Assembly (NCBI GenBank): GCA_016183565.1
Contig: JACPEJ010000003.1
Coordinates: 1-48,701 of the forward strand
Direction of reading: 5' to 3'
Length of the DNA stretch: 48,701 nucleotides
Source: Candidatus Blackburnbacteria bacterium
GTDB lineage: Bacteria > Patescibacteriota > Microgenomatia > UBA8517 > UBA10165
Positions within the stretch are counted from its first letter, which is position 1. Each line of letters begins with the position of its first letter. Both the position numbers and the translations under genes were made by a program. Under the pieces are notes generated by a model. That model was not told the DNA's origin. It did not search any database and was given only the letters and a program-made list of their open reading frames with translations. Positions 1 through 48,701 of this stretch are shown in pieces.

Positions 1-26
1 ATTGGACTCAATTAAAAAAACATATC

Positions 27-803
27 TTGGCTAAAATTATGAACGATAAACATCAAATTCACCTCGCAGATAGTTATGAGCATATCAAAACAATTCCCGA
101 CGGCTCGGTGGATTTGATTTTGACCGATCCGCCATACAATTTAAGCCCTTATTCTACTGGAAACATTAAGCTGTCGTGGCGTAAAGAATTAAATAATGAC
201 TTGGCAGATTGGGACAAAAAAGAATTTATTCCGCGTGATTGGGTGAAAGAGTTTAAGCGGATTTTGAAACCAACCGGAAATATTTTTGCGTTCACAAGCT
301 ATAACCTTCTCGGCAAATGGCACGAAGCATTTGACCCCGAATTTGATACTTTTCAATTTATGGTGTGGCACAAAACTAATCCTGCACCAAAAATTCGCCG
401 AGCCGGTTTTTTGAATAGTTGTGAGCTTATCGTTTGTATGTGGAATAAAAATCACACTTGGAATTTCACAAAACAAAACGAAATGCACAATTTTATTGAA
501 ACGCCAATTTGTATGGGTGTTGAGCGGATAAAAGACCCGAACCACCCAACGCAAAAACCAGTGAGAGTTTTGGAACATTGTATAAAATTAGCTTCAAGGC
601 CCGGAGATGTCGTTTTTGATCCATTTATGGGCGTTGGCTCGACGGGAGTTGCCGCGCTTAATTTAGACCGAAAATTTATCGGTGTTGAGATTGACGAAAA
701 ATATTTCAAGGCGGCGGAAAAACGACTTAATGGAAGACCGGAATCATTATTCAACGCGAATAGAAACGTTTATGACGCAAAATCTTACCAATCAAAAAGA
801 TAA
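27..803 (+). CDS. DNA methyltransferase (N6-adenine or N4-cytosine class)
   Basis: 258-aa ORF. Catalytic DPPY in LILTDPPYNL near the N-terminus and AdoMet-binding FDPFMGVGSTG near the C-terminus. Start is TTG at 27 or ATG at 39. The gene sits at the window edge, so upstream context is unseen. Confidence 0.85.
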   Translation: MAKIMNDKHQIHLADSYEHIKTIPDGSVDLILTDPPYNLSPYSTGNIKLSWRKELNNDLADWDKKEFIPRDWVKEFKRILKPTGNIFAFTSYNLLGKWHEAFDPEFDTFQFMVWHKTNPAPKIRRAGFLNSCELIVCMWNKNHTWNFTKQNEMHNFIETPICMGVERIKDPNHPTQKPVRVLEHCIKLASRPGDVVFDPFMGVGSTGVAALNLDRKFIGVEIDEKYFKAAEKRLNGRPESLFNANRNVYDAKSYQSKR

Positions 804-2454
804 ATATGGTATTGCGGAAGATGAAAGCAAAAAACACACTGACGCGATTGTAGAATCTTCTTCTCGTAAAAAAGTAGTTGTTGCTGGACCCGGTACGGGG
901 AAAACTTATCTTTTCAAGAGAATAATTGAGGGCAAGAATAACGCTCTCACTTTGACATTTGTAAATGCTCTTGTTGAAGATTTGTCGCTTGAATTGTATG
1001 GAATGTCTGACGTTAAAACCCTACATAGCTTTGCTAGAAGCACATTAGGAACTGCAACTGGAAATGTAAAGGTTTTCCCCAAACTTTCGGAAGTTGTAAA
1101 AGAGGACGCAAAAATTCTTCTCAAAAAAGAAATTGATTTTGATTTCATCTTTCATAATATGGACGATGGAAATGAAGATATAGAATTCTATAAGAAAAGG
1201 AAAAATTACTATGACAAACATTACGGATATTCAGATATTATATTTGCTTTAGTAAAATATCTTGAAGCGAACAAAGGAAAAGTGCCCGCCTTCGATCATG
1301 TACTCGTTGATGAATTTCAAGATTTTAACAAGTTAGAGATTGCCCTAATTGACCTTTTGTCCGAGAAAAGCCCGATACTTATTGCCGGAGATGACGACCA
1401 AGCTCTTTACGAGGACTTAAAAAGTGCCAGCCCAAAACATATAAGAGAAAGGTTTAGTGATAGTTGCACTGACTACAAGTCATTTTCTCTGCCACACTGT
1501 CGCCGATGTACACGAACTATTGTTGAAGCAGTAAATGATATTGTTTCCAACGCAAGCAAAAACGGAGCTGTAAAAGAGAGGATAGGCAAACGCTACGAGT
1601 ATTTTGACCACAAGGAGAAAGATGTTGAAAGCGAAAAAAATCCAAAGATTATTTACAGCCAACAATTCGCCAGAAAAATACCGTGGTTTATTGAAAAGCA
1701 ACTTGGAGAAATTGCCAATGAGATAAAAGGGAAGTTTTCTGTTCTTATTATCTCCCCCACAAAAACTCAATGCCGTTCAACTGTCGAGGGATTAAAAAAG
1801 AAGGGGTTTTCAAGTATCGAATGGAGCGATAAAAAAGACGATAAAGAACCGACATTGTTAGACGGACTAAAAATTTTACTTGATGACGAGAATAGTAATC
1901 TTGGCTGGCGTATAGTTTCTCGCTTCTATCTCACTGAAAAGGATTTTGTTGCTCTACTTACGAATAGTAATTCTGAAAACCCAAAACGCTTTTCTGAAAT
2001 GATAGATTCTTCAAAAAAGAAAGAGGTTGAAAGTGCACTAAAAATTTTGCGTTCTGTAAAAAATGGGAAAAAGATAAAAGAAGAAAAACTTGACGAAGTT
2101 TTGAGAAAGGTTGGTTTCAATCCTTACGACATAGCAAAAGAAAACTTGAAAGAGGAGATTGAGTTTGGCTCACAGCGTGTTGGAAATCCTGGTTTGAGAA
2201 AAACACAAATTAAAGCCACAACGATAGAAAGCTCAAAAGGACTTGCCGCCGATTATGTATTTATAACCTATTTTGACGACAGATATTTCATAAAGGATAA
2301 AGACAAAACAAAAATTACCGACAAGGACATTTGCAAATTTTTAGTCGCGCTGACACGGGCTAGGCGTAAAGTGTTTTTGATCTCGTCGGATGATAAGAAA
2401 AAACCAACCTTTCTCAATTGGATAAATAGCGATAGAATAGAGGAAGTTAGCTAA
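772..2454 (+). CDS. UvrD-like superfamily 1 helicase/ATPase
   Basis: Walker A VVVAGPGTGKT, Walker B-type VLVDEFQD, and a C-terminal UvrD_C-like TIESSKGLAADYVFITY. ATG 772 was chosen, overlapping the methylase by 32 nt; the ORF is open from 682. Confidence 0.7.
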   Translation: MTQNLTNQKDKYGIAEDESKKHTDAIVESSSRKKVVVAGPGTGKTYLFKRIIEGKNNALTLTFVNALVEDLSLELYGMSDVKTLHSFARSTLGTATGNVKVFPKLSEVVKEDAKILLKKEIDFDFIFHNMDDGNEDIEFYKKRKNYYDKHYGYSDIIFALVKYLEANKGKVPAFDHVLVDEFQDFNKLEIALIDLLSEKSPILIAGDDDQALYEDLKSASPKHIRERFSDSCTDYKSFSLPHCRRCTRTIVEAVNDIVSNASKNGAVKERIGKRYEYFDHKEKDVESEKNPKIIYSQQFARKIPWFIEKQLGEIANEIKGKFSVLIISPTKTQCRSTVEGLKKKGFSSIEWSDKKDDKEPTLLDGLKILLDDENSNLGWRIVSRFYLTEKDFVALLTNSNSENPKRFSEMIDSSKKKEVESALKILRSVKNGKKIKEEKLDEVLRKVGFNPYDIAKENLKEEIEFGSQRVGNPGLRKTQIKATTIESSKGLAADYVFITYFDDRYFIKDKDKTKITDKDICKFLVALTRARRKVFLISSDDKKKPTFLNWINSDRIEEVS

Positions 2455-2456
2455 AT

Positions 2457-2760
2457 TTGTCCGCCGAAAAAATTGGCCGTCCAAGCGAGGGCGCGGCGGA
2501 AGGGGGGTGTGGGGGGAATTCCGCCGCGCCCGAGCCGAAGCGAAGCCCCGCCGCCTGTTCTGTTAAGAGCAGAAGCCAGCAAAAAAGTTTTCTTTACCTT
2601 TTAGAAGAAAAAGGGGGTGGCGCGCGAAAATCAAAAATTGAGAAGAAAACTTTTTTGCTGGCTGGCGAGCGTCAGCGAGCGGCGGCGGGGCGGAGCGTCA
2701 GTTTCGCTCAAAATAGGTTCGGATTTGGTAGAATAAACGCACCAAGACAAAACTAGACGG
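2457..2760. repeat. GC-rich nested-palindrome element
   Basis: Abrupt GC spike in AT-rich DNA. Exact 20-bp inverted repeat 2575-2594/2643-2662 and 10-bp inverted repeat 2546-2555/2681-2690. The 20-mer gaattccgccgcgcccgagc (2516-2535) recurs inverted at 41449-41468. The 99-aa ORF here is judged spurious. Confidence 0.55.
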
Positions 2761-2778
2761 CTTTTTGAGAGCCATTTG

Positions 2779-2803
2779 GTGGGCGGCCGCAACGGCCGCC
2801 CAC
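2779..2803 (+). terminator. GC hairpin gtgggcggccgc-a-acggccgcccac, possible terminator
   Basis: Near-perfect 12-bp stem followed by tgatttt. It lies 325 nt downstream of the helicase stop, so the assignment is weak. Confidence 0.35.
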
Positions 2804-3075
2804 TGATTTTGCCCCGATGAATCCTCTTTTCTCTCACTATCGGCGCTTGCGCTGCTGGTGGTTGTTGAGACGGAAGAGGAAATAACCACCTACGAGAACA
2901 ACCGCGATGATAACAATAATTATAACCTAAATGGGCATTTTATACAGGACTTGCATTAGGATATAATGATACGCTAATATCTCTATATGACTGATTTATG
3001 CGAGGCAATGAAAGGGTTCGGCAAAGGCATACAACTCGTTTTCATAATCAATATTAAAATAAATAATTCAAATCT

Positions 3076-3663
3076 ATGGCAAACAACGCAAAATTAAATA
3101 TAAAAGTTATTGTCGGCAGTACTCGCGAAGCCCGTTTTAGCGATAAAGCGGCCGCGTGGATTACCCAGGAAATCAGGAAACAAAAAGAGGTTGGGGCTGA
3201 AATACTGGATCTGCGCGATTACGATATGCCGTTTTATAATGAACCGGTAAGTCCGTCATACAAACAGGAACCGTTCAAAAACGAAGCAGTTTCCCGTTTT
3301 ACCAAGAAAATCGGCGAAGGAGATGCTTTTGTCGTTGTTACCCCGGAATATAATCACGGAACATCGGGCGTACTGAAAAATGCAATGGACTGGGTATATC
3401 CAGAATGGAATAATAAACCGGTTGCCTTTGTGAGCTACGGCAGTGTCGGAGGGGCAAGAGCGGTGGAGCAACTCCGCTTGAACGCCATTGAGCTTCAAAT
3501 GGCGCCAATTCGACAAGCTGTTCATATTCCACAACATTGGACTTTATTAGACGAGAAGGGAAATTTGAAAAAGGGCACGCTCGGATCATTTACTGAAAGC
3601 GCCGAAGCCATGCTGACTCAGCTTATTTGGTGGACGAAAGCATTGAAAAACGCTCGAAAATAA
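3076..3663 (+). CDS. NAD(P)H-dependent FMN reductase family oxidoreductase
   Basis: 195 aa. Flavodoxin-like IKVIVGSTREARFS and VVVTPEYNHGTSGVLKNAMDW motifs typical of the family. Confidence 0.85.
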   Translation: MANNAKLNIKVIVGSTREARFSDKAAAWITQEIRKQKEVGAEILDLRDYDMPFYNEPVSPSYKQEPFKNEAVSRFTKKIGEGDAFVVVTPEYNHGTSGVLKNAMDWVYPEWNNKPVAFVSYGSVGGARAVEQLRLNAIELQMAPIRQAVHIPQHWTLLDEKGNLKKGTLGSFTESAEAMLTQLIWWTKALKNARK

Positions 3664-3734
3664 AAATCCTTGCAAAATTTTCTTCTTCCTTAATTGAAAA
3701 AGAAAGTGGTTGTATAAATACACCTAGAGAAAAG

Positions 3735-4277
3735 TTATCCTAACAGCTCCTTTAACTTAGAAGCTTTATCTATAAGATTCGGAGGGATTCGATCCAGCAT
3801 CACCTGTTTCTCGGCATCATCGAGCGCAAATTCGTCATTCCATAGAGCATCTTCTCTAGAAACAGTTTTTACAATTCCACTACTTAAAACCTGTCTATAT
3901 CCATCAGAAGTTTTATCTAAAATCAGAACATTTAAAAGAGAGATCCTAGCCGCAAAATCTTTAACTGGATCTTCTCCACGCAACAGGCTCCTTACTAAAG
4001 CTCCTGGAACAAAATCAATTGCAAGCTGCCCAATCTCTACCCAGCAATGTTCAGCCATTCCTTGCTCATTAAGTTTTACTGCGATGACGGGCTTTATACC
4101 CGAGCTTTCCAACGCCTTATAAGCTGCAACTGAATATTGCCTACAAGTGGGATTCCTAGAACTCTTCTTGACCCACTGTTTAACGTCAAGAGCAAATTCG
4201 GTCACTTCGGGTGGAAGAAATGCCTTGTCGGAATCATGTGTTATTTGTATTTCTTGTTGGTCACGAAGTTCAGTCAC
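3735..4277 (-). CDS. hypothetical protein
   Basis: 180-aa ORF with no motif I recognise. It fills the gap between flanking genes. Confidence 0.45.
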   Translation of the reverse strand: MTELRDQQEIQITHDSDKAFLPPEVTEFALDVKQWVKKSSRNPTCRQYSVAAYKALESSGIKPVIAVKLNEQGMAEHCWVEIGQLAIDFVPGALVRSLLRGEDPVKDFAARISLLNVLILDKTSDGYRQVLSSGIVKTVSREDALWNDEFALDDAEKQVMLDRIPPNLIDKASKLKELLG

Positions 4278-4317
4278 GGTATTTAGTTTAACCTAACCAT
4301 GCAATAAATACTTTGCT

Positions 4318-4851
4318 TCATTGGCAGATGGTAATGTTTTTTTCTACCTTAAACTCAACCTCTTCTGTGAACTTTGGAATTTTGACTATGTGGTAAGGAG
4401 CTGTGAGCATTTGTACTGTGAAGCAATTTGCACCTGGAGAAGTTTCTGTAACCGAAACCTCCAAGTTTCCATCCTTCTGCCAAACCTCGGAGACCTCAAT
4501 ACCATACCCACCTGTGTTTTTCTTACCTTGAAAAACTGCTATGACTGTTTCTTTTGAGAAATCTACACGAACTTCAGGGTCTTCTGGTTGTGTTTCGATA
4601 ATCTTCTGCCATTCTTTACTGCTATTTATCACATAGTTTTTACGAGTACTCTGTTTACTGTTACTACCTTTGCCTATCTCCTCAAACTGGATTTTTTTGT
4701 TCTCATTCGGTTTTGGCGTAGGAGTTTGAGACACAGCATCATTTGTCTGGAATTCCGGTTTGCGGTTTGGTGCAAAGGCCGCAAAAGCAGTTATGGTGCC
4801 TAATAAAATTCCTAAGATCAGAAGTGTAATAGGTAATGTTTTAAATGCCAT
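4318..4851 (-). CDS. secreted PrcB_C-like domain protein
   Basis: ATG at 4851 gives the signal/TM segment MAFKTLPITLLILGILLGTITAFA. The C-terminal FQGKKNTGGYGIEVSEV pattern resembles the PrcB C-terminal domain. The longer ORF to 4941 would overlap dnaB. Confidence 0.55.
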   Translation of the reverse strand: MAFKTLPITLLILGILLGTITAFAAFAPNRKPEFQTNDAVSQTPTPKPNENKKIQFEEIGKGSNSKQSTRKNYVINSSKEWQKIIETQPEDPEVRVDFSKETVIAVFQGKKNTGGYGIEVSEVWQKDGNLEVSVTETSPGANCFTVQMLTAPYHIVKIPKFTEEVEFKVEKNITICQ

Positions 4852-4897
4852 ACGAATATTTATTCTATCGCAGATTGAAGCAAAATTCCTATTTTGA

Positions 4898-6235
4898 TTA
4901 TACTGTACTACTTCCCTCTGCCCTCTTAGTTTCCTTCTCAAAAAATCGAATTCTATCGCCTTTGAAGAAAAGTTTCATTTGTCTCAAAGGGCCGTTCCTG
5001 TGTTTTGCGATATCCAAAATATAGTTTTCGGTATTTTCTGCATCTTCGCGCCACAAAAACATAACAACATCCGCATCTTGTTCAATTGCTCCAGACTCGC
5101 GAAGGTCGGCAAGCTGTGGCTTTCCAGATCCCCTGTGTTCAACTGCGCGTGAAAGTTGTGAGATCGCAATAATAGGAATCTTAAGCTCACGGGCAAGGTT
5201 TTTTAAGCCTTGGGAGATCTCGGAAACTTCTTGCACTCTGTTTTCTAGATTTCGGCCGCGGACAAGTTGCAGATAGTCAACAACCAGTAAGTCCAGGCCA
5301 TGGTCAACTTGAAGTCTTCTTGCTTTTGTCCTCATCTCGAGAATCGAAAGGGCTGGTGTGTCATCTATGTATAAAGGCGCTTCTGCAAGTTCTCCCATTG
5401 CGTCAGACAATTTTGTAAAATCTGCCTCCGTTAGCTTTCCAGTCTTAAGTCGCCATGCATCAATATCCGCTTGAGAAATAAGAAGTCTGTCAACAAGCTC
5501 CTCTTTGCTCATCTCAAGCGAGAAAATTCCGACAGGCCTCTTCGCTTTGTTGGCAATAAATTGCGCGACGTTTAAGGCAAGTGCGGTTTTCCCTACTCCG
5601 GGGCGAGCAGCTAATATTAAAAGATTTGATTTTTGGAAACCAGCTAGAGCGTCGTCGAGCGAGTGAAAACCTGAGGGCACACCTCGTAGACCTCCTGCTT
5701 GCTTGTGGAGTTCATCTAAACGATCAAAAGACTCAACAAGAGTTGCCCGAACAGGAGTAAAGGCGTTGGCGAGGTGTTGCTGGGTTAAAGCGAAAACTTC
5801 GGATTCTGCTTTGTCCAAAAGTTCGTCTGCTCCCAATCCTTCGTCGACTGACAATTCAACAAGTCTGGCTGCGGCTTGCATCAGGGCTCTTTTTATTGCT
5901 GCTTCTTTAACTATCTTTCCGTAGTGTTCAACGTGCGCAGCAGTAGGTACTCTATTAACAAGATCTGCAAGATATGAAACTCCGCCGATTTCAGTCAGCC
6001 TTTTTTTTCTTTTCAGTCTTTCTGAGACTGTTAAAACATCAATAGGTTCCCGAGCTTCGTACAAATCAACCATTACTTCATAAATTGAAGCATTCTTAAC
6101 ATCATAGAAGTGCTCGGAGCGCAGGAATTCGGCAACATTAACAATGGCATTTTTATCGAGAAGAAGAGCTCCAAGGACGGAGATTTCAGCGTCTATTGAA
6201 TGAGGTGGTATTCTGATGTGAATGTTGGCTGGCAT
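4898..6235 (-). CDS. dnaB: replicative DNA helicase DnaB
   Basis: 445 aa. N-terminal PPHSIDAEISVLGALLLD, Walker A ARPGVGKTALALN, and LVVDYLQL and SQLSRAVE motifs. Confidence 0.95.
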   Translation of the reverse strand: MPANIHIRIPPHSIDAEISVLGALLLDKNAIVNVAEFLRSEHFYDVKNASIYEVMVDLYEAREPIDVLTVSERLKRKKRLTEIGGVSYLADLVNRVPTAAHVEHYGKIVKEAAIKRALMQAAARLVELSVDEGLGADELLDKAESEVFALTQQHLANAFTPVRATLVESFDRLDELHKQAGGLRGVPSGFHSLDDALAGFQKSNLLILAARPGVGKTALALNVAQFIANKAKRPVGIFSLEMSKEELVDRLLISQADIDAWRLKTGKLTEADFTKLSDAMGELAEAPLYIDDTPALSILEMRTKARRLQVDHGLDLLVVDYLQLVRGRNLENRVQEVSEISQGLKNLARELKIPIIAISQLSRAVEHRGSGKPQLADLRESGAIEQDADVVMFLWREDAENTENYILDIAKHRNGPLRQMKLFFKGDRIRFFEKETKRAEGSSTV

Positions 6236-6412
6236 AGCATGGGGGCAGAGGGAAAGTAATTTCTAATTTTTAATTCTTAATTTTTACTCAATTTTTAATA
6301 CTAAATGTCTAAATTTTTAAACAAGAACTACTAAGCTTAATCTCTATTTTAATCATTTTATTCATTTAATATTGATTAAAAATTTGAAATTTCAAATTAA
6401 AAATTACCTGTT

Positions 6413-7063
6413 TTATGCCCTGCGTTCAAGAACAACCACTTGTCGCTCTTCTGGCAGTTTATCCAAGCTTACTGTGTACTTGTCAAGGCGCAAGGGTTCA
6501 ACCCCTGTTTCTTTTATAAAATCATCAATACCTGAAAGTTCTGAGAATGTTGCAGGATTCAGGCCTGGAACTTTGTAGTGCATTGGTATAACAACCTTCG
6601 GTTCAATTGCAGAAACAATTTCCACAGCTTTAGCAGGTCCTATTGTGTAGACATCACCGACTGGAATAAAGAGAATGTCGATAGTGCCTATTTCGCTTAT
6701 TTGTTCGGAGGAAAGTTTGTGCCCCAAATCTCCTAAATGACAGAGCTTGATCCCGTCTATGGTTATAGCATAGATAGTGTTGGCTCCGCGCTCTTTACCG
6801 TTTTGATTATCATGGTATGAGTGGATCCCAAAAATAGAAATTTCTTTTATTTCATACTCACCCGGTCCATCAACAACTTTTGGGTTGCCTTCTACTCCTT
6901 TCAAGTTGTTGTGGTCTTTGTGGTCGTGGGAAATTGTAACAATATCAGCTTCAACTTTGGGGAATTTTAATCCAACCATATCAGGAGAAAACGGGTCAGT
7001 AACTAAAGAAGCATCTTTACCTTTAATTCTAAAAGAAGAGTGTCCAAGCCATACAATATCCAT
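6413..7063 (-). CDS. MBL-fold metallo-hydrolase (UPF0173-like)
   Basis: 216 aa. Starts MDIVWLGHSSFRIKG and has an ISHDHKDH metal-binding motif. Confidence 0.85.
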   Translation of the reverse strand: MDIVWLGHSSFRIKGKDASLVTDPFSPDMVGLKFPKVEADIVTISHDHKDHNNLKGVEGNPKVVDGPGEYEIKEISIFGIHSYHDNQNGKERGANTIYAITIDGIKLCHLGDLGHKLSSEQISEIGTIDILFIPVGDVYTIGPAKAVEIVSAIEPKVVIPMHYKVPGLNPATFSELSGIDDFIKETGVEPLRLDKYTVSLDKLPEERQVVVLERRA

Positions 7064-7230
7064 CGCACTGGCATTTTAACACCTCTATACAAGGCTTAAC
7101 AAGGAGGGTTTTATGTGCGACAAGTTTTACTCGATGACGTAGACGTAATTTTGTGTCAAACTAAAGGTGTAGCTTTGGTTCCACCTCTAAGGTGGAATAC
7201 GTTGGCACCTCCGGTATTTTGCAGTCGCAT

Positions 7231-7259
7231 TTGACTTTGATATAGCGGTGGGCTATAGT
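7231..7259 (+). promoter_or_regulatory. sigma70-like promoter
   Basis: TTGACT (7231-7236), 17-nt spacer, TATAGT (7254-7259). It ends 9 nt upstream of the ATG at 7268. Confidence 0.4.
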
Positions 7260-7267
7260 AGCGACGA

Positions 7268-7711
7268 ATGCGAAAAGAATTACTTTTTGCAATATTGATA
7301 GGTGTGATTATTGGCCTTGCTATTGCCTTTGGGATTTGGCGCGCAAACAAGGCATTCTTGCCTCAGCGCTCAAAAGAGGCAGTTCAAATACCTTCTATTT
7401 CTCCAGAGCAACAAGAGGAAAAGATAAAAACTAGCCAACTTGTTATAACAGCCCCTGAAAATAATCTTGTAGTTTCAACAGAGAGGGTAACGGTTGAGGG
7501 TACAGCCATACCGGGTTCTAGTGTTGTGATAACTGCAAACGCAGGAGAGTTAATAGCGGAAACTCAAGCAGATGGAAGTTTTAAAGAAGAGATAGAACTT
7601 CTAGGTGGAGCAAACGAAGTAAAAGTAGCTGCATACGATAAGGATGGAAATAAATCAGAACAAACAGTTACAGTAGTTTACTCAACAGAGTTTGGAGGAG
7701 AAGAACAATGA
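7268..7711 (+). CDS. membrane-anchored Ig-like/beta-rich protein
   Basis: 147 aa. N-terminal TM segment LLFAILIGVIIGLAIAFGIW followed by a beta-rich ectodomain. Overlaps the next gene by 4 nt (ATGA). Confidence 0.6.
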   Translation: MRKELLFAILIGVIIGLAIAFGIWRANKAFLPQRSKEAVQIPSISPEQQEEKIKTSQLVITAPENNLVVSTERVTVEGTAIPGSSVVITANAGELIAETQADGSFKEEIELLGGANEVKVAAYDKDGNKSEQTVTVVYSTEFGGEEQ

Positions 7712-8481
7712 AAAGTTCAAAATTCAAAATGCAAAAGTCAAAATTACAATTTGTATTTTTCATCTTGTTTTTTGCTTTTGCCGCTGTGCCAGTATTTGCA
7801 CAAGAAGAGGCCAGTTCTGCTACTTCTTCTGTACGTGATCTGGTTCGGGAGCGTGTTAAGGCAAAAATTGATAATTTAACGCAAAAACCAATGGCACTTG
7901 TGGGAACTTTAGAACAAGTTGCAGATTCTACGCTTGAGATAAAAGATAACAGCGGGAAAGTGTTGCTTGCTTCAACTTCTAAGGACATGCTCTACTACAG
8001 AGTAACAGATGGGAAGAAAAAGGAAATTAAATTTGACGAACTTGTGATAGGAGAATTTGTAGTTGCGATGGGTTATCGAAATGGCAAGGATGTCTTGGAT
8101 GCAAAACGCGTAATTGTATATGACAAGAAACCAACACAAAACAAAGAATCAGCATACGGCATTGTCACAAACAATTCCAAAGGCATCGTAACTATTAAAC
8201 ATCCTAAAGCTGGTGATGTTTGGACTATAAAAACAGCTCGGAAAACAATTATAACGGGCAAGGTGGGAGAGAAAATGGAAGAGATTGATATTGAGGAGGT
8301 AAATGAAGGTGACCGGATAGTTGCTGTGGGTACAAGGGATGCTAAAACCCAAGATACTTTGAATGCAACAAGAGTTCATGTTATACCAGGGAATGCGCAG
8401 GGTTTAACCAAAAAAGAAAAACCATCCCCTACTCCGACTAAAAAACCCACACCCACACCGACTACAACTACAACGGAGTAA
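7708..8481 (+). CDS. secreted hypothetical protein with Pro/Thr-rich tail
   Basis: 257 aa. Signal peptide FVFFILFFAFAAVPVFA and C-terminal PSPTPTKKPTPTPTTTTT tail. Confidence 0.6.
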   Translation: MKSSKFKMQKSKLQFVFFILFFAFAAVPVFAQEEASSATSSVRDLVRERVKAKIDNLTQKPMALVGTLEQVADSTLEIKDNSGKVLLASTSKDMLYYRVTDGKKKEIKFDELVIGEFVVAMGYRNGKDVLDAKRVIVYDKKPTQNKESAYGIVTNNSKGIVTIKHPKAGDVWTIKTARKTIITGKVGEKMEEIDIEEVNEGDRIVAVGTRDAKTQDTLNATRVHVIPGNAQGLTKKEKPSPTPTKKPTPTPTTTTTE

Positions 8482-8529
8482 TACAAAAATTTGCTTCACG
8501 CGTCAAACTAGCGTACAATACCTTGCACG

Positions 8530-8870
8530 CTCATTAAACCCAGTTTTGTTCTAAGGAGGATGCGATGGTTGCGGTTCGCTCTGGTAGAGTGGATGACCCT
8601 GTGTGCGACCTTCCAGTAGGCTCTCTCCTCAACCTCCGGGTGTACATCGGGGACAGCCTGATGGAGGCGGTAGTAGTTCTGGAGGAAATCCAGGGTCCGG
8701 GAGCAGCACGTGTCTGTGTGAAGAGTATCGAGCGGATGCCCTGCCACGATATCGCAAGGCCGGGCACAATCCTACAGGTGCCTCTTCACACACTCCACAT
8801 TCGCCCATAGCCTGCTAGCACCGGATCGGGTAAGATCAATTTTATCAATAAACACCCGATCTGGTGCCCC
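8530..8870. other. GC-rich orphan segment, possibly a remnant of foreign DNA
   Basis: Visibly GC-rich, with short overlapping ORFs in several frames (77-81 aa) and none recognisable. Ends with the inverted repeat caccggatcgggt...acccgatctggtg. Confidence 0.35.
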
Positions 8871-8889
8871 ACTCTTTCGAGGTGTTTTC

Positions 8890-8919
8890 TTGACTTTTGG
8901 ATTATTGTTTTGGTAAACT
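8890..8919 (+). promoter_or_regulatory. possible promoter of the his leader
   Basis: TTGACT (8890-8895), 18-nt spacer, TAAACT (8914-8919). Confidence 0.35.
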
Positions 8920-8925
8920 CGTATC

Positions 8926-9125
8926 TAATCGAATAAAAGCGTTCCCAGATGTTACGTAGGGAAGAAGCGGAGTCACGATCCGTTAGCTGAGAGCCAAAAT
9001 GCTCTACGGAGGCTTAACCGTTAAACCAAGCAGCTGATGTCGCTTAGGCGGAGCCAGCACTGAGGGCTACGTTTATTAAAACTGAACGTAGAATAAGGAT
9101 GGGACCGCGGGGGGTCCTTTTTTTG
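8926..9125 (+). promoter_or_regulatory. T-box-like leader (probable tRNA-His sensing)
   Basis: AATAAGGATGGGACCGCGG at 9092-9110 matches the consensus AAnnnGGGUGGnACCGCG. The variable base of UGGN is G, the complement of a C73 discriminator. A 7-bp stem III-like hairpin sits at 9067-9091, and GGACC/GGTCC plus a T-run at 9102-9125. CAC triplets at 8974 and 9058 are specifier candidates. I could not fold Stem I confidently. Confidence 0.62.
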
Positions 9126-9135
9126 TTTAGAAAAA

Positions 9136-9196
9136 CCTCTCGTTCCTTGCTTATCATTGCTGCCTTGATGGTAAGTGAAGAATGAGGGGTTTTTTT
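9136..9196 (+). terminator. second, long hairpin plus U7 directly before the hisG RBS
   Basis: Arms 9136-9156/9169-9189 pair at 20 of 21 positions. Five of these are G-U pairs that only work on the + strand. T7 follows at 9190-9196. Confidence 0.55.
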
Positions 9197-9204
9197 AGGA
9201 ATAT

Positions 9205-9873
9205 ATGGGCAATTCAGATAATAAGAGCGTTAAAATAGCAATCCAGAAAGATGGGAGATTGACTCAAGATACTGTCTCTCTTTTGCGGGCTGCTGGTTTA
9301 AGTTTTGAGAATTACAACAGAAAACTGTTTGTAAAATGTCGAAATTATCCGGCTGAGGTGCTTTATGTAAGAGATGATGATATCCCCTACTATGTTGCTT
9401 CAGGAATCGCTGATTTGGGTATAGTTGGCCAGAATGTTTTAAGAGAAAGTGGGTTTAGGGTTAATACTTTATTAGATTTGGGTTTTTGTAGATGTTCGCT
9501 TGTTATCGCGGTCCCCCAGAATTCTAATATTAGCAGAGCTTCTGACTTAAGGAATTCGACAATTGCTACATCTTATCCAAATAGCGCTAAAGAGTACTTC
9601 AAGGAAAATAAAATACCAATAAAAATAGTCAATATTAAGGGCGCGGTTGAAATTGCGCCAAGTTTGGGGTTCGCGCATGCAATTGTAGATATAGTAGCAA
9701 CAGGTAAAACTCTTGTCTTAAATAATTTGCGTATTCTACAAAAGATTTCCGATTCTCAAGCGCTTCTTATTACTCCCAACGAAGTTACTAGCAAAGAAAA
9801 AGCCAAGATCATTGACGATTTGAAAGTAAAGATTAGCGAAGTTTTAGGGGGAAAGGATTACGAATATTTATGA
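9205..9873 (+). CDS. hisG: ATP phosphoribosyltransferase, short form
   Basis: 222 aa. Motifs ADLGIVGQNVL and DIVATGKTL. There is no C-terminal regulatory domain (the long form is about 290-300 aa). Confidence 0.9.
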   Translation: MGNSDNKSVKIAIQKDGRLTQDTVSLLRAAGLSFENYNRKLFVKCRNYPAEVLYVRDDDIPYYVASGIADLGIVGQNVLRESGFRVNTLLDLGFCRCSLVIAVPQNSNISRASDLRNSTIATSYPNSAKEYFKENKIPIKIVNIKGAVEIAPSLGFAHAIVDIVATGKTLVLNNLRILQKISDSQALLITPNEVTSKEKAKIIDDLKVKISEVLGGKDYEYL

Positions 9874-10184
9874 TCAAGATTGATTATAAAAAAGGGGGTG
9901 GTTTAGTTCCTGCAATAATTCAGGACGCAAAAACAGGTGAGGTTCTAATGTTGGGATATATGAACAAAGAAGCTCTTAAGAAAACAAGAGAAACTGGATT
10001 TGTACACTTTTGGAGCAGGAAAAGAAAAGAACTTTGGCTAAAAGGAGAATCTTCAGGGAATAAACTAAAAGTGGAAGAAATTTTTATCGACTGCGATAAT
10101 GACACAGTACTTGTAAAAGTTAGTTGCATAGGAACCGGGGTTTGCCATACTGGGGCGAGAAATTGCTTTTTCCAAAAAATATGA
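9870..10184 (+). CDS. hisI: phosphoribosyl-AMP cyclohydrolase
   Basis: 104 aa. Motifs GLVPAIIQDAKTGEVLMLGYMN, WSRKRKELWLKGESSGN, DCDNDTVL and CHTG. Has a 4-nt overlap with hisG. Confidence 0.9.
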   Translation: MIKIDYKKGGGLVPAIIQDAKTGEVLMLGYMNKEALKKTRETGFVHFWSRKRKELWLKGESSGNKLKVEEIFIDCDNDTVLVKVSCIGTGVCHTGARNCFFQKI

Positions 10185-10474
10185 CAATAGATACACTTTA
10201 CAAAATTATTCAGACCCGCAGGAAAACCATGCCTGTTGGTTCGTATGTTGCTTTACTGTTTACCAAGGGTGAGGATAAGATTATCCAAAAAGTTGGGGAG
10301 GAAGCAACTGAGGTTGTGATTGCAGCAAAAAATAAAGATAAGAAGGAAATCATTTACGAAATGGCCGATCTTTGGTTTCATTCCCTTGTGCTTTTGGCCG
10401 CATTAGACATTAAACCAGAGGAGGTTTTAAAGGAGCTTGATTCGCGACATTCTGAAAAGAAAAAGGGGGGATAG
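10181..10474 (+). CDS. hisE: phosphoribosyl-ATP pyrophosphatase
   Basis: The ATG at 10181 overlaps the hisI stop (ATGA). Contains SYVALLFTKGEDKIIQKVGEEATEVVIAAKN and EMADLWFHSLVLL. Confidence 0.85.
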   Translation: MTIDTLYKIIQTRRKTMPVGSYVALLFTKGEDKIIQKVGEEATEVVIAAKNKDKKEIIYEMADLWFHSLVLLAALDIKPEEVLKELDSRHSEKKKGG

Positions 10475-10480
10475 AAGAAT

Positions 10481-11023
10481 CTAACCATATTTCTTCACAT
10501 ATCCCCTAGCCTCTTTGATTGCGATTTTGACTGCTTCTTCTGGAGTATCGCTACCCAAGACTTTTCTTCTTTGTCTTGCATCAAAATATTGGTCAGCAAG
10601 CTTATCGGCCCAACCGCCGGTTCCGCGAAGCGCAACCATCGGTATATCAGCCTGATACGCAACAACCAACTCATTTAAAGTCCCAGAGCCTCCAGAAATT
10701 GCGATAATAGCGTCGCAAGAAAGAGAGAGAACAAATTCTCGCCCTCCACCTCGTTCAAGTCCGGATGCGATAACTACATCCACACCTTTTTCGAAAATAT
10801 TTTTGTGCTTCCCGTAAGTTATTCCCACAGTCAGACCCTCTTTTCTTTTAGCGCCGCGGCAAGCTGCTGTAGATAAAGAGTTTAAATCTTTCTCCGCCCC
10901 AAAAACCATAATATTACCCGATTCGGCAATAAGTTCGCCAACACGTTCAGCTAACCCCTCAACTCTTTTACTGTATTTAAGGTCTGCACAAGATCCCATA
11001 ACACCAATTTGTAACTTTCTCAT
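10481..11023 (-). CDS. TIGR00725/LOG-like Rossmann-fold protein
   Basis: 180 aa. Has QIGVMGS and ISGGSGTLNEL (the GGxGTxxE signature). Confidence 0.75.
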   Translation of the reverse strand: MRKLQIGVMGSCADLKYSKRVEGLAERVGELIAESGNIMVFGAEKDLNSLSTAACRGAKRKEGLTVGITYGKHKNIFEKGVDVVIASGLERGGGREFVLSLSCDAIIAISGGSGTLNELVVAYQADIPMVALRGTGGWADKLADQYFDARQRRKVLGSDTPEEAVKIAIKEARGYVKKYG

Positions 11024-11128
11024 AGCTCGATTTTAGCAGGTTTTTGAGGGGAAAGCACGAAAAGTTAAACGTGCTATAAATCCAACTCAGAATTTGTTTT
11101 CAACTACGTATAATCCAAAAAAAATAAA

Positions 11129-11845
11129 ATGGAGAGATACAGAGAAAAACTACAAGCTGAGCAGGGTTGGCAATGTAAAATACTTTTACAGCGCCATGGC
11201 CAATATGATTCAGCCAATCCTGCTCTTTCTGGCAATCAACAAGAAGCAGCGAAACATGCTGGCTTGTTAACCCCAGAGGGAATAAGCAGAACAAAATTAG
11301 TTGCACGGGGCAAAATTACTGAAATTTTCCAAACCTCTAGTAACACTCCAACCGATTTTTTGTTTTTACACAGTCCAACCAAGCTACTCGGCACCTACGG
11401 AGCCAGAGCACAACAAACGGCAGAAATAGCAACAGATTAACTACGAGAATTTGGCGATCAAAATCCTTTTGCAGTAAAATAGGTAGTCCTTGGCAAAACA
11501 CAAAATGGTACACGCCCTTTGTATAGCTTGTACGAATCTAACATTCCTGCTGCTTACGAACAGGCTCTCAAAGACAGACATGGAGATGGTCTATGGGAAG
11601 CTTATTATAACATCGCGGAAGAACTAGAAGAACTGCGTCAAACAACAGATGGAGAATCCCCTCAAGATGTAGCAACTAGAATTGTAAGAATAATGAAAAT
11701 ACTACACCGCCAAAAACTTGCACAAGCATACTTGCCAATTCAGTCGAAGTACCTACTTTTAGGAATGTTCCCTCACTGGTTGGAAAAACCCGGGTTAATT
11801 GCTCCAAAATGTCTGCAAGTTTACCTGATCCATTTATTGCAATAA
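11129..11845 (+). pseudogene. histidine-phosphatase (RHG) family gene with in-frame stops
   Basis: An LLQRHGQ catalytic motif lies near the N-terminus. ORFs 11129-11440 and 11519-11845 are in the same frame, separated by TAA (11438) and a TAG. The 3' part overlaps the convergent gene, so the true end is uncertain. Confidence 0.4.
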
Positions 11846-12350
11846 TAGGAACTAAGCGTGTACCATGACGAGCAAGGGAGCTATTTCTTTTCATGATCAT
11901 AGAAACTTCAGCATTAGTACCCCATTCTCCTCCTATAAGTACAAAGGCGTCAGCAATACTCACTAATGTAGGTGTTTCTATACCCCAAGTCACTTGAGCC
12001 AATGGCTGTGGTGGAACAGAAATAGGGAAATCAATTTTCTTCAACGCTGCATACTTAGCACTTGCTTGTGGAAAAACACCAATTGTAGGAAGTCTTAAGG
12101 TTTTAGCGACATCTAGTGCAAGCTCTGGTACCCCACCTTGTGTACCACCAGATATTATAGCAAACTTACCTAAACGGATTTTGGTTAAACGACAACCTTC
12201 TATAAGAAAATTGCTATATTTTGGCACTTGTTCCGTGCTACTTCCACCAATCACACCTAATACATGAGAAAATCCTTCCCGCTCTTTGAAAGATTGATAC
12301 TCAGAGTGTAGATTATCAAGACCGTGTTTTAGTAGTCTCTCTATGTTCAT
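11676..12350 (-). CDS. LOG/SLOG-like Rossmann-fold protein
   Basis: 224 aa. ISGGTQGGVPE and LIGGEWGTNAE resemble the LOG-family GGxGTxxE pattern. Confidence 0.55.
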   Translation of the reverse strand: MNIERLLKHGLDNLHSEYQSFKEREGFSHVLGVIGGSSTEQVPKYSNFLIEGCRLTKIRLGKFAIISGGTQGGVPELALDVAKTLRLPTIGVFPQASAKYAALKKIDFPISVPPQPLAQVTWGIETPTLVSIADAFVLIGGEWGTNAEVSMIMKRNSSLARHGTRLVPIIAINGSGKLADILEQLTRVFPTSEGTFLKVGTSTELASMLVQVFGGVVFSLFLQF

Positions 12351-12383
12351 CTTGGATACTATTTCTCTCTCTTAACACTCTTG

Positions 12384-13661
12384 CTATCTTACCAACTTCC
12401 TTTTAAGAATATTTTTTCTTCGTAGAACTGGTAATACAAACCCTATTAGAGATCCTATTGTTCCTATGGTAACAGCTAGAAATTCAGTACTTGTTTCTAA
12501 TGTTGGCAAGAAGAAATATTTAGTTATCACAATAAGGGATGCAACCGATCCTCCTCCTACCAGAGAATAATATATTTGTTCTTTTTTGAATATGGCAAAA
12601 CCTTTTTCTTCTATAACATAGGCTAAAAAGGGAACCAAAACTCCGGCTACGTAAATCGCGTAAAAAGAAACTATCAAACTTATAATTGACCTGCCAAAGA
12701 CCGCTAAAATTCCAACGATTAAAATACCACAAACTGCAGAAAACAAGGTGCCCCTATACCGCACATCCAAAAAGGTAAAGTCCTTCAGGGTTTTATTAAC
12801 AATTCTTGCAACTGCCGTCCCAGAACCCATTGCTGCAAAAGCCAAACCTAGAACCAGGACACTACCAGCGCTATCACTAATCCTGTTACCCTCCGCCATT
12901 AAGATAAGTGGCAAGGCTTGCTTTGCATCCTGCAATTCGTTGCCTATCAAATCACGTCCTGAGTAAACTATTGTTACAGGCAGAAAAACTAGGAGAGAGA
13001 GAGCGATAAATGCCGCTATCTCTCCTTTTACAGATTTACCAACAGATCGGCCTTGTACTACAAACTGGTGAAAGTCCATTCCAAGAATGGTAATTAAAAT
13101 AGTTGTAACAGCAACCCCAAATACGTTACTGAACGATCCGGCTGAAAAAGGCGCAAAATTATCAACTGCTTTCCAATATTCCTCTATCCCAAAAGATCGT
13201 AAAACTATAAAGACCATAGCAACGGTGCTTATAAAAAGAGTGCAAAGAAAAACTTTTGACAACTTATTTATATTAAGAAGTGCCATAATATTAACAACCA
13301 CAGCTAACCCCCAAATACCAATCAAAGGTGGTAACCCTAGTGTGCTTAGAACAAATGCTCCTCCTAAAACTTGAGAGGCAACTATACCAATCATCCAAAT
13401 CCATGACAACAGACTGACAATATGCTCAACATTCCTACCGTATTTCTTGCCCAAGAGGATCCATATAGGTTTCTTTTCAAGCCAATACAGTCGGGTGACA
13501 AAAATTAAGCCTAACATTCCGGTAGCAGCAGAAAGTCCATACAACGCTCCACTTTTGGCAGAAATATAAGTTGCTTCCCCAGTGCCTAACAAAAACCCCA
13601 TCCCGTAATGGAGAGAAATAAGTCCTAAAGCTACTCCCAACCAATCAAGGTTGCGTTTCAT
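12384..13661 (-). CDS. multi-pass membrane transporter (solute:sodium symporter-like)
   Basis: 425 aa and almost entirely hydrophobic, with about 11-12 predicted TM segments. The family call is tentative. Confidence 0.55.
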   Translation of the reverse strand: MKRNLDWLGVALGLISLHYGMGFLLGTGEATYISAKSGALYGLSAATGMLGLIFVTRLYWLEKKPIWILLGKKYGRNVEHIVSLLSWIWMIGIVASQVLGGAFVLSTLGLPPLIGIWGLAVVVNIMALLNINKLSKVFLCTLFISTVAMVFIVLRSFGIEEYWKAVDNFAPFSAGSFSNVFGVAVTTILITILGMDFHQFVVQGRSVGKSVKGEIAAFIALSLLVFLPVTIVYSGRDLIGNELQDAKQALPLILMAEGNRISDSAGSVLVLGLAFAAMGSGTAVARIVNKTLKDFTFLDVRYRGTLFSAVCGILIVGILAVFGRSIISLIVSFYAIYVAGVLVPFLAYVIEEKGFAIFKKEQIYYSLVGGGSVASLIVITKYFFLPTLETSTEFLAVTIGTIGSLIGFVLPVLRRKNILKRKLVR

Positions 13662-13901
13662 GCTAATAAAAAACGCACCTTTCGGTGCGTATTACTCAGC
13701 GCAAATTGCGCGGTAGACCCTATGGTCCATTGTATGGTGCAAATGATGGTGATGTCGTTTTATGGTCATATTGGTTAGAAAAAATATACATAAATTATTG
13801 TCCGCTTGCAAGACCCAAAAAACGTTGTTGACATTAGTGTTATACTACGTTTGTACCCAGTTAGCACATTGACATACTAACCCGTATTGAAGGAGAGTCC
13901 T

Positions 13902-15044
13902 GTGCATGCTGTCAACGGTGTGGACGAAACGGAGGATGGTCACCACTGTAAACCTTACTACATAGTCGGCGGGACAGAGAGCTTCTTCGCCCAACAAATC
14001 CCGGTGGAAGTTGCGAGCGCACGAGTTGCCATCTGCAACTATATCGGTCACAAGATCTACCCAAATGACCCCGTGATCTGGGTAGGCTTTGTAGAAGTGC
14101 AGCAAATGCTTGCTCGTTGTGTCCAAGAGCTCAAGGTGCGACACGGCAATCTCCCCGTTGTCTCCTGCTCCAGGTTCTACTACCCGGGAGCAGATGCATT
14201 TGTTGAGTGCAACAGAGTGGTCGACTCCTCCGGAGAGAAGATCGGCGTTGGTCCACGACCATACGCTAAAAGTATCCCGGACCAAGTCGGCCTGATCCGA
14301 AGCCTGTATCCTAATACAAGCTTCATCGTCGTAGATGACATGCTTTTCCACGGCGACACCATCAACCAGCTACGAACAAGGAGGTTGCCTGTTCGGGCGA
14401 TGGCGGCTGCCTTTGCAACGGGTGAAGCAAAGGAGGCGCTTGAGCGAAGTGGTATAGAAGTCTGTGTGGGGCATCCACTCAGAACAAACCTCCGAGACAT
14501 GCTGCCTCTTCATGACTTCCTACCCCCATTACCCCTCTGTGGGAAGGTGGTGGGGCTAGACAACATGCCACTACCGGCAATGAAGAACGACCTCTCATCC
14601 AGCTTTCCGTACCTTCTGCCGTGGATTACGCCAGAGCAGCTTTGCTCATGGGCCAGCATACCCGAAAGCCACGCCGTTCCTTTCTCGATGCTATGCCTTA
14701 AGCAGTGTCTGGCCATATTCTCGGCTCTGCGCGATGCCAATATAGTACGTCTCTCGGACCTGGCACAGTTTCGCCCGCGAGCCAGCTGTCCCTATACTCC
14801 ACCTTCGGCAGAAATCAGGCGGGATACCGAGATCACAACAATGCTTGCCCAGGCACACTCACAGTTGTCAGGTATTGTGGATTTCGTTGTACACCCAACT
14901 GATCTCTGGCAGACAAGACAAGACAAGGAGAACGGAGATGCCGAGAAACTACAAGGGGACGCGGGACTGGCTGGCGGAGGACTCAAGCCTCAGAACCCGC
15001 GTTATCAACACAGTCCGGGAAGTGTTCGAACTTTTCGGGTTTGA
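13902..15044 (+). CDS. phosphoribosyltransferase-like protein (GC-rich island)
   Basis: GTG at 13902 lies 5 nt after the AAGGAGA RBS. Has a type I PRTase-like PRPP loop, SFIVVDDMLFHGDTI. The rest is unrecognised. The 3' 107 nt overlaps the next gene. Confidence 0.5.
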   Translation: MHAVNGVDETEDGHHCKPYYIVGGTESFFAQQIPVEVASARVAICNYIGHKIYPNDPVIWVGFVEVQQMLARCVQELKVRHGNLPVVSCSRFYYPGADAFVECNRVVDSSGEKIGVGPRPYAKSIPDQVGLIRSLYPNTSFIVVDDMLFHGDTINQLRTRRLPVRAMAAAFATGEAKEALERSGIEVCVGHPLRTNLRDMLPLHDFLPPLPLCGKVVGLDNMPLPAMKNDLSSSFPYLLPWITPEQLCSWASIPESHAVPFSMLCLKQCLAIFSALRDANIVRLSDLAQFRPRASCPYTPPSAEIRRDTEITTMLAQAHSQLSGIVDFVVHPTDLWQTRQDKENGDAEKLQGDAGLAGGGLKPQNPRYQHSPGSVRTFRV

Positions 15045-16302
15045 ACCTCTTGAAACACCGATCATCGAACTCAAGGAAACACTCTTTGGAAAAGGCGGAG
15101 ACGAGACCAACCGTCTTATCTACGCTTTCTCCAAGGGCCCAGATGATATCGGCCTGAGGTTCGACCACACAGTGCCCCTGGCGCGAGTGGTAGCTCAACA
15201 CCTCGGGGAGATCACCATCCCGTACAGGCGTTACGCAATTGGTCCTGTCTTCCGTGCAGACAAGCCTCAAAAAGGCCGCTACCGCCAGTTCTGGCAGTGC
15301 GACTTTGACATGGTAGGCACAAGAAGCCCCGTAGCAGACGCCGAGGTCATCGCACTAAGCTACACCACCCTAACACGGCTCGGTTTCACCGACCAGTTTG
15401 TTACCGATGTCTTTGATCGGCGGGCACTAAACGGCATGGCTCAAGTTATTGGGGCCCTAACAAAGGAGCAATCCTTTGCGGTGCTCCGCGGCTGGGACAA
15501 GCTGGCGAAGGTTCCACGCGAGAAAATCGGGGCGGAAGTTGAGGTAGCAGGAGTCGATAGGGAGGTGTTCAACCGCTATACAGACGAGCTCCTGGCTATC
15601 GCTAACTCCTCGGTTGCGAACGACAGGGTAATCGATTGTCTTGCCGAACTCTTCCCTAACAACCAGTTGGCTACAGAGGGATTCCAAGGCCTGCGCGAGA
15701 TCCTACGCTACCTTGCAGCCTACGGCGTTCCCGAGAAGCGAGTGCGCATCAACCCAACACTTGCCCGTGGTCTCGACTACTACACCGGTCCTATCTTTGA
15801 GACGGTCGTTGAGGAAGCCGGAGTAGGATCAGTAACAGGCGGCGGAAGGTTTGACAACCTGATCGAAGACCTCGGCGGACCAAGCATCCCTGCTACAGGC
15901 AGCTCCTTCGGGCTTGAGCGATTGGTTGAGGTACTAAGAATACTCAATATCGCTCAGCCAGAAAAAACGCCGGTGCAGGTTTTTGTCGCAAGCTTCGACA
16001 CGCGGAGCACTGAGTTGGTTGAACACGCCGTGACTATTGCAACAGAACTCCGCCACTCAGGAATCAGGACTGAACTTTTCATGGGAGAAGGAACCCTCGG
16101 AAAGCAGCTCCAGGTTGCCGACAGGCGGGGTGCACCATACGCCGTGTTCGCCGGCCCAGATGAGATGGCACAAAAGGCCGTCGTAATCAAGAACCTCAGA
16201 ACCGAACTCGTAAACGGCGACAAGGTCAAGATGAAGACGGCTAACCAGAGACTGGTCCCACGACGCGAGCTCGCAGCAGAGCTCAGAAGGCTCATCGCAT
16301 GA
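14938..16302 (+). CDS. hisS: histidine--tRNA ligase, GC-rich island copy
   Basis: ATG follows AAGGAGA. Motif 2 FRADKPQKGRYRQFWQCDFD, ARGLDYYTGPIFE, GGGRFD, motif 3 GSSFGLERL, and a C-terminal anticodon-binding domain. Confidence 0.85.
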   Translation: MPRNYKGTRDWLAEDSSLRTRVINTVREVFELFGFEPLETPIIELKETLFGKGGDETNRLIYAFSKGPDDIGLRFDHTVPLARVVAQHLGEITIPYRRYAIGPVFRADKPQKGRYRQFWQCDFDMVGTRSPVADAEVIALSYTTLTRLGFTDQFVTDVFDRRALNGMAQVIGALTKEQSFAVLRGWDKLAKVPREKIGAEVEVAGVDREVFNRYTDELLAIANSSVANDRVIDCLAELFPNNQLATEGFQGLREILRYLAAYGVPEKRVRINPTLARGLDYYTGPIFETVVEEAGVGSVTGGGRFDNLIEDLGGPSIPATGSSFGLERLVEVLRILNIAQPEKTPVQVFVASFDTRSTELVEHAVTIATELRHSGIRTELFMGEGTLGKQLQVADRRGAPYAVFAGPDEMAQKAVVIKNLRTELVNGDKVKMKTANQRLVPRRELAAELRRLIA

Positions 16303-16338
16303 CGCCAGTTTCTCAGTCAGAAGGTCTCAAGTTTAGCA

Positions 16339-16412
16339 GGGGCGCGTAGCTTAGCGGCCTAAAGCGCTGGTCTGTGAAACCAGTATCACGGGTCCGAATC
16401 CCGTCGCGCCCC
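16339..16412 (+). tRNA. tRNA-His (GUG) with encoded G-1 and C73
   Basis: Hand-folded cloverleaf. G-1 plus acceptor GGGCGCG/CGCGCCC, D stem GCTT/AAGC, anticodon stem CTGGT/ACCAG with loop CTGTGAA, T stem ACGGG/CCCGT, discriminator C. No CCA is encoded. Confidence 0.88.
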
Positions 16413-16515
16413 CCTCGCTAAGCTTTGCTGGCCTAAGACGCGTACCTTAAGACGAGGGCAAGACAGGACACCACAACTGCAGTGGGAATTCTGAACTTGC
16501 CTTAATGAACAACAA

Positions 16516-16574
16516 CCCCAGGTGGAATGTTTTGCACACCAAGTGCAGACACGAAACCTGGGGCTTTCTTTTTT
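16516..16574 (+). terminator. rho-independent terminator after tRNA-His
   Basis: CCCCAGG (16516-16522) pairs with CCTGGGG (16557-16563), with an internal sub-hairpin, followed by a T-rich run. Confidence 0.6.
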
Positions 16575-16583
16575 AGTACTTAA

Positions 16584-16612
16584 TTGCTCAAAAACTGCAA
16601 AAGTGTTAGAGT
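16584..16612 (+). promoter_or_regulatory. possible promoter of native hisS (near-leaderless)
   Basis: TTGCTC, 17-nt spacer, TAGAGT (16607-16612). The ATG at 16620 is 7 nt after the -10 element. Confidence 0.3.
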
Positions 16613-16619
16613 ATGGGGG

Positions 16620-17930
16620 ATGGAGCAAAAAACATCACAAAATACTACTCCTAGTACTCCAAAGGGTTTCAGAGATTTTTTGCCCGAAAAGATGCGGGTA
16701 AGGCAATATGTTACAGAAGTCTTAATGGATGTTTTTGAATCTTTTGGTTTTGAGCCTTTACAAACTCCCACGCTGGAATATGCTTCGGTTTTGCAAGGCA
16801 AATACGGAGAAGAGGCGGATAAGCTTATGTATGTTTTCGAGGACCGTGGGGGCAGAAAGGTTGGTTTAAACTACGATCTTACTGTTCCTACCGCCAGAGT
16901 TCTTGCACAATACCAGGGCAAGATTCCCCTTCCGTTCAAGCGTTATCAAATCCAATCTTCCTATAGAGCAGAAAATCCACAAAAAGGTCGATATCGCCAG
17001 TTTGTGCAATGTGATGTTGATACATTCGGTGTATCCTCTCCCCTGGCTGATGCTGAAATAATAGCCATAATTTATACAGCTCTAAAAAGATTAGGGTTTC
17101 TAGAATTTAAGATACGCATAAACTCTCGCCAAGTGCTTTTTGGGATATTGCAAGATGCTGGTATTGGGGATAAGAAGTTACAGCTGTCGGTTTTGCAGTC
17201 AATAGATAAATTGGGCAAAAAAGCTGAGGCGGAAGTTGAGGAAGAATTAACTTCAAAAGGGCTTTCCTCAGATGGTATTAAGTCGTTATTTGAAGCAATT
17301 AAAAAGGCAACACCAGATGAGAATCTTGCTCAAATGTTTTCCTACTTGGACCAGTTTGGAGTAAGCCGAGATTGTTGGGAGTTTAGTCCTTTTATGGCAC
17401 GAGGGCTTGATTATTACACAGGTCCAATATTCGAAACCGTCTTGGAAAAACCCAAAATTGGGAGCATTACCGGCGGAGGTAGGTATGATGATCTGGTTTC
17501 GCAATTGGGAGGGCCAAATGTTCCTGCAACTGGAACTACAATAGGATTTGAGCGTATATGCGATGTAATAGAAGAATTGGGACTCTTGCGAGATGAGTTA
17601 GAAGGTAACAGAGGCATACTTGTAACAGTTTTTTCTCTAGAGTTAGTAGATCAGTCTATAAAAGTTTTGAATCTTCTTCAGGAAAGCGGTAATAACGTCA
17701 CCCTTTATCCGGACCCAAATGTCCCTTTGGAAAAACAATTATCGTACGCTAACAAAAAGGGTATTCCATTCGTAGTAATAATAGGGCCGGATGAAAAAGA
17801 AAAAGGAACTGCTCTAATAAAAGATATGGAGAGTGGAGAGCAGGAAACTGTCAAGCAAGAAAATATCGGGAAAGCAATTACAAAACAAGCCATTGAATTT
17901 GGCACAAAGGCAGTGGTGGTATTAGGGTAA
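16620..17930 (+). CDS. hisS: histidine--tRNA ligase, AT-rich native copy
   Basis: Motifs GLNYDLTVPTARVLA, motif 2 YRAENPQKGRYRQFVQCDVD, ARGLDYYTGPIFE, GGGRYD, GTTIGFERI, and an anticodon-binding domain. Confidence 0.9.
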   Translation: MEQKTSQNTTPSTPKGFRDFLPEKMRVRQYVTEVLMDVFESFGFEPLQTPTLEYASVLQGKYGEEADKLMYVFEDRGGRKVGLNYDLTVPTARVLAQYQGKIPLPFKRYQIQSSYRAENPQKGRYRQFVQCDVDTFGVSSPLADAEIIAIIYTALKRLGFLEFKIRINSRQVLFGILQDAGIGDKKLQLSVLQSIDKLGKKAEAEVEEELTSKGLSSDGIKSLFEAIKKATPDENLAQMFSYLDQFGVSRDCWEFSPFMARGLDYYTGPIFETVLEKPKIGSITGGGRYDDLVSQLGGPNVPATGTTIGFERICDVIEELGLLRDELEGNRGILVTVFSLELVDQSIKVLNLLQESGNNVTLYPDPNVPLEKQLSYANKKGIPFVVIIGPDEKEKGTALIKDMESGEQETVKQENIGKAITKQAIEFGTKAVVVLG

Positions 17931-17962
17931 TGGCATTGTGCTAGAATTAAAGACACTGCCCT

Positions 17963-18901
17963 ATGAGTCCACGCTTCGCTGCCTACCTCTTTTTACTCAC
18001 AGCTTCTTTGATCTGGGGTGTTGCAGGACCGGTTATAAAATACACTCTTTCCTACTTACCTCCTTTTAGTTTTCTTTTTTGGCGGTTTTTGGTAACTGCA
18101 GTCATTACTCTCCCCTTTTTCCTTTGGTATATAAAAAAACATCCAATCAGTTCAAAATTTATACCTCGCTTGGTAGCTTTGGGGCTTTTGAGTACAACCA
18201 TAAACCTCTCTTTTGTTTTCTTGGGTTTTAATAAAACAACAGCTTTACAAGGAACTTTAATTACTGCCATGACGCCTGTCTTTATTGCCATAGGCGGTGT
18301 GCTTTTTTTGCGCGAGAGAGTAACAAGAAGAGAACAGTTAGGTATTGCTCTTGCAATTGGTGGAACAATTTTTACGGTGGTTGAACCTTTGCTTCGAAAC
18401 GGATTTCGGGGTGCGATTGATACAACTTTAGGAAATTTGTTCTTGTTGGGCTATAATCTTTCTTGGATGGCGTATGTACTTTTATCAAAACATTGGCAAC
18501 AGGAAGAAATACGACCGTTTCATATAACCTCAATTGCTTTCTTTGTTGGCGCAATTACCTTCCTTCCTTTAGCGTTCTTTGAGACATCAGGGAAAATTCC
18601 CAGGTTCGACCTTTTACCACTCCAGGCAATCTTGGGGATACTGTACATGGCTATTCTTTCTGGTTTTGTAGGATATTTGGCCTATCAAATCGGACTTAGG
18701 AAAGTCGAGGCTGGTGAGGCAGATGTTTTTAATTATTTGCATCCGGTTTGGGCAGCTGCGCCTTCCATACTTTGGCTTGGGGAAACTACTTCCCCTACGT
18801 TTTTTGTAGGTGCAATACTAATTGCAATTGGGGTATTCATTGCGCAATACCGGCCACGACTGCTACGCTATTTCTTCCTTCGAAAACACATTCCTGCTTG
18901 A
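17963..18901 (+). CDS. EamA/DMT family transporter
   Basis: 312 aa with 10 hydrophobic segments arranged as two EamA-like halves. Confidence 0.85.
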   Translation: MSPRFAAYLFLLTASLIWGVAGPVIKYTLSYLPPFSFLFWRFLVTAVITLPFFLWYIKKHPISSKFIPRLVALGLLSTTINLSFVFLGFNKTTALQGTLITAMTPVFIAIGGVLFLRERVTRREQLGIALAIGGTIFTVVEPLLRNGFRGAIDTTLGNLFLLGYNLSWMAYVLLSKHWQQEEIRPFHITSIAFFVGAITFLPLAFFETSGKIPRFDLLPLQAILGILYMAILSGFVGYLAYQIGLRKVEAGEADVFNYLHPVWAAAPSILWLGETTSPTFFVGAILIAIGVFIAQYRPRLLRYFFLRKHIPA

Positions 18902-19008
18902 TATATCTTGATAGCAATAGCGAAGCGTACAAACACTTTGTTTTGTCTTAGTATTTGCTTATAGTGTTATGGTTGGTTTAAAATAAACTGTCTGCGGCGA
19001 ACTAGCAT

Positions 19009-19362
19009 GTGCTACACGAAAAGCCGAAGACAAAAACTTGGGACAAGGAGATAGAGGTGAGTAGGTTCACAGGTCGGCCGAGGTCACGGGAGTCCCGTTT
19101 CCAGCAGCGCCCCAATACAAAAAGGAAATGGTCTGGTATTGTAAGGACGCACAATGGCGTGACGGATATACCGGTAGATGCTTCCACGGAGGAGTCACTT
19201 AGCCCACAGCTCACCAGACAACTCCTGGCACAGTTGGCCAAAATGCCAGCTGCGGCAGCCAAGGAGTTCCTCCGGCGGCCTGAGGGTGAGGTTTTGCACG
19301 CTGCGGCTCGTCATTACGGCTTGGACGAAATGGTCCAAGCTATAATCTACACACCTACCTAG
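19009..19362 (+). CDS. hypothetical basic protein in a small GC-rich patch
   Basis: 117-aa ORF with a GTG start. Locally elevated GC, followed by its own terminator. No recognisable motif. Confidence 0.35.
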   Translation: MLHEKPKTKTWDKEIEVSRFTGRPRSRESRFQQRPNTKRKWSGIVRTHNGVTDIPVDASTEESLSPQLTRQLLAQLAKMPAAAAKEFLRRPEGEVLHAAARHYGLDEMVQAIIYTPT

Positions 19363-19390
19363 GGAAATCCTCTCCTTTCTCCTTTCTGCT

Positions 19391-19437
19391 CCGGAGAGTT
19401 GTTAACAGTTGTCTTTAACTCTCCGGGGCCCTTTTTT
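19391..19437 (+). terminator. hairpin plus T-run
   Basis: CCGGAGAGTT (19391-19400) pairs with AACTCTCCGG (19417-19426), then ggccc and T6. Confidence 0.5.
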
Positions 19438-19590
19438 GTATATTGTATATCGCGCTTCAAGACGTTTCATTTTCCCGATGTGCAAAGCTATTCCACTCCC
19501 GATGTGGAATGTGCCTTGCCCACGAGGATCGAGCCTGATATAATAACAGAGGGTAGTAAAAAGAGGGTAGTAAAAGTAAAAGTAACAAAA

Positions 19591-19614
19591 GTAGTAGTAG
19601 TAGTAGTAGTAGTA
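19591..19614. repeat. (GTA)8 microsatellite
   Basis: Eight perfect GTA units ending 1 nt before the rpmE ATG at 19616. Confidence 0.95.
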
Positions 19615-19615
19615 T

Positions 19616-19927
19616 ATGAAAAAAGCTATTCATCCAAAGTGGTATCCAGAAACACAAGTAAGTTGTGCATGCGGTAACCGTTTTACCGTAGGGTCAACTG
19701 TGCCGGAAATCCGTGTTGAAGTTTGCTCAAATTGTCATCCTTTCTATACAGGTCAAATGCGATATCTTGACACAGCAGGGAGGGTTGATAAATTTCGGGC
19801 AAGACTCGAGGCAACCAGAGATAGCAAAGTAATCTCCAAAAAGGTAAAAAGGCAATTCAAGGCTGCAAAAAGACTTGAGGAAGAGAGAGCTCGACCTACT
19901 ACACTTGGTGACGTGAGGGGAAGGTAA
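19616..19927 (+). CDS. rpmE: 50S ribosomal protein L31
   Basis: MKKAIHPKWY start, CxC...CxxCHPFYTG zinc-ribbon pattern, and a basic C-terminal extension. Confidence 0.9.
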   Translation: MKKAIHPKWYPETQVSCACGNRFTVGSTVPEIRVEVCSNCHPFYTGQMRYLDTAGRVDKFRARLEATRDSKVISKKVKRQFKAAKRLEEERARPTTLGDVRGR

Positions 19928-19937
19928 CTTCTTTTTT

Positions 19938-20663
19938 ATGAACATCTATCAATCACAAACAGTTTACATAGAAACTCGGCCGGCGGCTGGAGGGGATGAG
20001 GCCAAGATTTGGGCTAGTGATATTTTGCGCATGTATACAAGGTTTGCAAACAGAAAAGGATGGAAAGTAATAAGCATAGATGAAAGCACTATTAAGATAA
20101 CCGGATTTGGGGTGTTTGATCTTTTGAAAAATGAAAGCGGTGTACACAGAGTTCAGCGGATTCCAGAAACTGAAAAGAGAGGAAGAATTCATACTTCAAC
20201 AGCAACGGTTGCTGTTATTCCCCAAGTATCCGGTGGCGAGGTACAGATAAATCCAGCAGAACTTGAATGGCAATTTTTCAGAAGCGGTGGTCATGGTGGG
20301 CAAAATGTAAATAAGGTTTCTACCGCAGTAAGACTTTTACATAAAAGCACAGGGATGGTTGTTACAGCGCAAACAGAGCGTTTCCAAGAACAAAACAGAC
20401 AAATTGCATTAGAACTTTTGCGTTCTAAGCTTTATCATCAACAGGAAGAAGCAAGAAAGATCCAAATTCAAGATTACAGATCCGCAATTGGAACTGGAGA
20501 CAGGTCAGAGAAGATTCGTACCTATAATTTTCCGCAGGACAGGGTTACAGACCACAGGGTAAATAAAAATTTTGGTAACTTAGAAGATTTAGTTGACGGG
20601 AATCTGGACAAGGTAATACAACTCGTTTCAAAACTCACGCGTCAGGTGCCAGACGGTACCTGA
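19938..20663 (+). CDS. prfA: class I peptide chain release factor, RF1-type, lacking N-terminal domain 1
   Basis: 241 aa. GGQ motif in SGGHGGQNVNKVSTAVRL and a P-E-T tripeptide (PxT type) in RIPETEKRGRIHTS. The conserved AGGDEA box lies at residues about 16-21 instead of about 110. Confidence 0.8.
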   Translation: MNIYQSQTVYIETRPAAGGDEAKIWASDILRMYTRFANRKGWKVISIDESTIKITGFGVFDLLKNESGVHRVQRIPETEKRGRIHTSTATVAVIPQVSGGEVQINPAELEWQFFRSGGHGGQNVNKVSTAVRLLHKSTGMVVTAQTERFQEQNRQIALELLRSKLYHQQEEARKIQIQDYRSAIGTGDRSEKIRTYNFPQDRVTDHRVNKNFGNLEDLVDGNLDKVIQLVSKLTRQVPDGT

Positions 20664-20758
20664 CTTGTGCAAGGTGAGATTGGAGAAGCTGTTTTGAAAC
20701 AGCTTCATAACAGTGGTACAAACCTCTTTGGGGTGACACGTCGTGTTAAAATGTAGAC

Positions 20759-21016
20759 ATGGCAAACAAAAAAATCAAGGTTTTGAAATATACGGCTGTT
20801 TTTGAACCTGCTGAAGAAGGTGGGTATGTTGTTAGTGTCCCTGCTCTACCGGGTTGTGTCACAGAAGGTAATACATTTGAAGAAGCTGTTGCTATGGTTA
20901 AAGATGCAATAGGTGGATATATTGCCGTACTTGAAGAAGAAGGTTTAGAAGTACCCAGGGAAACCGAAGAGGTTGTGGTAACAAAAGTCAGCGTTCCAAC
21001 ACTTCAAACAATTTAA
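20759..21016 (+). CDS. hicB: HicB-family antitoxin (UPF0150)
   Basis: 85 aa. FEPAEEGGYVVSVPALPGCVTEGNTFEEA is typical of HicB N-domains. Confidence 0.8.
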   Translation: MANKKIKVLKYTAVFEPAEEGGYVVSVPALPGCVTEGNTFEEAVAMVKDAIGGYIAVLEEEGLEVPRETEEVVVTKVSVPTLQTI

Positions 21017-21023
21017 CCATTAC

Positions 21024-21239
21024 ATGCCCGCTTTCAAAGCTAAAGAAGTCATAGCGATCCTCAAAAAACTAGGGTACATTCAAAAAAGACAAACAGGCAG
21101 CCATTTGATTATGTATCACCTCGAATTAAAACGAGCGATTCCTGTTCCACTACATGCGAAAGACGTAAGAAAAGGTTTATTGCATTCCATTATTAAACAG
21201 GCAGATTCGACACTAAAAGAATTTCTCAAATTAAAATAA
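21024..21239 (+). CDS. hicA: HicA-family mRNA interferase toxin
   Basis: 71 aa. Contains ILKKLGYIQKRQTGSHLIMYH, the HicA/YcfA signature. Confidence 0.8.
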   Translation: MPAFKAKEVIAILKKLGYIQKRQTGSHLIMYHLELKRAIPVPLHAKDVRKGLLHSIIKQADSTLKEFLKLK

Positions 21240-21298
21240 TGCGATTGTTTCTTGGGGAACCTCGGCCGAAGCTTCGCTCATTGTCTATTTGTTGATAC

Positions 21299-22456
21299 TT
21301 ACTCCTGAGACTGGGTAAGGGTTGTTGTGAGAGTAAGGGTTTCTCCATCTCTCCAAACTTCTATTTGGATTTTGTCCCCTACTTTATGCTTATTTACCAA
21401 TGCGGCGAGGCCGCCATTAGAATCAGTAACTTTCTCGCCACCTAGTTTCAGAATCACATCTCCAACTTTTACCCCAGCATTGGCTGCTGCAGATCCTTTA
21501 ACAATATCGCCAACGTATGCGCCTTCAGGAATCTCGTTAGCAATTGCTGCTTCGCGACTTATCATTTGGTACTGAACTCCTAAAAACGGTCTTACAAATT
21601 CTCCTGTTTGACGAAATTGGTCAATTGAGGACTTAAGAATGTTCACGGGAAGAGCAAATCCTATATTTTGGGCTCCTTGCGCAACAGCAACATTGACTCC
21701 TATAACACTACCGGAACTATCCAGAAGTGGGCCCCCAGAATTACCAGGGTTGATCGCTGCATCGGTTTGAATAACATTATCAAGGCGTTCAGCATATCCT
21801 TCGAAAGGATTGCCACTTCCTGCTGTTATTCCGCGACCAAGTCCTGAGATAACGCCAGTGGTTACGGTGTGCCTAAATTCGCCTAAGGCTGTTCCGATAG
21901 CAACCACAAACTGCCCGACTTTTAAGTTATCAGAGTCCCCTAGTTCGATAGTTGATAATCCGCCAGCTGGAGCATCTATTTTTAAAAGCGCCAGGTCGTT
22001 TGATGGGTCGCGGTAAATGTTTTTGACAGCGTATTCTTTACTATCTTTCGTAATTACTTTGTATTTCAGGGCAGTATTTCCAACAACGTGTTTGTTTGTC
22101 ACGATAAGACCGTCAGATCCGACTATAAATCCGGTTGCTAGATCTTGTTCGCCTCCTTGCTCTCTTAAGCTTAAGCCACCGAATGGATCAAACTCCAAAG
22201 AACGACGTTTGGGTTCTTCGACTGAAATAGTAACCACATTTGGAGAAACCCGCTCGGCAATATCAATAACTGCTGATTCTTCCCGGACAATTTTTCTTTC
22301 AGTAATTGAGGTTGCTTCACCGGAGGGGTTAGGGGGGAAAAATTGATCAAGTGGACGTATGCCAAAGAGGCGGTCGGCTATAGCACCACCAGTCATCGCT
22401 ACTAAAAACACAACAACAATAGCAACAGGAATTAAGAATTTGCGAAAGTTATTCAT
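21299..22456 (-). CDS. HtrA/DegP-family serine protease with PDZ domain
   Basis: N-terminal TM segment, TNKHVV (His), DLALLK (Asp) and GNSGGPL (Ser) catalytic motifs, and a C-terminal PDZ domain. Confidence 0.9.
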   Translation of the reverse strand: MNNFRKFLIPVAIVVVFLVAMTGGAIADRLFGIRPLDQFFPPNPSGEATSITERKIVREESAVIDIAERVSPNVVTISVEEPKRRSLEFDPFGGLSLREQGGEQDLATGFIVGSDGLIVTNKHVVGNTALKYKVITKDSKEYAVKNIYRDPSNDLALLKIDAPAGGLSTIELGDSDNLKVGQFVVAIGTALGEFRHTVTTGVISGLGRGITAGSGNPFEGYAERLDNVIQTDAAINPGNSGGPLLDSSGSVIGVNVAVAQGAQNIGFALPVNILKSSIDQFRQTGEFVRPFLGVQYQMISREAAIANEIPEGAYVGDIVKGSAAANAGVKVGDVILKLGGEKVTDSNGGLAALVNKHKVGDKIQIEVWRDGETLTLTTTLTQSQE

Positions 22457-23711
22457 TAAGTAATTGTATCGCTTTTTGCAACTGCTCGTCTACTTCTGTT
22501 TCTGGATCATCCTTTACTTCGACGTCTGGCTTTAGGCCAACTTCGTGTACCCAAGTTCCTTTTGGTGTTAGCCATTTGGCTGTTGTTATGTGGATACCCG
22601 AGGAAGTGCCAATAGGCCTTGCTTCTTGTATTGTCCCCTTACCGAAAGTAGTAACTCCTACAATTTTTGCTCTACTATAGTCTTTTAACGCACCCGAGAC
22701 AATTTCAGAAGCTGAGGCTGAGCCGCCGTTTACTAGTACAACTAAGGGTATTTCTGCCAGGTTTGCACGGCCATTTGCATTAAATTCTTTCCTTTTTCCA
22801 GTACCATCTTCTTGCATTACAACAACTCCACGCGGCAAAAACTCCGAGGCGATGTCTACTGCTGCGGTTAAATATCCTCCTGGGTTGTTGCGCAAATCTA
22901 AGACCATTCCCTTAATCTTCCTGCCTTTTACTTCCCTAATTGCCCGCTTCCATTCATCTTCGGTACTTCCACCGAATTTTAAAAGTCTGAGGATTGCAAT
23001 TTGGCCCGAATTATCAGGAGAGCTTTGTCCTGAGCTAGCCGAAGGGTTTTCAAACGTTAGTTTTACAGAAGCTATATCGATCTTTGCGCGCTCGATTTCG
23101 ATTTCAAGTGGCTTTTCTTCTCCCTCGCGTACAATAATAAGTGTAACCTTGCTACCTGCTGTTCCACGAATCGCCTCTACAGCATCGATCAAGTTCATGC
23201 CGGCTGTCGCAACCTCAAGTTTTTTCTGCACATCTTTTATCCCAACTATAAAGTCCCCTGCTTTAATACCTGCTTTGTAGGCCGGAGTACCTTCAAGAGG
23301 AGACTGCACAACAAGCCTTGAACCTTTGAATCCTATCTCTATTCCCACTCCTTCAAATTGTCCATCTAGATCCTCTTGTGTTCGTTTTTGTTCGTTAGGA
23401 GGAAGGAAAACTGTATACGGGTCTTTGAGAGATTCAACCATCCCCTTTATCGCGCCCAAGACCATTTGTTCTTTATTTATCTTAGATTTGTCAAAGTAAT
23501 CGCTTTCAACCTTGTCCCATACTTGCCAAAAAAGTGAAAAGTCTACGTCTTCGCGGTTTTGCGGAAGCTGCCTTTCGACGGTTGTTAATTGGGTGTCTAT
23601 AACACCGGAGCCTAAGTTTCGTTCGTTAACTACCCAACCGGAGATAAAAGACAGCAAAACAAGGGAAATTACTACTGCAAATTTTCTAATCTGAGGCAGA
23701 GTGAGTTTCAT
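22449..23711 (-). CDS. S41 family C-terminal processing peptidase
   Basis: 420 aa. PDZ segment plus LDLRNNPGGYL and GGSASASEI motifs. Overlaps the HtrA start by 8 nt. Confidence 0.9.
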   Translation of the reverse strand: MKLTLPQIRKFAVVISLVLLSFISGWVVNERNLGSGVIDTQLTTVERQLPQNREDVDFSLFWQVWDKVESDYFDKSKINKEQMVLGAIKGMVESLKDPYTVFLPPNEQKRTQEDLDGQFEGVGIEIGFKGSRLVVQSPLEGTPAYKAGIKAGDFIVGIKDVQKKLEVATAGMNLIDAVEAIRGTAGSKVTLIIVREGEEKPLEIEIERAKIDIASVKLTFENPSASSGQSSPDNSGQIAILRLLKFGGSTEDEWKRAIREVKGRKIKGMVLDLRNNPGGYLTAAVDIASEFLPRGVVVMQEDGTGKRKEFNANGRANLAEIPLVVLVNGGSASASEIVSGALKDYSRAKIVGVTTFGKGTIQEARPIGTSSGIHITTAKWLTPKGTWVHEVGLKPDVEVKDDPETEVDEQLQKAIQLLNE

Positions 23712-23712
23712 A

Positions 23713-23988
23713 CTACTGTGGGCTTATTACAAAAGGCAGGAGTGCAAGATGTCTGGCACGTTTTATTGCTTGGGTTAAACGGCGTTGGTGCTTTGCGCAA
23801 ACTCCGCTTCTTCCCCGGCCAAGAATCTTGCCCCGGTCGCTTAAAAAATGCGAAAGTGTTTCCCAGTCTTTATAATTTGGAGTTTTGCCTCCTGTGCAAA
23901 AAGCGCAGACTAAATTAGCCTTAATGTAATTACGGCTGTGGCCGTTTTCTTTCTTGTTATGTTTTTTGTTTCTTTCTTTGCTAGCCAT
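23713..23988 (-). CDS. rpsR: 30S ribosomal protein S18
   Basis: The ATG at 23988 gives MASKERNKK. Contains conserved [35 protein letters not shown]. Confidence 0.9.
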
Positions 23989-24079
23989 AGTTCGTGAAAC
24001 GTGATACGTAATACGCAAAACGAGAAACGCGAGACGAAGAAATGTTTACCGTCTGCCGTTGTACGTTTAACGTTTTACG

Positions 24080-24553
24080 TTAAAAGGGTATATCTTCTGA
24101 TTCCTCTGTTGCTGGCGTTTCGGTGGTGATAGATGCTTCGGCTGACTGTGCAGGTGAAGGCCCTGAACCCTTACTGTCTAAACTTGACGGAATGTCAAAA
24201 TCTTCGCCACGAGAGCTACCTCCACCTAAAAAGATAATTTCATTAGCAATTATCTCGGTCGTGCGTCTCTTTGTACCGTCTTGAGCTTCCCATTCTCTTG
24301 TTGAAAGTCGGCCTTCAACGTAGGCCTGACTGCCTTTCTTAAGATACTCTGTAACTATTTCTGCCAGTCTCTGCCACGCAACAATTGTGTGAAACTCCGC
24401 CTCTTCTTTCTTACCCCCATCATCAGTCGTCCACTGCCTATTAGTCGCCAAACCAAATGTACAAACAGCAGTGCCTGAAGGAGTATAGCGAAGTTCCGGG
24501 TCACGTGTTAAATTGCCAATCAAAAGAACTTTGTTTAAAGATCTACTTGCCAT
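24080..24553 (-). CDS. ssb: single-stranded DNA-binding protein
   Basis: OB-fold start NKVLLIGNLTRDPELRYT and acidic tail ending DIPF. Confidence 0.9.
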   Translation of the reverse strand: MASRSLNKVLLIGNLTRDPELRYTPSGTAVCTFGLATNRQWTTDDGGKKEEAEFHTIVAWQRLAEIVTEYLKKGSQAYVEGRLSTREWEAQDGTKRRTTEIIANEIIFLGGGSSRGEDFDIPSSLDSKGSGPSPAQSAEASITTETPATEESEDIPF

Positions 24554-24618
24554 ATTCTTTTCCCTTACTTCTTGAGTTTATCACCACCCCTCTTTAGAAA
24601 TTTAAAAGTATAAGGATC

Positions 24619-24975
24619 TTAAACTTTTGACTTTTTACTTGTACTTTTGCCTTTTGCCTTTTGCCTTTTGATTTGTTGTTTTGCGCTTTGCGTTTCGCTT
24701 ACCACAAGCAAATGTCTTAGGACCTCGTCGTTAACCTCAAGTGATCTTTTAAGTTTACCAGAATTTTGGGAAGGAATGGTAATGTAAAAAAAGAGGTAGG
24801 TTCCGGTGTCTTGCTTTTTTATGGGGTAGGTTAATTCACGTTTCCCCCACTTTTCTGTTTTGTTAACTTTTCCCTCTAGAGAGGCCAGGGTTGCTTCAAA
24901 CTCTCCTAAAACTTTTTTTTGCTTTGCCTCAGTCAAATTCCCGGACAAAACTATAGTCAACTCGTAATTTCTCAT
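24619..24975 (-). CDS. rpsF: 30S ribosomal protein S6
   Basis: MRNYELTIVL start, within the canonical rpsF-ssb-rpsR order. Confidence 0.9.
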   Translation of the reverse strand: MRNYELTIVLSGNLTEAKQKKVLGEFEATLASLEGKVNKTEKWGKRELTYPIKKQDTGTYLFFYITIPSQNSGKLKRSLEVNDEVLRHLLVVSETQSAKQQIKRQKAKGKSTSKKSKV

Positions 24976-25254
24976 ATTTTAGAAAAACGGCGTTTCCAAA
25001 CGCCAGATGCAAGTATACCAAATCAATGAGTCCCCAGCAAGCTGCTCCGCCTTGGCTCGCGCCAAGCGAGACATGTCCGAAATGGAAGGATGAAAATTGG
25101 AAATATCTGGCAGCATTTGGCAAGATCTGGTAATATTAGGAAAAGCTATCGCTTTTCAAATTTTCAATTTACAATTTTTAATTTTCAATCAAATCTAAAT
25201 GTCCAAAATCCAAAATGAAAATTGAGTCATTGCAAACTCATTGAAAATTGATAC

Positions 25255-26256
25255 TTGAAAATTATGCTAATCCCTCCTAAATACATACTTACTCCCAAAA
25301 TATCTCAACTTTTAAGTTCAATTGAGGCGTCAAAAGAGGTTATAAACTCGATAACAATTCCTCCTGAAGTAGAAACGAATATCCGACGTTTATCAACTTT
25401 AAAAAGCTCCTTGTTCTCCGCGCGCATAGAAGGCAATACTTTGACTTTGGACGATATACAAAGGAGTCCATCTCGTGATCAAAAAAAAGCAGAAGTTTTT
25501 AATATACTAAAAGCCTTGAATTGGGTTTATCAAAGAAGATATAGAGATTTGACAACAAGGCACATACTCGAGCTTCATTTTACTGTTCTTGGTGGACTTA
25601 TTGAAAGACAGGAGTTGGGAAAGTTCAGGCGAGAGGTAAACGCTATATTTAATACTGCAGGAATCGCTGTATACCTCCCTCCCCCGCCTCGGCAAATATC
25701 TTCTCTTATAGATCGTTTTCTTAAGTTTGCCAATAGCAATAAAGAACCTTTTGTTCCGGTCCGAGCTTGTCTTGCTCATTATACTTTTGAAAAAATCCAT
25801 CCGTTTTTGGAGGGTAATGGCCGTGTGGGAAGGCTCATTCTCCAGGCAGTTTTGGAGAAAGGCGGATATGGGATGAAGGGGCTTGTACCTGTCGAGGAGT
25901 ATTTGGATAGTAATCGAAGTCTTTATTACAGAGCTTTGGATGAGACCGAACGAGACGTAACCGGATATTTGGAATTTTTGCTTGAGGCAATTTCTGAGAC
26001 TTCGGAGAAGACAAAAATAATGGTTTTGGAAAAACAGAAGGTGGAAATTGAAGATATACTTCTTCCCAGACGAGCAGAGATATTTAATATCATAAAAGAT
26101 CATAGACTTGTTAATTTTGATATTATAAGAAGGCGGTTTATGGTTGTTAATGAGCGCACACTGCGGTATGATCTTAAAAAACTTACTGACATGGGGCTTA
26201 TAAGGAAACGTGGGGCAACGAAGGGGGTTTATTACGAACCAGCTAGGACACCTTAG
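25255..26256 (+). CDS. Fic family protein
   Basis: Fic motif HPFLEGNGRVGR, plus a C-terminal winged-helix-like domain. Confidence 0.85.
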   Translation: MKIMLIPPKYILTPKISQLLSSIEASKEVINSITIPPEVETNIRRLSTLKSSLFSARIEGNTLTLDDIQRSPSRDQKKAEVFNILKALNWVYQRRYRDLTTRHILELHFTVLGGLIERQELGKFRREVNAIFNTAGIAVYLPPPPRQISSLIDRFLKFANSNKEPFVPVRACLAHYTFEKIHPFLEGNGRVGRLILQAVLEKGGYGMKGLVPVEEYLDSNRSLYYRALDETERDVTGYLEFLLEAISETSEKTKIMVLEKQKVEIEDILLPRRAEIFNIIKDHRLVNFDIIRRRFMVVNERTLRYDLKKLTDMGLIRKRGATKGVYYEPARTP

Positions 26257-26294
26257 AGGTGGAGTTAGGTTGACACATCTGGTAAAAATGATGT

Positions 26295-27359
26295 CTAACT
26301 TCCAATCTTAAACTCCACCACATCACCATCGTGCATTATATAATCCTTCCCCTCGAGCCGTGTTTTGCCAGATCGGCGGGAACCAGACCAACCACCACAC
26401 TCGACAAAAGTTCCATACGGTACAACCTCAGCTTTTATAAATTTTTTCACAAAGTCCGTGTGAATCACACCTGATGCTTCAACTGCACTTATGTTGTTTT
26501 TGATGGTCCAAGCTCGGATTTCTTTTACTCCGGCAGTTAGAAAGGTAATCAGACCTAAAGTGGCAAATGCTTTCTGTGTCAATCGCTCAAGACCGGATTG
26601 GTTGATTCCCAGCTCGGCAAGATATGCTTTGGCATCTTCCCCTCCCAAGCTTGCCAGATCTGCCTCTGTTTTTGCTGAAATGGCTATAACTTGGTCTTTT
26701 TCTAGTCCGTTCTCTTCAGCAAATTTTTCTTCCACAGTGTTTGTATTCTTCAGTTCTTCCTCATCCACGTTCAACACAACCAAAAATGGTTTATTCCTAA
26801 AGAGAAATGGCTGGTCTTCAACACTTTTTTCATTTTTGCTTTGTATTTTTGCATTTTGCTTTTTGATTTTTGATTTTTCTATGGTTTCAAGATCCGCCAA
26901 ATCCAATTCCGTCTTTACAGTTTCTAAATCACTTTTGGGATCAACCGATCCTGCCCTAATTATTCCTGAATCCTGAAAAGCGCGGACAACATGAACGATA
27001 GCATCCACTTCTCTTATATGAGCAAGGAATTTATTACCCAATCCTTCGCCTTTGTGTGCACCGGCAACGAGGCCTGCTATGTCAACGAATTCTACGGTTG
27101 CTGGAACTATGGGAATGCTATGATGCAATGAAGCTATGTCGCTATTATGCTTCATGGCTTTATAGCCTAATAGCTCCATGGCAACTACGTCGGCGAGTTT
27201 TTCGAGCCGTTTGTCCGGCACAGGAACTACCCCAATGTTCGGTTCAATTGTCGCAAATGGAAAATTTGCAATATAAGCCTGCTGCTTTTTGAGAAGCGCG
27301 TTAAAAAGCGTCGACTTCCCCACATTTGGAAGACCCACAATCCCTACTCGTAAGTTCAT
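26295..27359 (-). CDS. ychF: ribosome-binding ATPase YchF
   Basis: GIVGLPNVGKSTLFNAL P-loop, FVDIAGLV, and a C-terminal TGS-like GKDYIMHDGDVVEF. Confidence 0.9.
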   Translation of the reverse strand: MNLRVGIVGLPNVGKSTLFNALLKKQQAYIANFPFATIEPNIGVVPVPDKRLEKLADVVAMELLGYKAMKHNSDIASLHHSIPIVPATVEFVDIAGLVAGAHKGEGLGNKFLAHIREVDAIVHVVRAFQDSGIIRAGSVDPKSDLETVKTELDLADLETIEKSKIKKQNAKIQSKNEKSVEDQPFLFRNKPFLVVLNVDEEELKNTNTVEEKFAEENGLEKDQVIAISAKTEADLASLGGEDAKAYLAELGINQSGLERLTQKAFATLGLITFLTAGVKEIRAWTIKNNISAVEASGVIHTDFVKKFIKAEVVPYGTFVECGGWSGSRRSGKTRLEGKDYIMHDGDVVEFKIGS

Positions 27360-27627
27360 AACTATCTTTCTTGATTTTTAGGCATTTTTGTGATAATATA
27401 CATATTATCACGATGACTGGATAGGCCTAAGGTTTCGACCGACCGCTGATGCCAGTCTTTTTGAATTCTAAACTACCTCTTAGCCAATCCACCCGTACTA
27501 TAAAACTTGAGTACTTCTTAAAAAGCTTTGAATAGCGTTTATTGGGAGCAAAGACATGAAGCAACTTCTTGCCCCTTAATGTCTTTCTCTGTATATCCAA
27601 CTCTTATTTCATGGATAGCCATAATAT

Positions 27628-28986
27628 TTATAATCCTTTCCTTAATCTTTGTACATCACGCCAGCCAATATCAGTTCTAAAATGAAGATTGTTTCCATCA
27701 ATGCTTACTACTGACATCGCCCCATATGTTTTCCTTCTTGCATCAATAACAGTTTCACCTTCACCAACTATATAAAATAATCGGCCTCCACTAGCGTAGT
27801 GTCTCCCATCTTCTTCTTTTATACCTGCTCCATAAAGTCTTACTCCATCAATTTTTCTTGCTTCATCCAGTCCATAAATTTGTTTACCTCGTACTTCTTT
27901 ATAATCACCTGGATAACCTTTTGAAGCTCCTGTTACAACAACTCTTGCTTTATTATCCATTTGAAGCTGAAGGCTACTTATGTCTCCCTGAGCAAGCGCC
28001 ATACTAACTTCAAACAAGTCATTTATTAGACCTGGCAAAACTACTTGTACCTCTGGATCACCCCAACGAGCATTGAATTCTATTACTGATGGTGACAGGC
28101 TACCATTTTTTCTAATAGCCATTCCACCTAAGTATAAGACTCCTCGATATGGACGGCCTTCAGCATGCAACCCATTTATTGCTCTATTTATTACCCCTAC
28201 TTCAACGTCTCTCATCAATTCAGGAGTTAAAACTAGTGGTGGAGTACTACATCCCATACCACCAGTATTTTCTCCTTCATCGAAATTGTTCACTCTCTTA
28301 TGGTCTTGAGCATTCCCAATAACTTTATAATTTCTACCATCACTAAAGACATAAGTTGAAAATTCCTCACCTGCTGAACCATCATCGCCTCTTAACCACT
28401 TTTCTATCAAAAATACTTTTCCCGCCTCTTTGAAGCGTTCCATTTCTTTTATTCGTTCTACTGCTTCTTCATTATTTTTGGCAGGGAGTGCACCTTTACC
28501 TTCTGCCAACCTTGAAGCTTTTATGAACCAAGGTTGGTCTGGTTGTGATTGGATAAAGGAAAAACCTTCCTGTTGATTAAGACAAATTATGAAAAATGGT
28601 TGTGGGATACCATGTCTTTCACCAAATTCTCTTGACCATGCTTTATCCCATTCAATTTGACCAGCATCTTTAGTCGGACCAACAGTTGGCACACCTCTTG
28701 CTGTAAGGGCATCAACAAGTCCAGCTTCTACTGCGTTATCTTGTGCTACATCAACCAAATCGACACCTTCTCGCTCGCAAATTTCTAAAATCTCTGGAAT
28801 ACTCGTTGTTTTTAGTTGAGGATAAATCTGTACTGGCTTATCGGTATTTATTTTCATTAAATCATTGCCTGGTACAGCAATAATCCGCTCAACATGTTTG
28901 CTTTGAGCATATTTATCTACTAAAGTAGCTCCACGGCCACCACCATCAACAACCACAACTGTATTTCCTGTGTTTCGTTCTTTCAT
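27628..28986 (-). CDS. purD: phosphoribosylamine--glycine ligase-like ATP-grasp enzyme
   Basis: 452 aa with PurD-like N, ATP-grasp and C domains. Motifs VVVVDGGGRG, GPTKDAGQIEWDKAWS and GMGCSTP. Confidence 0.75.
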   Translation of the reverse strand: MKERNTGNTVVVVDGGGRGATLVDKYAQSKHVERIIAVPGNDLMKINTDKPVQIYPQLKTTSIPEILEICEREGVDLVDVAQDNAVEAGLVDALTARGVPTVGPTKDAGQIEWDKAWSREFGERHGIPQPFFIICLNQQEGFSFIQSQPDQPWFIKASRLAEGKGALPAKNNEEAVERIKEMERFKEAGKVFLIEKWLRGDDGSAGEEFSTYVFSDGRNYKVIGNAQDHKRVNNFDEGENTGGMGCSTPPLVLTPELMRDVEVGVINRAINGLHAEGRPYRGVLYLGGMAIRKNGSLSPSVIEFNARWGDPEVQVVLPGLINDLFEVSMALAQGDISSLQLQMDNKARVVVTGASKGYPGDYKEVRGKQIYGLDEARKIDGVRLYGAGIKEEDGRHYASGGRLFYIVGEGETVIDARRKTYGAMSVVSIDGNNLHFRTDIGWRDVQRLRKGL

Positions 28987-29350
28987 GACGTTCTCCGCGT
29001 CCTTTCAATTCGCGGTTTCTCCTCTAAAGGAGAACGACATATCAGAATCCGATTCATAACTGGGTTGAAAGCTCGCTGTCTTCTCGGATTCTGTTATAAG
29101 TTATTTAATATAAAGCGTTTTCCTTTCTTACTTCTTAGATCTGGCAAAACAAATTTCAACTTAAATTGTATAGTTGGAATAGCGTGCTTGATATCCCTAC
29201 TTTTAAAGACATACGAAACGTCCTTTGGTCTTGATTTTCAACATAATCAGTGGTAGAATACTTGCATCACTAGGGAGAAACGACCATATGACTACGTGTC
29301 ATATTGCTACGCCTCCCATTTATTTTGCTTAATTTCCCATTTTCGAGAAA

Positions 29351-29860
29351 TCAAGATTTTCTTTCAACCTTACCCTTATCTCTAATTAAAAATACTTTAT
29401 AATTTTGAAACTGCCTGAGCAAAGAAGATTCTGACTTCCTATTGGGGATTATGATCTTAAATAACTTTTTATTTTTCTCTAAAAACTCATACAGGCAATA
29501 AAAATCTCCATCCCCAGAAACAATAACAGCTTTATCGTATTGAGGAAATTCTATTGCGGCTGCATGCAAGACTAATTCCGCATCAACATTGCCTTTTGAT
29601 TTCCCTTGACTATCTTTAACGGTTGGCTTAAACACAAGGGTATATCCATAAGATTTGAGCTGGTCGTATAATTTCTCATTTTGTTTGATATATCCTATAC
29701 ACAGAAACGTTTCATCTACACGAAATTTATCAGCTAAATACTTTCTAAATTTTTTAAAATCCAGCCTCCAACCCCTATAAATTAATTTTCCCTTTTTCCT
29801 TATATCCTTACTCGTTCCTAGGTTTAGATTCTGGCTATCTATAAAAGCATAGGTTTTCAT
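29351..29860 (-). CDS. NYN/LabA-like domain protein
   Basis: 169 aa. Has AFIDSQNL and DAELVLHAA...IVSGDGDF, the acidic motifs of NYN nucleases. Confidence 0.8.
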   Translation of the reverse strand: MKTYAFIDSQNLNLGTSKDIRKKGKLIYRGWRLDFKKFRKYLADKFRVDETFLCIGYIKQNEKLYDQLKSYGYTLVFKPTVKDSQGKSKGNVDAELVLHAAAIEFPQYDKAVIVSGDGDFYCLYEFLEKNKKLFKIIIPNRKSESSLLRQFQNYKVFLIRDKGKVERKS

Positions 29861-30046
29861 GAGGCAATTATGACACTAACCAGATCGTTACATTGGGTAA
29901 TCCAACAATCCCAACCTTAAGGCTCATGGATTGAATTGTAACAGAAATAGGGAGTTGTGTAATATATTACGTAATTAATTCTAGAGTTCTCGCTGGAATT
30001 TAAGGATCGAACAGGCAACTGACTGTGGTATTACAACAAGGGATTT

Positions 30047-30340
30047 TTACGTCGAGGCGGTTTTTTGCTCTAACTTACCTACCCTATTTTCTAACTTGTC
30101 GTATTCCTCTCTGGTCGGAGCGTCATCCTCCAGATATGCAACTTGGGAACCAATTTTATCTAATCTTTTATTTACCTCTTCAAAACCTTTTTCGGTCTTT
30201 TTCTCCAAGCCTTCGATCCTCTTGTCAAGTTTTTTCTCAACTCCATCTATTCTCTGTAACAGTTCTTCTTTTAGTGCGCTCTGTCCGTTGATAATAGCCC
30301 GAAGCATTTTCTGTGTATCACTCATGTATCCAGTATACAA
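30047..30340 (-). CDS. coiled-coil hypothetical protein
   Basis: 97 aa with heptad-like E/K-rich repeats (KKLDKRIEGLEKKTEKGFEE). Confidence 0.45.
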   Translation of the reverse strand: MYTGYMSDTQKMLRAIINGQSALKEELLQRIDGVEKKLDKRIEGLEKKTEKGFEEVNKRLDKIGSQVAYLEDDAPTREEYDKLENRVGKLEQKTAST

Positions 30341-30516
30341 CTCGATTTAACATTTTCAATGGTAATTGGAAAAATTATGGGGTTTGTGGTATACTATATT
30401 AGTTGGTTAAAGATTCGAGCTGTATTTAGATTCTTCTACTTGATAGCTTGCTAACTTGAGCGCTTCTAGCAAAAAGCCCCTTCGTTAATAACTCTTAATA
30501 ACCAAAACCTAAAATT

Positions 30517-31731
30517 ATGTCATACAACTTTTCAAGAGGGGGCTTTCGTCGCGGCAGACAACTCAAGCGGAATGGTTTTTCCTATCAGCAAGGTGGGTTT
30601 CGTCATGGCAAAAATCGTTCTCTCGATGGTGTTGGACTGGATATCAATCGTTTTATACACAAAGCGGCAGACACTCCTGTTGTAGAATCTTACACCCCAA
30701 GAAATTCTTTTGATGGATTTGGATTAAGCCCACAAATTGTAAGAAATATTGCCAGTAAAGGCTATGTTTCCCCTACTCCAATCCAAGACCAATCTATTCC
30801 TCCTATCTTAGAGAGCAGAGATTTAATAGGTCTTGCGAATACAGGAACAGGCAAAACTGCGGCTTTTCTTCTTCCTATGATTGATAAAGTTTTCAAAAAC
30901 AGGAACGAGCGCGTATTTATTATTGCTCCGACCCGAGAACTTGCTTTGCAAATTGATGAAGAATTAAGAGTTTTTGCTCAAAATCTGGGAATTTATTCGA
31001 GCTTACTTATTGGAGGAGCAAGTCTTAATAGGCAGATCCAAGAGCTTTACAGAAAACCCCAATTTGTTATTGGGACTCCCGGGAGAATCAAAGACTTGAT
31101 AAAAAGAAACTATCTAAATCTTTCGAACTTTGGAAACATCATTCTTGATGAGGTGGATTTGATGGTTGATATTGGTTTTATCCGGGATGTTCAATATTTC
31201 ATTTCTCTTTTGTCCAGCACGCGTCAATCTCTCTTTTTCTCCGCCACGATCTCTGCCAAAGTAAATCACATCCTTCAATCTTTTGTTAGAAATCCGGTCA
31301 CTGTATCTGTCAAAACCGGAGAGACAACGGATCTTGTAGATCAAGATGTTGTACATATTCTTGACAAAAACAAGAAAGTTGACCAATTGCACCAGCTTTT
31401 AATTCAAAAGGGGTTTGATAGAGTTTTAGTTTTTGGAGCAACTAAATGGAATGTAGAAAGACTAACTAGAGAGCTTGTGGGTAGAGGTTTTAGGGCAGCT
31501 GCAATTCACGGAAACAAGACACAAGGTGCGAGACTTAGAGTAGTTCAAGAGTTTAAACAAGGTAGAATTCAAGTGCTTCTAGCAACCGACATTGCCTCCC
31601 GAGGCTTGGATATTCCCGACGTTACCCATGTTATTAATTATGAACTTCCAAAAACTTATGAGCATTACATTCACAGAATAGGCAGAACAGGGAGAGCTAA
31701 TAAAAGAGGTGTTGCACTGACGTTTGTTTAG
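30517..31731 (+). CDS. DEAD-box ATP-dependent RNA helicase
   Basis: Q-motif region, ANTGTGKT, DEVD, SAT and HRIGRTGR motifs, plus a basic Gly/Arg N-terminal tail. Confidence 0.9.
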   Translation: MSYNFSRGGFRRGRQLKRNGFSYQQGGFRHGKNRSLDGVGLDINRFIHKAADTPVVESYTPRNSFDGFGLSPQIVRNIASKGYVSPTPIQDQSIPPILESRDLIGLANTGTGKTAAFLLPMIDKVFKNRNERVFIIAPTRELALQIDEELRVFAQNLGIYSSLLIGGASLNRQIQELYRKPQFVIGTPGRIKDLIKRNYLNLSNFGNIILDEVDLMVDIGFIRDVQYFISLLSSTRQSLFFSATISAKVNHILQSFVRNPVTVSVKTGETTDLVDQDVVHILDKNKKVDQLHQLLIQKGFDRVLVFGATKWNVERLTRELVGRGFRAAAIHGNKTQGARLRVVQEFKQGRIQVLLATDIASRGLDIPDVTHVINYELPKTYEHYIHRIGRTGRANKRGVALTFV

Positions 31732-31751
31732 AGCTTTCTAATTTTAATTTG

Positions 31752-32363
31752 TTAATTGAAACGTGTGGAAAGTTTGATAAATGATAACGAGCTAACATCT
31801 AACCAAAAGGACGGTCCGACGGTTCCGTCCATGTTATCGGTATTTACAACCAGAAGTGTGGGAGCAGCCCACCCCGTCACGTCGGTGATCTTGTAATCCG
31901 AATATTTTTTCATAAACATTTCTCCTACATTCACAGATTGAAGATTGCTCGAGAAGAGCTTTTCCAGAGCTATGACAATATAGCTATTTTCCCCTTCGCT
32001 TGTTTCTTTCAGGAACAAATATTTATTTCCTCCGGGAGACCATGTGTTAAAGGGAATAGTAATCGTTTGAGGTAAATTAACTGTTTTTGCAAATATTTGT
32101 TTTGCGGTTTCGTCTTTTTCCCCTTGGGTTAAGAAAGTATGTGTCACAGAGTTTCCGCTCTGCTCCTCTTTCATGATAAGTGTTTGTTTCATGTCCGGAG
32201 CTATAGTATCCACAACTTTTGGTAACACAGGAGTTGGACTGGGGGTAACGACCGATACGGGAGTCGGTCGAAGAGACAAGGGCAGGCTTTTCTTTCCATA
32301 TAAAACAGAAAGGCCAGTAATGAGCACAAAAAATAGTATTAGCAAACTAAGGAGCTTCGCCAT
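31752..32363 (-). CDS. secreted hypothetical protein
   Basis: 203 aa. Signal/TM segment LLSLLILFFVLITGLSVLY and a Pro/Thr linker. Confidence 0.5.
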   Translation of the reverse strand: MAKLLSLLILFFVLITGLSVLYGKKSLPLSLRPTPVSVVTPSPTPVLPKVVDTIAPDMKQTLIMKEEQSGNSVTHTFLTQGEKDETAKQIFAKTVNLPQTITIPFNTWSPGGNKYLFLKETSEGENSYIVIALEKLFSSNLQSVNVGEMFMKKYSDYKITDVTGWAAPTLLVVNTDNMDGTVGPSFWLDVSSLSFIKLSTRFN

Positions 32364-33042
32364 AGATAATTACTTTTGTTCCGGGATTTTCCTTGTCAGC
32401 ATATGTCGTGTTGTCTTTCGTCGGAGGGTCTATCCAGTTATAGAGTTTCTGGGCGTCAACGATTCTCATATTGACACATCCATGGCTCATTGGATGACCG
32501 AAGTTGTTATGCCAATACGCCCCGTGGAGACTAAAACCTCTGCTTTTGGCAATATCTTTGTTATAAAAAAACATAACATAAGGAACATTGGGAAGATCTT
32601 AATAGTCGCTGCCCTCTCCGCCAGTCATCCTTGATGCCTTTAACTTTACCCAAACAACATATGCACCTGGCGGTGTTGGGAACCATTTGCCGGACGAGAT
32701 CAAGGTTTGCATAAAAACTTTGTCCCCTTCGTAAGCAGTTAGTGTTTGTGTTGTAAGGTCAACTTCAACTCGTTTTTCCCCTGCTGAGGCGGAGTCTCCT
32801 AAAACTTGTGTTGCGGGTTCTTTTTGGGAAAGGTCAATTTTGGGTGGAGTTATCTTCTGTTTGTTGAAAATACCCACCGCATCGTTCTCCACTTTTAGTT
32901 TTAAGCTTTCAGCGCAGCTAATAGAATTTGCACAACGGGCTTCCTTTTTAATTTTGTTAGTCTGCCACAAAAACGCAAGCACTAATATCCCGATGATTCC
33001 TAATAAAACAAAAATATGAGCAAATCCTTTCTCAGAAGCCAT
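32347..33042 (-). pseudogene. L,D-transpeptidase (YkuD) interrupted by one in-frame TAA
   Basis: ORFs 32599-33042 and 32347-32574 share a frame. A single TAA (32599-32601) lies between ...GGEGSDY and DLPNVPYVMFFYN. The catalytic HGxxxxxxxxxSHGCVN motif is in the downstream part. Confidence 0.75.
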
Positions 33043-33051
33043 AAATACACT

Positions 33052-33360
33052 TTAGCATTTTTTCCAAACTGTATTAAGTCCTAGTTGAATAAAAAATATG
33101 GTGATAGCACGTTGCTTTAACTTGCTCTTTGTAGTCCAAACCAGATATAAGGAGATTCCCATCAAAACATAAAGAATGGTCCAGACAGGCGCGAAAAGCC
33201 AATTTGGTGGAGAAAATGTTAAAATGCATGCATGATCGTTACTAAGTCCACACCATTTGATAATAACGAGATAGTAAAATTGAGAAAGCTTTTTGATACT
33301 TATATCAAAACCGTGATTGATGTGGAAAACGGAATTTGTTCTGCTGGGATGGATCGACAC
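33052..33360 (-). pseudogene. TspO/MBR family fragment
   Basis: Only the PPNWLFAPVWTILYVLMGISLYLVW-type central helices are present, about 60 aa of a normally ~150-aa protein. The N-terminal part of the ORF is unrelated. Confidence 0.5.
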
Positions 33361-33570
33361 TTCGAGGGAGAAAAAATTTTATTAGATATGGGCTCTAGGC
33401 AATCTGATATTTGGGGTGGGGGGATAGACATAGATAGCAAAGCCATTGATTTTAATTCGTTTATCAATATTCGTCCGAATGACAACAACAATAGTAATGA
33501 GATACTAGATCCTAAAGTTAGGGAGGAATACGAAAGACTTACAAAACACTTTTTCAAGGAGGTTCTATGA
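33232..33570 (+). CDS. hypothetical protein
   Basis: 112-aa ORF overlapping the next ORF by 4 nt. No motif recognised with confidence. Confidence 0.45.
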   Translation: MIVTKSTPFDNNEIVKLRKLFDTYIKTVIDVENGICSAGMDRHFEGEKILLDMGSRQSDIWGGGIDIDSKAIDFNSFINIRPNDNNNSNEILDPKVREEYERLTKHFFKEVL

Positions 33571-33842
33571 ACCCAAAAGTAATCATTGAATCCCTGTCTA
33601 TGGATTTACTTAGGGCTGCATTGGCATTACATAGAGGTTCATTTTCCACAGCAGAAAGATTTAAAGAGGAGGCTCTAAAAAGAAGTGCAGAGTTAGAACC
33701 CTTCCTGAAGTCAGATCAACATCTCCAGAAACTTGCCGCGAATACCAAAAAGGCTCTAGAGGAAAATTCAGAAGACATTGCAGAGGATTTACTGATGTAC
33801 AGTGTCAGATTCAAAAATCTGGCTCGGTTTAAATTTTCCTAG
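33567..33842 (+). CDS. hypothetical helical protein
   Basis: 91-aa ORF apparently translationally coupled to the previous one. Confidence 0.4.
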   Translation: MNPKVIIESLSMDLLRAALALHRGSFSTAERFKEEALKRSAELEPFLKSDQHLQKLAANTKKALEENSEDIAEDLLMYSVRFKNLARFKFS

Positions 33843-34212
33843 AGTTTTTCTTGAGCCATGAAGAGATTCCTTCGAGAGATCTGTTCTTAGTGGCAACTTC
33901 TACCATAAAATCTACCATTCTCTCTTTTGCGGGCTTTAACACGTAACCGTTCTTTCTTAAGAATCTCGCAGTAGAAAAATAAGCGGTTCGTTTGTTGCCA
34001 TCCTGAAATGGATGATTTTTAACAAGTGAGTGGAGCAAACTTGCTGCCATCAGCCAAATAGAAGTATATAGGTAACTGCCTGCAAATTGCGCCTTTGGTC
34101 GTTCAATCGCAGAATGCAATAGAGTGAAATTGTGTATCCCTGCTCTTCCGCCACCTATTTGGAGCATCTTATCATGAATGGCCAAGACTTCGTCAAGGGT
34201 AACAAATTTCAC
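33829..34212 (-). CDS. doc: Fic/Doc family toxin (death-on-curing type)
   Basis: HPFQDGNKRTAY degenerate Fic motif typical of Doc. Has a 4-nt overlap with the upstream antitoxin gene. Confidence 0.85.
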   Translation of the reverse strand: MKFVTLDEVLAIHDKMLQIGGGRAGIHNFTLLHSAIERPKAQFAGSYLYTSIWLMAASLLHSLVKNHPFQDGNKRTAYFSTARFLRKNGYVLKPAKERMVDFMVEVATKNRSLEGISSWLKKNSRKI

Positions 34213-34448
34213 TTTTTAGCTAGTTCTTTAATTGCACTTTCGTACTTTTTAGAAACTTCATCTAGCCACTCTTTAAATTCTCCAGTCAAACTGGAAATGC
34301 GACTTCGTGTCCTGATTTGAACTAAGTCTAGTTCAGGGTCTGCTTCAACAAATACCTTTTGGCCAGGACGCAATTTACGCCCTTTTACAAAGTGGCGAGG
34401 TACTGTCACTGCTAACGAATTGCCAACTTTAATTACTGTCTGTTGCAT
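34209..34448 (-). CDS. AbrB/MazE/SpoVT-type antitoxin
   Basis: 79 aa. Swapped-hairpin signature VIKVGNSLAVTVPRHFV. Confidence 0.8.
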   Translation of the reverse strand: MQQTVIKVGNSLAVTVPRHFVKGRKLRPGQKVFVEADPELDLVQIRTRSRISSLTGEFKEWLDEVSKKYESAIKELAKK

Positions 34449-34785
34449 ATTAGTACAATGTTATAACCCGCAAAGCAAGTTGTCAAGCAGGCCCAGAAGT
34501 TGTTACTCATACTTTAAGGCTTGGATTGGGTCGAGTTTGGAGGCTCGGATTGCGGGAGCAACTCCGAAGACTATGTCAACAAACATTTTACCAACAAAAG
34601 CGGAACACCATTAAATCAGCAATTTCCCAACAACTTGTATATGAACTGTCAATTTTGATACTTGAAGTGCGAAACTCGTGTATAGCGGGAAACACTGCAG
34701 GTACAGCGAAAAACTTGGTTATTTGGTTTTGGAGGGTTGAATGAACTTGAGGTAGTCTAGGACAGTGGTTGTGAACTCTAGTCCC

Positions 34786-34930
34786 CCGGCCTCGAGCTAT
34801 TTTCGCATAGAGTTGCCCCTATACTATCGTTACCGCTTGTACGTTTCACTTCCTTGTTCGGAATGGCCCGCTTCGCCGAATCGCTTCAGCGAGGCGAGAT
34901 AAGGGTGGTTCCGTACAGCTCAGGAGACCG
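34786..34930 (-). rRNA. rrf: 5S rRNA with a ~31-nt GC hairpin insertion
   Basis: RNA-sense features: helix I GGUCUCCUGAGC/GCUCGAGGCC, CCGAAC..GAAGUGAAAC, and GAUAGUAUAGGGG..CUAUGCGAAAAUAG. The locus is about 145 nt because of extra sequence at about 34867-34897. Confidence 0.75.
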
Positions 34931-34943
34931 AAAGGCTAGAATG

Positions 34944-34970
34944 CACAAATTTGCTTGTCGCTTTGCTCAT
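34944..34970 (-). promoter_or_regulatory. 3' strand of the pre-23S processing stem
   Basis: 27 nt, complementary at 26 of 27 positions to 40903-40929. The two strands lie 42-43 nt outside the 23S ends, the classic RNase III stem geometry. Confidence 0.7.
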
Positions 34971-35069
34971 CTGCTCCGTTAAATCTTTGATTTAACGGGA
35001 AAGGGTTTAAGTATTGTCCAATCGACCAATTAGTACAAGTAGGCTTAAACCCTTACGGGTCTTACACCA

Positions 35070-35199
35070 CTTGCCTATCCCCCGACATCATGCTCGACTT
35101 TCGTCTCGCACCGTCGGGGTTCCCTCTCCACCATCGACAAGCCAACCAGAACTTCCGCAAATTAATGCGGGAGTCCCGATGGTTTGCCGAAGGCGAATG
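35070..35199 (-). other. unclassified ~130-nt three-hairpin insertion in the 23S 3' domain
   Basis: Extra sequence between the equivalents of ...GAAAGAUGAUCAGG and GAUAGG. Hairpins: CCCCGAC..GUCGGGG, CCGCAAAUUAAUGCGG, CCCGAUAUC..GAUGGUUUG. Boundaries are approximate. Confidence 0.4.
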
Positions 35200-35233
35200 A
35201 TATCGGGAAACGTTGTATTCTCCAACGGGTCTC

Positions 35234-35347
35234 ACTCGCGCACAGCGCGAGTCAGCCATAAAGCTATTAGGCTATAAAGCTATGATGTCTTTTCTTCATA
35301 GCTCTATTGCTTCATTGCGACATAGCTAACTTGTGCTATGCACAAGT
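35234..35347 (-). repeat. hairpin-bounded rRNA mini-insertion, copy E1 (core type A)
   Basis: actcgcgc-aca-gcgcgagt at 35234-35252 and acttgtgc-tat-gcacaagt at 35329-35347. The core is rich in ataaagctatt / cttcatagct. Confidence 0.8.
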
Positions 35348-35369
35348 GTTTTGGATTCCTCATCTTGGG

Positions 35370-35404
<35 letters not shown>

Positions 35405-35640
35405 TCATGGGAACGTAGCTACCCAGCGGTGCCATTGACATGACAACTGGTAAACCAGGGGTTCCCCCATGCTGGTCCTCTCGTACTGAGCACAGCTCCC
35501 CTCAAGAATCCTTCGCTTACACCGGATAGAGTCCGAACTGATTCACATCGTTCTGAACCCAGCTCGCGTAATGTTTTAATGGGCGAACAGACCAACCCTT
35601 GGGAGGTACTACCCCCCCAGGATACATTGAGCCGACATCG

Positions 35641-36452
35641 CATTTAAACCTATCCATTTTCATGGTAGCCTGACTATACCTTCACCCACTGAAACAAAAT
35701 GGGTGTCAACGTATTATGAAATGAGGTTTCTCATTTCATCTGTCCCGATGTAACTCGGGACAAGTCGATACGGGGTCAAGTTAATTAGACGATAGATGAT
35801 AGAAAATAGAAAATAGATCTTTGATGATAGAAAATAGACAATGGATTAATAAGTTTTCCAGTTATTCCTTAGGTTGGTAATTTTTCCACCTAAAGCAATA
35901 TACCTTGTAATTAACCCGTTGCAAACATCCTTATTTATAAAACCTAAATCTCTTGCCATGCTTAAATGAACTTCCATTTCATTGCAAGAGCCTAAGGACT
36001 TATCAAGGTGGACCTTAAATTCTTTTTCAAATCTCCTTTTAGCCCACCCTTCTGCAATATTTGCTGGAGGTGATTTAGAGCATCTTCTCAGTTGAGAACC
36101 TAAATCATTTTTCTCATACATTGGAAGTTTTTGACAAAGTTTGTTGACAATAATTGCCAATTCATAACTTTCTTTGTACACTCCCAAATCTTTGAAGCTC
36201 GTTATCATATCTCCATTATCTATCTTCTATCTTCAAATTACTATCTTCTACCCTCTATCATCTACCGTCCACACTAACCGACTTCCCACGGTATTACCCT
36301 GTGTCATTATTTAACTTTGAACCAAATCCAAAGTCAAGTCTGTTTTTGACCTTAAGGGCTCCACCGTTATGAGTTGATATTTCGTTCAAACCACTGGGTA
36401 GTGTTTGAACAACAGCACTCTGACGTTGCCGTCGGAGGACCCCGATATGTTG
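35641..36452 (-). mobile_element. group I intron in 23S after the E. coli U2500 equivalent
   Basis: The exon reads CUACCU|...|CGAUGUCGGCUC. The 5' exon ends in U and the intron ends in G. Core motifs GAAGGUAUAGUC (35672-35683), GACCCCGUAUCGAC (35764-35777) and GGGUAAUACCGUGGGAAGUCGG (36278-36300). Confidence 0.8.
35846..36208 (-). CDS. four-helix-bundle protein (23S rRNA intervening-sequence protein family, TIGR02436-like)
   Basis: 120 aa. FKDLGVYKESYELA, QLRRCSKSPPANIAEGW and GSCNEMEVHLSMA match the family pattern. It lies wholly inside the intron. Confidence 0.88.
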   Translation of the reverse strand: MITSFKDLGVYKESYELAIIVNKLCQKLPMYEKNDLGSQLRRCSKSPPANIAEGWAKRRFEKEFKVHLDKSLGSCNEMEVHLSMARDLGFINKDVCNGLITRYIALGGKITNLRNNWKTY

Positions 36453-36874
36453 AGGTAGCGAACCGCGCCGTCGATATGGACTCTCGGGCGCGACTACTCT
36501 GTTATCCCCGGGGTAGCTTTTATCCGTTAAGCTCGTAGTCTCCCACGAAACTATCGAGGATCACTAGGACCTGCTTTCGCACCTGCTCGGCCCGTCGGCC
36601 TCACAGTCAAGCCGGCTTATGCCCTTACACTTACAGCACGATTTCCATCCGTGCTAAGCCGACCTTTGTACTCCTGCGTTACCTTTTAGCAGGATACCGC
36701 CCCAGTAAAACTGTCCGTTAAACATTGTCCCCGAACCCGTTTGCAGGGCCCTTAGGTAAGATTTAAATTCACCAAAGAGAGGTGTTTCACTGGCCCCGCC
36801 CAAACTTTCTTGCGAAAGAATGTTGGCGGGTCCCTCCTACGCTAAACAATTGGTAAATCCAAATCAATGTCAAA

Positions 36875-36908
<34 letters not shown>

Positions 36909-37006
36909 GTGTAAGTAGGCCGCATCTTCACGGCCACTGCAATTTCACCGAGTAGAGGTTCGAGACAGCTGCCAACTCGTTACGCCTTTCGTGCAGGTCG
37001 GAACTT

Positions 37007-37210
37007 CATGTTTGTTCTCGCGCTTTCGCGGAGCATGGACTCTCTCTTCCCCCGACGTTACGTCGGGAGGTCAGCGTTTGGTCTCTACGGGGTCAACCCT
37101 TCGATTAACTCAGGGCGACTTCCCTCGGGATTACCGTGTCCACCTGTTGGCGGATTTAGGCTTCCCCGATATAGCTAACATGGGCAATTCTAGCTGCACA
37201 CTAGAGCTTT
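37007..37210 (-). mobile_element. compact ORF-less group I intron after the U1951 equivalent
   Basis: 204 nt. The 5' exon ends ...GUCGGGU and the intron ends ...AACAUG. Core motifs GGUAAUCCCGAGGGAAGUCG (37116-37137), GACCCCGUAGAGAC (37081-37094) and GAAGAGAGAGUCC (37038-37049). Confidence 0.7.
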
Positions 37211-37218
37211 ACCCGACA
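37211..37218 (-). other. 8-nt 23S micro-exon UGUCGGGU (helix 71 5' strand)
   Basis: Joining UUCCU + UGUCGGGU + AAGUUCCGACC reproduces the universal UUCCUUGUCGGGUAAGUUCCGACC. No other GUCGG partner for the CCGAC strand exists nearby. Confidence 0.65.
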
Positions 37219-38259
37219 CAATCTGTTGCTTTTTCTGACCCCACTTAAAGTAGGGCGTCTTGATATTTCTATCAAGATCTGCATGTCGCCATGCAGTTCA
37301 GACTATATTATCTCCGAATTTACTTCAGAGCTTAGCGTGTAGTCGTTGAGGCTCCGAATAAGTTTCTCCAATCTCTCCCTCATTTTGGACAATCGGGAAG
37401 GATACTGATTCATAAAAATCTTTGCAACCCTAAGAACTTCTTTCTTACTACCAACTTCCCAATGGAATAAACCATCATCGCTGCGCTTATGAATATAACC
37501 GCAACCGAGAAAGCTTTTCGCCAACTCGATAATCTTGCGATCTTTCATTGCTACAGCAAAGAACGGTTGTTGGTATAAACCAGATTTCTTTAGGCCACAT
37601 GAACCTTCGGCATCCATGATCCCAGATAAGAAAAAGCCAGTTGCATCGCTATTGTGGCGATTTACCGAGCCTTCTATCTCAAAACCATAGAGTTTAAGAT
37701 TCTTAAGACCCTTACGACATTTTTCTATTACTTCAATCTTGTCTTGAACTTTTGAGTACTTACCGATTGACGGTAAGACTTTTCCTAAAAATTCAAGCTT
37801 CTTGATTGCTATATCTCCCGCAAGAACCGGATAATCTCGAAAAAAGTTGAGAACAAATTCAACTTTTCTTCTACCTCTAAACTTGAGGTTATATCCTCCC
37901 TTAATTGGGCTGATGATTCCTTGTTCTGAAGCAATTACCCGATTAACTTCTTCCAGAAGAAATCGGTCTGCGTTGGAAACAGTTAAATCAGGAGTAAAGT
38001 AAAAACCTTTTCCTTTTTTATGAGTAGCCCGAATTATCGAACAACTCAATTCTCCAACACAAAAACCTGTGTAATAGAACTTACTAAACTCATTCGTTGC
38101 CTGCTGATTATCTGCACTTGAAGCATTGTCAGTTGAAGATGTTGGCATTAATTCCAGTATTAACCGAAATTAACCCAAAGTCAACAACTAGCTCAAGATA
38201 CTCAGACGTTCCAGCATATAGCCAAGTTTTCCCAACATATGGTTGTTGGGTCCCCTTAG
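37219..38259 (-). mobile_element. ORF-bearing intron after the U1943 equivalent (probable group I, class unassigned)
   Basis: The 5' exon ends in U, the intron ends in G (..CAGAUUG), and a GGGGA guide can pair with UUCCU. It lacks the core motifs shared by the other four introns. About 190 nt is non-coding. Confidence 0.6.
37303..38148 (-). CDS. double-motif LAGLIDADG homing endonuclease
   Basis: 281 aa. Motifs YTGFCVGELSCS and FFLSGIMDAEGSCG. Confidence 0.85.
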   Translation of the reverse strand: MPTSSTDNASSADNQQATNEFSKFYYTGFCVGELSCSIIRATHKKGKGFYFTPDLTVSNADRFLLEEVNRVIASEQGIISPIKGGYNLKFRGRRKVEFVLNFFRDYPVLAGDIAIKKLEFLGKVLPSIGKYSKVQDKIEVIEKCRKGLKNLKLYGFEIEGSVNRHNSDATGFFLSGIMDAEGSCGLKKSGLYQQPFFAVAMKDRKIIELAKSFLGCGYIHKRSDDGLFHWEVGSKKEVLRVAKIFMNQYPSRLSKMRERLEKLIRSLNDYTLSSEVNSEII

Positions 38260-38464
38260 AGGAACTTCGCTACCGTAGAACAGTTATAGTTACTGCTGCC
38301 GTTTACCGGAGCTTCATTTCTCAGCAACCGAGGCTTGCGCCCCGCCACCGATCCACTTGACTTACCGGCACTGGGCAGGCGTCAGCCCCTATACTTTGCT
38401 TTTCAGCTTTGCAGGGACCTGTGTTTTTGATAAACAGTCGGTTGGCAATCTTTAGCTGCGGCCC

Positions 38465-38580
38465 ACTCGCGCACAGCGCAAAAATTTCTAATTTGAAATT
38501 TAAAATTTGAAATGAATTTTTATTGAGATTTCATTAAAAATTGAAAATTAAAAATTAAAAATTCTTGTGCTATGCACAAG
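38465..38580 (-). repeat. hairpin-bounded rRNA mini-insertion, copy E6 (AT-rich core type B)
   Basis: The low-coordinate hairpin is degenerate (actcgcgcacagcgc). The other is cttgtgc-tat-gcacaag at 38564-38580. The core aatttctaatttgaaatttaaaatttgaaatg... is nearly identical to copy E5. Confidence 0.75.
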
Positions 38581-39134
38581 CGGGCAGGACATCTTGAAAA
38601 ACTTACGTCCAGCTTTTTTGCCGAATTCCTTAAACCTCTTTCTCTCGCTCGCCTTAGTCTTCTCGACCAGCCCACCTGTGTCGGATATCGGTACGGCTTG
38701 CCTTGTGTCTTGCTGCGAACCTTTTCTTGTAAGTTGAAAGCGCTTAGATTGCATCCCTTGCGGAACGCTTTGTATCACTGCTTGGTTAAACATCCTAACG
38801 GATTTTCCAATCAGAACTACTTAACAGCTTACACCCACCATGTTCATGGGTGGGCCTAAGACTTCCAACTCAGTCAGTCCCCAGCTATAACGACTCAAAA
38901 CAAGTAGACGAATATTAACGTCTTGTCCATCCCCTACTCCCCCGATTAAATCGGGGGGCTTAGGTTAGGCACCGACTAACCCGTCGACGACGAACGTAGC
39001 GACGGAAACCTTGGGCATACGGCGGTCCGAATTTTCATCGGACTGTACGTTACTCATACCGGCATTCTCACTACTGTACGCTCCACCCTACCTTCCAGTA
39101 GAGCTTCAATGCATACAGCACGCTCCCCTACCAT

Positions 39135-39286
39135 ACTCGCCCTCCGGGCGAGTCAGCTATAAAGCTATTGAGCTATTAGGCTATAAAAGATTTTCTTCGA
39201 AAATCTCTTCAACTTTCGTATAAAGTAAAAAGCTTCATAGCTTCATTGCGTCATTGCTTCATCGCTAACTTGTCCGAAGGACAAGT
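39135..39286 (-). repeat. hairpin-bounded rRNA mini-insertion, copy E2 (core type A, helix 45 equivalent)
   Basis: actcgccc-tcc-gggcgagt at 39135-39153 and acttgtcc-gaa-ggacaagt at 39268-39286. Confidence 0.8.
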
Positions 39287-39341
39287 ATCTCTAGTTTCGG
39301 CGCTTGGCTTAATCCTCGATAAATCTTCGGCGCTACCATCC

Positions 39342-39463
39342 ACTCGCCCTCCGGGCGAGTCAGCTATAAAGCTATTGAGCTATTAGGCTATAAAAGATTT
39401 TCTTCGAAAATCTCTTCAACTTTCGTATAAAGTAAAAAGCTTCATAGCTTCATTGCGTCATTG
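39342..39463 (-). repeat. truncated copy E3, 122 nt identical to E2
   Basis: 39342-39463 equals 39135-39256 base for base by my reading. It lacks the last 30 nt, including the acttgtcc hairpin. Confidence 0.8.
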
Positions 39464-39497
<34 letters not shown>

Positions 39498-40014
39498 GTG
39501 TCTTTGGACGGCAACTTCCTTTGCAACTTAGCCAAGATCTTAGAGGCCTTAACTGAGAGTCTGGGTTGTTTCCCTTTCGTCACACCAGCTTAGCCCGGCA
39601 TGACTGTTTCCCTTAATTTTCCACAGTTGTATTCGGAGTTTGGTTGAGATATCTTAAGTTACCTCTTGATACCCCATCCAGTGCTCTACCCCAACTGAGT
39701 TTTTTTAAAAGACGGTCCCTATAGACCTTTCGGGGAGAACCAGCTATCTCCAGGTTCGTTTGGCATTTTACCGCTAACCACAAGTCATCCGAGCACATTG
39801 CAACGTACACCGGTTCGGGCCTCCTCGCGGCATTTCTGCCGGATTCACCCTGCTCATAGTTAGATCACCTGGTTTCGGGTCTGCCCCCACGCGCATTTCC
39901 GCCGATTGGCGGATCGGGCTATTCACCCTCGCTTTCACTATGCCTTCACCACGGAGTGGCTTAGACTGCGCATGACGACAACTCGCCGGTTCATTCTTCA
40001 ATAGGCACGGTATC

Positions 40015-40129
40015 ACTCGCCCTCCGGGCGAGTCAGCTATAAAGCTATTAAGCTGTTAGGCTATGAAGTAAAAGGCTTCATAGCTCCATTGCATCATTGC
40101 TTCATCGCTAACTTGTCCGAAGGACAAGC
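40015..40129 (-). repeat. hairpin-bounded rRNA mini-insertion, copy E4 (core type A, helix 25 equivalent)
   Basis: actcgccc-tcc-gggcgagt at 40015-40033 and acttgtcc-gaa-ggacaagc at 40111-40129. Confidence 0.8.
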
Positions 40130-40413
40130 TTTACCGGTTTGTTCGCAAACAGTTTCAGGTTCTATTTCACTGGGCGTCCCGCCCATCTTTTCACCTTTCC
40201 CTCGCGGTACTAGTTCACTATCGGTCACAAGTTGTATTTAGCCTTACCCAGTGGTCTGGGTAGATTCCCACAAGATTTCTCGTGTCCCGTGGTACTCAGG
40301 AACATCCTAGAGTCCCGTTAGATTTTGTATACAAGACTTTCACTTTCTTTGGTCGACAATTCCATGTCATTCTACTATCTAACGAAATCCCACATTGGAG
40401 TCCTACAACCCCC

Positions 40414-40529
40414 ACTCGCGCGCTGCGCGAGAATTTCTAATTTGAAATTTAAAATTTGAAATGAATTTTTATTGAGATTTCATTAAAAATTGAAAATTAA
40501 AAATTTAAAATTCTTGTGCAACGCACAAG
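40414..40529 (-). repeat. hairpin-bounded rRNA mini-insertion, copy E5 (AT-rich core type B)
   Basis: actcgcgc-gct-gcgcgag at 40414-40431 and cttgtgc-aac-gcacaag at 40513-40529. Confidence 0.8.
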
Positions 40530-40573
40530 CAGGTTTGGGCTTTTCCGCTTTCGCTCGCCGCTACTAACGGAAT

Positions 40574-40612
40574 ACCTGCCCGCAATGCTACGCATAGCGT
40601 TGCAGGCGGGCT
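40574..40612 (-). repeat. ~39-nt GC hairpin insertion in 23S domain I
   Basis: Extra gcccgcaatgc..gcgttgcaggcgggc between the equivalents of ...ACCGAAGU and AUUCCGUUAGUAGCGGCGAGCG. The CCCGCC..GGCGGG theme resembles the palindrome at 44424-44461. Confidence 0.55.
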
Positions 40613-40902
40613 ACTTCGGTATCTTTTCCTCTGGGTACTTAGATGTTTCAGTTCCCCAGGTGCCCCCTGCTGCGGCTATATTCCGATAAATCGAAAATTT
40701 TACCACAGAGTCTCCGACGATGAAGTCGGAGGGGTTTCCCCATTCGGAAACCATCGGATAAATGGATGTTGGCTCCTACCCGATGAGTATCGCCGCCAAC
40801 TGCGTCCTTCTTCGGCAACTTGCACCAAGGCATTCACTGTTTGCGTTCTTTAGGACAATACAAAAACCCTTGCCACGTTCATGTAAACTGAACGTGGCCT
40901 AA

Positions 40903-40929
40903 ATGAGCAAAGCGACAAGAAAATTTGTG
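40903..40929 (-). promoter_or_regulatory. 5' strand of the pre-23S processing stem
   Basis: Complementary to 34944-34970 at 26 of 27 positions. Confidence 0.7.
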
Positions 40930-41069
40930 TTCAAATCTCTTATCACTTTGTTTAAAATTTCAATTGTTAAAGTGCCCTTCGACTTCGCCAAGTCAGACTT
41001 GGCTTCGCTCAGGGTAAACTGACCCTGCAAAGTATGGCTTGCACTGAGCAAGCGAAGCGTGCCGAAGTG

Positions 41070-41142
41070 TGGACCCGGGCGGGATCGAACCGCCTACCTC
41101 CTCATTGCAAATGAGGTGTTCAACCAACTAAACTTCGGGCCC
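41070..41142 (-). tRNA. tRNA-Ala (UGC)
   Basis: Minus-strand cloverleaf. Acceptor GGGCCCG/CGGGTCC with G3-U70, anticodon loop TTTGCAA, T arm GGCGG-TTCGATC-CCGCC. No CCA is encoded. Confidence 0.9.
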
Positions 41143-41318
41143 GTAAAAACTGAAAAAGCTGGCAAGAGCCAGCTTTCTTATGAGAAGTTGTACAAATCAA
41201 CGGACTATACTTTGAGGCAGTATGTCCCTGACGGGATGTTTGAAAAGAGTCGGGAACTTCTCATTAATTATGCTGCTTCTTGCGCTTTAGTGTATTTTAA
41301 TCTCAATTGAGCTTGCTG

Positions 41319-42023
41319 TCAATGGGAAAGATGAATTCTCCATTTCTGTGGAATTATACAACTCTGCTCGAACATTTTTTGAACGGAACTGACCGCCTCC
41401 GCTTCCCGCCTGCGCCGAGGCTTCGGCGGGCAGGCGCTCCGGCGGAACGCTCGGGCGCGGCGGAATTCTGCTTCTAAAATAACTGGCAATTCTTTCACTC
41501 CATCACTTCCGCTAAAGTGTCCTTTAGCGTGTTCAATCGCCGTTTTCGCGCCAAGCCGTTCCTCAAAAAGTTTTTTGTTTTCTTGCGGCACAACCTCATC
41601 GTCATCGGAAAATACCGCAAAAAACTTTTTGGTATGTTGCTTCACTTTAGCAAACTCAATCGGCGTTTCCAACCACGACTTGGCAATTTCTTTTTCCTCA
41701 TCGGTTTTCAAGTTCATTAAAGTGAACCAACCGGCGACAAAAGTCGCACCTCCAACTTTTTTGTCGGCGGGCAGACTTTCCAAAAAACGGAGAATGGTTT
41801 GGCAACCGATACTGTGTCCGACAAAGTAAGTATTCTTATCAACATCGCCGACAATTTTGGAAAAGTGCGAAACCCACGCTTCAATTTTCGGCTCCTCCGA
41901 TTCCGGCATAGCCGGAACATGAACTTGAAAACCATTTTTCTCAAGCTCTGTTTTTAGCCACGGAAACCAGCCCTCATCAGGGTAGCCGTCCCAGCCGTGA
42001 ATTATGAAAGCTCGTTTAGTCAT
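41319..42023 (-). CDS. alpha/beta hydrolase (YdeN/RBBP9-like serine hydrolase) with an aberrant C-terminal extension
   Basis: The ATG at 42023 gives MTKRAFIIHGWDGYP. Nucleophile elbow GHSIG. The last ~45 codons (EFRRARAFRRSACPPKPRRRRE...) are read through a GC-rich palindromic element. Confidence 0.75.
   Translation of the reverse strand: MTKRAFIIHGWDGYPDEGWFPWLKTELEKNGFQVHVPAMPESEEPKIEAWVSHFSKIVGDVDKNTYFVGHSIGCQTILRFLESLPADKKVGGATFVAGWFTLMNLKTDEEKEIAKSWLETPIEFAKVKQHTKKFFAVFSDDDEVVPQENKKLFEERLGAKTAIEHAKGHFSGSDGVKELPVILEAEFRRARAFRRSACPPKPRRRREAEAVSSVQKMFEQSCIIPQKWRIHLSH
41385..41475. repeat. GC-rich palindromic element inside the hydrolase 3' end
   Basis: gcctgc[gccga-ggct-tcggc]gg-gcaggc hairpin. 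The 20-mer at 41449-41468 is the exact inverted copy of 2516-2535. Confidence 0.6.
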
Positions 42024-42027
42024 AAAG

Positions 42028-42360
42028 TTATGGTTCGTCCACATATTCGAGAAAAAGTTTTCTCTCGAAACCACCTCGTTCTATTTTCTTTTTCTCTTTT
42101 TGTTTTTCAACCTCAACAATCGTCGTGTTGTTGTTTAGTGCGATTGACTCCAACAACTGAAGAACATCTGATAACTCATTCAAAATTTCCTCGTCAGTTT
42201 TTGCTTCCAGTAATTCTTTTGCTTCCTCAACCAGCTTTTCTTTTAAGGCAATTTTGAATTGATCGTCATTCAATTCTGAAACTTTTGGGACAGCATTATT
42301 CTTTTTGATAATCTCTGGAATTCTATCCCTTATTAGCTTGTTATAAGTTTTCCGGTTCAT
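42028..42360 (-). CDS. MazG-like nucleoside triphosphate pyrophosphohydrolase
   Basis: 110 aa. YNKLIRDRIPEII and the KLVEEAKELLEA/ELSDVLQLLE helices are typical of small MazG-type enzymes. Confidence 0.7.
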   Translation of the reverse strand: MNRKTYNKLIRDRIPEIIKKNNAVPKVSELNDDQFKIALKEKLVEEAKELLEAKTDEEILNELSDVLQLLESIALNNNTTIVEVEKQKEKKKIERGGFERKLFLEYVDEP

Positions 42361-42540
42361 GTTATTTCAAAACTTGGTAATGAAGTTGAATTTCGTTATC
42401 AGTATCAGTTATTTTCTTTTGACCCAAAAGTTTCAACGCTTCTTTTGGCGAGTGAGCAATTAGGTGATTTGGTCCCAAAGTTTGATATTGGTGGACTCTC
42501 TACGAACAAATTCGGACTGATTTCAAAATACGAACGTCGT

Positions 42541-42610
42541 AGCTCCGGCCCCGCTTCGCGTGGCCTCCGCTTTTTTGCGCGCGCGATTTTTTGCTCGGCT
42601 GAGGCCGAGC
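42541..42610. repeat. GC-rich element
   Basis: A GC spike between AT-rich genes containing the hairpin ttgctcggc-tga-ggccgagcaa. The 85-aa ORF across it is judged spurious. Confidence 0.45.
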
Positions 42611-42618
42611 AATAAACA

Positions 42619-43365
42619 TCAAATTCTTGAATTCTTAAGTGTCGATAAGATTGTCTCAACAAGAATATTATTTTGTTCTGTTGAGGAATTAATTATATAA
42701 AAATAATCCTTTTGATTTGGAAAAACATAATCCTTGGGATCAATAGCAAGAAAATAATATTTATGAGTCCCAAGACCTCTTGATTTGTATGTAAACCCTG
42801 AGTAACTACCTATAGAAATTGGTTTTGTTGTTTCTAGCACATCTCCAACTTCTTTTGAATTTGCAACTTCCTTTTCAACAACCTGCTCCAAAGTTTGAGT
42901 TGTGGGATACTGGACTCTTTTTATTCTAAACTCAAGTCCTTCTATTTCTTTAATTTTATATTTATCAAGATTTGATTCATCAAACATTATAAAATGTGCA
43001 TAGTTATCACTCGTTTCACCATATGTAATATTTTTAGGGTGTTTTACTGTAAAACCGTCAGCTCGTGATCCTGATTCGATCCAGTCACTTGTATCAATTA
43101 GGTTTTGTTCTTGAGAAAGCGGGGTGGTAGATGGTATTGTAGATGGCAGAACTGTATCATTATTCAATGGCTTTTGTCCGGAAAGATTACTGTTCTGCTT
43201 TCCTAAGAAATAACCACCAACGCCAAAAACTAGTGAGCAAAGAACGGAAACTACAATAATTGCAGTAAGATTAGTTTTTGGCTTATCTGGAACAGTTGGT
43301 TGAGCAACTGGATTTTGGCCGACTGGTTGGGTATTTTGATTACCCACATTAATTTTATTTTCCAT
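42619..43365 (-). CDS. membrane-anchored hypothetical protein
   Basis: ATG at 43365 follows a GGAGA RBS. One TM segment (LTAIIVVSVLCSLVFGVGGYFLG) followed by an ectodomain. Confidence 0.55.
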   Translation of the reverse strand: MENKINVGNQNTQPVGQNPVAQPTVPDKPKTNLTAIIVVSVLCSLVFGVGGYFLGKQNSNLSGQKPLNNDTVLPSTIPSTTPLSQEQNLIDTSDWIESGSRADGFTVKHPKNITYGETSDNYAHFIMFDESNLDKYKIKEIEGLEFRIKRVQYPTTQTLEQVVEKEVANSKEVGDVLETTKPISIGSYSGFTYKSRGLGTHKYYFLAIDPKDYVFPNQKDYFYIINSSTEQNNILVETILSTLKNSRI

Positions 43366-43420
43366 ATTTATCTCCAAGAAAAAGTATATCATTTTCTTTT
43401 AAAAGTTGGTATATTGGAAT

Positions 43421-43504
43421 TGTAACCAACTTAATCGATTGCTTTTTTTGATGGCCGCATTGGACAGCTTGAGCAATCGAGTTGGTTACAACCAGTGCGG
43501 CCAT
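43421..43504 (+). ncRNA. interleaved inverted repeats (two mutually exclusive helices)
   Basis: A 43421-43442 pairs with A' 43473-43490 (18 bp plus a 4-nt bulge). B 43451-43463 pairs with B' 43492-43504 (13 bp, including one G-U valid only on the + strand). The order is A-B-A'-B'. Confidence 0.4.
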
Positions 43505-43594
43505 TTAAGTTTTTAGAACATTAATAATTTTTGCATTTTTCTTTTCCGCCAAGGGCGGTGTCCGAGCCGACTTTTTCGGAGGCCGAAGGCCATC

Positions 43595-43623
43595 TTGACA
43601 ATGTCTTATAATTGAGTCATAAT
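43595..43623 (+). promoter_or_regulatory. sigma70-like promoter of the phd-relE pair
   Basis: TTGACA (43595-43600), 17-nt spacer, CATAAT (43618-43623). The ATG at 43632 is only 8 nt downstream of the -10 element. Confidence 0.45.
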
Positions 43624-43631
43624 TATGATGT

Positions 43632-43910
43632 ATGAATCTACCCATTATTCCAACCATCAAATCGGTAACTGATCTTAGATATCAAACCGCAGATATTATA
43701 AAGCTTTTAGAGCAAAACCAGCCCGTAGTAGTGACAAGAGATAATGACACTATCGCAGTTATACTTTCTCCCACCCAATATCAACAAATTATTCACCTTT
43801 TTGAAGAACTAGAAGAAGAAAAAGCAGTACAAAGATTGGAGAAGGCAATTAAAAAAGGAGGAAAGTTTATTGATTTTGACTTATTTGACAACAAACAACG
43901 TAAAAAGTAA
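43632..43910 (+). CDS. Phd/YefM family antitoxin
   Basis: 92 aa. SVTDLRYQTADIIKLLEQNQPVVVTRDNDTIAVILS is the typical Phd/YefM N-terminus. Confidence 0.8.
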   Translation: MNLPIIPTIKSVTDLRYQTADIIKLLEQNQPVVVTRDNDTIAVILSPTQYQQIIHLFEELEEEKAVQRLEKAIKKGGKFIDFDLFDNKQRKK

Positions 43911-43922
43911 AAGGTTGCCTAA

Positions 43923-44183
43923 ATGTACAAGATCTTCATCGAAAAGAAGGCGGCAAAATTTCTCTCCAAGTTAGACTCAAAAACTTACCGAATAGTCTCA
44001 AATGCCATCAAGAAACTCTCCCACTTTCATGAAACAAAAAATTTAGACATAAAACCTCTTAAGGGAAAATTTGAAAATATGCTAAGACTTAGAGTTGGAT
44101 CAAGAAGGGTTCTTTTCACCGTTAATGAACTGAAAAAAGAAATTAAGATTTGGATTATAGAAAACCGAGGAGATATTTATTGA
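43923..44183 (+). CDS. RelE/ParE family toxin
   Basis: 86 aa. KKAAKFLSKLD and LRLRVGSRRVLFTV..I.IWIIENRGDIY patterns. Confidence 0.8.
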   Translation: MYKIFIEKKAAKFLSKLDSKTYRIVSNAIKKLSHFHETKNLDIKPLKGKFENMLRLRVGSRRVLFTVNELKKEIKIWIIENRGDIY

Positions 44184-44230
44184 AAAATGTGGCGAGCGCC
44201 ATTCCCGACTCGCAGAATTCTCCATTTCTG

Positions 44231-44302
44231 TGGGTGCGCATGGAATCGAACCATGTACTTCTAAATTATCAGTTTAGCGTTCTGCCAGTGAACTACGCAC
44301 CC
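44231..44302 (-). tRNA. tRNA-Ile (GAU)
   Basis: Minus-strand cloverleaf. Acceptor GGGTGCG/CGCACCC, anticodon loop CTGATAA, T arm CATGG-TTCGATT-CCATG. No CCA is encoded. Confidence 0.9.
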
Positions 44303-44423
44303 AAATCTTGTAAAAGTATATCACAAAAAGTGTATCACAAATTGAGGCTGTGGGTATACAAAAAACCCATCTAGTAGTAGGTGGGTTTAGTGTCTTGATC
44401 TTCCCAATCTTAGCACTTGGCTT

Positions 44424-44461
44424 TCCCGCCCGCAGCGCTTAAGCGCAGCTTTGGCGGGCGG
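44424..44461. repeat. GC palindrome in the 16S/tRNA-Ile spacer
   Basis: cccgcccgc ... gcgggcggg flanking the internal palindrome gcgcttaagcgc. Confidence 0.6.
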
Positions 44462-44599
44462 GTCAGTATTATTCATACACGCCTCGTGCTGCGATTTTGG
44501 GAGGATTTCGGACTATTTTAAAATTTTTTTAAAAGTCCTCAACAATCAAAACGTGACTGGAAACTTATGATTCCGTTAGATTATCGAGCAACGGTTTTC

Positions 44600-44700
44600 G
44601 TATAGCTCGGGGTAATAGTTAGGCCATAAAGCTATTAAGCTATGAGGCTATCAAGCTTAATTGCTCAATAGCTCTATTGCTTCATAGCCTACGGCCTTGC
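44600..44700 (-). repeat. core-only relative of the type A mini-insertion, in the spacer just 3' of 16S
   Basis: ccataaagctattaagctatgaggctat...atagctctattgcttcatagcc resembles the type A core. The terminal hairpins are absent. Confidence 0.5.
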
Positions 44701-44784
44701 CGTATATACTCCTTAGAAAGGAGGTGATCCATCCGCACCTTCCAGTACGGATACCTTGTTACGACTTAGTCCTCATCGCTGAGT

Positions 44785-45348
44785 TCACCTTAGGACCCAC
44801 TTAATTGCGGGTACTTCGGGTGCCCCCAACTTTGCTGGCTTGACGGATTGCACTTTACTTGAGGTTGTAGTGCGTTCCCACCCGACGAGCGGATTTCCCG
44901 CACCGGGCGAGCCGAAATGTTTTTGAAGCTCGTTATGAAGTGTATTCATTGTGAGCTTTAACTGCCAAACTTTATTTAATTCCTCTTTTGTAAGCTTGCG
45001 TATATCTTGCCGACCACGAACGATCTGAGCAACACGAGCAAACCTTTCAAAAGATTCCCTTTTGACACCTTGTAAGTGGTGTTTTTGGAAAAATGGAACT
45101 ATTGAGCCGTAGATCTCGGCTTGTCGAGTTACCTCATAAACGAAGGTTGTTTTGTGCTTGTCGTTGCCTTGAAATTTTCTATATACATAACCAACTTTAA
45201 AAAATTCAAAAACTTTATCTAAAAGTTCCTTATTATCAAAGCGTTGCGTAATAAAATATCTTAAGACGATTCGACAATCTGGCCTTATTTGAACCAGAAA
45301 ACATCCCTCGCCATCAGTTAACCCAACAATATAGTCTGCAGTTAGCAT
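44785..45348 (-). CDS. single-motif LAGLIDADG homing endonuclease
   Basis: 187 aa. DYIVGLTDGEGCF motif. The last ~20 codons run past the insertion boundary (44846) into the helix 44 exon. Confidence 0.8.
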   Translation of the reverse strand: MLTADYIVGLTDGEGCFLVQIRPDCRIVLRYFITQRFDNKELLDKVFEFFKVGYVYRKFQGNDKHKTTFVYEVTRQAEIYGSIVPFFQKHHLQGVKRESFERFARVAQIVRGRQDIRKLTKEELNKVWQLKLTMNTLHNELQKHFGSPGAGNPLVGWERTTTSSKVQSVKPAKLGAPEVPAIKWVLR

Positions 45349-45735
45349 TCCGTAGATTCCTTCGGTATTGATTCGGGTATATATCCAGCTTATGTGAATA
45401 TCTACCTTCTGTCAATACCTACTATGAATCTGCTGACTTCCTGTAAGGTAATTACCTCCACCCTAACAGGATCTCCGTGGGTCATTATATTCTCTCTTCT
45501 AAACATGAATGACGGATTTTCTTTAGCTGACTTCCTTCCGACCGCCCGGCGAAAGTCGCCAATCCTCTTTTGTGTCATCCCTGTTCTTTGTCTCAGGCCC
45601 TCCAACCAAATTAGTTACCCAATCTGGTCTGCCATTTTTGACTACGTTTGCACAGACGTTATGCAAAGGTAGGACTTCAACCTACTAGAGGATATAACTG
45701 CCACGCGCGTTCTAGTACTCAAGCTGAATACTATA
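44846..45735 (-). mobile_element. unclassified 890-nt insertion in the 16S decoding centre (between C1403/C1404 equivalents)
   Basis: Flanks read ACACCGCC | ... | CGUCAAGCC. With the 1-nt C ambiguity, neither possible boundary gives an exon-U/intron-G pair. The shared group I core motifs are not seen. Confidence 0.65.
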
Positions 45736-46067
45736 GGCGGTGTGTACAAAGAGCGAGAACGTATTCACCGCGGTTTAGCTGACCCGCGATTACTACCAAT
45801 TCCAAGTTCATGCAGGCGAGTTGCAGCCTGCAATCCCAACTGAGAGAAGGTTTGAGGGATTAGCTCCGCCTCGCGGCTTGGCAACCCATTGTCCTTCCCA
45901 TTGTAGTATGTGTGTTGCCCCGGATATAAGGGCCATGCGGACTTGACGTCGTCCCCTCCTTCCTCCCGAGCTAAGCTCGGGCAGTCCCATATGAACAATT
46001 TAACATATGGCAGGGGTTGCGCTCGTTGCGGCACTTAAGCCTACACCCTACGGCACGAGCTGACGAC

Positions 46068-46870
46068 CACGTTTATTTAACTATTACTAGTAGCGTGGAC
46101 TATACCTTCACCCCGACGTTACGTCGGGGGCCAACCGTATGAATGGTACTTTAAAAGTTTCCATTCTCACCCCGCCCTTATGCGGGGATCAGTCTCTACG
46201 GGGCAAAAGTTTGACCGAATATTTTTGCAGCTCAGGTAAAACTTCATCCCAAAATTTTCTTTTAAGATAAAGAACCCAAGTGCCTGCAGAATCGTAGTGA
46301 TACAAGCTAACATTTGTTTTTCCAAACAAACTCACATCTCTTATCGCATCGTCTTGATTTCCGTAGGCTATACGTACTCTCAAACGTGCTCCTTTATCAA
46401 CAGAACCATCTCCATCTATCCTGCCAGCCAAATAAGCTGGTAGAAATTTATCAGGAACAGTAAAGTTTTTCTCCTTAAAAGGTAGAAGAAACCTTACAAA
46501 CGCTCTGTTGTTAACGTAAAGATGATATGCTACTTGTTTTCTTTTTCTCCCAACTGGCTTATAAAGCCTGTATTTTATAATACAGTTTGGCAGGTGTCTT
46601 TTAAGAAAAGACTCGAACCTTCTTATAAGTCGCATATCGGTAGAAGAAAGACCAATAGAACTTGACCACCAATAACCATCTGCAAGCCAAAGACCTAAAA
46701 TATAGAAATCTTCAGCAGTTTTCGGCCACACTTTGCTTCCCACGGTATTACCCTTTGATATTTCATCTTAACCCGAAGGTTAACCGAAAATCAAGTGGGG
46801 CTTCACCGTTTTGGGTTGGTTATTTTTGTCCGACGTTACCATCGGACCGGCCATCATCCCTTGCGGGACT
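46068..46870 (-). mobile_element. group I intron in 16S after the U1060 equivalent
   Basis: Exons read GCAUGGCU | ... | GUCGUCAGCUCGUG. P1 is UGGCU/GGCCG and P10 is GAUGAU/GUCGUC. Core motifs GAAGGUAUAGUCC (46098-46109), GCCCCGUAGAGAC (46192-46204) and GGGUAAUACCGUGGGAAG (46737-46755). The intron ends in G. Confidence 0.8.
46189..46743 (-). CDS. compact double-motif LAGLIDADG homing endonuclease
   Basis: 184 aa with a GTG start. Motifs ILGLWLADGYW and YLAGRIDGDGSV. Both ORF ends overlap conserved intron core motifs. Confidence 0.75.
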   Translation of the reverse strand: MGSKVWPKTAEDFYILGLWLADGYWWSSSIGLSSTDMRLIRRFESFLKRHLPNCIIKYRLYKPVGRKRKQVAYHLYVNNRAFVRFLLPFKEKNFTVPDKFLPAYLAGRIDGDGSVDKGARLRVRIAYGNQDDAIRDVSLFGKTNVSLYHYDSAGTWVLYLKRKFWDEVLPELQKYSVKLLPRRD

Positions 46871-47001
46871 AGCCATGCAACACCTGTCCTGCACCCTCGA
46901 AGGCGACCCCATTTCTGGGGCTTGCAGCAGGATGTCAAACCCGGGTAAGGTTCTTCGGTTCGTATCGAATTAAACCACATGCTCCACTGGTTGTGCGCTC
47001 T

Positions 47002-47050
<49 letters not shown>

Positions 47051-47081
47051 CTCGCTTAACGCGTTAGCTATGGAACCCACT

Positions 47082-47225
47082 ACTCGCGCACAGCACGAGT
47101 CAGCCATAAAACAGCAAAGCTGTCTTCAACTTCGTATAAAGCTATTAGGCTATAAAGCTATGATGTCTTTTCTTCATAGCTCTATTGCTTCATCGCTTCA
47201 TCGCTAACTTGTGCTATGCACAAGT
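47082..47225 (-). repeat. hairpin-bounded rRNA mini-insertion, copy E7 (core type A, h26 region)
   Basis: actcgcgc-aca-gcacgagt at 47082-47100 and acttgtgc-tat-gcacaagt at 47207-47225. Confidence 0.8.
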
Positions 47226-47275
47226 AACAGATCCCTAGCGAGCATAGTTTACGGCTAGGACTACAGGGGTCTCTA

Positions 47276-47739
47276 CAAGTTTGTTGCACAAACTTAAATT
47301 CAAAATTTAAAGTTCAAAATGCAAAATTACATTTTAAAATTAAAGGTTGAAAAAGTTTCGGCTAAGACATTTCTGCTCAGCTCTCCATGTTGCCATGGAG
47401 GTCGGACTATATCTTCATCCCGAGCTAAGCTCGGGAGCCGACGTGTAGTCTCTACGGGGTCAAGTTACTATTGAGGCTAGACAGTAGAAACTAGATGTTA
47501 GAACTTGATGCTAGATGTTTGAGCCTAGTAGGTGCTTTACAAACTTCTAAATCACGAAACGTCTTTTATCATCAAGCATCGACCTTCTAACTTCAAGGTC
47601 GAACTTCTAATTTCCATCGTCTAACCTCAACATAACCGACTTCCCTCGGTATTACCCTTCGACTTTGTTCAGGGCTTCACCGATACAGTTGGATTTTCTC
47701 ACGTAGTGTTACCACTACGGGGGACTAGAGACAAGCTCC
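47276..47739 (-). mobile_element. ORF-less group I intron in 16S after the U788 equivalent
   Basis: Exons read GCGAAAGGGAU | ... | UAGAGACCCCUGUAGUCC. P1 is GGGAU/GUCCC and P10 is GUCUCUA/UAGAGAC. Core motifs GAAGAUAUAGUCC (47404-47416), GACCCCGUAGAGAC (47448-47461) and GGGUAAUACCGAGGGAAGUCGG (47636-47659). Confidence 0.82.
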
Positions 47740-48294
47740 ATCCCTTTCGCTCCCCTAGCTTTCGTTCCTCAGCGTCAGATATTTCCTAGGTGCCCGCCTT
47801 CGCTGTTGGTGTTCCTGTCGATATCAACGGATTTCACCCCTCCACCGACAGTTCCAGCACCCCCGGAAGATCTCTAAGCATGATCGTATCTTGCGACCAA
47901 TCCCGATTAAGTCGAGATCTTTAACACAAGACGCATCACGCCGCCTACGAACTCTTTACGCCCAGTAAATCCGGACAACGCTTGCACCCTCCGCATTACC
48001 GAGGCTTCTGGCACGGAGTTAGCAGGTGCTTATTCTCCCCGACGTGTGTCGGGACAAAAGGAGTTTACAACCCGAAGGCCTTCATCCCCCACGCGGCGTC
48101 GCGGCGTCAGACTTTCGTCCATTGCGCACGATTCCCGGTTGCTGCCACCCGTAGGTGTAAGGACCGTGTCTCAGTTCCTTTCTGGGGGGTCGTGCTCTCA
48201 CACCCCCTACCCGTCATAGCCTTGGTAGGCCGTTACCCTACCAACTAGCTGATAGGCCGCAGGTCGTTCCCTAAGCGCGCCGTTAAGCGCTTTT

Positions 48295-48438
48295 ACTCAC
48301 GCACAGCACGAGTCAGCCATAAAACAGCAAAGCTGTCTTCAACTTCGTATAAAGCTATTAGGCTATAAAGCTATGATGTCTTTTCTTCATAGCTCCATAG
48401 CTTCATTGATACATAGCTAACTTGTGCTATGCACAAGT
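48295..48438 (-). repeat. hairpin-bounded rRNA mini-insertion, copy E8 (core type A)
   Basis: actcacgc-aca-gcacgagt at 48295-48313 and acttgtgc-tat-gcacaagt at 48420-48438. The core is nearly identical to E7. Confidence 0.8.
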
Positions 48439-48520
48439 GGTATGGAGTATTACCCCGTCTTTCGACGAGCTATTCTTCTCCCTAAGGTAAGTTCTCACGC
48501 GTTACTCACCCGTCTGCCAC

Positions 48521-48639
48521 TCTCGTGCGAAGCACGAGAACTACGAACTGAGAACTTAGAACAAAGAATAAAAATAAATTATTCCTTATTGTTCTTAGTT
48601 CTTGGTTCTTTGTTCATAGTGCTTGTGCTCCGCACAAGC
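48521..48639 (-). repeat. hairpin-bounded insertion, copy E9 (core type C, expands h6)
   Basis: tctcgtgc-gaa-gcacgaga at 48521-48539 and gcttgtgc-tcc-gcacaagc at 48621-48639. The core is a long gaacttagaac/gttcttagttc hairpin. Confidence 0.7.
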
Positions 48640-48657
48640 GTTCGACTTGCATGCCTA

Positions 48658-48700
<43 letters not shown>

Positions 48701-48701
48701 A

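Follow-up and report, generated by a model that had tools for sequence, protein, structure and literature searches.

Is a GC-rich stretch that carries a tRNA-His gene and a complete histidyl-tRNA synthetase (HisRS), placed directly upstream of a second complete HisRS gene of ordinary composition, a recent arrival in the genome of Candidatus Blackburnbacteria or an old part of it? The window analysed here is the whole contig stretch of 48.7 kb (48,701 nt). Within it, positions 13887-16574 have a GC content of 54.8%, while the rest of the window averages 41.6% in non-overlapping 2688-nt windows (background sd 2.4, maximum 47.5, rRNA operon counted in). This excess corresponds to z=5.5 and bears out the compositionally alien segment at 13.9-16.6 kb described in the initial annotation. 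With the 48.7-kb window as background, the segment deviates from its host as genomic islands do, and its borders, at about 13.85-13.9 kb and about 16.55 kb, are sharp. The following features of the locus are referred to throughout.

10481..11023, minus strand: SLOG 'LDcluster4' protein (LD4), PF18306 at E=5.5e-29
13902..15044, plus strand: UNK, a predicted PRTase-fold protein of an uncharacterised CPR (candidate phyla radiation) family
14938..16302, plus strand: HisRS-A, a GC-rich and complete class II histidyl-tRNA synthetase from clade A, which is specific to CPR
16339..16414, plus strand: tRNA-His(GUG), G-1 encoded at 16339, C73, CCA not encoded
16516..16575, plus strand: intrinsic terminator, hairpin ccccaggt...acctgggg (16516-16563) followed by a U-run
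16620..17930, plus strand: HisRS-B, a second complete HisRS, of clade B, with a composition matching the genome

The compositional shift is most pronounced at the third position of codons. The island reaches a GC3 of 0.59/0.62, compared with 0.21-0.44 (about 0.33) for the remaining genes of the window, and G and C are both raised at 4-fold and 2-fold sites. Amino-acid composition alone was ruled out as the source of the excess, the shift being largest at third positions and 4-fold sites. Translational selection for high expression was rejected as well: the ribosomal-protein and SSB genes of the window reach a GC3 of only 0.32-0.39, which argues against a simple expression-linked codon bias, and G3 and C3 are raised together. 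Small GC-rich orphan ORFs are found nearby (8565-8810 in the window) and in relatives (9714-9992 in L004, 14355-14927 in L010); they have no homologues at other loci and were rejected as parts of the module.

The UNK ORF (13887/13902-15044, 380 aa) starts with a GTG at 13902 that has a GGAGAG ribosome-binding site; a TTG at 13887 is the alternative. It contains the PRPP loop SFIVVDDMLFHGDTI, in which the hydrophobic run, the two acidic residues and the x4-G-x-T of such loops are recognised as FIVVDDMLFHGDT; D145, D146 and G151 are invariant in an alignment of 16 members. The AF2 model (pLDDT 85, pTM 0.80) matches APRT, UPRT and OPRT over the N-terminal ~190 aa in all top Foldseek matches (E 2e-4 to 1e-3, TM to target 0.42-0.53), so that the PRTase-like gene noticed earlier is confirmed, at the level of the structural model, as having a type I PRTase core fold. 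UNK shares with the type I PRTases (APRT, UPRT, OPRT, PyrR) this fold and the acidic-pair/G-x-T loop (VVDDMLFHGDT in UNK), and it would probably bind PRPP or a ribose-5-phosphate ligand. It differs from them in an identity of only 13-21% and in a score below the PF00156 threshold. No significant match of UNK to PF00156 or to a named PRTase family was obtained in Pfam or NCBIfam; the profile search against PDB reached only E~0.3, and the PF00156 matches of distant family members are all sub-threshold. Also absent from the type I PRTases is an additional C-terminal domain of ~130 residues with the invariant motifs HD..LP..LCGKV.G, PY..P and WASIP. Modelled separately (AF2 pLDDT 75), this domain gave a best Foldseek match of E=4 and nothing in the PDB profile search. 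The family comprises 16 close homologues and 619 profile matches.

The conserved part of the protein ends near 14877. Homologues stop at about residue 325, whereas the 380-aa ORF ends in a read-through tail of ~55 residues that is disordered and unaligned with them. The HisRS-A start had been located 107 nt inside the preceding ORF. That position is correct, with an ATG at 14938 that fits the homologue consensus M..RNYxGTRDW; the overlap, however, lies within the unconserved read-through tail and reflects a displaced stop codon, because the homologues end where they do.

By score, motifs and anticodon domain both synthetases are class IIa hisS proteins. HisRS-A reaches 363.4 bits on TIGR00442 (curated cut-off 286.75) and HisRS-B 391.9 bits. 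PF13393 and the anticodon-binding PF03129 match both, and motif 2, the RGLDYYTG box and motif 3 (GGGR[FY]D) are present in both copies in the pairwise alignment and invariant in the clade A alignment. The complete second HisRS reported for the segment is therefore real. Its divergence from HisRS-B, which has 40.7% GC, also stands: the two are 39% identical, belong to separate deep clades and do not branch together. HisRS-A falls with 100% bootstrap into clade A, whose members are only CPR or metagenome sequences. These are neighbour-joining trees on p-distance-derived distances, in which deep nodes are weak and clade B has a support of 50-58%. The sequences thus support deep paralogues or xenologues from different deep clades, both populated by CPR bacteria. 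A GTDB scan with HisRS-A listed mostly Chloroflexota at 40-46% identity; a Chloroflexota-like donor was nevertheless rejected, since clade A is separate, CPR-only and fully supported, and its joins to other groups are unsupported. Neither copy is a HisZ: on TIGR00443 HisRS-A scores 178.9 and HisRS-B 168.8 bits against a cut-off of 271.65, and PF03129 and the catalytic motifs are kept.

The tRNA-His predicted behind HisRS-A is borne out, with its G-1, C73 and subsequent terminator, by ARAGORN, Rfam, parsing of the acceptor end and the hairpin with its U-run. The body at 16340-16414 is called by ARAGORN and reaches 65.4 bits on RF00005 (threshold 29); the GUG anticodon, the cloverleaf score and the encoded G-1 opposite C73 are those of a bacterial tRNA-His. 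Its T-loop, UCCGAAU, departs from the canonical U54-U55-C56 by a C at the expected U55 (pseudouridine site). Apart from this C55 the molecule is of normal elongator type. The U55C variant recurs in L004 and in the third tRNA-His of L010, which is another tRNA-His type, and was discarded as a marker of the island tRNA. The trailer folds with z=-3.2 and beyond the tRNA is not kept in relatives. A structured RNA or T-box in the island or the trailer was likewise rejected: Rfam at E<=1 finds the tRNA alone, and the unconserved trailer folds as a terminator.

An orthogonal charging pair had been proposed, and in the source genome such a pair is unlikely on the sequences. The structural background for recognition of G-1:C73 by HisRS has been described (PMC4357726), and both enzymes keep the PQKGR motif and the loop Gly that accompany this recognition. 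The second tRNA-His type of the relatives (acceptor GUGG...) has the same G-1/C73/GUG set, and an encoded G-1 with C73 is also present in the tRNA-His of L004 and L010, so that the identity elements of the island tRNA are not unlike those of a co-resident system. The situation is different in sister lineages. Among the tabulated tRNA-His genes linked to a clade A or U2 HisRS, 15/20 have no encoded G-1; the linked tRNA-His of sister lineages often carries A73, the HisRS loops co-vary with the absence of G-1, and in the clade A enzymes of sister lineages and in those of clade U2 the pocket glycine(s) are lost and the motif 2 loop is altered.

A GC-rich fragment of another organism, wrongly joined into an AT-rich contig, would be suggested by an abrupt GC change in metagenome-derived sequence. 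Three separate Logan assemblies from different runs (L001-L003; SRR12113430, SRR12113384, SRR12113385), however, cross both borders at 99.9% identity, sharing 6.2-7.0 kb with 6 mismatches, and an assembly chimera is for this reason effectively excluded. The same architecture is present in two NCBI MAGs and in further assemblies of related species. The segment had also been described as inserted upstream of a native HisRS, that is, as the synthetase/tRNA cassette of a GC-rich donor recently put next to the resident hisS. The sharp borders and the GC/GC3 excess agree with this, as do the tRNA gene at the 3' edge, the small GC-rich orphan ORFs near the island and in relatives, and an IS200/IS605 transposase that adjoins HisRS-B in L005. 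The comparison with relatives largely refutes it. The operon is not absent from them at this locus: L004/L005 (Blackburnbacteria) and L010 have it in the same syntenic place, and there it shows the same excess of GC. Identities in two relatives, given in the same order, are 64/58% for HisRS-A and 52/46% for UNK, as compared to 69/60% for RF1 and 60/58% for L31. Synteny together with a divergence equal to that of these housekeeping flanks indicates vertical inheritance. HisRS-B is the less stable copy, with only 49/38% identity between the same relatives. Moreover, no border repeats, integrase, transposase or other mobility genes were found at the island, no UNK relatives were found in phage records, plasmid records or IMG/VR contigs, and no GC-rich non-CPR donor is visible, as clade A and the UNK family hold only CPR or metagenome members. 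Recent acquisition is therefore very improbable.

A further argument against it is that the GC excess recurs across CPR phyla. Every close UNK homologue with the HisRS-side flank on its contig abuts a clade-A HisRS, and tRNA-His lies just downstream wherever the sequence extends there; L016, which ends 353 nt from UNK, is uninformative on the adjacency. In its wider extent the UNK-like family occurs only in CPR. Among its 31 species-representative GTDB loci, a HisRS lies within 7 kb at 27, and at 10 a tRNA-His stands immediately 3' of the HisRS. GC3 exceeds that of co-located genes by 0.14 for UNK-like (21/24 loci) and by 0.13 for its HisRS (20/22 loci), and the two values are nearly equal within each genome. 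Distances of UNK and HisRS are correlated (Mantel r=0.75, p<=0.0005; partial r given LD4 = 0.69), as opposed to a partial r of 0.06 for UNK and LD4 given HisRS. The sequence comparison thus shows UNK to co-evolve with the adjoining HisRS. Of the genes that surround UNK and HisRS across CPR, LDcluster4 itself is the most conserved (71-76% identity in relatives), and it stands beside both genes in most of the 31 GTDB loci.

HisRS-A, tRNA-His and UNK may form a dedicated unit that feeds His-tRNA or His-AMP to a PRPP-dependent chemistry, or that matures or marks tRNA-His, leaving translation to HisRS-B. This would suit the strict linkage and co-evolution of UNK and HisRS and the sister lineages, whose linked tRNA-His lacks an encoded G-1 and often has A73 while the HisRS loops co-vary, as well as a GNAT-UNK-like fusion in the family and the acyl-amino-acid enzymes conserved nearby; ORF1/TrpRS-A and enzymes that use aminoacyl-tRNA are precedents. 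We regard it as unlikely, however, because HisRS-A is the only HisRS within the flanks at L008, L012, L015 and L017 and is presumably translational there, the tRNA-His of the window is normal except for C55, and the operon contains no aminoacyl-tRNA-dependent transferase. HisRS-A could instead act as histidine sensor of the UNK PRTase, with a PRPP step controlled by histidine or tRNA charging, after the precedent of HisZ-HisG (PMC9437257). The genes are adjacent or overlapping and co-evolve, and the locus is rich in histidine genes (short-form hisG, hisI and hisE in the window; HAL, urocanase and M20 in relatives). With its HisRS-family protein genetically coupled to a transferase of predicted PRPP use, the island does resemble HisZ-HisG(short). 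HisZ lacks the anticodon-binding domain and catalytic activity, and HisG has a type IV PRTase fold. HisRS-A, in contrast, is complete in catalytic motifs and anticodon domain (179 bits against the HisZ cut-off of 272), and UNK combines a type I fold, not that of HisG, with a novel C-terminal domain, which makes such a complex quite doubtful.

A natural product directed against HisRS, which neighbouring enzymes might make, could also leave one of the two copies unaffected. Duplicated synthetases commonly confer resistance, and mupirocin-resistant IleRS2, LysU and ThrRS duplicates are examples of resistance or stress copies (PMC9437257); the locus resembles them in that a single genome encodes two complete synthetases for the same amino acid, and several CPR genomes have two or more HisRS types side by side. 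Unlike in these cases, one copy here shares an operon with a tRNA and an accessory protein, an arrangement that extends through the whole lineage. Resistance leaves the pairing with a tRNA gene unexplained; the operon lacks biosynthetic core enzymes (NRPS, PKS, ATP-grasp ligases), and the neighbourhood resembles salvage or catabolism. This explanation is highly improbable.

No description of the HisRS/PRTase-like module was found in full-text literature searches, and the table of a 2022 review gives no function for a full-length HisRS duplicate (PMC9437257). A related arrangement is the tRNA-Trp(A73)-ORF1-TrpRS-A operon of Microgenomates-group CPR, which is followed by a bacterial-type TrpRS and encodes, like that TrpRS, Trp-free proteins (Mukai et al. 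2017, Life 7:8; PMC5370408). The two systems occur in the same bacterial group, place an extra synthetase with its own tRNA and a co-evolving unknown ORF beside a canonical synthetase, and are depleted of the cognate amino acid; the non-bacterial A73 of the Trp operon is matched by the linked tRNA-His of the sister lineages. They differ in the amino acid and in the class of synthetase (II for HisRS), in the aaRS-like fold of ORF1 versus the PRTase fold of UNK, in that clade A is not demonstrably archaeal in origin, in the canonical bacterial identity set of the window's tRNA-His, and in the GC-rich composition, which is not reported for the Trp system (PMC5370408). G-1-independent HisRS/tRNA-His pairs are known from Caulobacter and other alpha-proteobacteria (PMC3064791, PMC4357726). 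The clade A sister lineages and clade U2, with linked tRNA-His genes that lack an encoded G-1 and in some cases carry A73, resemble these pairs, while the pair of the window differs by keeping G-1:C73 and the canonical loop.

The anatomy of the locus, its conservation and synteny, the clade membership, the co-evolution of UNK with HisRS, the GC3 excess that both share and the canonical identity elements are matters of observation. We favour the explanation, as probably correct, that the GC-rich segment is an ancient, vertically inherited UNK/HisRS-A/tRNA-His/terminator operon of a Microgenomates-group (Blackburnbacteria-like) lineage and a self-contained histidine-charging unit. The clade-A HisRS would be co-transcribed with the tRNA that it charges, and the PRTase-fold UNK would be an accessory protein coupled to HisRS-A and co-evolving with it. 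HisRS-B would be a second isozyme from another clade that can be made when His-tRNA is scarce. It contains no histidine (0/436 residues), as do 27/33 clade-B sequences, and could hence still be synthesised under such scarcity. HisRS in general are often poor in His (median of 4 outside CPR), and a 'starvation-proof' role of the histidine-free enzyme is suggestive only. In the source genome one and the same canonical G-1:C73 tRNA-His is most likely the substrate of both enzymes, which would then be condition-specific isozymes with a division of labour and not an orthogonal pair.

Rather than being left over from a recent transfer, the high GC has long been maintained in the UNK-HisRS pair across CPR. 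As the excess outlasts a divergence that saturates synonymous sites, an active force is needed; as a working hypothesis, the pair has most likely been exchanged repeatedly among CPR lineages or has undergone gene conversion between them. The flank-congruent divergence of the module in the three closest genomes sits uneasily with such a cause.

Duplicated synthetases with their own tRNAs are raw material for natural changes of the genetic code or of tRNA identity and for synthetic orthogonal pairs. Across CPR, HisRS travels with a co-evolving uncharacterised PRTase-fold protein, often together with a tRNA-His whose gene is without the near-universal G-1, and the locus makes the mechanism of tRNA-His identity in CPR and the role of the partner protein directly testable. 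UNK might be an obligate partner of CPR HisRS that uses PRPP on tRNA-His, His-tRNA-His or enzyme-bound His-AMP, for example for a 5'-end mark installed in place of the genome-encoded G-1. This is very unlikely; if true, the operon would be a previously unknown system of tRNA identity or maturation, and the lineage of the window a secondary revertant to an encoded G-1. The two-gene GC-rich signature, which outlasts a donor-erasing divergence, is a clean natural case for the maintenance of gene-specific base composition, and the UNK-HisRS pair cautions against taking every GC island as a recent transfer.

The window derives from a bacterium of the candidate phyla radiation (CPR, Patescibacteria), and the nearest named relatives of its genes belong to Candidatus Blackburnbacteria. 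Between 13887 and 16574 the GC content is 54.8%, compared to a mean of 41.6% over all other windows of 2688 nt (sd 2.4, maximum 47.5; z=5.5). This confirms the GC-rich island at 13.9-16.6 kb of the initial annotation. Its borders are sharp: at 13.85-13.9 kb, and again at 16.55 kb, some 100 nt suffice for the shift in composition. The gene content had also been described accurately:

13902-15044 (GTG start): ORF of 380 aa with a PRPP loop, carrying SFIVVDDMLFHGDTI; the protein is called UNK here
14938-16302 (ATG start): complete histidyl-tRNA synthetase, HisRS-A, exceeding the curated hisS cut-off
16340-16414: tRNA-His(GUG) with C73; the g at 16339 is G-1
16516-16563: hairpin followed by a U-run, the terminator at the 3' end of the operon
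16620-17930: second complete synthetase, HisRS-B, 40.7% GC, starting 45 nt past the island

Both synthetases pass the curated hisS cut-off and neither reaches that of HisZ; their identity, judged by eye as about 40%, was measured as 39%. The start of HisRS-A indeed lies 107 nt inside the preceding ORF. This overlap is real, yet trivial: UNK homologues stop near residue 325, and the last ~55 residues of the window ORF are unaligned and predicted to be disordered. Small GC-rich orphan ORFs are also found by the histidine locus, in the window (8565-8810, 58%) as well as in two related loci described below, L004 (9714-9992, 55%) and L010 (14355-14927, 61%). Homologues of them are absent from every other locus examined, and they could be either stray pieces of foreign DNA or spurious ORFs of GC-rich DNA. 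Elsewhere in the window, the rRNA operon (34784-48701, minus strand) is unusually spaced, with gaps of about 2.5 kb from 16S to tRNA-Ile, about 3.1 kb from tRNA-Ile to tRNA-Ala and about 1.4 kb from 23S to 5S. Its 23S gene spans 4519 nt versus a 2925-nt model, which implies large insertions.

A chimeric join at the island borders is ruled against by three Logan assemblies from different sequencing runs (SRR12113430, SRR12113384 and SRR12113385), which span both borders with the same 6.2-7.0 kb at 99.9% identity. The best homologue of HisRS-A (64% identity) was found in two Blackburnbacteria MAGs (loci L004 and L005). They share with the window the gene order membrane protein, UNK, HisRS, tRNA-His, second HisRS, L31 and RF1, and their UNK and HisRS genes have 52-55% GC versus 39-47% for most flanking genes. 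The same order and GC pattern appear once more in a third lineage (L010, on a 228-kb contig). Identities between the window and its relatives are 64/58% for HisRS-A, 52/46% for UNK, 69/60% for RF1 and 60/58% for L31, and only 49/38% for HisRS-B. Measured in this way, the divergence of the island genes is equal to that of the housekeeping flanks among these genomes. The GC3 of the UNK-HisRS-A pair is 0.56-0.68 versus 0.3-0.5 in the flanks, despite synonymous sites that are saturated at this depth, and C and G are both elevated, at 4-fold and 2-fold sites alike. The island lacks border repeats, integrase and transposase, and no relatives of UNK were found in phage, plasmid and viral collections. 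The conserved synteny, the flank-like divergence, the retained GC3 and the lack of mobility features therefore indicate that the operon is old and has been transmitted vertically, and that its composition is under active maintenance. The island had been taken for a horizontally acquired, inserted and self-contained synthetase/tRNA unit; distinct and self-contained it is, but neither recent nor inserted. A fading signature of a recent donor can likewise be rejected as the source of its GC content, which is retained at the same site in relatives with flank-like divergence. In one of the Blackburnbacteria MAGs an IS200/IS605-type Y1 transposase (L005 11504-12076) lies directly 3' of HisRS-B; the otherwise collinear L004 has only a 116-aa ORF at its place.

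The composition signature extends beyond these relatives. In 24 further CPR genomes the UNK-like gene has a GC3 that lies on average 0.14 above that of the co-located cluster genes (21 of 24 loci), and for the linked HisRS the excess over these genes is 0.13 (20 of 22). Within each genome the values for UNK-like gene and HisRS are nearly equal, e.g. 0.74/0.74, 0.70/0.70 and 0.31/0.33. Ordinary expression-linked codon bias was considered as an explanation and rejected, because GC3 is not high in the window's ribosomal-protein genes.

A HisRS of the same tree clade as HisRS-A (clade A) abuts every close UNK gene for which the HisRS-side flank is on the contig, and tRNA-His follows immediately 3' of it wherever the sequence extends there; locus L016 is uninformative, its contig stopping 353 nt from UNK. 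In the wider UNK-like family a HisRS lies within 7 kb at 27 of 31 loci, with tRNA-His directly 3' of it at 10. Recurrent neighbours are a highly conserved SLOG protein (LDcluster4; 56-74% identity across phyla), an AstE/AspA-type deacylase, Cof-type HAD phosphatases, PfkB, an M20 peptidase and a GNAT-like protein, besides histidine genes, namely histidine ammonia-lyase, sometimes urocanase, or hisG/hisI/hisE. The window's version comprises hisG (short form), hisI, hisE, two SLOG proteins and the membrane protein. Pairwise distances of UNK and the linked HisRS are correlated (r=0.75, Mantel p<=0.0005); the partial correlation of UNK and HisRS given the SLOG protein is 0.69, that of UNK and SLOG given HisRS 0.06. 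UNK thus tracks HisRS and not the neighbourhood.

Of the activities of histidine biosynthesis, the window encodes at 9205-10474 only the first three, with short-form hisG (222 aa), hisI (PRA-CH) and hisE (PRA-PH). Short-form HisG normally depends on HisZ. No HisZ-type protein was found near this hisG, the nearby HisRS-family proteins being the two full-length synthetases only. The gene (9205-9873) is preceded by a candidate T-box-like leader at 8945-9121 (Rfam RF00230, 23.5 bits at E=0.0065, which falls far short of the gathering score), which ends in a terminator-like GGACCGCGGGGGGUCC plus a U-run and whose UGGG bulge would pair with a C73 discriminator. L004 has a second tRNA-His gene instead of the leader at the same place.

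UNK has no matches in Pfam and NCBIfam. An AlphaFold2 model was built from 16 homologues (pLDDT 85, pTM 0.80), and Foldseek matches of its N-terminal domain of ~190 residues are exclusively type I phosphoribosyltransferases (APRT, UPRT, OPRT; E from 2e-4, TM to target 0.42-0.53). In the PRPP loop, both the acidic pair and the G-x-T are strictly conserved. The earlier assignment as PRTase-like is thus supported by a predicted type I PRTase fold for this domain. The C-terminal ~130 residues contain the invariant motifs HD..LP..LCGKV.G, PY..P, WASIP and R.S.P, and no relative of this domain was found by structure or by sequence. Close homologues are rare (16 clusters in an index of 5.8 billion proteins, one locus among 185,579 species genomes). 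A profile search revealed 619 UNK-like representatives with the same two-domain layout, and the GTDB loci of this family are all from CPR (Saccharibacteria, Paceibacterota, Moranii-, Buchanan-, Falkow-, Vogel- and Giovannonibacteria). One distant member (P0391, 475 aa), from the representative search, carries a fused N-terminal GNAT acetyltransferase domain; together with the GNAT-like, AstE/AspA and M20 deacylase genes that recur next to UNK-like genes, this fusion hints at an acyl-amino-acid substrate.

Neighbour-joining trees, computed for 111-117 HisRS sequences with 60-100 bootstrap replicates, place HisRS-A with 100% support in a clade of 45 metagenomic or CPR sequences; the members with names come from Blackburnbacteria, Collierbacteria and Microgenomates. 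The three B copies all belong to a separate clade (clade B, support 50-58%) with Shapirobacteria, Microgenomates and other Patescibacteria. The copies therefore do not branch together, and both clades are at home in CPR. HisRS-B contains no histidine among its 436 residues, and 27 of 33 sampled clade-B sequences are likewise free of it. Pairs of HisRS genes from different clades, no more than a few kb apart, also occur in L100 (Collierbacteria, 8001-11770), where the second one (10460-11770) is His-free too, and in L112 and L119 (Vogelbacteria). In each such pair only one HisRS matches the UNK-like gene in its raised GC3 (L112 0.71 vs 0.25; L119 0.65 vs 0.51).

The suggestion of an orthogonal charging pair probably does not hold for this genome. 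Encoded G-1, C73 and GUG, which make up the canonical set of bacteria, are all present in the tRNA-His of the window and likewise in L004 and L010, and both synthetases retain a glycine in the G-1 pocket loop and the PQKGR motif 2 loop (structural basis in PMC4357726). The situation differs in other lineages. Among tRNA-His genes linked to HisRS of clade A or of U2, a second UNK-linked clade (loci L008, L012, L015, L017, L019, L100, L103-L119), 15 of 20 have T, C or A at -1, six of these with A73, whereas all nine genes that accompany a HisRS of clade B, of clade U1 or from outside CPR have G-1:C73. Where the tRNA lacks an encoded G-1, the pocket loop of the HisRS is usually without glycine or has an insertion, and motif 2 is Q-AG-R in most; this co-variation is seen in both clades, A and U2. 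In their altered pocket loop these enzymes resemble Caulobacter HisRS, which has a DD pair in place of the pocket glycines (PMC4357726). L010 has three tandem tRNA-His genes (12399-12935) between HisRS-A and HisRS-B, two near-identical ones of the island type and one of a GUGG-acceptor type just upstream of HisRS-B. Position 55 of tRNAs is nearly universally U (pseudouridine 55); the T-loop UCCGAAU of the window tRNA-His (16392-16398) and of tRNAs in L004 (9422-9497) and L010 (12862-12935) has C there.

The nearest published system is the tRNA-Trp(A73)-ORF1-TrpRS-A operon beside a bacterial TrpRS in CPR of the Microgenomates group, in which an ORF of unknown function co-evolves with the extra synthetase, as UNK does here, and the proteins avoid the cognate amino acid (PMC5370408). 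The tryptophan-free TrpRS pairs of this same bacterial group (PMC5370408) parallel the His-free clade B enzymes. To HisZ-HisG there is a functional analogy only: neither of the two defining HisZ features, both of which were tested, was found, and the HisG fold is absent from UNK. A 2022 review table gives no function for a full-length HisRS duplicate (PMC9437257), and full-text literature searches found no description of this HisRS/PRTase-like module. The module is a second aaRS/tRNA operon of CPR that is linked to an accessory protein; neither the PRTase-like partner that HisRS has across CPR nor the persistent gene-specific GC excess appears to have been reported before.

The operon comprises a complete synthetase, the tRNA it should charge, a co-evolving PRTase-fold protein and a terminator at its end, past which the second, histidine-free synthetase adjoins. 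We infer that UNK, HisRS-A and tRNA-His are co-transcribed. HisRS-A and HisRS-B would be isozymes acting on the same tRNA, and HisRS-B would still be made under limiting histidine. UNK may bind PRPP or a ribose-5-phosphate ligand, and could connect HisRS-A with the locus's enzymes for histidine and nucleotide salvage. What upholds the GC excess might be that CPR lineages repeatedly exchange the UNK-HisRS pair, or that the pair undergoes biased gene conversion among them; this is the weakest step, and it fits the patchy spread of four HisRS clades over CPR phyla as well as the existence of genomes that have two types of HisRS next to each other. What makes this locus of interest is its unexplained composition, the uncharacterised co-evolving partner UNK and the non-canonical tRNA-His genes in sister lineages.

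Follow-up and report, generated by a model that had tools for sequence, protein, structure and literature searches.

The 23S rRNA gene in the window (the whole 48,701-nt stretch of DNA analyzed here) is interrupted after U2500 by 812 nt that, judged from sequence and covariation, are a group I intron. We consider it somewhat probable that the cargo of this intron is a selfish cassette of the classical intervening sequence (IVS) type, nested in P6 of a Microgenomates-type CPR 23S rRNA intron, from which RNase III probably releases it. As a DNA unit the cassette is discrete: copies are found between ordinary genes too, and relatives carry empty sites. Our data support the view that introns are one of several places in which it lands, and that its protein probably does not serve the intron.

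The host is a Microgenomates-group CPR bacterium. Its rRNAs are only 62-80% identical to those of E. coli, the MAGs holding the nearest relatives of the intron-borne ORF are assigned to Daviesbacteria, Levybacteria and Woesebacteria, and the window DNA is present in groundwater metagenomes. The rRNA operon occupies the right third of the window on the minus strand:

48701 to about 44718, minus strand: 16S rRNA gene
44302-44230, minus strand: tRNA-Ile, with two protein genes next in the operon
41142-41069, minus strand: tRNA-Ala
about 40860 to about 35029, minus strand: 23S rRNA gene
34932-34784, minus strand: 5S rRNA gene

Aligned to E. coli 23S rRNA (numbering corrected for small deletions in the reference copy used), the gene breaks for 812 nt between window positions 36453 and 35640. 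The 5' exon ends ...GCUACCU with U2500 as its last base and the 3' exon begins CGAUGUCGG (C2501), so that the junctions read ...GCUACCU(2500) / intron ...AAAUG / C(2501)GAUGUCGG. The insertion site lies within the conserved peptidyl-transferase-region strand ...ACCU/CGAUGUCGG (ACCU/CGAUG, the slash marking the junction), not at a helix tip. P1 pairs ACCU with GGGU, including a U.G, and is followed by C1-G10; the last base of the insert is a G at 35641 (omega G). The intron and its cargo comprise the following elements:

36452 to 35641, minus strand: group I intron, 812 nt, first base C at 36452 and last base G at 35641 (from the junction, the RF00028 alignment and core covariation)
36439..36443, minus strand: internal guide sequence GGGGU, which forms P1 with ACCU at the end of the exon and puts a U.G pair at the splice site
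36384..36433, minus strand: putative P2 and P2.1 hairpins (GACG-GCAA-CGUC; GUUCAAAC..GUUUGAAC), assigned from the fold and positions
36373..36377, minus strand: P3 5' strand UCAAC, with compensatory changes in 4/5 P3 pairs family-wide
36285..36366, minus strand: P4 (CGGU/ACCG) around the P5 domain (GCCCU..AGGGU)
36270..36287, minus strand: P6 5' strand (GGG) and P6a 5' strand (GUCGGUUAGUGUG)
36212..36269, minus strand: cassette 5' arm, eight to nine purine-rich 7-nt units (GACGGUA GAUGAUA GAGGGUA GAAGAUA ...)
35846..36208, minus strand (the same strand as the rRNA): four-helix-bundle gene, 120 aa, 363 nt, PF05635 / TIGR02436
35788..35845, minus strand: cassette 3' arm, pyrimidine-rich 7-nt units complementary to the 5' arm, beginning right after the stop codon
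35773..35787, minus strand: P6a 3' strand (UAAUUAACUUGAC) and P6 3' strand (CCC)
35763..35766, minus strand: P7 5' strand GACU, invariant in the intron family
35714..35761, minus strand: two extra hairpins between P7 and P3', from the fold, provisionally named as P7.1/P7.2-like
35706..35710, minus strand: P3 3' strand GUUGA
35683..35705, minus strand: P8 hairpin CACCCA..UGGGUG, compensatory changes in 5/5 pairs; in the RF00028 alignment
35672..35682, minus strand: J8/7 and P7 3' strand AAGGUAUAGUC, a group I hallmark; in the RF00028 alignment
35641..35668, minus strand: P9 hairpin (CUACCAU GAAA AUGGAUAG) and 3' tail to the terminal G

By sequence, the pair of hairpins between P7 and P3' appears similar to subgroup IA P7.1/P7.2.

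The Rfam group I model RF00028 scores the U2500 intron at 29.8 bits (E 1.6e-5) against a gathering score of 50, and the intron is therefore not called by Rfam at the gathering threshold. Only the 3' half is aligned, comprising P8, P9 and UGAAGGUAUAGUC, the J8/7-P7 hallmark strand; a 480-nt cassette splits the core, and for this reason the 5' half is missed. Separately, the Rfam LSU model wrongly absorbs the intron. Among public RNA runs sharing words with the window, matches were confined to conserved exons and none came from the intron.

Since the RF00028 score was low, relatives were gathered for a comparative test. A scan with the 120-aa protein, taking one genome per species, returned 79 loci, which are not independent samples; 11 of them lie inside rRNA genes, in insertions of 750-850 nt that are homologous to the U2500 insert well past the ORF. 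The family comprises 13 related introns that have a common core and occupy about ten rRNA sites. By their junction sequences, the relatives lie after U788, about U1083 and U1498 in 16S rRNA and after U2449, U2593, U2596 and U2656 in 23S rRNA, and a metagenome contig adds about U2512. Every family intron follows a 5' exon with a terminal U, and its last base is G wherever the 3' junction is readable. A guide sequence complementary to the intron's own exon lies a few bases into each member (e.g., AGAACGU/GCGUUCU at L2593 and GUCGU/GCGAC at S1498 and L2596). Of the 15 relatives inserted elsewhere, 14 have a U.G pair at the splice site and L008 has U-A.

Core covariation was assessed across 13 members at S788, S1083, S1498, L2449, L2500, L2593, L2596 and L2656. 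Fixed-register segments were adopted because MAFFT, applied to loosely cut core segments, misplaced a 1-nt J3/4 indel and P8; the long-range P3 pairing, which spans the ORF, was anchored on invariant neighbors. In this alignment, which was registered by hand, a procedure that favors pairing, standard pairs fill 97.9% of the proposed P3, P4, P6/P6a, P7 and P8 cells versus 83.9% after shuffling (none of 500 shuffles reached the observed value), while sliding the partner by one to three columns as a control left 27-44%. Both sides change in 16 of 30 pairs (P3 4/5, P8 5/5, P6/P6a 7/11); double-sided change is absent from P4, and P7 does not vary in this 13-member alignment.

The preliminary description had placed a group I intron after U2500, and the family covariation, the site-matched guide and the U/G ends bear this out. 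An ordinary RNase III IVS, in which the whole 812 nt would be cut out and the 23S rRNA left fragmented at the peptidyl-transferase center, would fit the inverted repeats and S23p-type ORF, features shared with the IVSs of Leptospira and Coxiella (PMC4990558), as well as an RF00028 score under the gathering threshold. However, the outer 330 nt carry a covarying P1-P9, the U/G splice-site rule and a guide matched to the site, and the insertion falls within a conserved strand rather than at a helix tip; core covariation, guide match and position all contradict this reading, which we regard as extremely improbable.

Within the group I intron, the inverted repeat covers the inner 480 nt and the outer 330 nt hold P1-P9. 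As the preliminary description had it, a long peripheral stem presents the ORF in its loop: the 58-nt arms (35788-35845 and 36212-36269) are 81% complementary, or more when G.U is counted, and from their sequence appear to extend P6 into a duplex of about 70 bp. The 5' arm stops 3 nt before the ATG, and a minimum-free-energy fold of the whole insert (z = -12 versus shuffles) presents the ORF as the loop of a long stem.

These arms are a property of the protein family beyond the intron. Of the 79 loci, 53 have upstream and downstream flanks whose complementarity falls below z = -3 against composition-matched shuffles, and 74 have more purines in the upstream arm than in the downstream one. The strongest autocorrelation falls at 7 (or 14) nt in 56/56 close and 12/23 distant loci, with a flat profile inside the ORF. 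Enrichment of the heptad consensus GNNAGRR is no more than moderate (some 5-6 times background), so we rely instead on periodicity and on the purine/pyrimidine asymmetry. Among the 23 distant homologues, which are 39-53% identical and stem from MAGs labelled Planctomycetes, Omnitrophota, Bacteroidales, Deltaproteobacteria and others, most have purine-rich repeats upstream and complementary pyrimidine-rich repeats downstream. At non-Watson-Crick positions, intronic arms show a sense-strand excess of G.U over A.C (96 vs 59, p 0.004) that is absent from the arms of free copies (256 vs 263); the latter may therefore act at the DNA level and not as an RNA stem. Scans for sigma-70-type sites ahead of the intronic ORF returned no convincing promoter. 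One free copy has a promoter-like site whose end lies 7 nt upstream of the ATG, which we record as a lead only.

Profile searches place the 120-aa protein in the IVS-protein family, as had been proposed: it scores 85.4 bits against PF05635 (E 3.7e-24; cut-off 33.8) and 89 bits against TIGR02436 (E 2.1e-25; cut-off 24). PF05635 was the only match in a Pfam search of the ORF, with no LAGLIDADG, GIY-YIG, HNH or His-Cys box; searches of PADLOC and PHROGs gave zero matches, and the exact protein has no record in the contig index searched. The predicted monomer is a four-helix bundle (pLDDT 93.9) that resembles Xcc0516 (2GSC; TM 0.88-0.92) and BT_0352 (2RLD; TMq 0.76-0.83, TMt 0.80-0.88) and, weakly, the diversity-generating retroelement (DGR) protein Avd (4DWL; TM 0.64-0.71, E 1.4). 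By analogy with 2GSC, it probably forms a pentameric ring. The protein is basic (pI 9.3), and R42, S46, N50 and E53 are invariant across 30 homologues, in line with the RxxxSxxxNxxE helix-face motif reported earlier for the PF05635 family (PMC3936711). Synonymous sites are saturated (pS 0.65-0.88; pN 0.11-0.21), and dN/dS is 0.05-0.15 among measurable pairs, including 0.077 for the intronic pair L036/L039; on these alignments, the protein is under strong purifying selection. To our knowledge, the S23p/IVS protein has been without a known function since 1993.

Purifying selection on the protein would also be expected if the gene served the host as a domesticated small regulator, for example of rRNA processing or ribosome quality, with the rRNA operon supplying strong promotion and the hairpin switching expression. 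Its expression would then follow rRNA synthesis, and family members do occur within cas loci as well (PMC3936711, PMC10910872). However, presence and absence are patchy among close relatives, some genomes hold multiple copies of the cassette gene, and the ORF has decayed both in a 16S sibling intron and in Coxiella (PMC4990558). We consider a host-serving role unlikely.

The family core motifs occur three times in the window, in the L2500 intron and in two 16S siblings:

47276..47739, minus strand: 16S sibling intron after U788, same core, RF00028 46.3 bits, P6 with a decayed cassette
46068..46870, minus strand: 16S sibling intron after U1060, same core motifs, LAGLIDADG_3 ORF (46743..46189) in the P6 slot

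The U1060 LAGLIDADG_3 ORF is flanked by the P4'-P6 and P6'-P7 motifs, the very slot of the four-helix-bundle gene at L2500. The earlier phrase that the latter stands "instead of" a homing endonuclease is thus apt. The ORF-less S788 sibling aligns to the full RF00028 model (46.3 bits, E 1.2e-10), and Rfam's alignment puts its 176-nt hairpin (about 47631-47470) in the P6 loop, which agrees independently with the assignment of the cassette to P6 and confirms that the hairpin occupies the equivalent place. The preliminary description had called this hairpin an empty or decayed cargo site; it is decayed, not empty. Aligned to L035, which has an intact ORF at the same site, its arms are homologous, and its loop retains a frameshifted N-terminal ORF stump, ATGATAAAAGACGTTTCGTGATTTAGAAG (47572-47540; 'MIK', frameshift, 'TFRDLEV'), after which about 320 nt of the ORF are missing. 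What fills the P6 slot varies across the family between a four-helix-bundle cassette, the decayed remains of one, a LAGLIDADG gene and no more than a short loop.

Most close homologues of the protein (60-82% identical) have no rRNA within 3 kb, and nearly all keep the same arms, with termini GACGRTAGA...TCTAYCGTC, in rRNA and non-rRNA loci. The two free copies examined occupy short intergenic gaps, one after polA and the other between a pilin gene and a large gene. At the polA site, the cassette is present in 4 of 80 related genomes, and at least 14 relatives have the site empty, with polA abutting its convergent neighbor by overlapping stop codons. The filled site (L090) reads GTTT/GACGATAG...CGTCTAGTC/AAACC, the element being GACG...GTC, and an empty one (L159) reads GTTTAAACC (GTTTAAAC); in L090, the element ends provide TGA stops for both flanking genes. 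There is no target-site duplication at the polA junctions, and the four-helix bundle is the sole ORF of the cassette, which encodes no transposase. We know of no enzyme that moves it, and the evidence for movement is one empty-site case, insufficient to define a mechanism. Targeting of terminator hairpins between convergent genes was considered and rejected, all four neighbor orientations being about equally common.

There is evidence of cassette transfer between introns as well. The 23S rRNA gene of L026 has introns at L2596 and L2656 with a shared block that begins at P4', takes in the cassette and reaches P7; the two versions of this block are about 99-100% identical (ORF identical at 363/363 nt), and the remainder of the two introns is about 40-50% identical. 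One cassette has thus been copied from one of this gene's introns into the other, and the sequence of the block looks like recent copying by recombination through the conserved core flanks. The closest relative of the window cassette (91% over 508 nt) lies in an intron at about L2512, in a gene whose L2500 site holds an ORF-less sibling intron with a short P6. In addition, metagenome contigs from samples that hold the window genome have the intron core with about 20 nt replacing the cassette.

A different route would be retro-mobility, in which an Avd-like protein and a reverse transcriptase fix reverse-spliced introns or cassette copies at new sites. PF05635 is regarded as homologous to Avd (PMC10053308), and the many sites that share just a short guide match (e.g., GUCGU/AA at S1498 and L2596) form the pattern expected of reverse splicing. 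However, the structural similarity to Avd is weak (4DWL TM 0.64-0.71, E 1.4), reverse transcriptase families were found neither within 5 kb of the two free copies nor in the U2500 intron, and the L026 copying resembles recombination via core flanks. We judge this route very unlikely.

The preliminary description had tied the four-helix-bundle family to intron biology and suggested that its role might be maturase-like or one in mobility. A maturase would bind intron RNA and aid folding or splicing, in cis on L2500 and in trans on the ORF-less 16S sibling. Its basic charge (pI 9.3), the strong conservation of the protein within introns, a gene position usual for intron proteins, and a single intact copy in a window with two family introns that lack one would all suit this role. 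The distribution of the cassette does not. Most close homologues lie outside introns and rRNA, the arms-plus-ORF unit occurs mostly outside introns, the protein tree mixes intronic with free copies (the window copy groups with polA-site copies), family introns without a cassette exist, and the conserved partner across phyla is the heptad hairpin rather than the intron core. The S788 core, furthermore, is still conserved despite decay of that intron's own ORF. The suggested survey of homologues for intron embedding gives the same picture (11/79 loci in rRNA genes), and we find a maturase improbable and a maturase-like or intron-mobility role unsupported: the tie to intron biology is that introns are among the landing places.

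The favored reading, an IVS-type cassette nested in P6, suggests the following sequence of events. Splicing would take the whole insert, cassette included, out of the rRNA and so restore the peptidyl-transferase strand. The arms may lengthen P6 and hold the ends of the insert together, allowing the ribozyme core to fold around the 480-nt insert. RNase III would then cut the roughly 70-bp duplex, by analogy with classical IVSs, and this cut could free or unmask an mRNA whose start region would otherwise be buried at the top of the stem. RNase III release is the most economical model because the duplex greatly exceeds in length the 28-bp stem of the Coxiella IVS, itself an RNase III substrate (PMC4990558), and because rnc is retained in CPR genomes (PMC12641178). 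The protein may work for the cassette itself; it could, for instance, bind the heptad repeats and so contribute to maintaining or copying the cassette or to controlling its expression. We favor such a role since the constant partner of the protein is the heptad hairpin, not the intron.

More speculatively, PF05635 genes with inverted 7-nt-repeat arrays could represent a widespread, undescribed class of very small mobile elements, for which rRNA IVSs and intron copies would be tolerated landing sites and the ring-forming protein a spread or maintenance factor that recognizes the heptad arms. We offer this as a tentative possibility. The question of IVS-protein function becomes testable, through heptad binding, RNase III mRNA release and cassette movement. 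The three sibling introns of one operon, whose P6 slots hold a homing endonuclease, an intact IVS cassette and a decayed cassette, are an informative setting in which to ask it. Such insertions also matter for CPR rRNA annotation, in that they break rRNA models and assemblies.

Of known systems, the closest are the classical S23p/IVP IVSs of 23S rRNA (Leptospira and Coxiella burnetii helix 45), which share the PF05635 family, an ORF in the loop of a terminal-repeat stem, a location inside an rRNA gene and an RNase III-type duplex, and which are also regarded as selfish and horizontally moving (PMC4990558). Those IVSs sit at the tips of rRNA helices (9, 25, 45) and the rRNA stays fragmented, whereas the cassette described here sits inside a group I intron P6, so that the rRNA would be religated. 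Furthermore, the stem comprises about 70 bp of 7-nt repeats here versus 28 bp in Coxiella, and the ORF is under strong purifying selection here versus decaying and apparently untranslated in Coxiella (PMC4990558). The co-occurrence of PF05635 with CPR rRNA insertions is not new: Tsurumaki et al. 2024, who state agreement with Brown et al. 2015, already tabulated 22 23S_rRNA_IVP ORFs in such insertions, five of them in insertions matching Rfam group I models (PMC11270868). In its text and supplement we found neither the hairpin nor the P6 position, nor the relation to LAGLIDADG-bearing siblings or the free copies (PMC11270868). In the literature searched, which covered few subscription journals, the P6 placement, the sibling series, the family-wide heptad arms and the filled and empty sites were likewise undescribed.

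The cassette-bearing intron also invites comparison with three other kinds of element. Group I introns can carry a homing endonuclease in a peripheral loop, as in phage T4 td, with its ORF in P6a, and in the CPR introns of I-ShaI-type LAGLIDADG. The ribozyme architecture, peripheral-loop cargo and intact core are the same; however, the cassette has no nuclease signature, brings its own long stem and exists apart from introns. Avd (4DWL) is likewise a small basic four-helix bundle and belongs to the same CDD superfamily (PMC10053308). Pentameric relatives are known as well. Avd has a reverse transcriptase and template/variable repeats alongside, a context that the cassette lacks in the U2500 intron and, as regards the reverse transcriptase, in the 5 kb around the two free copies, and Avd genes are not known to lie within heptad-repeat hairpins. 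Finally, MITE-like palindromic elements share with the cassette discrete insertion, conserved termini, filled and empty sites and ORF-less derivatives, whereas the cassette differs in having no target-site duplication, a conserved gene that is not a transposase, and 7-nt arrays in place of a unique terminal repeat.

Within a relative carrying the cassette ORF (locus L026), the cassette occurs twice in one gene:

2541-3362 and 3427-4232 of L026, introns of a single 23S gene, one inserted after U2596 and the other after U2656

The four-helix-bundle ORFs of both L026 cassettes are identical, while the introns that carry them are themselves different, and the limits of the identical block are the conserved P4' and P7 segments. 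Outside rRNA, the free-standing cassette of a second relative (L083) is preceded by a promoter-like site (TTGACG-18-TATGTT, 4965-4994) with TG ahead of the second hexamer. Since this site stops 7 nt 5' of the ATG, an mRNA started from it would be leaderless. The ruler was the E. coli 23S reference copy (L001 3133-6026, 2894 nt), which runs 4 to 10 positions behind standard numbering towards its 3' end; positions were recalibrated using landmarks.

The hairpin loop of the S788 intron in 16S retains a frameshifted stump of the four-helix-bundle ORF at 47540-47572 ('MIK' / 'TFRDLEV'). The 16S gene also contains a third intron with the same core family:

46068-46870, intron in 16S after U1060, with a LAGLIDADG_3 ORF inside

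This ORF extends from P6 into P7 and P7.1.

Two kinds of hairpin element recur within the 23S gene:

38462-38584 and 40411-40533, minus strand, AT-rich hairpin, copy pair of ~123 nt each, 93% identical
39135-39256, 39342-39463 and 40014-40128, second hairpin element, three copies

The first pair, inserted in E. coli intervals 277-327 and 1671-1765, looks like a repeated ORF-less hairpin element; Rfam matches of these ~123-nt hairpins to plant miRNAs were dismissed as spurious. In the second element, whose arms are AGCUAUN-type short repeats, identity across the arm segments is 100% between two copies and 94% for the third. Its copies map around helix 25 and helices 42-45, and classical RNase III-type intervening-sequence sites are close by.

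Protein genes also occupy the operon spacer:

41143-44229, tRNA-Ile to tRNA-Ala stretch of the rRNA operon, holding two protein genes

One of these (42074..41319) is a serine hydrolase and the other (43392..42619) is without a Pfam match. A J8/7-like motif was observed at 41213, directly upstream of tRNA-Ala. The 5S rRNA match (34784-34932) spans 149 nt versus 120 model positions, implying an insertion of about 29 nt.

Two further rRNA insertions bear LAGLIDADG_1 ORFs:

37007-38259, ~1250-nt insertion in 23S, near E. coli 1937-1946
44768-45735, ~970-nt insertion near the 3' end of 16S, between E. coli 1403 and 1492

The 23S insertion, which encodes a 281-aa ORF (38148..37303), gave two weak matches to the Rfam group I model RF00028, at 37017-37261 (44.1 bits) and 37279-37444 (25.4 bits), and may comprise two adjacent introns. 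In the 16S insertion the ORF lies at 45348..44785; group II-like introns have been reported at this 1403-1492 site in CPR (PMC11270868).

Follow-up and report, generated by a model that had tools for sequence, protein, structure and literature searches.

Two group I introns separated by an 8-nt micro-exon in helix 71 of a CPR 23S rRNA gene

Layout of the 23S rRNA gene around helix 71

In the window (the whole 48.7-kb stretch of DNA analyzed), the 23S rRNA gene of this ultra-small CPR/Patescibacteria bacterium lay on the minus strand and contained two group I introns only 8 nt apart. In the order of this strand, exon 1 was followed by a 1,041-nt intron (intron 1; 38259..37219), the octamer UGUCGGGU (37218..37211), a 204-nt intron (intron 2; 37210..37007), and the next exon. 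The junctions on the minus strand, marked here by slashes, were as follows: ...GGUAGCGAAGUUCC(38261)U(38260)/C(38259)UAAGGGGAC between exon 1 and intron 1; ACAGAUUG(37219)/UGUCGGGU (37218..37211)/AAAGCUCUAG(37210...) on both sides of the octamer; and AACAAACAUG(37007)/A(37006)AGUUCCGACCUGCACGAA between intron 2 and the next exon. With the real E. coli 23S sequence (L001:650-3554) as the numbering reference, U1943 was the last base of exon 1, the octamer corresponded to 1944-1951, and A1952 was the first base of the next exon. When the unspliced 23S gene was aligned with E. coli by MAFFT, the introns were spread into wrong gaps; once both inserts were taken out, the alignment was clean, and the window matched E. 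coli 1880-2020 gap-free. Both this alignment and the reading of the junctions showed that the boundaries and lengths (1,041 and 204 nt) proposed in the original prediction were correct to the base. Many short non-intron insertions were also found in the 23S gene of the window.

The 3' end of exon 1 (38260..38274, minus strand; GGUAGCGAAGUUCCU) ended in U1943, and its terminal UCCU (38263..38260) formed the P1 exon strand of intron 1. The micro-exon (37211..37218, minus strand; 8 nt) was the 5' strand of helix 71, and its GGGU (37214..37211) formed the P1 exon strand of intron 2, while the start of the next exon (36988..37006, minus strand; AAGUUCCGACCUGCACGAA), from A1952 onward, contained the 3' strand of helix 71. 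TGTCGGGT occurred only once in the whole window on both strands, and the chance expectation of the octamer was 0.86 per whole window and about 0.01 for one strand of a 1,253-nt stretch. In relatives with no intron or a single one, the octamer was continuous with both exons. Together with the E. coli alignment, these results bore out the earlier proposal that the octamer is a real exon corresponding to 1944-1951. The proposed rule that exons end in U and introns in G also held: intron 1 followed U1943 and ended in G37219, and intron 2 followed U1951 and ended in G37007.

The two introns and the endonuclease gene

Intron 1 (L1943; 37219..38259, minus strand), defined by its lone occurrence in relatives, RNAalifold, and RF00028, possessed the features of a group I intron: P1 with a U.G pair, a P3-P9 core with a P3/P7 pseudoknot, and omega-G. 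The P1 guide (IGS), GGGGA (38255..38251), faced UCCU/C, and the pair U1943.G was found in all 26 homologues; the P1 pairs were kept in 24-26 of the 26, and the pair adjoining U.G covaried among C-G (12), A-U (12), and U-A (1). The remaining elements on the minus strand were P2 (38250..38231), P3 (38226..38221 with 37335..37330), P4 (38215..38211 with 38106..38103), P6 (38102..38099 with 37352..37349; the ORF was located in L6), P7 (GACUA/UAGUC; ~37343..37339 with 37305..37301), P8 (37330..37312), P9 (37296..37279), P9.1 (37276..37259), P9.2 (37255..37239), and the terminal G (37219). RNAalifold analysis of the 26 homologues revealed compensatory changes in P1, P3, P4, P5, P6, P8, and P9, including U-A versus G-C in P4 (13:13), and one compensatory change in P7. 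Wherever the 3' junction of a homologue could be read, ...UG directly preceded the UGUC exon. The match of intron 1 to RF00028, given by R/S-like elements of the 3' half (37279..37444), was weak (25.4 bits), but a cousin that lacks the ORF and shares this core reached 60.7 bits, above the threshold of 50. The upstream intron had originally been described as lacking the core shared by the other introns; in fact, a full set of P1-P9 was present. The signature GGUAAUNCCGNGGGAAGUC, carried by the L1951 and L2500 introns and by one 16S intron of the window, was absent from intron 1, which is of a lineage other than that of these signature-bearing introns, with the putative endonuclease ORF in P6.

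Intron 2 (L1951; 37007..37210, minus strand; 204 nt) contained no ORF, and its structure was derived from RF00028, alignment to L1951 introns, and the MFE fold. The elements on the minus strand were a P1 extension hairpin (37205..37189), the IGS UUGCCC (37187..37182), P3 (37179..37174 with 37075..37070), P4 (37169..37164 with 37129..37124), P5 (37161..37133), P6 (37124..37089), P7 (G(A)GAC 37085..37081 with GUCC 37040..37037), P8 (37069..37049), P9 (37033..37017), and the terminal G (37007). When a 261-nt stretch was scanned alone, intron 2 matched RF00028 with 36.7 bits (E 4e-8), while an Rfam scan of the whole window or at the 5-kb scale did not report it. RF00028, the model by which the group I assignment was originally to be checked, matched both inserts, although in both cases with scores below the gathering score of 50. 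Alignment with 17 L1951 introns of other bacteria revealed covariation in P3, P4, and P9, and the P1 columns (GGGU/AA : UUGCCC) were identical in 18 of 18; the MFE fold gave the same helices (z = -4.46). By blastn, relatives were found in L125, L122, L094, and L086, of which L125 was the nearest (72% over 172 nt). The insertion exactly after U1951, P1, the P3-P9 core, and omega-G assigned intron 2 to the L1951 family, and the numbering, the 18-intron alignment, and lone family members in other genomes agreed with the known L1951 site proposed for the downstream intron. On the other hand, intron 2 was the shortest member of this family seen, and its P7 was cut to 4 bp with a bulged A; on reading the alignment, two distal P7 pairs kept by the nearest relatives were missing (GACCA/GAGUC versus GACUA/UAGUC). 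Intron 2 could therefore be a weakened ribozyme.

The ORF of intron 1 (37303..38148, minus strand; 281 aa) was a LAGLIDADG homing endonuclease gene of the double-motif, monomeric type, starting in the P5 extension, running through P4', P6, P7, P3', and P8, and stopping in J8/7-P7'. Residues 174-255 matched LAGLIDADG_1 (Pfam PF00961; E 3e-12, 47.7 bits), and the N-terminal half was LAGLIDADG-like with a weaker match only. The motifs GFCVGELSCS and GFFLSGIMDAEGSC were kept across 12 homologues, in all of which G28, E33, D179, E181, and G182 (GFCVGE(33)LS and GIMDAE(181)GS) were invariant; a single polypeptide thus contained two motifs, both with a conserved acidic residue at the end. Similarity in the PDB to I-OnuI variants extended over both halves (residues 22-230; E about 1e-5 to 1e-4), whereas that to I-SmaMI was limited to residues ~165-258. 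Although this protein and the I-OnuI/I-SmaMI group both have two motifs per chain and about 280-300 aa, the similarity was remote, and the first motif was degenerate (GFCVGELS). These results substantiated the double-motif LAGLIDADG gene proposed for the upstream intron. All 119 homologues of the protein came from metagenomes or CPR MAGs, and all loci found with this endonuclease (12 + 28) were in CPR MAGs; the L1943 double-motif LAGLIDADG family seems to be confined to CPR. A green-algal chloroplast rRNA operon was rejected as the source of the window, because each related locus was in a CPR MAG and protein genes were located between tRNA-Ile and tRNA-Ala. The closest relative (P0003; 86% identity) was encoded in L159, whose contig stopped before the 3' junction. 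The protein is a putatively active endonuclease, and its predicted target is the intron-less sequence GGTAGCGAAGTTCCT/TGTCGGGTAAGTTCC, spanning its own insertion site (23S 1943/1944); we know of no characterized enzyme with this target. The L1951-occupied form of the target reads …TGTCGGGTAAAGCTC.

The possibility that both inserts are group I introns by descent, but that one or both no longer splice, so that the insert is retained in the 23S rRNA or is cut out by RNases and the ends stay unjoined, leaving the rRNA in fragments, was considered unlikely. The minimal size, sub-threshold Rfam score, and shortened P7 of intron 2 may be read in this sense, as may the many short non-intron insertions in the same 23S gene, and a Simkania L1931 intron reportedly left in the mature 23S rRNA and RNase III-processed intervening sequences are among the cases mentioned in the rRNA insertion survey of Tsurumaki et al. 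(PMC11270868). However, the core helices, U.G pair, terminal G, and G-binding part of P7 were intact in both introns, and the endonuclease ORF was unbroken, the acidic residues of its two motifs being conserved. Furthermore, helix 71 lies at the subunit interface, and a retained 1.2-kb insert or a break there would probably not be tolerated.

Separate occurrence of the introns in other genomes

Intron 1 was found alone at L1943 in 17 of 26 readable CPR loci, including the 88%-identical L008/L022 and also L160, and was there directly followed by UGUC[G/U]GG[U/C][A/G]AGUUC. The family of intron 2 occupied L1951 alone in 102 of 120 sampled junctions, from Actinomycetota, Dormibacterota, Gemmatimonadota, Gammaproteobacteria, Chloroflexota, and CPR. 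The two inserts were thus found separately in the wider sample, in agreement with the two-intron model. The layout with an 8-nt micro-exon was shared by the other nine of these 26 loci, whose second introns all ended in G and fell into at least three unrelated types. The arrangement had been called unusual; this was appropriate for bacteria generally, but not within this clade. The guides of the second introns, identified by eye (UUGCCC, CUGCCCG, UUGCCA, GCCAG, and GCCCGA), covaried with the micro-exon: GGGU:GCCC versus UGGU:GCCA in L027/L034. An automatic guide search permitting G.U yielded spurious sites in five of the nine loci and was not used. Since such a constraint makes sense only if P1 is used for splicing, this covariation suggests that it is. 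The nearest endonuclease relatives of the dual loci were mostly single-intron loci, and both introns were common only to L031/L033, suggesting that the introns were gained and lost independently. For the same reason, inheritance of the two introns as one unit was rejected, and the data did not indicate a composite mobile element.

Two other explanations bear on this distribution. A single composite 1,253-nt intron (38259..37007) removed whole would make the octamer a chance match and leave the mature rRNA without 1944-1951 and hence without the 5' strand of helix 71, which is universally conserved in rRNA. Formally, the last terminal G could be used with the first 5' splice site, and tandem "zombie" twintrons spliced as one unit have been proposed in fungal mitochondria (PMC8393795); however, other genomes contained either half by itself, at its respective site, each half had a complete core, guide, and terminal G, the octamer was exactly the conserved 1944-1951 (chance about 0.01), and the guide of the second intron covaried with its exon. 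We therefore regard this explanation as extremely improbable, and a twintron was likewise rejected because the modules were split by real exon sequence and each was found alone elsewhere. An assembly chimera of two strain variants, one with L1943 only and the other with L1951 only, appears very improbable. Although the contig evidently comes from a metagenome-type assembly, each of the single-intron alleles is found in nature, and the related locus L003/L017 has an obvious assembly-type deletion at the same spot, such variants would share just 8 nt between the introns, far under any assembler k-mer, and the layout recurred in nine assemblies that were independent of one another and represented different studies and lineages.

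Splicing, mobility, and relation to known systems

It is very probable, from the comparisons above, that two neighboring homing sites of a Microgenomates-like CPR 23S gene were invaded by independent group I introns and that both are spliced out. Intron 1 would be a group I ribozyme carrying the gene of a monomeric double-motif LAGLIDADG endonuclease, and intron 2 a minimal ORF-less member of the bacterial L1951 group I family; the arrangement would have arisen through a separate gain of each, and not from a composite element. Intron 1 would select its 5' splice site by pairing GGGGA with exon UCCU and its own first base, and intron 2 by pairing UUGCCC with micro-exon GGGU and its own first two bases. 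Because each intron has its own guide and terminal G, two independent guanosine-initiated reactions are expected to ligate exon 1 to the octamer and the octamer to exon 2. Splicing would restore the universal UUCCU-UGUCGGGU-AAGUUCCGACC, and the spliced junction predicted by the two-intron model reads GAAGUUCCU-UGUCGGGU-AAGUUCCGACC.

The comparisons established the boundaries, the independence of the two introns, their group I architecture, and the recurrence of the layout, while splicing in vivo, endonuclease activity, and the order of events are inferred from the sequence. The original prediction held that the micro-exon constrains the splicing order; this was without support, since the pairing scheme demands no fixed order. 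Intron 1 pairs with exon 1 only, with no room for P10 with the micro-exon, and intron 2 needs no more of the micro-exon than its last 4 nt. By the pairings alone, the correct product would arise whichever intron is removed first, or if the steps are interleaved. With a linker of 8 nt, both cores would probably be hard to dock at the same time for steric reasons, and the reactions are thus most likely sequential.

Brown et al. (2015) were reportedly the first to note insertions and introns in CPR rRNA genes. In the main text and one supplement file of their survey, Tsurumaki et al. (2024, J Bacteriol; PMC11270868) reported insertions in 82% of CPR 23S genes, 45% of the insertions being classed as group I introns, with hot spots at 1917, 1931, 1952, 2593, 2604, and 2657; many carried LAGLIDADG_1 ORFs, and 23S_rRNA_IVP ORFs were also found. 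The endonucleases in that part of the survey were mostly single-domain, in contrast to the double-motif protein of intron 1. The same main text and supplement file did not separate L1943 from L1951 or describe exact splice sites and micro-exons, and the supplement file contained no entries for 1943, 1944, 1951, or 1952; both sites presumably fall under "1952". The site name "L1943" was not found in the literature searched. The base-exact splice sites given here refine insertions placed only approximately by the survey, and set a previously unnamed 23S site, L1943, apart from the classical L1951.

Closely spaced introns are known from other systems. In the 23S gene of Coxiella burnetii, the group I introns Cbu.L1917 and Cbu.L1951 surround a 34-bp exon (Raghavan et al. 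2007), as far as described in PMC11270868 and PMC1995217; the exon in the window is 8 nt, the partner of the L1951 intron is L1943 instead of L1917, and the endonuclease ORF is located in the partner, whereas that of Coxiella lies in the L1951 intron itself (720 nt, 157 aa; PMC1995217); the L1951 intron of the window is ORF-less and 204 nt long. Synechococcus sp. C9 contains LAGLIDADG group I introns at L1917, L1931, and L2593 of its 23S gene (Haugen et al. 2007, PMC1995217). Their ORFs, like that of intron 1, reach from a peripheral loop into the core, across P7, P3, and P8, whereas the endonucleases are single-motif and belong to other sites, and the shortest exon (L1917/L1931) is 14 nt. Tandem group I introns with zero to few exon nucleotides between them are found in fungal mitochondria (Hypomyces cox3 and Ophiostoma ips), and a 1-nt "mini-exon" separates two group II introns in Ophiostoma rnl (PMC8393795, PMC12308204). 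The fungal introns belong to organelles, where most interrupt protein-coding genes, and splicing as one unit has been proposed for some, in contrast to the bacterial host, the rRNA helix 71 target, and the demonstrably independent mobile units of the window.

The layout is an extreme case of the already known intron-rich rRNA of CPR, not a new mechanism, and exons of 8 and 12 nt between self-splicing introns are apparently a recurrent, tolerated state of an essential rRNA gene. As a tentative, less probable extension, H69-H71 (1917-1951) may be a CPR hot spot for up to three group I introns within 35 nt (12+8- or 26+8-nt micro-exons); such packing may need ordered or mutually dependent folding and splicing, and may let the ORF-less L1951 intron spread by co-conversion with the double-strand break of the L1943 endonuclease 8 bp away, as a de facto composite mobile element. 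The locus provides a natural test case of how tightly two group I ribozymes can pack yet splice accurately, and of whether an ORF-less intron can hitch-hike on the endonuclease of its neighbor. In practical terms, alignment-based insertion catalogues will fuse neighboring introns, and rRNA gene callers misplace boundaries at such loci; the Rfam LSU match in the window stopped about 1 kb early.

Boundaries and occurrence of the two helix 71 introns

The rRNA operon on the minus strand of the window was arranged as 16S, tRNA-Ile, tRNA-Ala, 23S, and 5S, with several LAGLIDADG ORFs inside the rRNA genes. When numbered by a real E. coli 23S gene (L001:650-3554), exon 1 ended with ...GGUAGCGAAGUUCCU at 38260 (U1943), followed on the same strand by intron 1 at L1943 (38259..37219; 1,041 nt, ending with ...ACAGAUUG), the micro-exon UGUCGGGU (37218..37211; E. 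coli 1944-1951), intron 2 at L1951 (37210..37007; 204 nt, ending with ...AACAAACAUG), and the next exon, starting with AAGUUCCGACCUGCACGAA at 37006 (A1952). The boundaries and octamer of the original prediction were borne out by this minus-strand reading and by the gapless alignment of E. coli 1880-2020 with the window minus both inserts (exon end at U1943, restart at A1952). The octamer was present as a single copy in the whole window (both strands counted); the chance expectation in the 1,253-nt stretch was ~0.01 copies.

Decisive evidence for regarding these inserts as two independent mobile introns was provided, at the level of sequence, by genomes carrying one without the other. A search of GTDB species representatives with the intron 1 protein yielded 28 distinct loci, and the L1943 3' junction was readable in 26 of them (window included). 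The L1943 intron occurred alone in 17 of the 26, ...(A/U)UG being directly followed by UGUC[G/U]GG[U/C][A/G]AGUUC[C/A]GAC, and helix 71 was intact and covarying (GUCGG/CCGAC vs GUCUG/CAGAC); these included L008/L022, whose endonuclease was 88% identical to that of the window, and a public assembly (L160) likewise had the L1943 intron alone. On the other hand, a junction query for L1951 (G+AAGUUCCGAC[C/G][C/U]GCACGAA, the terminal G replacing U1951) retrieved at least 120 loci (L039-L158), and all matches listed were intron 3' junctions. In 102 of these, ...UUCCUUGUCGGGU stood on the 5' side and the intron after it measured 227-1,196 nt; these loci carried the L1951 intron alone, and the hosts among the matches listed were Actinomycetota, Dormibacterota, Gemmatimonadota, Gammaproteobacteria, Chloroflexota, and CPR. 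Since each intron is found alone elsewhere, the two ends of each can be placed without reference to the other intron, and a single composite intron (38259..37007) is ruled out.

L1951 group I introns proved far more widespread among MAGs of non-CPR bacteria (Thermoleophilia/Solirubrobacterales, Acidimicrobiia, Dormibacterota, Gemmatimonadota, Gammaproteobacteria, and Chloroflexota among the matches listed) than the few examples from cultures compiled in 2007; the lengths of the listed ORF-less introns clustered at ~260-400 nt and those of the ORF-bearing ones at ~690-780 nt. In L003/L017 (1636-1660), the L1943 intron stopped after P7' (...GUCUGAACCUUACA) and was joined directly to CCCGCACGAAAGG, with loss of its 3' end and of rRNA 1944-~1961; because the otherwise near-identical L004 was intact, an assembly collapse or a dead gene copy is the probable cause.

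All related loci found via the endonuclease were from CPR/Patescibacteria metagenome-assembled genomes (Daviesbacteria, Levybacteria, Parcubacteria, Paceibacterota, Taylorbacteria, and others), a group in which insertions are present in 82% of 23S genes (PMC11270868); the host of the window is accordingly a CPR bacterium. Several 'binchicken' TPA assemblies (including L022/L008, L018/L005, and L019/L007) were titled 'uncultured Gammaproteobacteria bacterium' despite a CPR-type 23S and CPR endonuclease, probably a taxonomy error in the records.

Ribozyme cores and the endonuclease

The upstream intron had been thought to lack a core; this was refuted by a complete group I core with compensatory changes in 26 homologues, and intron 1 is, as judged from covariation, a complete group I ribozyme. 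The core sequences of intron 1 were also present in L007/L019, in a 316-nt intron without an ORF; this intron scored 60.7 bits against Rfam RF00028 (threshold 50) and was used as a template for placing the helices in the window; RNAalifold was applied to the 26 homologues with the ORF loop swapped for GAAA. P1 paired UCCU and C (on either side of the splice site) with GGGGA, with U.G in 26/26 and a neighboring pair of C-G (12), A-U (12), or U-A (1). Covariation was found in P3 (CUUGGC/GCUAAG; U-A vs C-G and G-C vs C-G), P4 (GCUGG/UCAGC; U-A vs G-C, 13:13), P5, P6 (AGGC...GCCU plus CGA/UCG), P8, and P9 (7 bp closing a GCGA loop), while P7 (GACUA/UAGUC), which forms a pseudoknot with P3, was invariant save for one compensatory change in L026. 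The ORF (37303..38148, minus strand) began in the P5 extension, lay mainly within L6, and ran through P4', P6', P7, P3', and P8, with a UAG stop in the J8/7-P7' element. Because of this overlap, core RNA also codes for the peptides NQQ and LNDYT, similar to the ORF-core overlap of cyanobacterial L1917 introns (PMC1995217).

The 281-aa protein had two motifs (GFCVGELSCS and GFFLSGIMDAEGSC), in agreement with the double-motif LAGLIDADG protein originally proposed, and E33, D179, E181, and G182 were invariant in 12 homologues. Its Pfam match was clear in the C-terminal half and weak in the N-terminal half; the nearest solved structures, monomeric I-OnuI (similarity across residues 22-230) and I-SmaMI (match confined to ~165-258), were both remote. 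In a 5.8-billion-protein collection, all 119 homologues, with identities as low as 42%, came from metagenomes or CPR MAGs. This double-motif family is an exception among CPR enzymes, which are predominantly single-domain (PMC11270868).

Intron 2 is, by its sequence, a new member of the known bacterial L1951 family, as the original prediction had placed it: it aligned with 17 short L1951 introns from other phyla, the P1 columns (GGGU and AA across the splice site, with UUGCCC) were identical in 18/18 sequences, and P3, P4, and P9 covaried. Among the L1951 matches listed, CPR introns were closest (L125, 72% over 172 nt, then L122 and L086), and intron 2 was the smallest member, having neither P2 nor peripheral extensions. 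A thermodynamic fold of micro-exon plus intron 2 recovered P1, P3, P4, P5, P6, P8, and P9 (z = -4.46). When scanned by itself, intron 2 gave a full-model match to RF00028 (E 4e-8; 36.7 bits, below the gathering score). A weakened or non-splicing intron 2 is kept as a minor alternative, mainly because its P7, read from the alignment, was reduced to four pairs and a bulged A, the two distal pairs of its relatives being lost. The 'shared core' first noticed corresponds to the GGUAAUNCCGNGGGAAGUC element, common to intron 2, the L2500 intron of the window, and one 16S intron.

Probable use of the micro-exon and recurrence of the layout

The arrangement is best explained by two ordinary, independent group I splicing reactions. 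The intron 1 guide would pair with exon 1 alone, and the UAA of its L1 loop offers nothing that could form P10 with the micro-exon; intron 2 would use GGGU of the micro-exon and nothing more of it, and its P10 with exon 2 is weak at best (UU/AA plus two more pairs). When the transesterification steps were worked through, excision of intron 1 first, or of intron 2 first, would give the correct product, as would both first steps ahead of both second steps, the 5' piece being held by pairing to the relevant guide whichever the order. Since every order would succeed on paper, no sequence-level constraint on splicing order was found, contrary to the original prediction; with two folded cores docked on a linker of only 8 nt, steric interference could plausibly impose one. 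If the first 5' site were spliced to the second terminal G, helix 71 would be lost, and accuracy would therefore have to depend on each core choosing its own terminal G.

In 9 of the 26 readable loci (window, L014, L019 (=L007), L026 (=L012), L027, L029, L031, L033, and L034), a second intron directly followed the 8-nt UGUC[G/U]GG[U/C]. These second introns (204-602 nt, all ending in G) comprised at least three unrelated sequence types: L1951-family (window), L1943-like core (L014 and L019), and similar to the L2500 intron of the window (L026, with L029 grouped solely on the same opening sequence); those of L027, L034, and L031/L033, compared at their openings alone, differed from all three. 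The guide tracked the micro-exon, GGGU occurring with GCCC, and UGGU with GCCA (L027 and L034); since P1 has no role outside splicing, this covariation speaks for use of the micro-exon as the 5' exon of the second intron. The nearest endonuclease relatives of the dual-intron loci were mostly single-intron loci; L1951 introns were therefore gained or lost independently several times.

The micro-exon was UGUCGGGC in L014 (~3407-3414) and L019 (3405-3412; L007 4905-4912). C1951 is a natural variant, also found in L004 and L020 (both intron-less at 1951); the splice-site pair of the second intron would be C-G in L014 (guide GCCCGA) and C.A in L019 (guide CCCGAC preceded by A), not the canonical U.G.

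Upstream neighbors of L1943 were common (L1917, L1923, and L1931-type introns, leaving exons of 26, 20, and 12 nt), and four loci (L026, L029, L027, and L034) had three introns within 35 nt. The L1931-type intron ended just before A1932, leaving the 12-nt micro-exon 1932-1943 ahead of the L1943 intron; it lay just upstream of AGCGAAAU(U/A)CCU in L026, L029, L037, and L038, and was also found in L005/L018, L006, L013/L028, L024, and L025. In the former four, the base before AGCG was A or U, not G, which means either that these introns lack a terminal G or that the boundary lies elsewhere. One Coxiella element reportedly, from a paper title, has no terminal G.

Precedents and other insertions in the operon

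Hot spots in the CPR survey include 1917, 1931, 1952, and other positions, stated as approximate (PMC11270868). Coxiella has L1917 and L1951 introns on either side of a 34-bp exon (according to a title cited in PMC11270868), in Synechococcus C9 an exon of 14 nt separates the L1917 and L1931 introns (PMC1995217), and in fungal mitochondria group I introns occur in tandem and group II introns are found with a mini-exon of 1 nt between them (PMC8393795, PMC12308204). The term 'L1943' was not found in the literature searched; the site and the family of the L1943 intron with its double-motif endonuclease are not explicitly described before, but are of a known kind, and the 8-nt (and 12-nt) micro-exon packing is more extreme than the known arrangement and otherwise of that kind. 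A specialist would likely find it neat, not startling.

A third 23S intron (812 nt; 35641..36452, minus strand) followed U2500, with the junctions ...CUACCU to CAACAU... and ...UUUAAAUG to CGAUGUCGGC, and the core elements GGUAUAGUC (S-like) and GGUAAUACCGUGGGAAGUC. Its ORF (35846..36208, minus strand) encoded a 120-aa 23S_rRNA_IVP (PF05635) and no endonuclease. As a result of this intron, Rfam places the LSU end wrongly, at 36342; E. coli 2501-2783 aligned to 35640..35359. The 16S gene (44718..48701, minus strand) similarly extended past the Rfam-reported end (46812): E. coli 16S ~1337-1403 aligned to 45803..45736 and ~1492-1541 to 44767..44718, so that two large inserts split the 3' third. 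Their ORFs (46189..46743 and 44785..45348, minus strand) were LAGLIDADG_3 in one insert and LAGLIDADG_1 in the other, near ~1400, a site of group II-like introns in the CPR survey (PMC11270868).

Short repeated insertion families were present within 23S at non-intron sites (~E. coli 275, 546, 1094, 1181, 1718-1728, and the 3' end). One family comprised four copies of an element of ~75-130 nt (35233-35346, 39134-39285, 39341-39492, and 40014-40128); a perfect duplicate of 122 nt, spaced 207 nt apart, was also present, as were two 123-nt copies (38462-38584 and 40411-40533; 93% identical) with spurious plant-miRNA matches in Rfam. They resemble a small mobile or IVS-like element that multiplies inside a single rRNA gene. 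Between tRNA-Ile (44230-44302) and tRNA-Ala (41069-41142), the spacer was broken up by protein-coding ORFs (41319..44183), unusual within an rRNA operon; these included a 251-aa ORF (hydrolase-like by eye only), a 257-aa ORF containing a hydrophobic stretch, and two adjacent small ORFs (43632..43910 and 43923..44183), toxin-antitoxin-like by size and arrangement alone.

Follow-up and report, generated by a model that had tools for sequence, protein, structure and literature searches.

The window, that is the whole 48,701-nt stretch analysed (contig JACPEJ010000003.1 of assembly GCA_016183565.1, Candidatus Blackburnbacteria bacterium), comes from a very small CPR bacterium of groundwater and carries its Microgenomates-type rRNA locus. 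Read along the minus strand the order is 16S, tRNA-Ile(GAU), an interval with five protein-coding genes, tRNA-Ala(UGC) and 23S, with the following features from the 16S side to the 23S side.

44716..48701, minus: 16S rRNA gene, its 5' end cut by the contig end, with large insertions containing two LAGLIDADG ORFs
44360..44385, minus: terminator-like hairpin between 16S and tRNA-Ile, CCCACCTA-CTAC-TAGATGGG then T6 (by eye, a prediction only)
44315..44323, minus: extended -10 box TGATATACT, 12 nt from the tRNA-Ile 5' end
44230..44302, minus: tRNA-Ile(GAU) (Rfam and ARAGORN)
44215..44233: direct repeat copy 1, minus-strand sequence CCACAGAAATGGAGAATTC, overlapping the last 3-4 nt of tRNA-Ile
43923..44183, plus: putative toxin of the RelE/ParE superfamily, 86 aa, on the strand opposite to the rRNA
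43632..43910, plus: Phd/YefM antitoxin, 92 aa, PF02604 above cut-off
43595..43623, plus: phd-relE promoter-like site, TTGACA-17-CATAAT, 11/12 (consensus prediction)
43405..43591: conserved non-coding element, patchy and multi-copy in the order
42619..43365, minus: membrane-anchored protein, 248 aa from ATG, GGAG ribosome-binding site
42535..42618: GC-rich palindromes, 3' of the membrane-protein gene
42028..42360, minus: MazG-like / PRA-PH family NTP pyrophosphohydrolase, 110 aa, PF01503
41319..42023, minus: serine hydrolase (PF06821), native part to ~41470, tail 41319-41469 a read-through into the repeat element
41348..41468, minus: copy of a GC-rich repeat-element family, TATAAT box at its end, abutting direct repeat copy 2
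41333..41351: direct repeat copy 2, the same perfect 19 bp
41294..41322, minus: rrn-type promoter of the tRNA-Ala-23S-5S unit, TTGACA-17-TAAAAT, 11/12 (consensus prediction)
41153..41267, minus: conserved leader, with TTAATGAGAA motif at 41267-41258 and hairpin plus T-run at 41178-41153
41069..41142, minus: tRNA-Ala(UGC) (Rfam and ARAGORN)
40975-40965, minus: boxA-like GCACTTTAACA, downstream of tRNA-Ala
40941-40890, minus: 5' strand of the 23S processing helix, pairing with 34981-34930

The rRNA genes and the genes between them

The Rfam 16S match stops at 46812, short of the true 3' end, because of the large insertions with their two LAGLIDADG ORFs; that end is given by GGATCACCTCCTT at 44718-44730 and lies at about 44717. 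From it 414 nt lead to tRNA-Ile, 3,087-3,088 nt separate the two tRNA genes, and about 208 nt follow tRNA-Ala before the 23S 5' end at 40860 (Rfam, ARAGORN), the distance from 16S to 23S being about 3,856 nt. The helix that brackets 23S has a 17-nt perfect core (-49 kcal/mol). In 16S, identity to the closest relatives sampled is no more than 84-88%.

Of the two plus-strand genes the antitoxin scores 34.5 bits against PF02604 (cut-off 29.8) and lies directly upstream of the toxin ORF with a gap of 12 nt, their joint mRNA being predicted to be nearly leaderless. The toxin reaches no Pfam threshold and its assignment comes from TIGR02385 (E 0.023, 15.2 bits with a cut-off of 27.9), from PDB 1wmi (aRelE, E 0.0047), from homologues of 42-45% identity that bear PF05016 and from a model (pLDDT 69.5) whose best fold matches, at TM about 0.4, are RelE/YoeB/YafQ. 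In gene order (antitoxin, then toxin), in the sizes of the products, in having its own predicted promoter and in lying in acquired DNA, the pair resembles chromosomal type II RelE/ParE-Phd/YefM modules.

The membrane-anchored protein matched no Pfam family, and a PsbP-like fold is only a lead. For the MazG-like protein the match to PF01503 is marginal (23.1 bits, cut-off 21.3). The hydrolase matches PF06821 (81.1 bits, E 1e-22) and its translation displays GHSIG, SDDDE and HAKGH, i.e. a GxSxG nucleophile with Asp and His. Its 3' end is not native: the last five codons and the stop have been swapped for the GC-rich repeat element, so that the frame continues for ~50 aa. That element contains a nested 30-nt palindrome, and most GC-rich palindromes of the interval have no T-run after them. 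The conserved non-coding element has a core (43405-43521) of two interleaved covarying helices and an upstream module with GC hairpins (43522-43591). The GC content of the toxin-antitoxin (TA), membrane-protein and MazG-like genes is among the lowest 1-3% of the genome's long ORFs, with that of the hydrolase being typical.

Most of the layout had been anticipated by an initial annotation made from the letters alone. Its spacings (414, about 209 and 3,088 nt) are borne out by the Rfam and ARAGORN coordinates together with the true 16S end, the processing stem it described around 23S is present, and the GC-rich palindromes it reported as interspersed were found. Its antisense Phd/YefM gene and a putative RelE/ParE gene, with a promoter-like site of their own, are there, as are its membrane protein, MazG-like NTPase and alpha/beta hydrolase, all three co-oriented with the rRNA.

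A repeat-bracketed block and the distribution of its genes

The two copies of the 19-bp direct repeat are perfect, are spaced by 2,882 bp and are the only occurrences in the whole assembly; by our own arithmetic a 19-nt repeat is expected by chance in 4 kb with a value of ~3e-5. Removal of the insert in silico leaves a tRNA-Ile/tRNA-Ala spacer of 205 nt, family relatives having 302-1,614 nt. An empty-site allele, or a joint skipping 2,882 nt, was not among the Logan matches listed.

The repeat covers only 3-4 nt of the tRNA and stops where the repeat element stops.

Two familiar vehicles were considered and set aside. An insertion sequence or transposon does not fit: there are no terminal inverted repeats at 41352/44214, no transposase was found among the five ORFs or elsewhere on the contig, and a duplication of 19 bp exceeds the usual target-site duplication. 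Nor does an integron cassette, as no attC boundaries (RYYYAAC...GTTRRRY) were seen by eye on either side of the hydrolase unit in 21 loci and the contig has no integrase. Neither the five ORFs nor the rest of the contig encodes an integrase or recombinase, and recombinase genes (PF00589, PF00239) occur on contigs C2 and C3 only. The repeat would be the work of a recombinase that was supplied in trans or has since disappeared.

Expanded spacers of 1-10.6 kb are the rule in the order, and the cargo of this spacer in relatives includes Phd-PIN, Obg, ATP-citrate-lyase-like and GIY-YIG genes. The synteny comparison proposed by the initial annotation was run and did not find the same five genes there: the spacers of 40 relatives lack them, and in 20 relative loci that were fetched the 16S-23S spacer codes for none of the five proteins. 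Among 41 relatives, 15 have the hydrolase and 12 the MazG-like gene, in no case beside rRNA or beside each other. RelE of the islet type is found in none of 138 other genomes of the order; counterparts of 65-95% identity come from other metagenomic records and from those of Gottesmanbacteria/Microgenomates. Groundwater metagenomes place the hydrolase (80-96% identity) in dozens of other contexts, and among 80 metagenome loci (51-96% identity) it never adjoins 16S or 23S. Its DNA homology to the window starts at the ATG and stops just before the stop codon, and in 50 loci the sequences upstream of it are of at least 31 different kinds. The gene block is thus best read, on sequence comparison, as a lineage-specific, composite insertion, and the earlier proposal of an insertion gains support from the 19-bp repeat, from the absence of the genes from relatives' spacers and from their being mobile or foreign elsewhere.

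Did the block arrive at once? The modules differ in GC (33% versus 44%) and in distribution, from which it follows that the islet may have had an origin in several steps and may have been assembled stepwise. Taken further, the TA pair, the non-coding element with the membrane-protein gene, and the MazG-hydrolase pair with its GC-rich elements would each have come in by a separate small insertion or rearrangement, with the repeat a by-product of the last joining at a CCAC microhomology rather than an att site for the whole block. Consistent with this, about 10 metagenome loci have the MazG-hydrolase pair without the other modules, and inverted copies of the GC-rich element flank it in two of them; a separate event truncated the hydrolase 3' end; and the usual end of the GC-rich element, TATAATTCCAC, coincides with the start of repeat copy 2, so the repeat could be the by-product of a different joining event. 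Against it, a perfect 19-bp duplication that exactly brackets all the modules is most simply the result of one event with a pre-assembled block, and no intermediate arrangement was found among the Logan contigs or the metagenome hydrolase loci. We regard the piecemeal history as a minority possibility, and prefer arrival of the islet as one already composite block.

Transcription units probably older than the insertion

The predicted rrn-type promoter sits directly after the repeat, downstream of the islet. The search upstream of tRNA-Ala that the initial annotation had proposed yielded a near-consensus site, and 16 of 18 loci of the order have a match of at least 10/12 (background 0.055 per 300 nt) at a distance of 144-407 nt ahead of tRNA-Ala. 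After the promoter come TTAATGAGAA and then the covarying hairpin and T-run, an architecture that is that of relatives' 16S leaders and is also present in relatives with a short tRNA-Ile/tRNA-Ala gap. The hairpin and T-run end 11 nt ahead of tRNA-Ala and so the 23S unit must read through them. On the other side of the islet the -10 box of tRNA-Ile recurs at the matching position in 10 of 17 loci of the order; the loop and mismatch of the hairpin preceding it fall outside the rules of the terminator scan. All promoters and terminators named here are consensus predictions, and no RNA run was found to contain the stretch; the promoters presumably fire, and the hairpins would stop or attenuate transcription.

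The initial annotation had offered a choice: either the operon is transcribed through the mRNA genes or an insertion has split it in two. That choice finds no support, since promoter and leader, present in 16 of 18 loci including the short-gap relatives, predate the insertion; comparison of the sequences makes the operon split appear older than the islet. It had also held that the same gene block with independent 16S and 23S promoters, as the ancestral state in relatives, would speak against insertion; the independent promoters do look ancestral and the gene block does not.

Could the locus nevertheless be one operon, with polymerase from the 16S promoter passing tRNA-Ile and all five genes, the TA pair in antisense, before it reaches tRNA-Ala-23S-5S, and the mRNA genes riding along? 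Three of the five genes do point with the rRNA, T-runs are scarce after the palindromes, no canonical terminator was called within the islet on the rRNA strand, and the boxA-like element after tRNA-Ala could be part of an antitermination system. However, this has to contend with a near-consensus promoter and rrn-type leader, conserved across the order, just downstream of the islet, with the terminator-like hairpin and separate -10 box flanking tRNA-Ile and with the strong convergent promoter of the TA pair. Moreover in many relatives tRNA-Ile is inverted relative to rRNA, as throughout one family, or the spacer is filled with antisense genes, so that co-transcription cannot be the ancestral rule. 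Single-operon transcription is accordingly considered unlikely, and separate units flanking an inserted islet remain the preferred reading.

An assembly or binning artefact, in which a chimeric join at the repeated GC-rich element gave a false arrangement, deserves attention: the metagenome is extremely rich in the element at 41385-41521, no listed perfect Logan contig spans 41377-41714 (within the repeat element) and the bin also includes another partial 16S, which differs from the first (identity only 84%). Yet in two runs Logan contigs agree at every position with 41971-44492 and 41097-41376 and bridge both outer junctions, that of tRNA-Ile, repeat and RelE as well as that of element end, repeat, promoter and tRNA-Ala; run X3 has a uniform depth of about 29 there; and even with the repeat collapsed an insertion between two repeat copies would remain. 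An artefact is very improbable. That the block itself is the ancestral state of an unlinked arrangement, lost or replaced in relatives, draws on long spacers being old in the order and is largely refuted, with hardly any probability left to it, by the absence of all five genes from every compared relative's spacer and of the RelE type from the rest of the order, by the perfect repeat and by the hydrolase's dozens of other contexts.

A probable islet at a unit boundary, and its known counterparts

The reading we favor, at a probability of roughly 0.72, is that a composite islet of ~2.88 kb was inserted just 3' of tRNA-Ile into an rRNA locus already split into separate transcription units. The cargo would have been the antisense Phd-RelE pair, the membrane-anchored protein with its structured upstream element, and the MazG-like gene followed by the serine hydrolase; integration immediately 3' of tRNA-Ile would have been accompanied by the 19-bp duplication; and the units already in place would have been 16S, tRNA-Ile and tRNA-Ala-23S-5S. 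The islet would thereby have come to lie exactly at a boundary, with tRNA-Ile on one side and the 23S unit's rrn-type promoter and leader on the other. Being upstream of that promoter, it would leave 23S and 5S synthesis free of transcription through mRNA genes and so be tolerated; the insertion probably does little harm because the 23S half had its own promoter beforehand. As the 16S, tRNA-Ile and 23S parts each have promoter-like signals of their own, a unit boundary would be a ‘safe harbour’ for such an islet, and the second rrn-type promoter and leader, in front of the 23S unit, would likewise account for ‘unlinked’ arrangements being common in the order. Type II TA modules on mobile islets and integron cassettes have the presumed role of stabilizing surrounding DNA; if active, the pair here would help the islet persist and may lock it in afterwards. 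In contrast to such modules, it comes with no attC or intI, and its putative toxin falls below Pfam/NCBIfam cut-offs.

Protein genes between 16S and 23S in CPR bacteria have already been published (Lui et al. 2021, PMC8172020; Brewer et al., bioRxiv 10.1101/705046, ISME J 2020), the former describing them in spacers and reporting 27 of 34 circularized CPR genomes as unlinked. With about 3,856 nt the locus exceeds the cut-off for unlinked rRNA of either source (16S-23S distance >1,500 bp in Brewer et al., bioRxiv 10.1101/705046; >2,000 bp in Lui et al., PMC8172020), and the plus-strand phd-relE between minus-strand rRNA genes also places it in that class. The long distance, the spacer tRNAs, the protein genes, some on the opposite strand, and the clade-specific pattern all have parallels in those accounts, and the locus is a well-delimited new example of a known CPR arrangement. 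The definitions given in the two sources classify by distance and strand only. Compared with the operons described there, the block here is delimited to the base by the 19-bp repeat at tRNA-Ile, its cargo (TA pair, mobile hydrolase and MazG-like genes) is identified, and comparison reveals a conserved second rrn-type promoter and leader before tRNA-Ala. It is thus a base-resolved example of an rRNA locus tolerating foreign genes. On such organisms 16S-ITS-23S amplicon and operon-profiling methods will fail or mislead.

There is also kinship with tRNA-associated genomic islands: insertion at a tRNA 3' end with a perfect direct repeat bracketing it in the manner of att sites, accessory and TA cargo of atypical composition (the hydrolase excepted) that is absent at the site in relatives, and reuse of the site, a large serine recombinase lying beside tRNA-Ile in relatives' spacers and tRNA-Ile half remnants flanking the intact gene in some. 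Unlike such islands the islet has no integrase, takes only 3-4 nt of the tRNA into its repeat, is very small (2.9 kb) and sits within an rRNA spacer.

A bolder generalization, which we think doubtful, is that the stretch from tRNA-Ile to the 23S-unit promoter serves this CPR order as a recurrent integrase-less ‘landing pad’, where small cassettes come and go as ORF-precise units, with portable GC-rich terminator/promoter modules at their borders. It is suggested by the hydrolase ORF, 80-96% identical, occurring in at least 31 contexts and with tRNA genes near it more often than chance expectation; by the inverted GC-rich elements that flank the MazG-hydrolase pair; and by four relatives in which an intact tRNA-Ile is nested within an older, disrupted one. 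If true, it would be an undescribed mode of CPR gene mobility that targets the boundaries of tRNA and rRNA transcription units.

The leaders themselves recall the boxB/boxA of E. coli-type rrn operons, in that a hairpin and then a boxA-like GCACTTTAACA / GCACTTTGAA occur in the order's 16S leaders and 23S-unit leaders alike. In contrast to those antitermination elements the hairpin here has a T-run like that of an intrinsic terminator, and, unlike in the E. coli-type spacer, a full second promoter precedes the spacer copy.

Boundaries of the islet

The rRNA genes of this contig and the two tRNAs between them lie on the minus strand, with a block of five genes, here termed the islet, separating one tRNA from the other.

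Features delimiting the spacer, as placed by Rfam and ARAGORN
44230-44302, minus strand, tRNA-Ile(GAU)
41069-41142, minus strand, tRNA-Ala(UGC)
40860, minus strand, 5' end of 23S

The distances in the initial annotation are right (414 nt from 16S to tRNA-Ile, about 208 nt from tRNA-Ala to 23S and 3,087 nt from tRNA to tRNA), and the intact 23S processing helix that it claimed is present, with the partner strand at 34930-34981. The Rfam match to 16S stops at 46812 while the conserved 3' terminus GGATCACCTCCTT sits at 44718-44730, the early stop being due to long 16S insertions within which are two LAGLIDADG ORFs. Over 40860-44720 Rfam reports no known RNA family besides the two tRNAs. The Rfam match to 23S ends at 36342; the processing helix puts the true 3' end near 34990, and beyond 36342 there seems to be a coding sequence for a 23S-IVS four-helix-bundle-like peptide. 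The spacer between 16S and tRNA-Ile contains a 66-nt dispersed repeat (44623-44688); further copies are found inside the rRNA insertions (at 35255, 39156, 39363, 40036, 47136 and 48349) and, in the same assembly, on contigs C2 and C3.

A perfect 19-nt direct repeat, on the minus strand CCACAGAAATGGAGAATTC, brackets the islet at 44215-44233 and 41333-41351, a spacing of 2,882 nt, and is present nowhere else in the assembly. Its upstream copy begins 3-4 nt before the end of tRNA-Ile. Removal of the block would leave a spacer of 205 nt between the tRNAs, and the predicted block-free junction has the order tRNA-Ile, a single repeat copy, ATCTTTCCCATTGACA. The repeat at both ends speaks for entry of the final block, or of its last piece, by recombination at the tRNA-Ile flank. 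Independent assemblies of two sequencing runs (Logan contigs) agree with the window at every base of 41971-44492 and 41097-41376, and the assembly is sound at the islet junctions; the repeat element at 41377-41714 is not crossed by the Logan contigs listed.

Spacer synteny was compared with 40 genomes from the same family or order; 20 of their 16S-23S regions were fetched, and tblastn found none of the five islet proteins in them. Elsewhere in the genomes the hydrolase is patchy (15/41, best identity 50%) and the MazG-like gene occurs in 12/41; in the relatives these two adjoin neither each other nor rRNA. A search at E 1e-10 did not find the RelE type of the islet in any of the order's 138 other genomes. 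Identity of 16S between the window and the nearest relatives sampled is only 84-88%.

As to the vehicle, an integron cassette was rejected, there being no attC-type boundaries at the hydrolase flanks (21 loci, by eye) and no integrase on the contig. The islet itself has no integrase, transposase or terminal inverted repeat; an IS element or transposon was dismissed on the latter two grounds and because 19 bp exceeds the usual target-site duplication. Among the rows listed for Logan contigs of four groundwater runs, no joint skips the 2,882 nt to reveal an empty site. Short-sided joints (e.g. 41126>41941 and 42590>43487) were set aside as signs of one, their sides being 20-29 nt at 85% likeness, and are taken as other organisms or repeats.

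The assembly, at 885 kb and 41% GC, is typical for the candidate phyla radiation. Its contig C2 opens with a second, partial 16S (C2:1-917, model positions 9-742) that shares only 84% identity with the 16S of the window and, over 288 nt, matches that of the relative G003 at 100%. The bin may be two organisms mixed, or chimeric at that contig end, and for this reason statements on the organism's own genome beyond the window contig are weak.

A mosaic of mobile pieces

The gene content first annotated is borne out: a Phd-RelE pair is antisense to the rRNA with its own predicted promoter (11/12, ending 8 nt before the ATG), and a membrane-anchored protein, a MazG-like/PRA-PH protein and a serine hydrolase (PF06821) are co-oriented with the rRNA. 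Phd/YefM scores above the cut-off for PF02604, and an 86-aa ORF begins 12 nt after it. The latter has no Pfam match; it gives a weak, full-length match to RelE_StbE and an E of 0.0047 with Pyrococcus aRelE (1wmi). Homologues at 65-95% identity number 53, and by the names attached to the nearest of them the organism would belong to the Microgenomates/Gottesmanbacteria group; remoter homologues have PF05016. The predicted fold, from a weak model, is beta-alpha-alpha-beta4, with RelE/YoeB/YafQ as best structural matches. We call the product a putative RelE-superfamily toxin, one whose matches fall short of the profile threshold for membership. No family is assigned to the membrane-anchored protein, for which a predicted PsbP-like fold is only a lead. 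The GC content of the toxin-antitoxin, membrane-protein and MazG-like genes is in the lowest 1-3% among the long ORFs of the genome; that of the hydrolase is typical. Neither the hydrolase nor RelE had a match among viral contigs, and the whole islet had none among phage records. Toxin-antitoxin-type genes seem to be clustered in the surroundings of the rRNA locus. From reading of translations only, a Doc-type toxin-like ORF (33829-34212) closely follows the 5S region, and further on is a Fic-family-like ORF (25255-26256).

In JGI/ENA metagenomes the hydrolase was found in 80 loci at 51-96% identity, 0/80 beside rRNA, and the 50 loci at ≥80% identity have at least 31 distinct upstream flanks; across these contexts ORF identity is 80-96%. 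DNA homology of the window to these genes runs from the ATG (42024) to 41469, just before the stop. In the other loci the C-terminus is ...LPVILEAILSQ*; in the window a GC-rich repeat element takes the place of the final codons, and the reading frame consequently continues to 41319. The family terminus of that element, ...TATAATTCCAC, coincides exactly with the start of the second repeat copy, that on the tRNA-Ala side. A MazG-like gene is beside the hydrolase in about 10 metagenome loci, and in two of them inverted copies of the element flank the pair (L062:4726-4816/6630-6719; L082:34-67/1902-1935). The element is hugely abundant in the community: in one groundwater run the contig depth summed over the window copy reaches about 15,000. 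From the mobility evidence for hydrolase and GC-rich element it follows that the islet is a mosaic of mobile pieces.

Several smaller observations belong here. The element family has the form GGGGGGAATTCCGCCGCGCCCGAGCG...GTTGTATAATTCCAC with a -10-like box at its end, and the window copy (41348-41468) contains a nested 30-nt palindrome. Homology among the hydrolase loci outside the window extends past the stop into a GC-rich hairpin, and the start often overlaps the stop of the upstream gene (ATGA). A tRNA is within 500 nt in 13/80 loci (12 tRNA kinds; about 4-7 expected). Contig C3 of the assembly has a decayed fragment of the hydrolase N-terminus (66064-66150; 69% identity over 29 aa, with an internal TAG).

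The interval that separates the phd promoter from the membrane-protein gene contains a conserved non-coding element (43405-43591) of no Rfam family. Its two helices, one of 8 bp and one of about 20 bp, are interleaved in the order B5'-A5'-B3'-A3' and show strong covariation: doubly changed cells number 59 vs 21 in shuffles (0/500 of which reach 59), and pairing is 82% vs 27-43% in slid controls. A strand comparison of 43405-43521 gave 28 G-U vs 38 A-C cells. The element is present in 19/139 genomes of the order, in up to 5 copies per genome and in unrelated contexts, and may represent a structured, mobile motif of RNA or DNA.

An older predicted promoter for the 23S unit

It had been proposed that the operon is either read through the islet or was split in two by an insertion. 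The insertion stands; the split appears to be older. All promoter and terminator signals considered here are predictions. Upstream of tRNA-Ala, directly past the second repeat copy, is TTGACA-17-TAAAAT (41322-41294, 11/12), and the 885-kb assembly has only 57 matches at ≥11/12 on both strands. Across the order 16/18 loci have a match of ≥10/12 at 144-407 nt upstream of tRNA-Ala, among them G008, a relative with a gap of 302 nt only from tRNA-Ile to tRNA-Ala. Where family-f1 relatives have extra genes, the cargo is in each case upstream of this conserved promoter; an independent predicted promoter for the unit tRNA-Ala-23S-5S is therefore ancestral, and the islet sits at a boundary between transcription units. 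An extended -10 box is found 10-16 nt before the tRNA-Ile 5' end in 10/17 loci.

After each such 23S-unit promoter comes a conserved TTAATGAGAA-like motif, some 30 nt downstream, and about 85 nt beyond it a hairpin and T-run with compensatory changes in 5/7 pairs. RNAalifold recovered the terminal hairpin alone from the leader alignment, the remainder being too diverged for MAFFT; a long-range pairing of TAATGAGAA with TTCTCATTA was noted on visual inspection only. In five complete relatives, and for the second 16S of the bin, the 16S leader has this layout too: promoter, hairpin with T-run and then a boxA-like GCACTTTGAA; in the window a boxA-like GCACTTTAACA follows tRNA-Ala. A terminator-like hairpin within an rRNA leader suggests an attenuation or antitermination signal. 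The leaders preceding 16S and tRNA-Ala-23S in the order have a common layout: promoter, TTAATGAGAA-like motif, covarying hairpin with T-run and boxA-like GCACTTTRA (window 41153-41322; leader alignment A2; fetched loci L240-L245).

The spacer as a recurrent landing site

Brewer et al. (bioRxiv 10.1101/705046) define unlinked rRNA genes by an ITS >1,500 bp and place Patescibacteria among clades with exclusively unlinked ones; Lui et al. (2021, PMC8172020) report 27/34 circularised CPR genomes as unlinked, and CPR spacers with tRNAs and protein genes, some on the opposite strand. This kind of arrangement was therefore already known. The present analysis adds precise limits for one insertion, identifies what it carries and how mobile those genes are, and provides comparative evidence for a second, predicted rrn-type promoter and leader.

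In the order at large the 16S-23S spacer is a recurrent landing site, with 16S-23S distances in relatives from 1.0 to 10.6 kb and cargo that varies by genus.

Spacer cargo in relatives
G002: antisense Phd-PIN pair
G007: Obg
G005: ATP-citrate-lyase-like genes and GNAT
G010: GIY-YIG
G012: large serine recombinase adjoining tRNA-Ile
Family f3: conserved TraG/VirD4-like gene

The TraG/VirD4-like gene codes for about 710-740 aa and is found, antisense to rRNA, in the 16S-23S spacer of 8/11 family-f3 loci fetched (L022-L032); tRNA-Ile is inverted, antisense to rRNA, in 9/11 of these and in G002. In four loci, L014 (G002), L018 (G008), L020 (G009) and L025 (G019), an intact tRNA-Ile(GAU) is nested between the 5' and 3' halves of an older tRNA-Ile. 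The 5' half of the disrupted gene stops in the anticodon loop, and the 3' half restarts there. A small hairpin and a TGATATATC box precede the inner tRNA-Ile, which lies between perfect inverted repeats of 11-12 bp whose sequence is different in each genome.

Follow-up and report, generated by a model that had tools for sequence, protein, structure and literature searches.

The 16S rRNA gene of the window, by which is meant the whole 48,701-nt stretch of Candidatus Blackburnbacteria DNA that was analysed, is interrupted in its decoding centre by an 890-nt insertion. This insertion is very probably a compact group II intron whose backbone is IIC-like, without a reverse transcriptase (RT) but with a single-motif LAGLIDADG gene in domain 4 (D4), and belongs to a lineage that occupies 16S positions 1396–1402 and is found mostly in CPR/Patescibacteria. 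Unusual as it looks, the class of element is essentially known, being already on record in CPR 16S genes. Covarying group II features were recovered in all six domains (D1–D6) by comparison across about 58 related loci. The coordinates of the features are collected in Table 1.

Table 1. Features of the intron and its exons in the window (positions are those of the whole stretch).
Feature	Coordinates	Strand	Description
Whole intron	44847..45736	-	890 nt between 16S C1402 (45737) and C1403 (44846); Rfam SSU alignment of both exons
IBS1 ACCGC	45737..45741	-	Last 5 nt of the 5' exon, 16S 1398–1402; complementary to the EBS1 loop
5'-terminal linker	45711..45736	-	26 nt; 9-bp hairpin; length and sequence vary among relatives
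GUGYG-equivalent ACGCG	45706..45710	-	G3-Y4-G5 conserved, positions 1–2 free
Domain 1	45476..45705	-	Closing stem CGUGG (45705-45701)/CCACG (45480-45476); internal helices including a GUAA-capped hairpin, 45628-45605
D1 hairpin with exon-binding loop	45529..45557	-	Loop GGGCGGU 45547-45541; GCGGU is EBS1; the 5' GG pairs with the 3' exon (delta-like)
Domain 2 (short)	45435..45475	-	Covarying helices, A3 columns 498-531/574-615; part of the RF01998 match
J2/3 and domain 3	45357..45434	-	J2/3 AGCAGA 45434-45429; D3 UUCAUAGUAGG...CCGAAGGAA; RF01998 match 45474..45357
Domain 4	44913..45352	-	Closing helix CGGAAUG (45352-45346, holds the start codon)/CAUUUCG (44919-44913); encloses the ORF
LAGLIDADG_1 single-motif homing endonuclease ORF	44785..45348	-	187 aa; fold ends near residue 136
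Domain 5	44878..44910	-	33 nt; 9-bp lower helix, CGC triad, central G.U, UC bulge, 4-bp upper helix, GAAAU loop
Domain 6	44850..44873	-	Invariant bulged A 44854, 8 nt upstream of the 3' splice site; intron end AAU 44849-44847
First two nt of the 3' exon	44845..44846	-	C1403, C1404; paired with the GG 5' of EBS1

Both exons were aligned with the Rfam SSU model, the 16S rRNA gene lying on the minus strand. The 5' exon was aligned to ...UGUACACACCGCC, with its end at 45736, and the alignment of the 3' exon begins with CGUCA at 44845. The span between the aligned exons is exactly 890 nt, with a boundary that is ambiguous by one C, and the 16S sequence is split inside ACACCGC/CCGUCA. The first-pass annotation had described a LAGLIDADG-bearing insertion of this length in the decoding centre, and the alignment of both exons, together with a Pfam LAGLIDADG_1 match, bears this description out. 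It had also placed the boundary at C1403/C1404 or at 1402/1403. The exon of one relative (L013) reads ...CACCGC followed by A, and relatives inserted at site 1398 have an unambiguous boundary with the intron 3' end ...AAU; because these sequences fix the boundary, the intron was set at 45736..44847. Thus the C1402/C1403 placement stands and C1403/C1404 does not. The annotation's further remark that neither boundary offers an exon U and an intron G was correct, as the last nucleotide is C in the exon and U or C in the intron.

The 13 pairs of D5 are 99.4% paired in the 54 sequences of the D5/D6 set, and seven of them show double compensatory changes. The base of D5, UG/CG/GU/CG, is invariant or nearly so, with a single change of G.U to G-C in the 54 sequences. 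All four basal pairs of D6 covary and its bulged A is invariant in the same set. When D5 and D6 were taken together, 96.4% of cells were paired and double changes were found in 13 of 19 pairs. The D5-D6 covariation score was 0.472, whereas shuffles gave 0.136 and none of 500 reached the observed value; slid controls gave 0.07 or less. A covariance model made from 46 relatives, with the window left out, gave a single match in 48.7 kb, at D5-D6, with 85.9 bits and an E value of 9e-24. D5 is capped by a pentaloop above a 4-bp helix, in place of a GNRA tetraloop above 5 bp. In four relatives the 3' strand of D5 is interrupted at its base by an insert of 35-50 nt, an oddity in a catalytic helix.

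RNAalifold analysis of the 59 sequences of alignment A3 predicted 64 pairs in D1–D3, with compensatory changes in 55 of them; the closing stem of D1 covaries as CNNGG/CCNNG, and the helices of D3 covary as well. The motif NNG[C/U]G lies directly 5' of the D1 stem in the 59 sequences and is a true GUGCG in two of them (L046 and L075), G1 and U2 of GUGYG not being conserved. The 5' splice site is not immediately before this motif; in the window it lies 26 nt upstream. The intervening linker is 7-40 nt long in the relatives, where a hairpin may be present or absent, and the hairpin of the window linker has a folding energy of -7.8 kcal/mol (z -2.6). Complementarity between the window linker and the D6 loop (GCUUGAG with CUCAAGU) was put down to chance, since relatives do not conserve the linker. 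The closing helix of D4 covaries with the start codon that it contains: AUG is paired with CAU and GUG with CAC, and the helix also occurs as CGUAAUG/CAUUACG and CCUAAUG/CAUUAGG.

Scanning with group II models, as the first-pass annotation had proposed, returned weak matches in the window copy: RF01998 (group-II-D1D4-1) at 45474..45357 with 28 bits (cut-off 35), and RF02012 with 20 bits (cut-off 34). RF00029, which models D5-D6, gave no match in the window copy. Among the 10 related loci covered by the Rfam scan, RF01998 exceeded its curated cut-off of 35 in L073 (38.8 bits) and L026 (36.9 bits). Against the group II reading stand the sub-cut-off Rfam score, the missing RF00029 match, the non-GUGYG 5' end, the D5 pentaloop and the D5 inserts of the four relatives.

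The ribozyme is about 420-450 nt in size and has the CGC triad. These two features, the similarity of J2/3-D3 to that of the Oceanobacillus iheyensis intron O.i.I1, and the published classification of a sister family suggest class IIC, and the term IIC-like is used here for this assignment by features. The crystal structure of the O. iheyensis group IIC intron (Toor et al. 2008) reportedly shows a small ribozyme with a CGC triad, a central G.U and a 2-nt D5 bulge, as in the window. Its J2/3-D3 sequence (AGUCAGCAGA..CAUAGUA...GAAGG) is said to be similar to the J2/3-D3 of the window intron. O.i.I1 differs in having GUGUG at the splice site, a terminator hairpin target with a short IBS1, and membership of the RT-encoding retroelement class.

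The exon-binding loop GGGCGGU in D1 is complementary to the ligated exon junction ACCGC/CC. In all 27 copies at site 1402 the loop is complementary to its own ligated junction at 7 of 7 positions, and the exon variant ACUGC of one relative (L018) is matched by a loop GCAGU. The same RNA backbone occurs at 16S sites 1396, 1398, 1399 and 1402 in different genomes, with a loop that differs by site. Relatives at site 1399 have the 3' exon CG and the loop C/U-G, and the relative at site 1396 has CA and UG. In total, the loop tracks four insertion sites and two exon polymorphisms. The EBS1 loop of L067, at site 1396, resembles the published UGUGUAC, and this locus can be aligned with the window intron across D1–D6. 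A loop that pairs with both exons, combined with a covarying fold, implies machinery for precise ligation. The first-pass annotation had implied an unrecognised type of element or possibly a fragmented rRNA; given the complete covarying group II fold and the pairing of one loop with both exons, this is not supported.

The RT/maturase of canonical mobile group II introns was not found, the D4 ORF being of the LAGLIDADG_1 family only (Pfam E value 2e-12, motif IVGLTDGEGCF). Residues 5-136 match I-OnuI-family domains in the PDB (E value 3e-19). By its sequence the product has the features of a LAGLIDADG homing endonuclease and is predicted to cleave DNA site-specifically. Homologues number 210, the named ones coming from Patescibacteria and the nearest from Daviesbacteria and Microgenomates MAGs, and 423 related stretches were found among GTDB species genomes; some relatives have broken ORFs. 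The tail of the window ORF is a translation of the 3' part of D4, D5 and D6 and of 59 nt of exon 2, after which the stop codon lies in helix 44. An overrun of about 60 nt into helix 44, seen previously in the sequence, is therefore 59 nt plus the stop codon. The tails of the homologues are translations of the same RNA in two reading frames. The ORF overruns the 3' splice site in 8 of the 27 site-1402 copies, and the position of the stop codon relative to this splice site varies from -448 to +80 at site 1402 and from -448 to +87 in all 60 copies of the stop-position set. Because the ORF overlaps D5 and D6, reading into the exon is an incidental by-product that recurs.

These features suggest how the intron may be spliced. 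The pre-16S transcript would fold into domains 1–6, and the D1 loop GGGCGGU would pair with ACCGC of exon 1 and CC of exon 2, setting both splice sites and holding the exons together. D5, with its CGC triad and 2-nt bulge, is the predicted catalytic centre. The 5' splice site would be used 26 nt upstream of ACGCG while the linker loops out, and could be attacked either by the 2'-OH of the bulged A of D6 or by water. The freed exon 1 would then attack after ...AAU, restoring ACACCGCCCGUCA exactly. For mobility, a homodimer of the endonuclease would cut intron-less 16S rDNA near the insertion site, and repair would copy the intron in (DNA homing). Once the intron has folded, the D4 stem would hide the start codon, and the ORF is therefore probably translated from nascent RNA only. 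Its 3' part overlaps D5 and D6, and its run into helix 44 is incidental.

The window element almost certainly falls inside class 16IS9, the "group II intron-like ISs" at position 1400 of CPR 16S genes, of which 39 of 53 encode LAGLIDADG homing endonucleases (LHEs) and none an RT (Tsurumaki et al. 2024, J Bacteriol, PMC11270868). Comparison with catalogued CPR insertions, which the first-pass annotation had recommended, thus gave a match by region, ORF and lack of RT: the host group, the gene region and the LAGLIDADG_1 ORF are the same, RT is absent from both, and the similarity to Rfam group II models is weak in both (PMC11270868). The 16IS9 description is limited to an approximate position and an Rfam assignment, without the fold, the exact junctions, the exon-binding site or the sub-sites 1396, 1398, 1399 and 1402 (PMC11270868).

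A second known group is the bacterial IIC-LHE family rns-1396, all members of which have a 5' linker and which has no EBS2 (Liu et al. 2026, GBE, PMC13190283). It includes the S1396 intron of Thiomargarita namibiensis (Salman et al. 2012, as cited in PMC13190283), and in the main text of PMC13190283 the family is reported only in Thiotrichaceae. The window intron, compared with rns-1396 as described, shares the single-motif LHE in D4 and the 5'-terminal linker; its small, IIC-like backbone and apparent lack of an EBS2 would be further points in common. The two differ in position and in exon recognition: rns-1396 introns follow A1396, while the window intron follows C1402, 6 nt downstream, and IBS1/EBS1 is of the UGUACA type in the former and ACCGC/GCGGU in the latter. 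Furthermore, EBS3 of rns-1396 lies elsewhere in D1 (PMC13190283), whereas in the window two nucleotides beside EBS1 pair with the 3' exon. Identity of the window site with that of Thiomargarita S1396 was ruled out, as the junction ..UUGUACA/CACCGC.. (Table S4, PMC13190283) is 6 nt upstream.

Group II introns with LAGLIDADG genes are also known from fungal mitochondrial rRNA, for example Grifola frondosa SSUI1 (Toor & Zimmerly 2002; Li et al. 2011; both as cited in PMC4424553), in which an LHE is present instead of an RT, as here, and EBS2 is lost, as it may be here. As summarised in PMC4424553, these introns are of class IIB1, often have double-motif LHEs and have typically lost the branch-point A, whereas the window intron is IIC-like and has an invariant bulged A. 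In fungal rRNA group II introns the 5' splice site lies 1-33 nt before GUGYG (PMC4424553), and a site displaced in this way has been documented for rRNA group II introns with LHEs (PMC4424553, PMC13190283). The Clostridium tetani intron C.te.I1 splices 8 nt upstream of GUGYG but, as cited in PMC4424553, differs from the window intron in encoding an RT, sitting in a protein-coding gene and belonging to a different class.

LAGLIDADG ORFs usually travel with group I introns, and two other insertions in the same 16S gene are group I-like with RF00028 matches; the possibility that this insertion too is a group I intron, its boundaries shifted or atypical, was thus weighed. RF00028 gave no match inside it at E<=10 in scans of 4.1 kb and 981 nt, and the GARGRUAUAGUC core that is present in the two other insertions is absent here, in agreement with the initial reading of the insertion as lacking group I features. 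With neither an exon U nor a terminal G at either possible boundary, and with the sequence explained instead by a complete covarying group II fold, a group I intron is extremely improbable. We give just as little credence to a bulge-helix-bulge intron of archaeal type, or to an intervening sequence delimited by its paired ends and excised by RNase III. The junction regions of the window can indeed form a duplex (-24.8 kcal/mol), but in the co-folded structure the splice sites fall within a 2x2 internal loop, where a bulge-helix-bulge motif would have two 3-nt bulges separated by 4 bp, and the duplex relies on the 5' linker, a segment that relatives do not conserve. Excision by RNase III would, moreover, leave the decoding centre fragmented.

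More serious is the view that the insertion is a group II intron that has lost self-splicing through decay, its fold a relic, to be removed by host nucleases or a trans-acting factor with the 16S rRNA either ligated or fragmented. The displaced 5' splice site and loss of G1/U2, the non-canonical D5 loop, the failure of the Rfam D5-D6 model to recognise the intron, and the broken ORFs or D5 inserts of some relatives would all fit decay, and IIC introns are described in PMC4748821 as poor branchers in vitro. Compensatory changes throughout D1–D6 and a loop retargeted at four sites, however, indicate that both the ribozyme and its pairing with the exons are still under selection. A decoding centre broken at 1402/1403 would hardly be tolerated in a gene that is often the sole 16S copy, and in 7 of the 10 related loci scanned the 16S aligned full-length to the Rfam model, with more than 1,200 bits. 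Decay is accordingly judged very improbable, and the insertion is read here as a group II intron under selection.

The distribution of this intron suggests a wider reading, for which we consider the case evenly balanced: that one RT-less group II/LAGLIDADG lineage moved repeatedly among four 16S bonds (after 1396, 1398, 1399 and 1402), re-tuning a single 7-nt loop (5 nt for exon 1 and 2 nt for exon 2), keeping the 5' linker and an intact branch-point A, and pairing the start codon of the endonuclease in the D4 stem. A description of such four-site movement with a re-tuned loop was not found in the literature searched, the coverage of which was incomplete. If this reading is true, Thiomargarita rns-1396 would represent a small side branch of a far larger family centred on CPR, and that family would lend itself to the study of splice-site change, independent of reverse splicing, in a group II intron that homes at the DNA level.

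For the window, the findings suggest that its 16S rRNA gene contains a precisely excisable intron and is not a pseudogene or a split rRNA gene, the decoding centre being restored by the predicted splicing. A LAGLIDADG ORF in such a gene does not imply a group I intron. Standard Rfam thresholds miss the lineage, and 16S annotation and surveys with primers of the 1392/1406 type therefore mis-handle such genes. For ribozyme biology, the family offers leads in its four sites with a covarying loop, a branch-point A kept despite the linker, and a start codon locked in D4.

The rRNA region lies on the minus strand of the window in the order 16S, tRNA-Ile, several protein genes, tRNA-Ala, 23S and 5S, and the 16S gene is truncated by the window end at 48701. 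Alignment to the Rfam bacterial SSU model carried the 5' exon of 16S up to ...UUGUACACACCGCC, ending at 45736, and took up the 3' exon with CGUCAAGCC at 44845, leaving between them 890 nt that do not belong to 16S. The last nucleotide is C in the exon and U or C in the insertion. The insertion is real, and the first-pass annotation was correct in every particular: 890 nt split the 16S gene, a group I-type exon-U/intron-G pair is missing from the boundaries, and the endonuclease ORF overruns the 3' boundary, its stop codon lying 59 nt within the 3' exon.

Features of the rRNA region, with positions in the window
Feature	Position	Strand	Remarks
16S expansion segments near the 5' end	48290-48440; 48530-48640	-	About 124 and 96 nt relative to the Rfam model; spurious microRNA-family matches only
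First extra 16S insertion	47383-47743	-	Group I-like; RF00028, 46 bits (47743..47383), just below cut-off of 50
Second extra 16S insertion	46077-46800	-	Group I-like; partial match of 28.5 bits (46192..46077)
LAGLIDADG_3 ORF	46743..46189		Carried by the second extra insertion
Intron, junction after C1402	45736..44847	-	890 nt
Linker GCUUGAG	45693-45699	-	Complementary to D6 loop, 7 bp
RF02012 match	45659..45564		20 bits
RF01998 (D1-D4-1) match	45474..45357		28 bits; cut-off 35
D3 3' strand GAAGGA	45357-45362	-	About 10 nt upstream of endonuclease start codon
Endonuclease ORF	45348..44785	-	LAGLIDADG_1, 187 aa
D5/D6 covariance model match	44919..44844	-	85.9 bits, E about 1e-23
D6 loop CUCAAGU	44857-44863	-
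16S-23S spacer protein genes	41069-44302		Between tRNA-Ile(GAT) and tRNA-Ala(TGC); spacer about 3.85 kb
86-aa partner of the antitoxin	43923-44183		No Pfam match; possibly toxin
Phd/YefM antitoxin	43632-43910	+	16S-23S spacer
Further spacer ORFs			257-aa ORF without Pfam match; MazG/PRA-PH-like ORF; Ser_hydrolase
23S gene	36342-40860	-	4519 nt against a 2925-position model, hence about 1.6 kb of insertions; 18, 39, 107 nt and longer ones in the Rfam alignment

Rfam scans to E=10 were run on 4.1 kb and then on the 981-nt region alone. No group I match was obtained within the 890-nt insertion; the same scans did match the two other 16S insertions, and the GAAGRUAUAGUC core is present in both of these and absent from the 890-nt insertion. 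With no match, no core and no U/G pair, a group I intron was rejected, in keeping with the first-pass annotation, which had correctly judged the insertion not to be a canonical group I intron. The group II models gave two weak matches, to RF02012 and RF01998, and the latter exceeds the Rfam curated threshold in two related loci with a shorter D3 (L073, 38.8 bits; L026, 36.9 bits). The insertion is a group II intron, of a kind already reported.

GTDB species genomes were scanned, yielding 423 related stretches, and 80 loci were retrieved. An alignment of 54 sequences shows that the intron ends in two hairpins. In the first, a lower helix of 9 bp supports an upper helix of 4 bp capped by a GAAAN loop, and 2 nt bulge out of the 3' strand; the pairs at the base of the lower helix, U.G, C.G, G.U and C.G, are invariant or nearly so (G.U becomes G-C in one of 54 sequences) and make up a CGC triad with the wobble at its centre. 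In the second, four basal pairs covary and a bulged A is invariant, followed by 4 nt, AAU and the exon. Of the cells in this D5/D6 alignment 96.4% are paired, both sides have changed in 13 of 19 pairs, and the covariation score of 0.472 compares with 0.136 for shuffles (0/500 reach 0.472) and at most 0.07 for slid partners. [quoted passage not shown] In four relatives (L015, L021, L040 and L049) the 3' strand of D5 is interrupted at its base, across from the catalytic triad, by a structured insert of 35-50 nt that lies between ...GGGU and GGGAAC, some 60-110 nt upstream of the 3' splice site. The complementarity between the linker and the D6 loop is probably due to chance, since the loop (AACCUYAA) is kept among site-1402 copies and the linker is not.

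For the 5' part, an RNAalifold consensus of D1-D3 from 59 sequences contains 64 pairs, 55 with compensatory changes. Covariation in the outermost stem (CGUGG/CCACG in the window) takes the form CNNGG/CCNNG. Directly 5' of this stem stands a conserved G-Y-G, the equivalent of positions 3-5 in the GUGYG motif of group II introns; in two relatives the motif is complete, as GUGCG. The 7-40 nt between exon and motif vary in sequence and often form a hairpin (26 nt with a 9-bp hairpin in the window); they are the 5'-terminal insertion/linker known from rRNA group II introns with LAGLIDADG genes (PMC4424553; PMC13190283). J2/3 and D3 carry the signature AGUCAGCAGA...CAUAGUA...GAAGG, as modelled by RF01998. 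The D4 closing helix, CGGAAUG/CAUUUCG, contains the endonuclease start codon and covaries, GUG starts facing CAC in relatives and further positions changing together. The conserved GAAGGA of D3 could double as a Shine-Dalgarno sequence for the endonuclease.

A D1 hairpin loop, GGGCGGU, is complementary to ACCGC/CC, the last five nt of exon 1 and the first two of exon 2 (slash, intron position). Loci L002-L031 share the 16S site of the window, and L032-L080, whose endonucleases are only 30-40% identical, have the same RNA backbone at neighbouring positions: most after A1398, three (L050, L056, L075) after C1399, and L067, from a Gemmataceae MAG, after A1396, the Thiomargarita site. The loop changes with the junction, reading GGUGUGU for ACACA/CC (site 1398), GGUGAGU for ACUCA/CC (site 1398 with the A1396U exon variant), (C/U)GGUGAG for CUCAC/CG (site 1399), UGUGUAC for GUACA/CA (site 1396) and GGGCAGU for the polymorphic exon ACUGC of L018 (site 1402). 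All seven loop positions are complementary to the copy's own junction in 27/27 copies at site 1402 and 24/29 at site 1398. These changes are strong natural covariation in favour of EBS1-IBS1 pairing and of a delta-like 3' exon contact, and they settle that the window junction lies after C1402. This agrees with L013, whose exon reads ...CACCGC and then A, and with the unambiguous site-1398 boundaries, where the intron ends in AAU; with this junction alone does the intron have the canonical AY at its 3' end and its branch A at -8.

Within the endonuclease ORF, matches to solved LAGLIDADG structures of the I-OnuI family are confined to residues 5-136, and conservation in the family alignment is lost beyond N135. 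Most of its 210 database homologues, the named ones from Patescibacteria, have about 160 aa. At the C terminus these homologues have one of two kinds of tail, ...GSPGAGNPLVGWER or ...SARPVREIRSxGGN; both are translations of one nucleotide sequence, in two different reading frames, and this points directly to conservation of RNA and not of protein in that stretch. In the 60 copies compared, stop codons are scattered between 448 nt upstream and 87 nt downstream of the 3' splice site, and 8 of the 27 site-1402 copies, including that of the window, read through into exon 2. Given the structure match, the loss of conservation and the scattered stops, the tail is translated D5/D6 and exon RNA, set by whichever frame is open, and not designed. 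Premature stops truncate the ORF in L008, L013 and L023, with the ribozyme still intact, the usual stage of decay in the homing endonuclease cycle.

Related LAGLIDADG genes also occur in MAGs labelled as non-CPR phyla, namely L067 (Gemmataceae, CAVVPN010000011.1), L017 (Spirochaetota) and L048 (Omnitrophota), the intron RNA being confirmed only in L067, and many loci labelled 'uncultured Gammaproteobacteria' share the CPR-associated endonuclease and intron, so that the gammaproteobacterial labels may be binning artefacts.

Among insertions catalogued in CPR 16S genes, Tsurumaki et al. 2024 (PMC11270868) reported "group II intron-like" elements only at position about 1400 (16IS9), with a LAGLIDADG endonuclease in 39/53 and a reverse transcriptase in none; the element in the window matches this class. 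A single bacterial group II-LAGLIDADG family, rns-1396, was defined by Liu et al. 2026 (PMC13190283); it has a IIC backbone and a single-motif endonuclease in D4, lacks EBS2, and every member has a 5' linker. Its junction in their Table S4, ..UUGUACA/CACCGC.., is six nt upstream of that in the window. The 5' insertion is also found in LAGLIDADG-bearing group II introns of fungal mitochondrial rRNA genes, but these belong to IIB1 and have usually lost the branch A (PMC4424553). In the window lineage this A is invariant.

In the mechanism that we propose, the intron would fold with both exons held by EBS1 and two adjacent Gs, and D5 would catalyse both transesterifications. In the first of these, either the D6 adenosine or water would attack the displaced 5' site. 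In vitro, hydrolysis is common among IIC introns despite a normal-looking branch site, according to PMC4748821. Exon ligation would restore the universally conserved ACACCGCCCGUCA. Since its start codon is paired in D4, the enzyme is probably translated for the most part on nascent RNA. The intron would move by DNA homing that depends on the single-motif endonuclease, presumably acting as a homodimer, and that involves no reverse transcriptase. Centred on 1399/1400, the target region UUGUAC...GUCAA forms a loose palindrome, which would suit a homodimer and would explain the clustering of all insertion sites within six nt. No description of the fold, the 1398, 1399 and 1402 sites or the co-varying loop was found in the literature searched, whose coverage was incomplete. 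Potential novelty is confined to the shift of sites with retargeting of the loop, the coexistence of the linker with a branch A that has been retained, and the placement of the start codon within D4.
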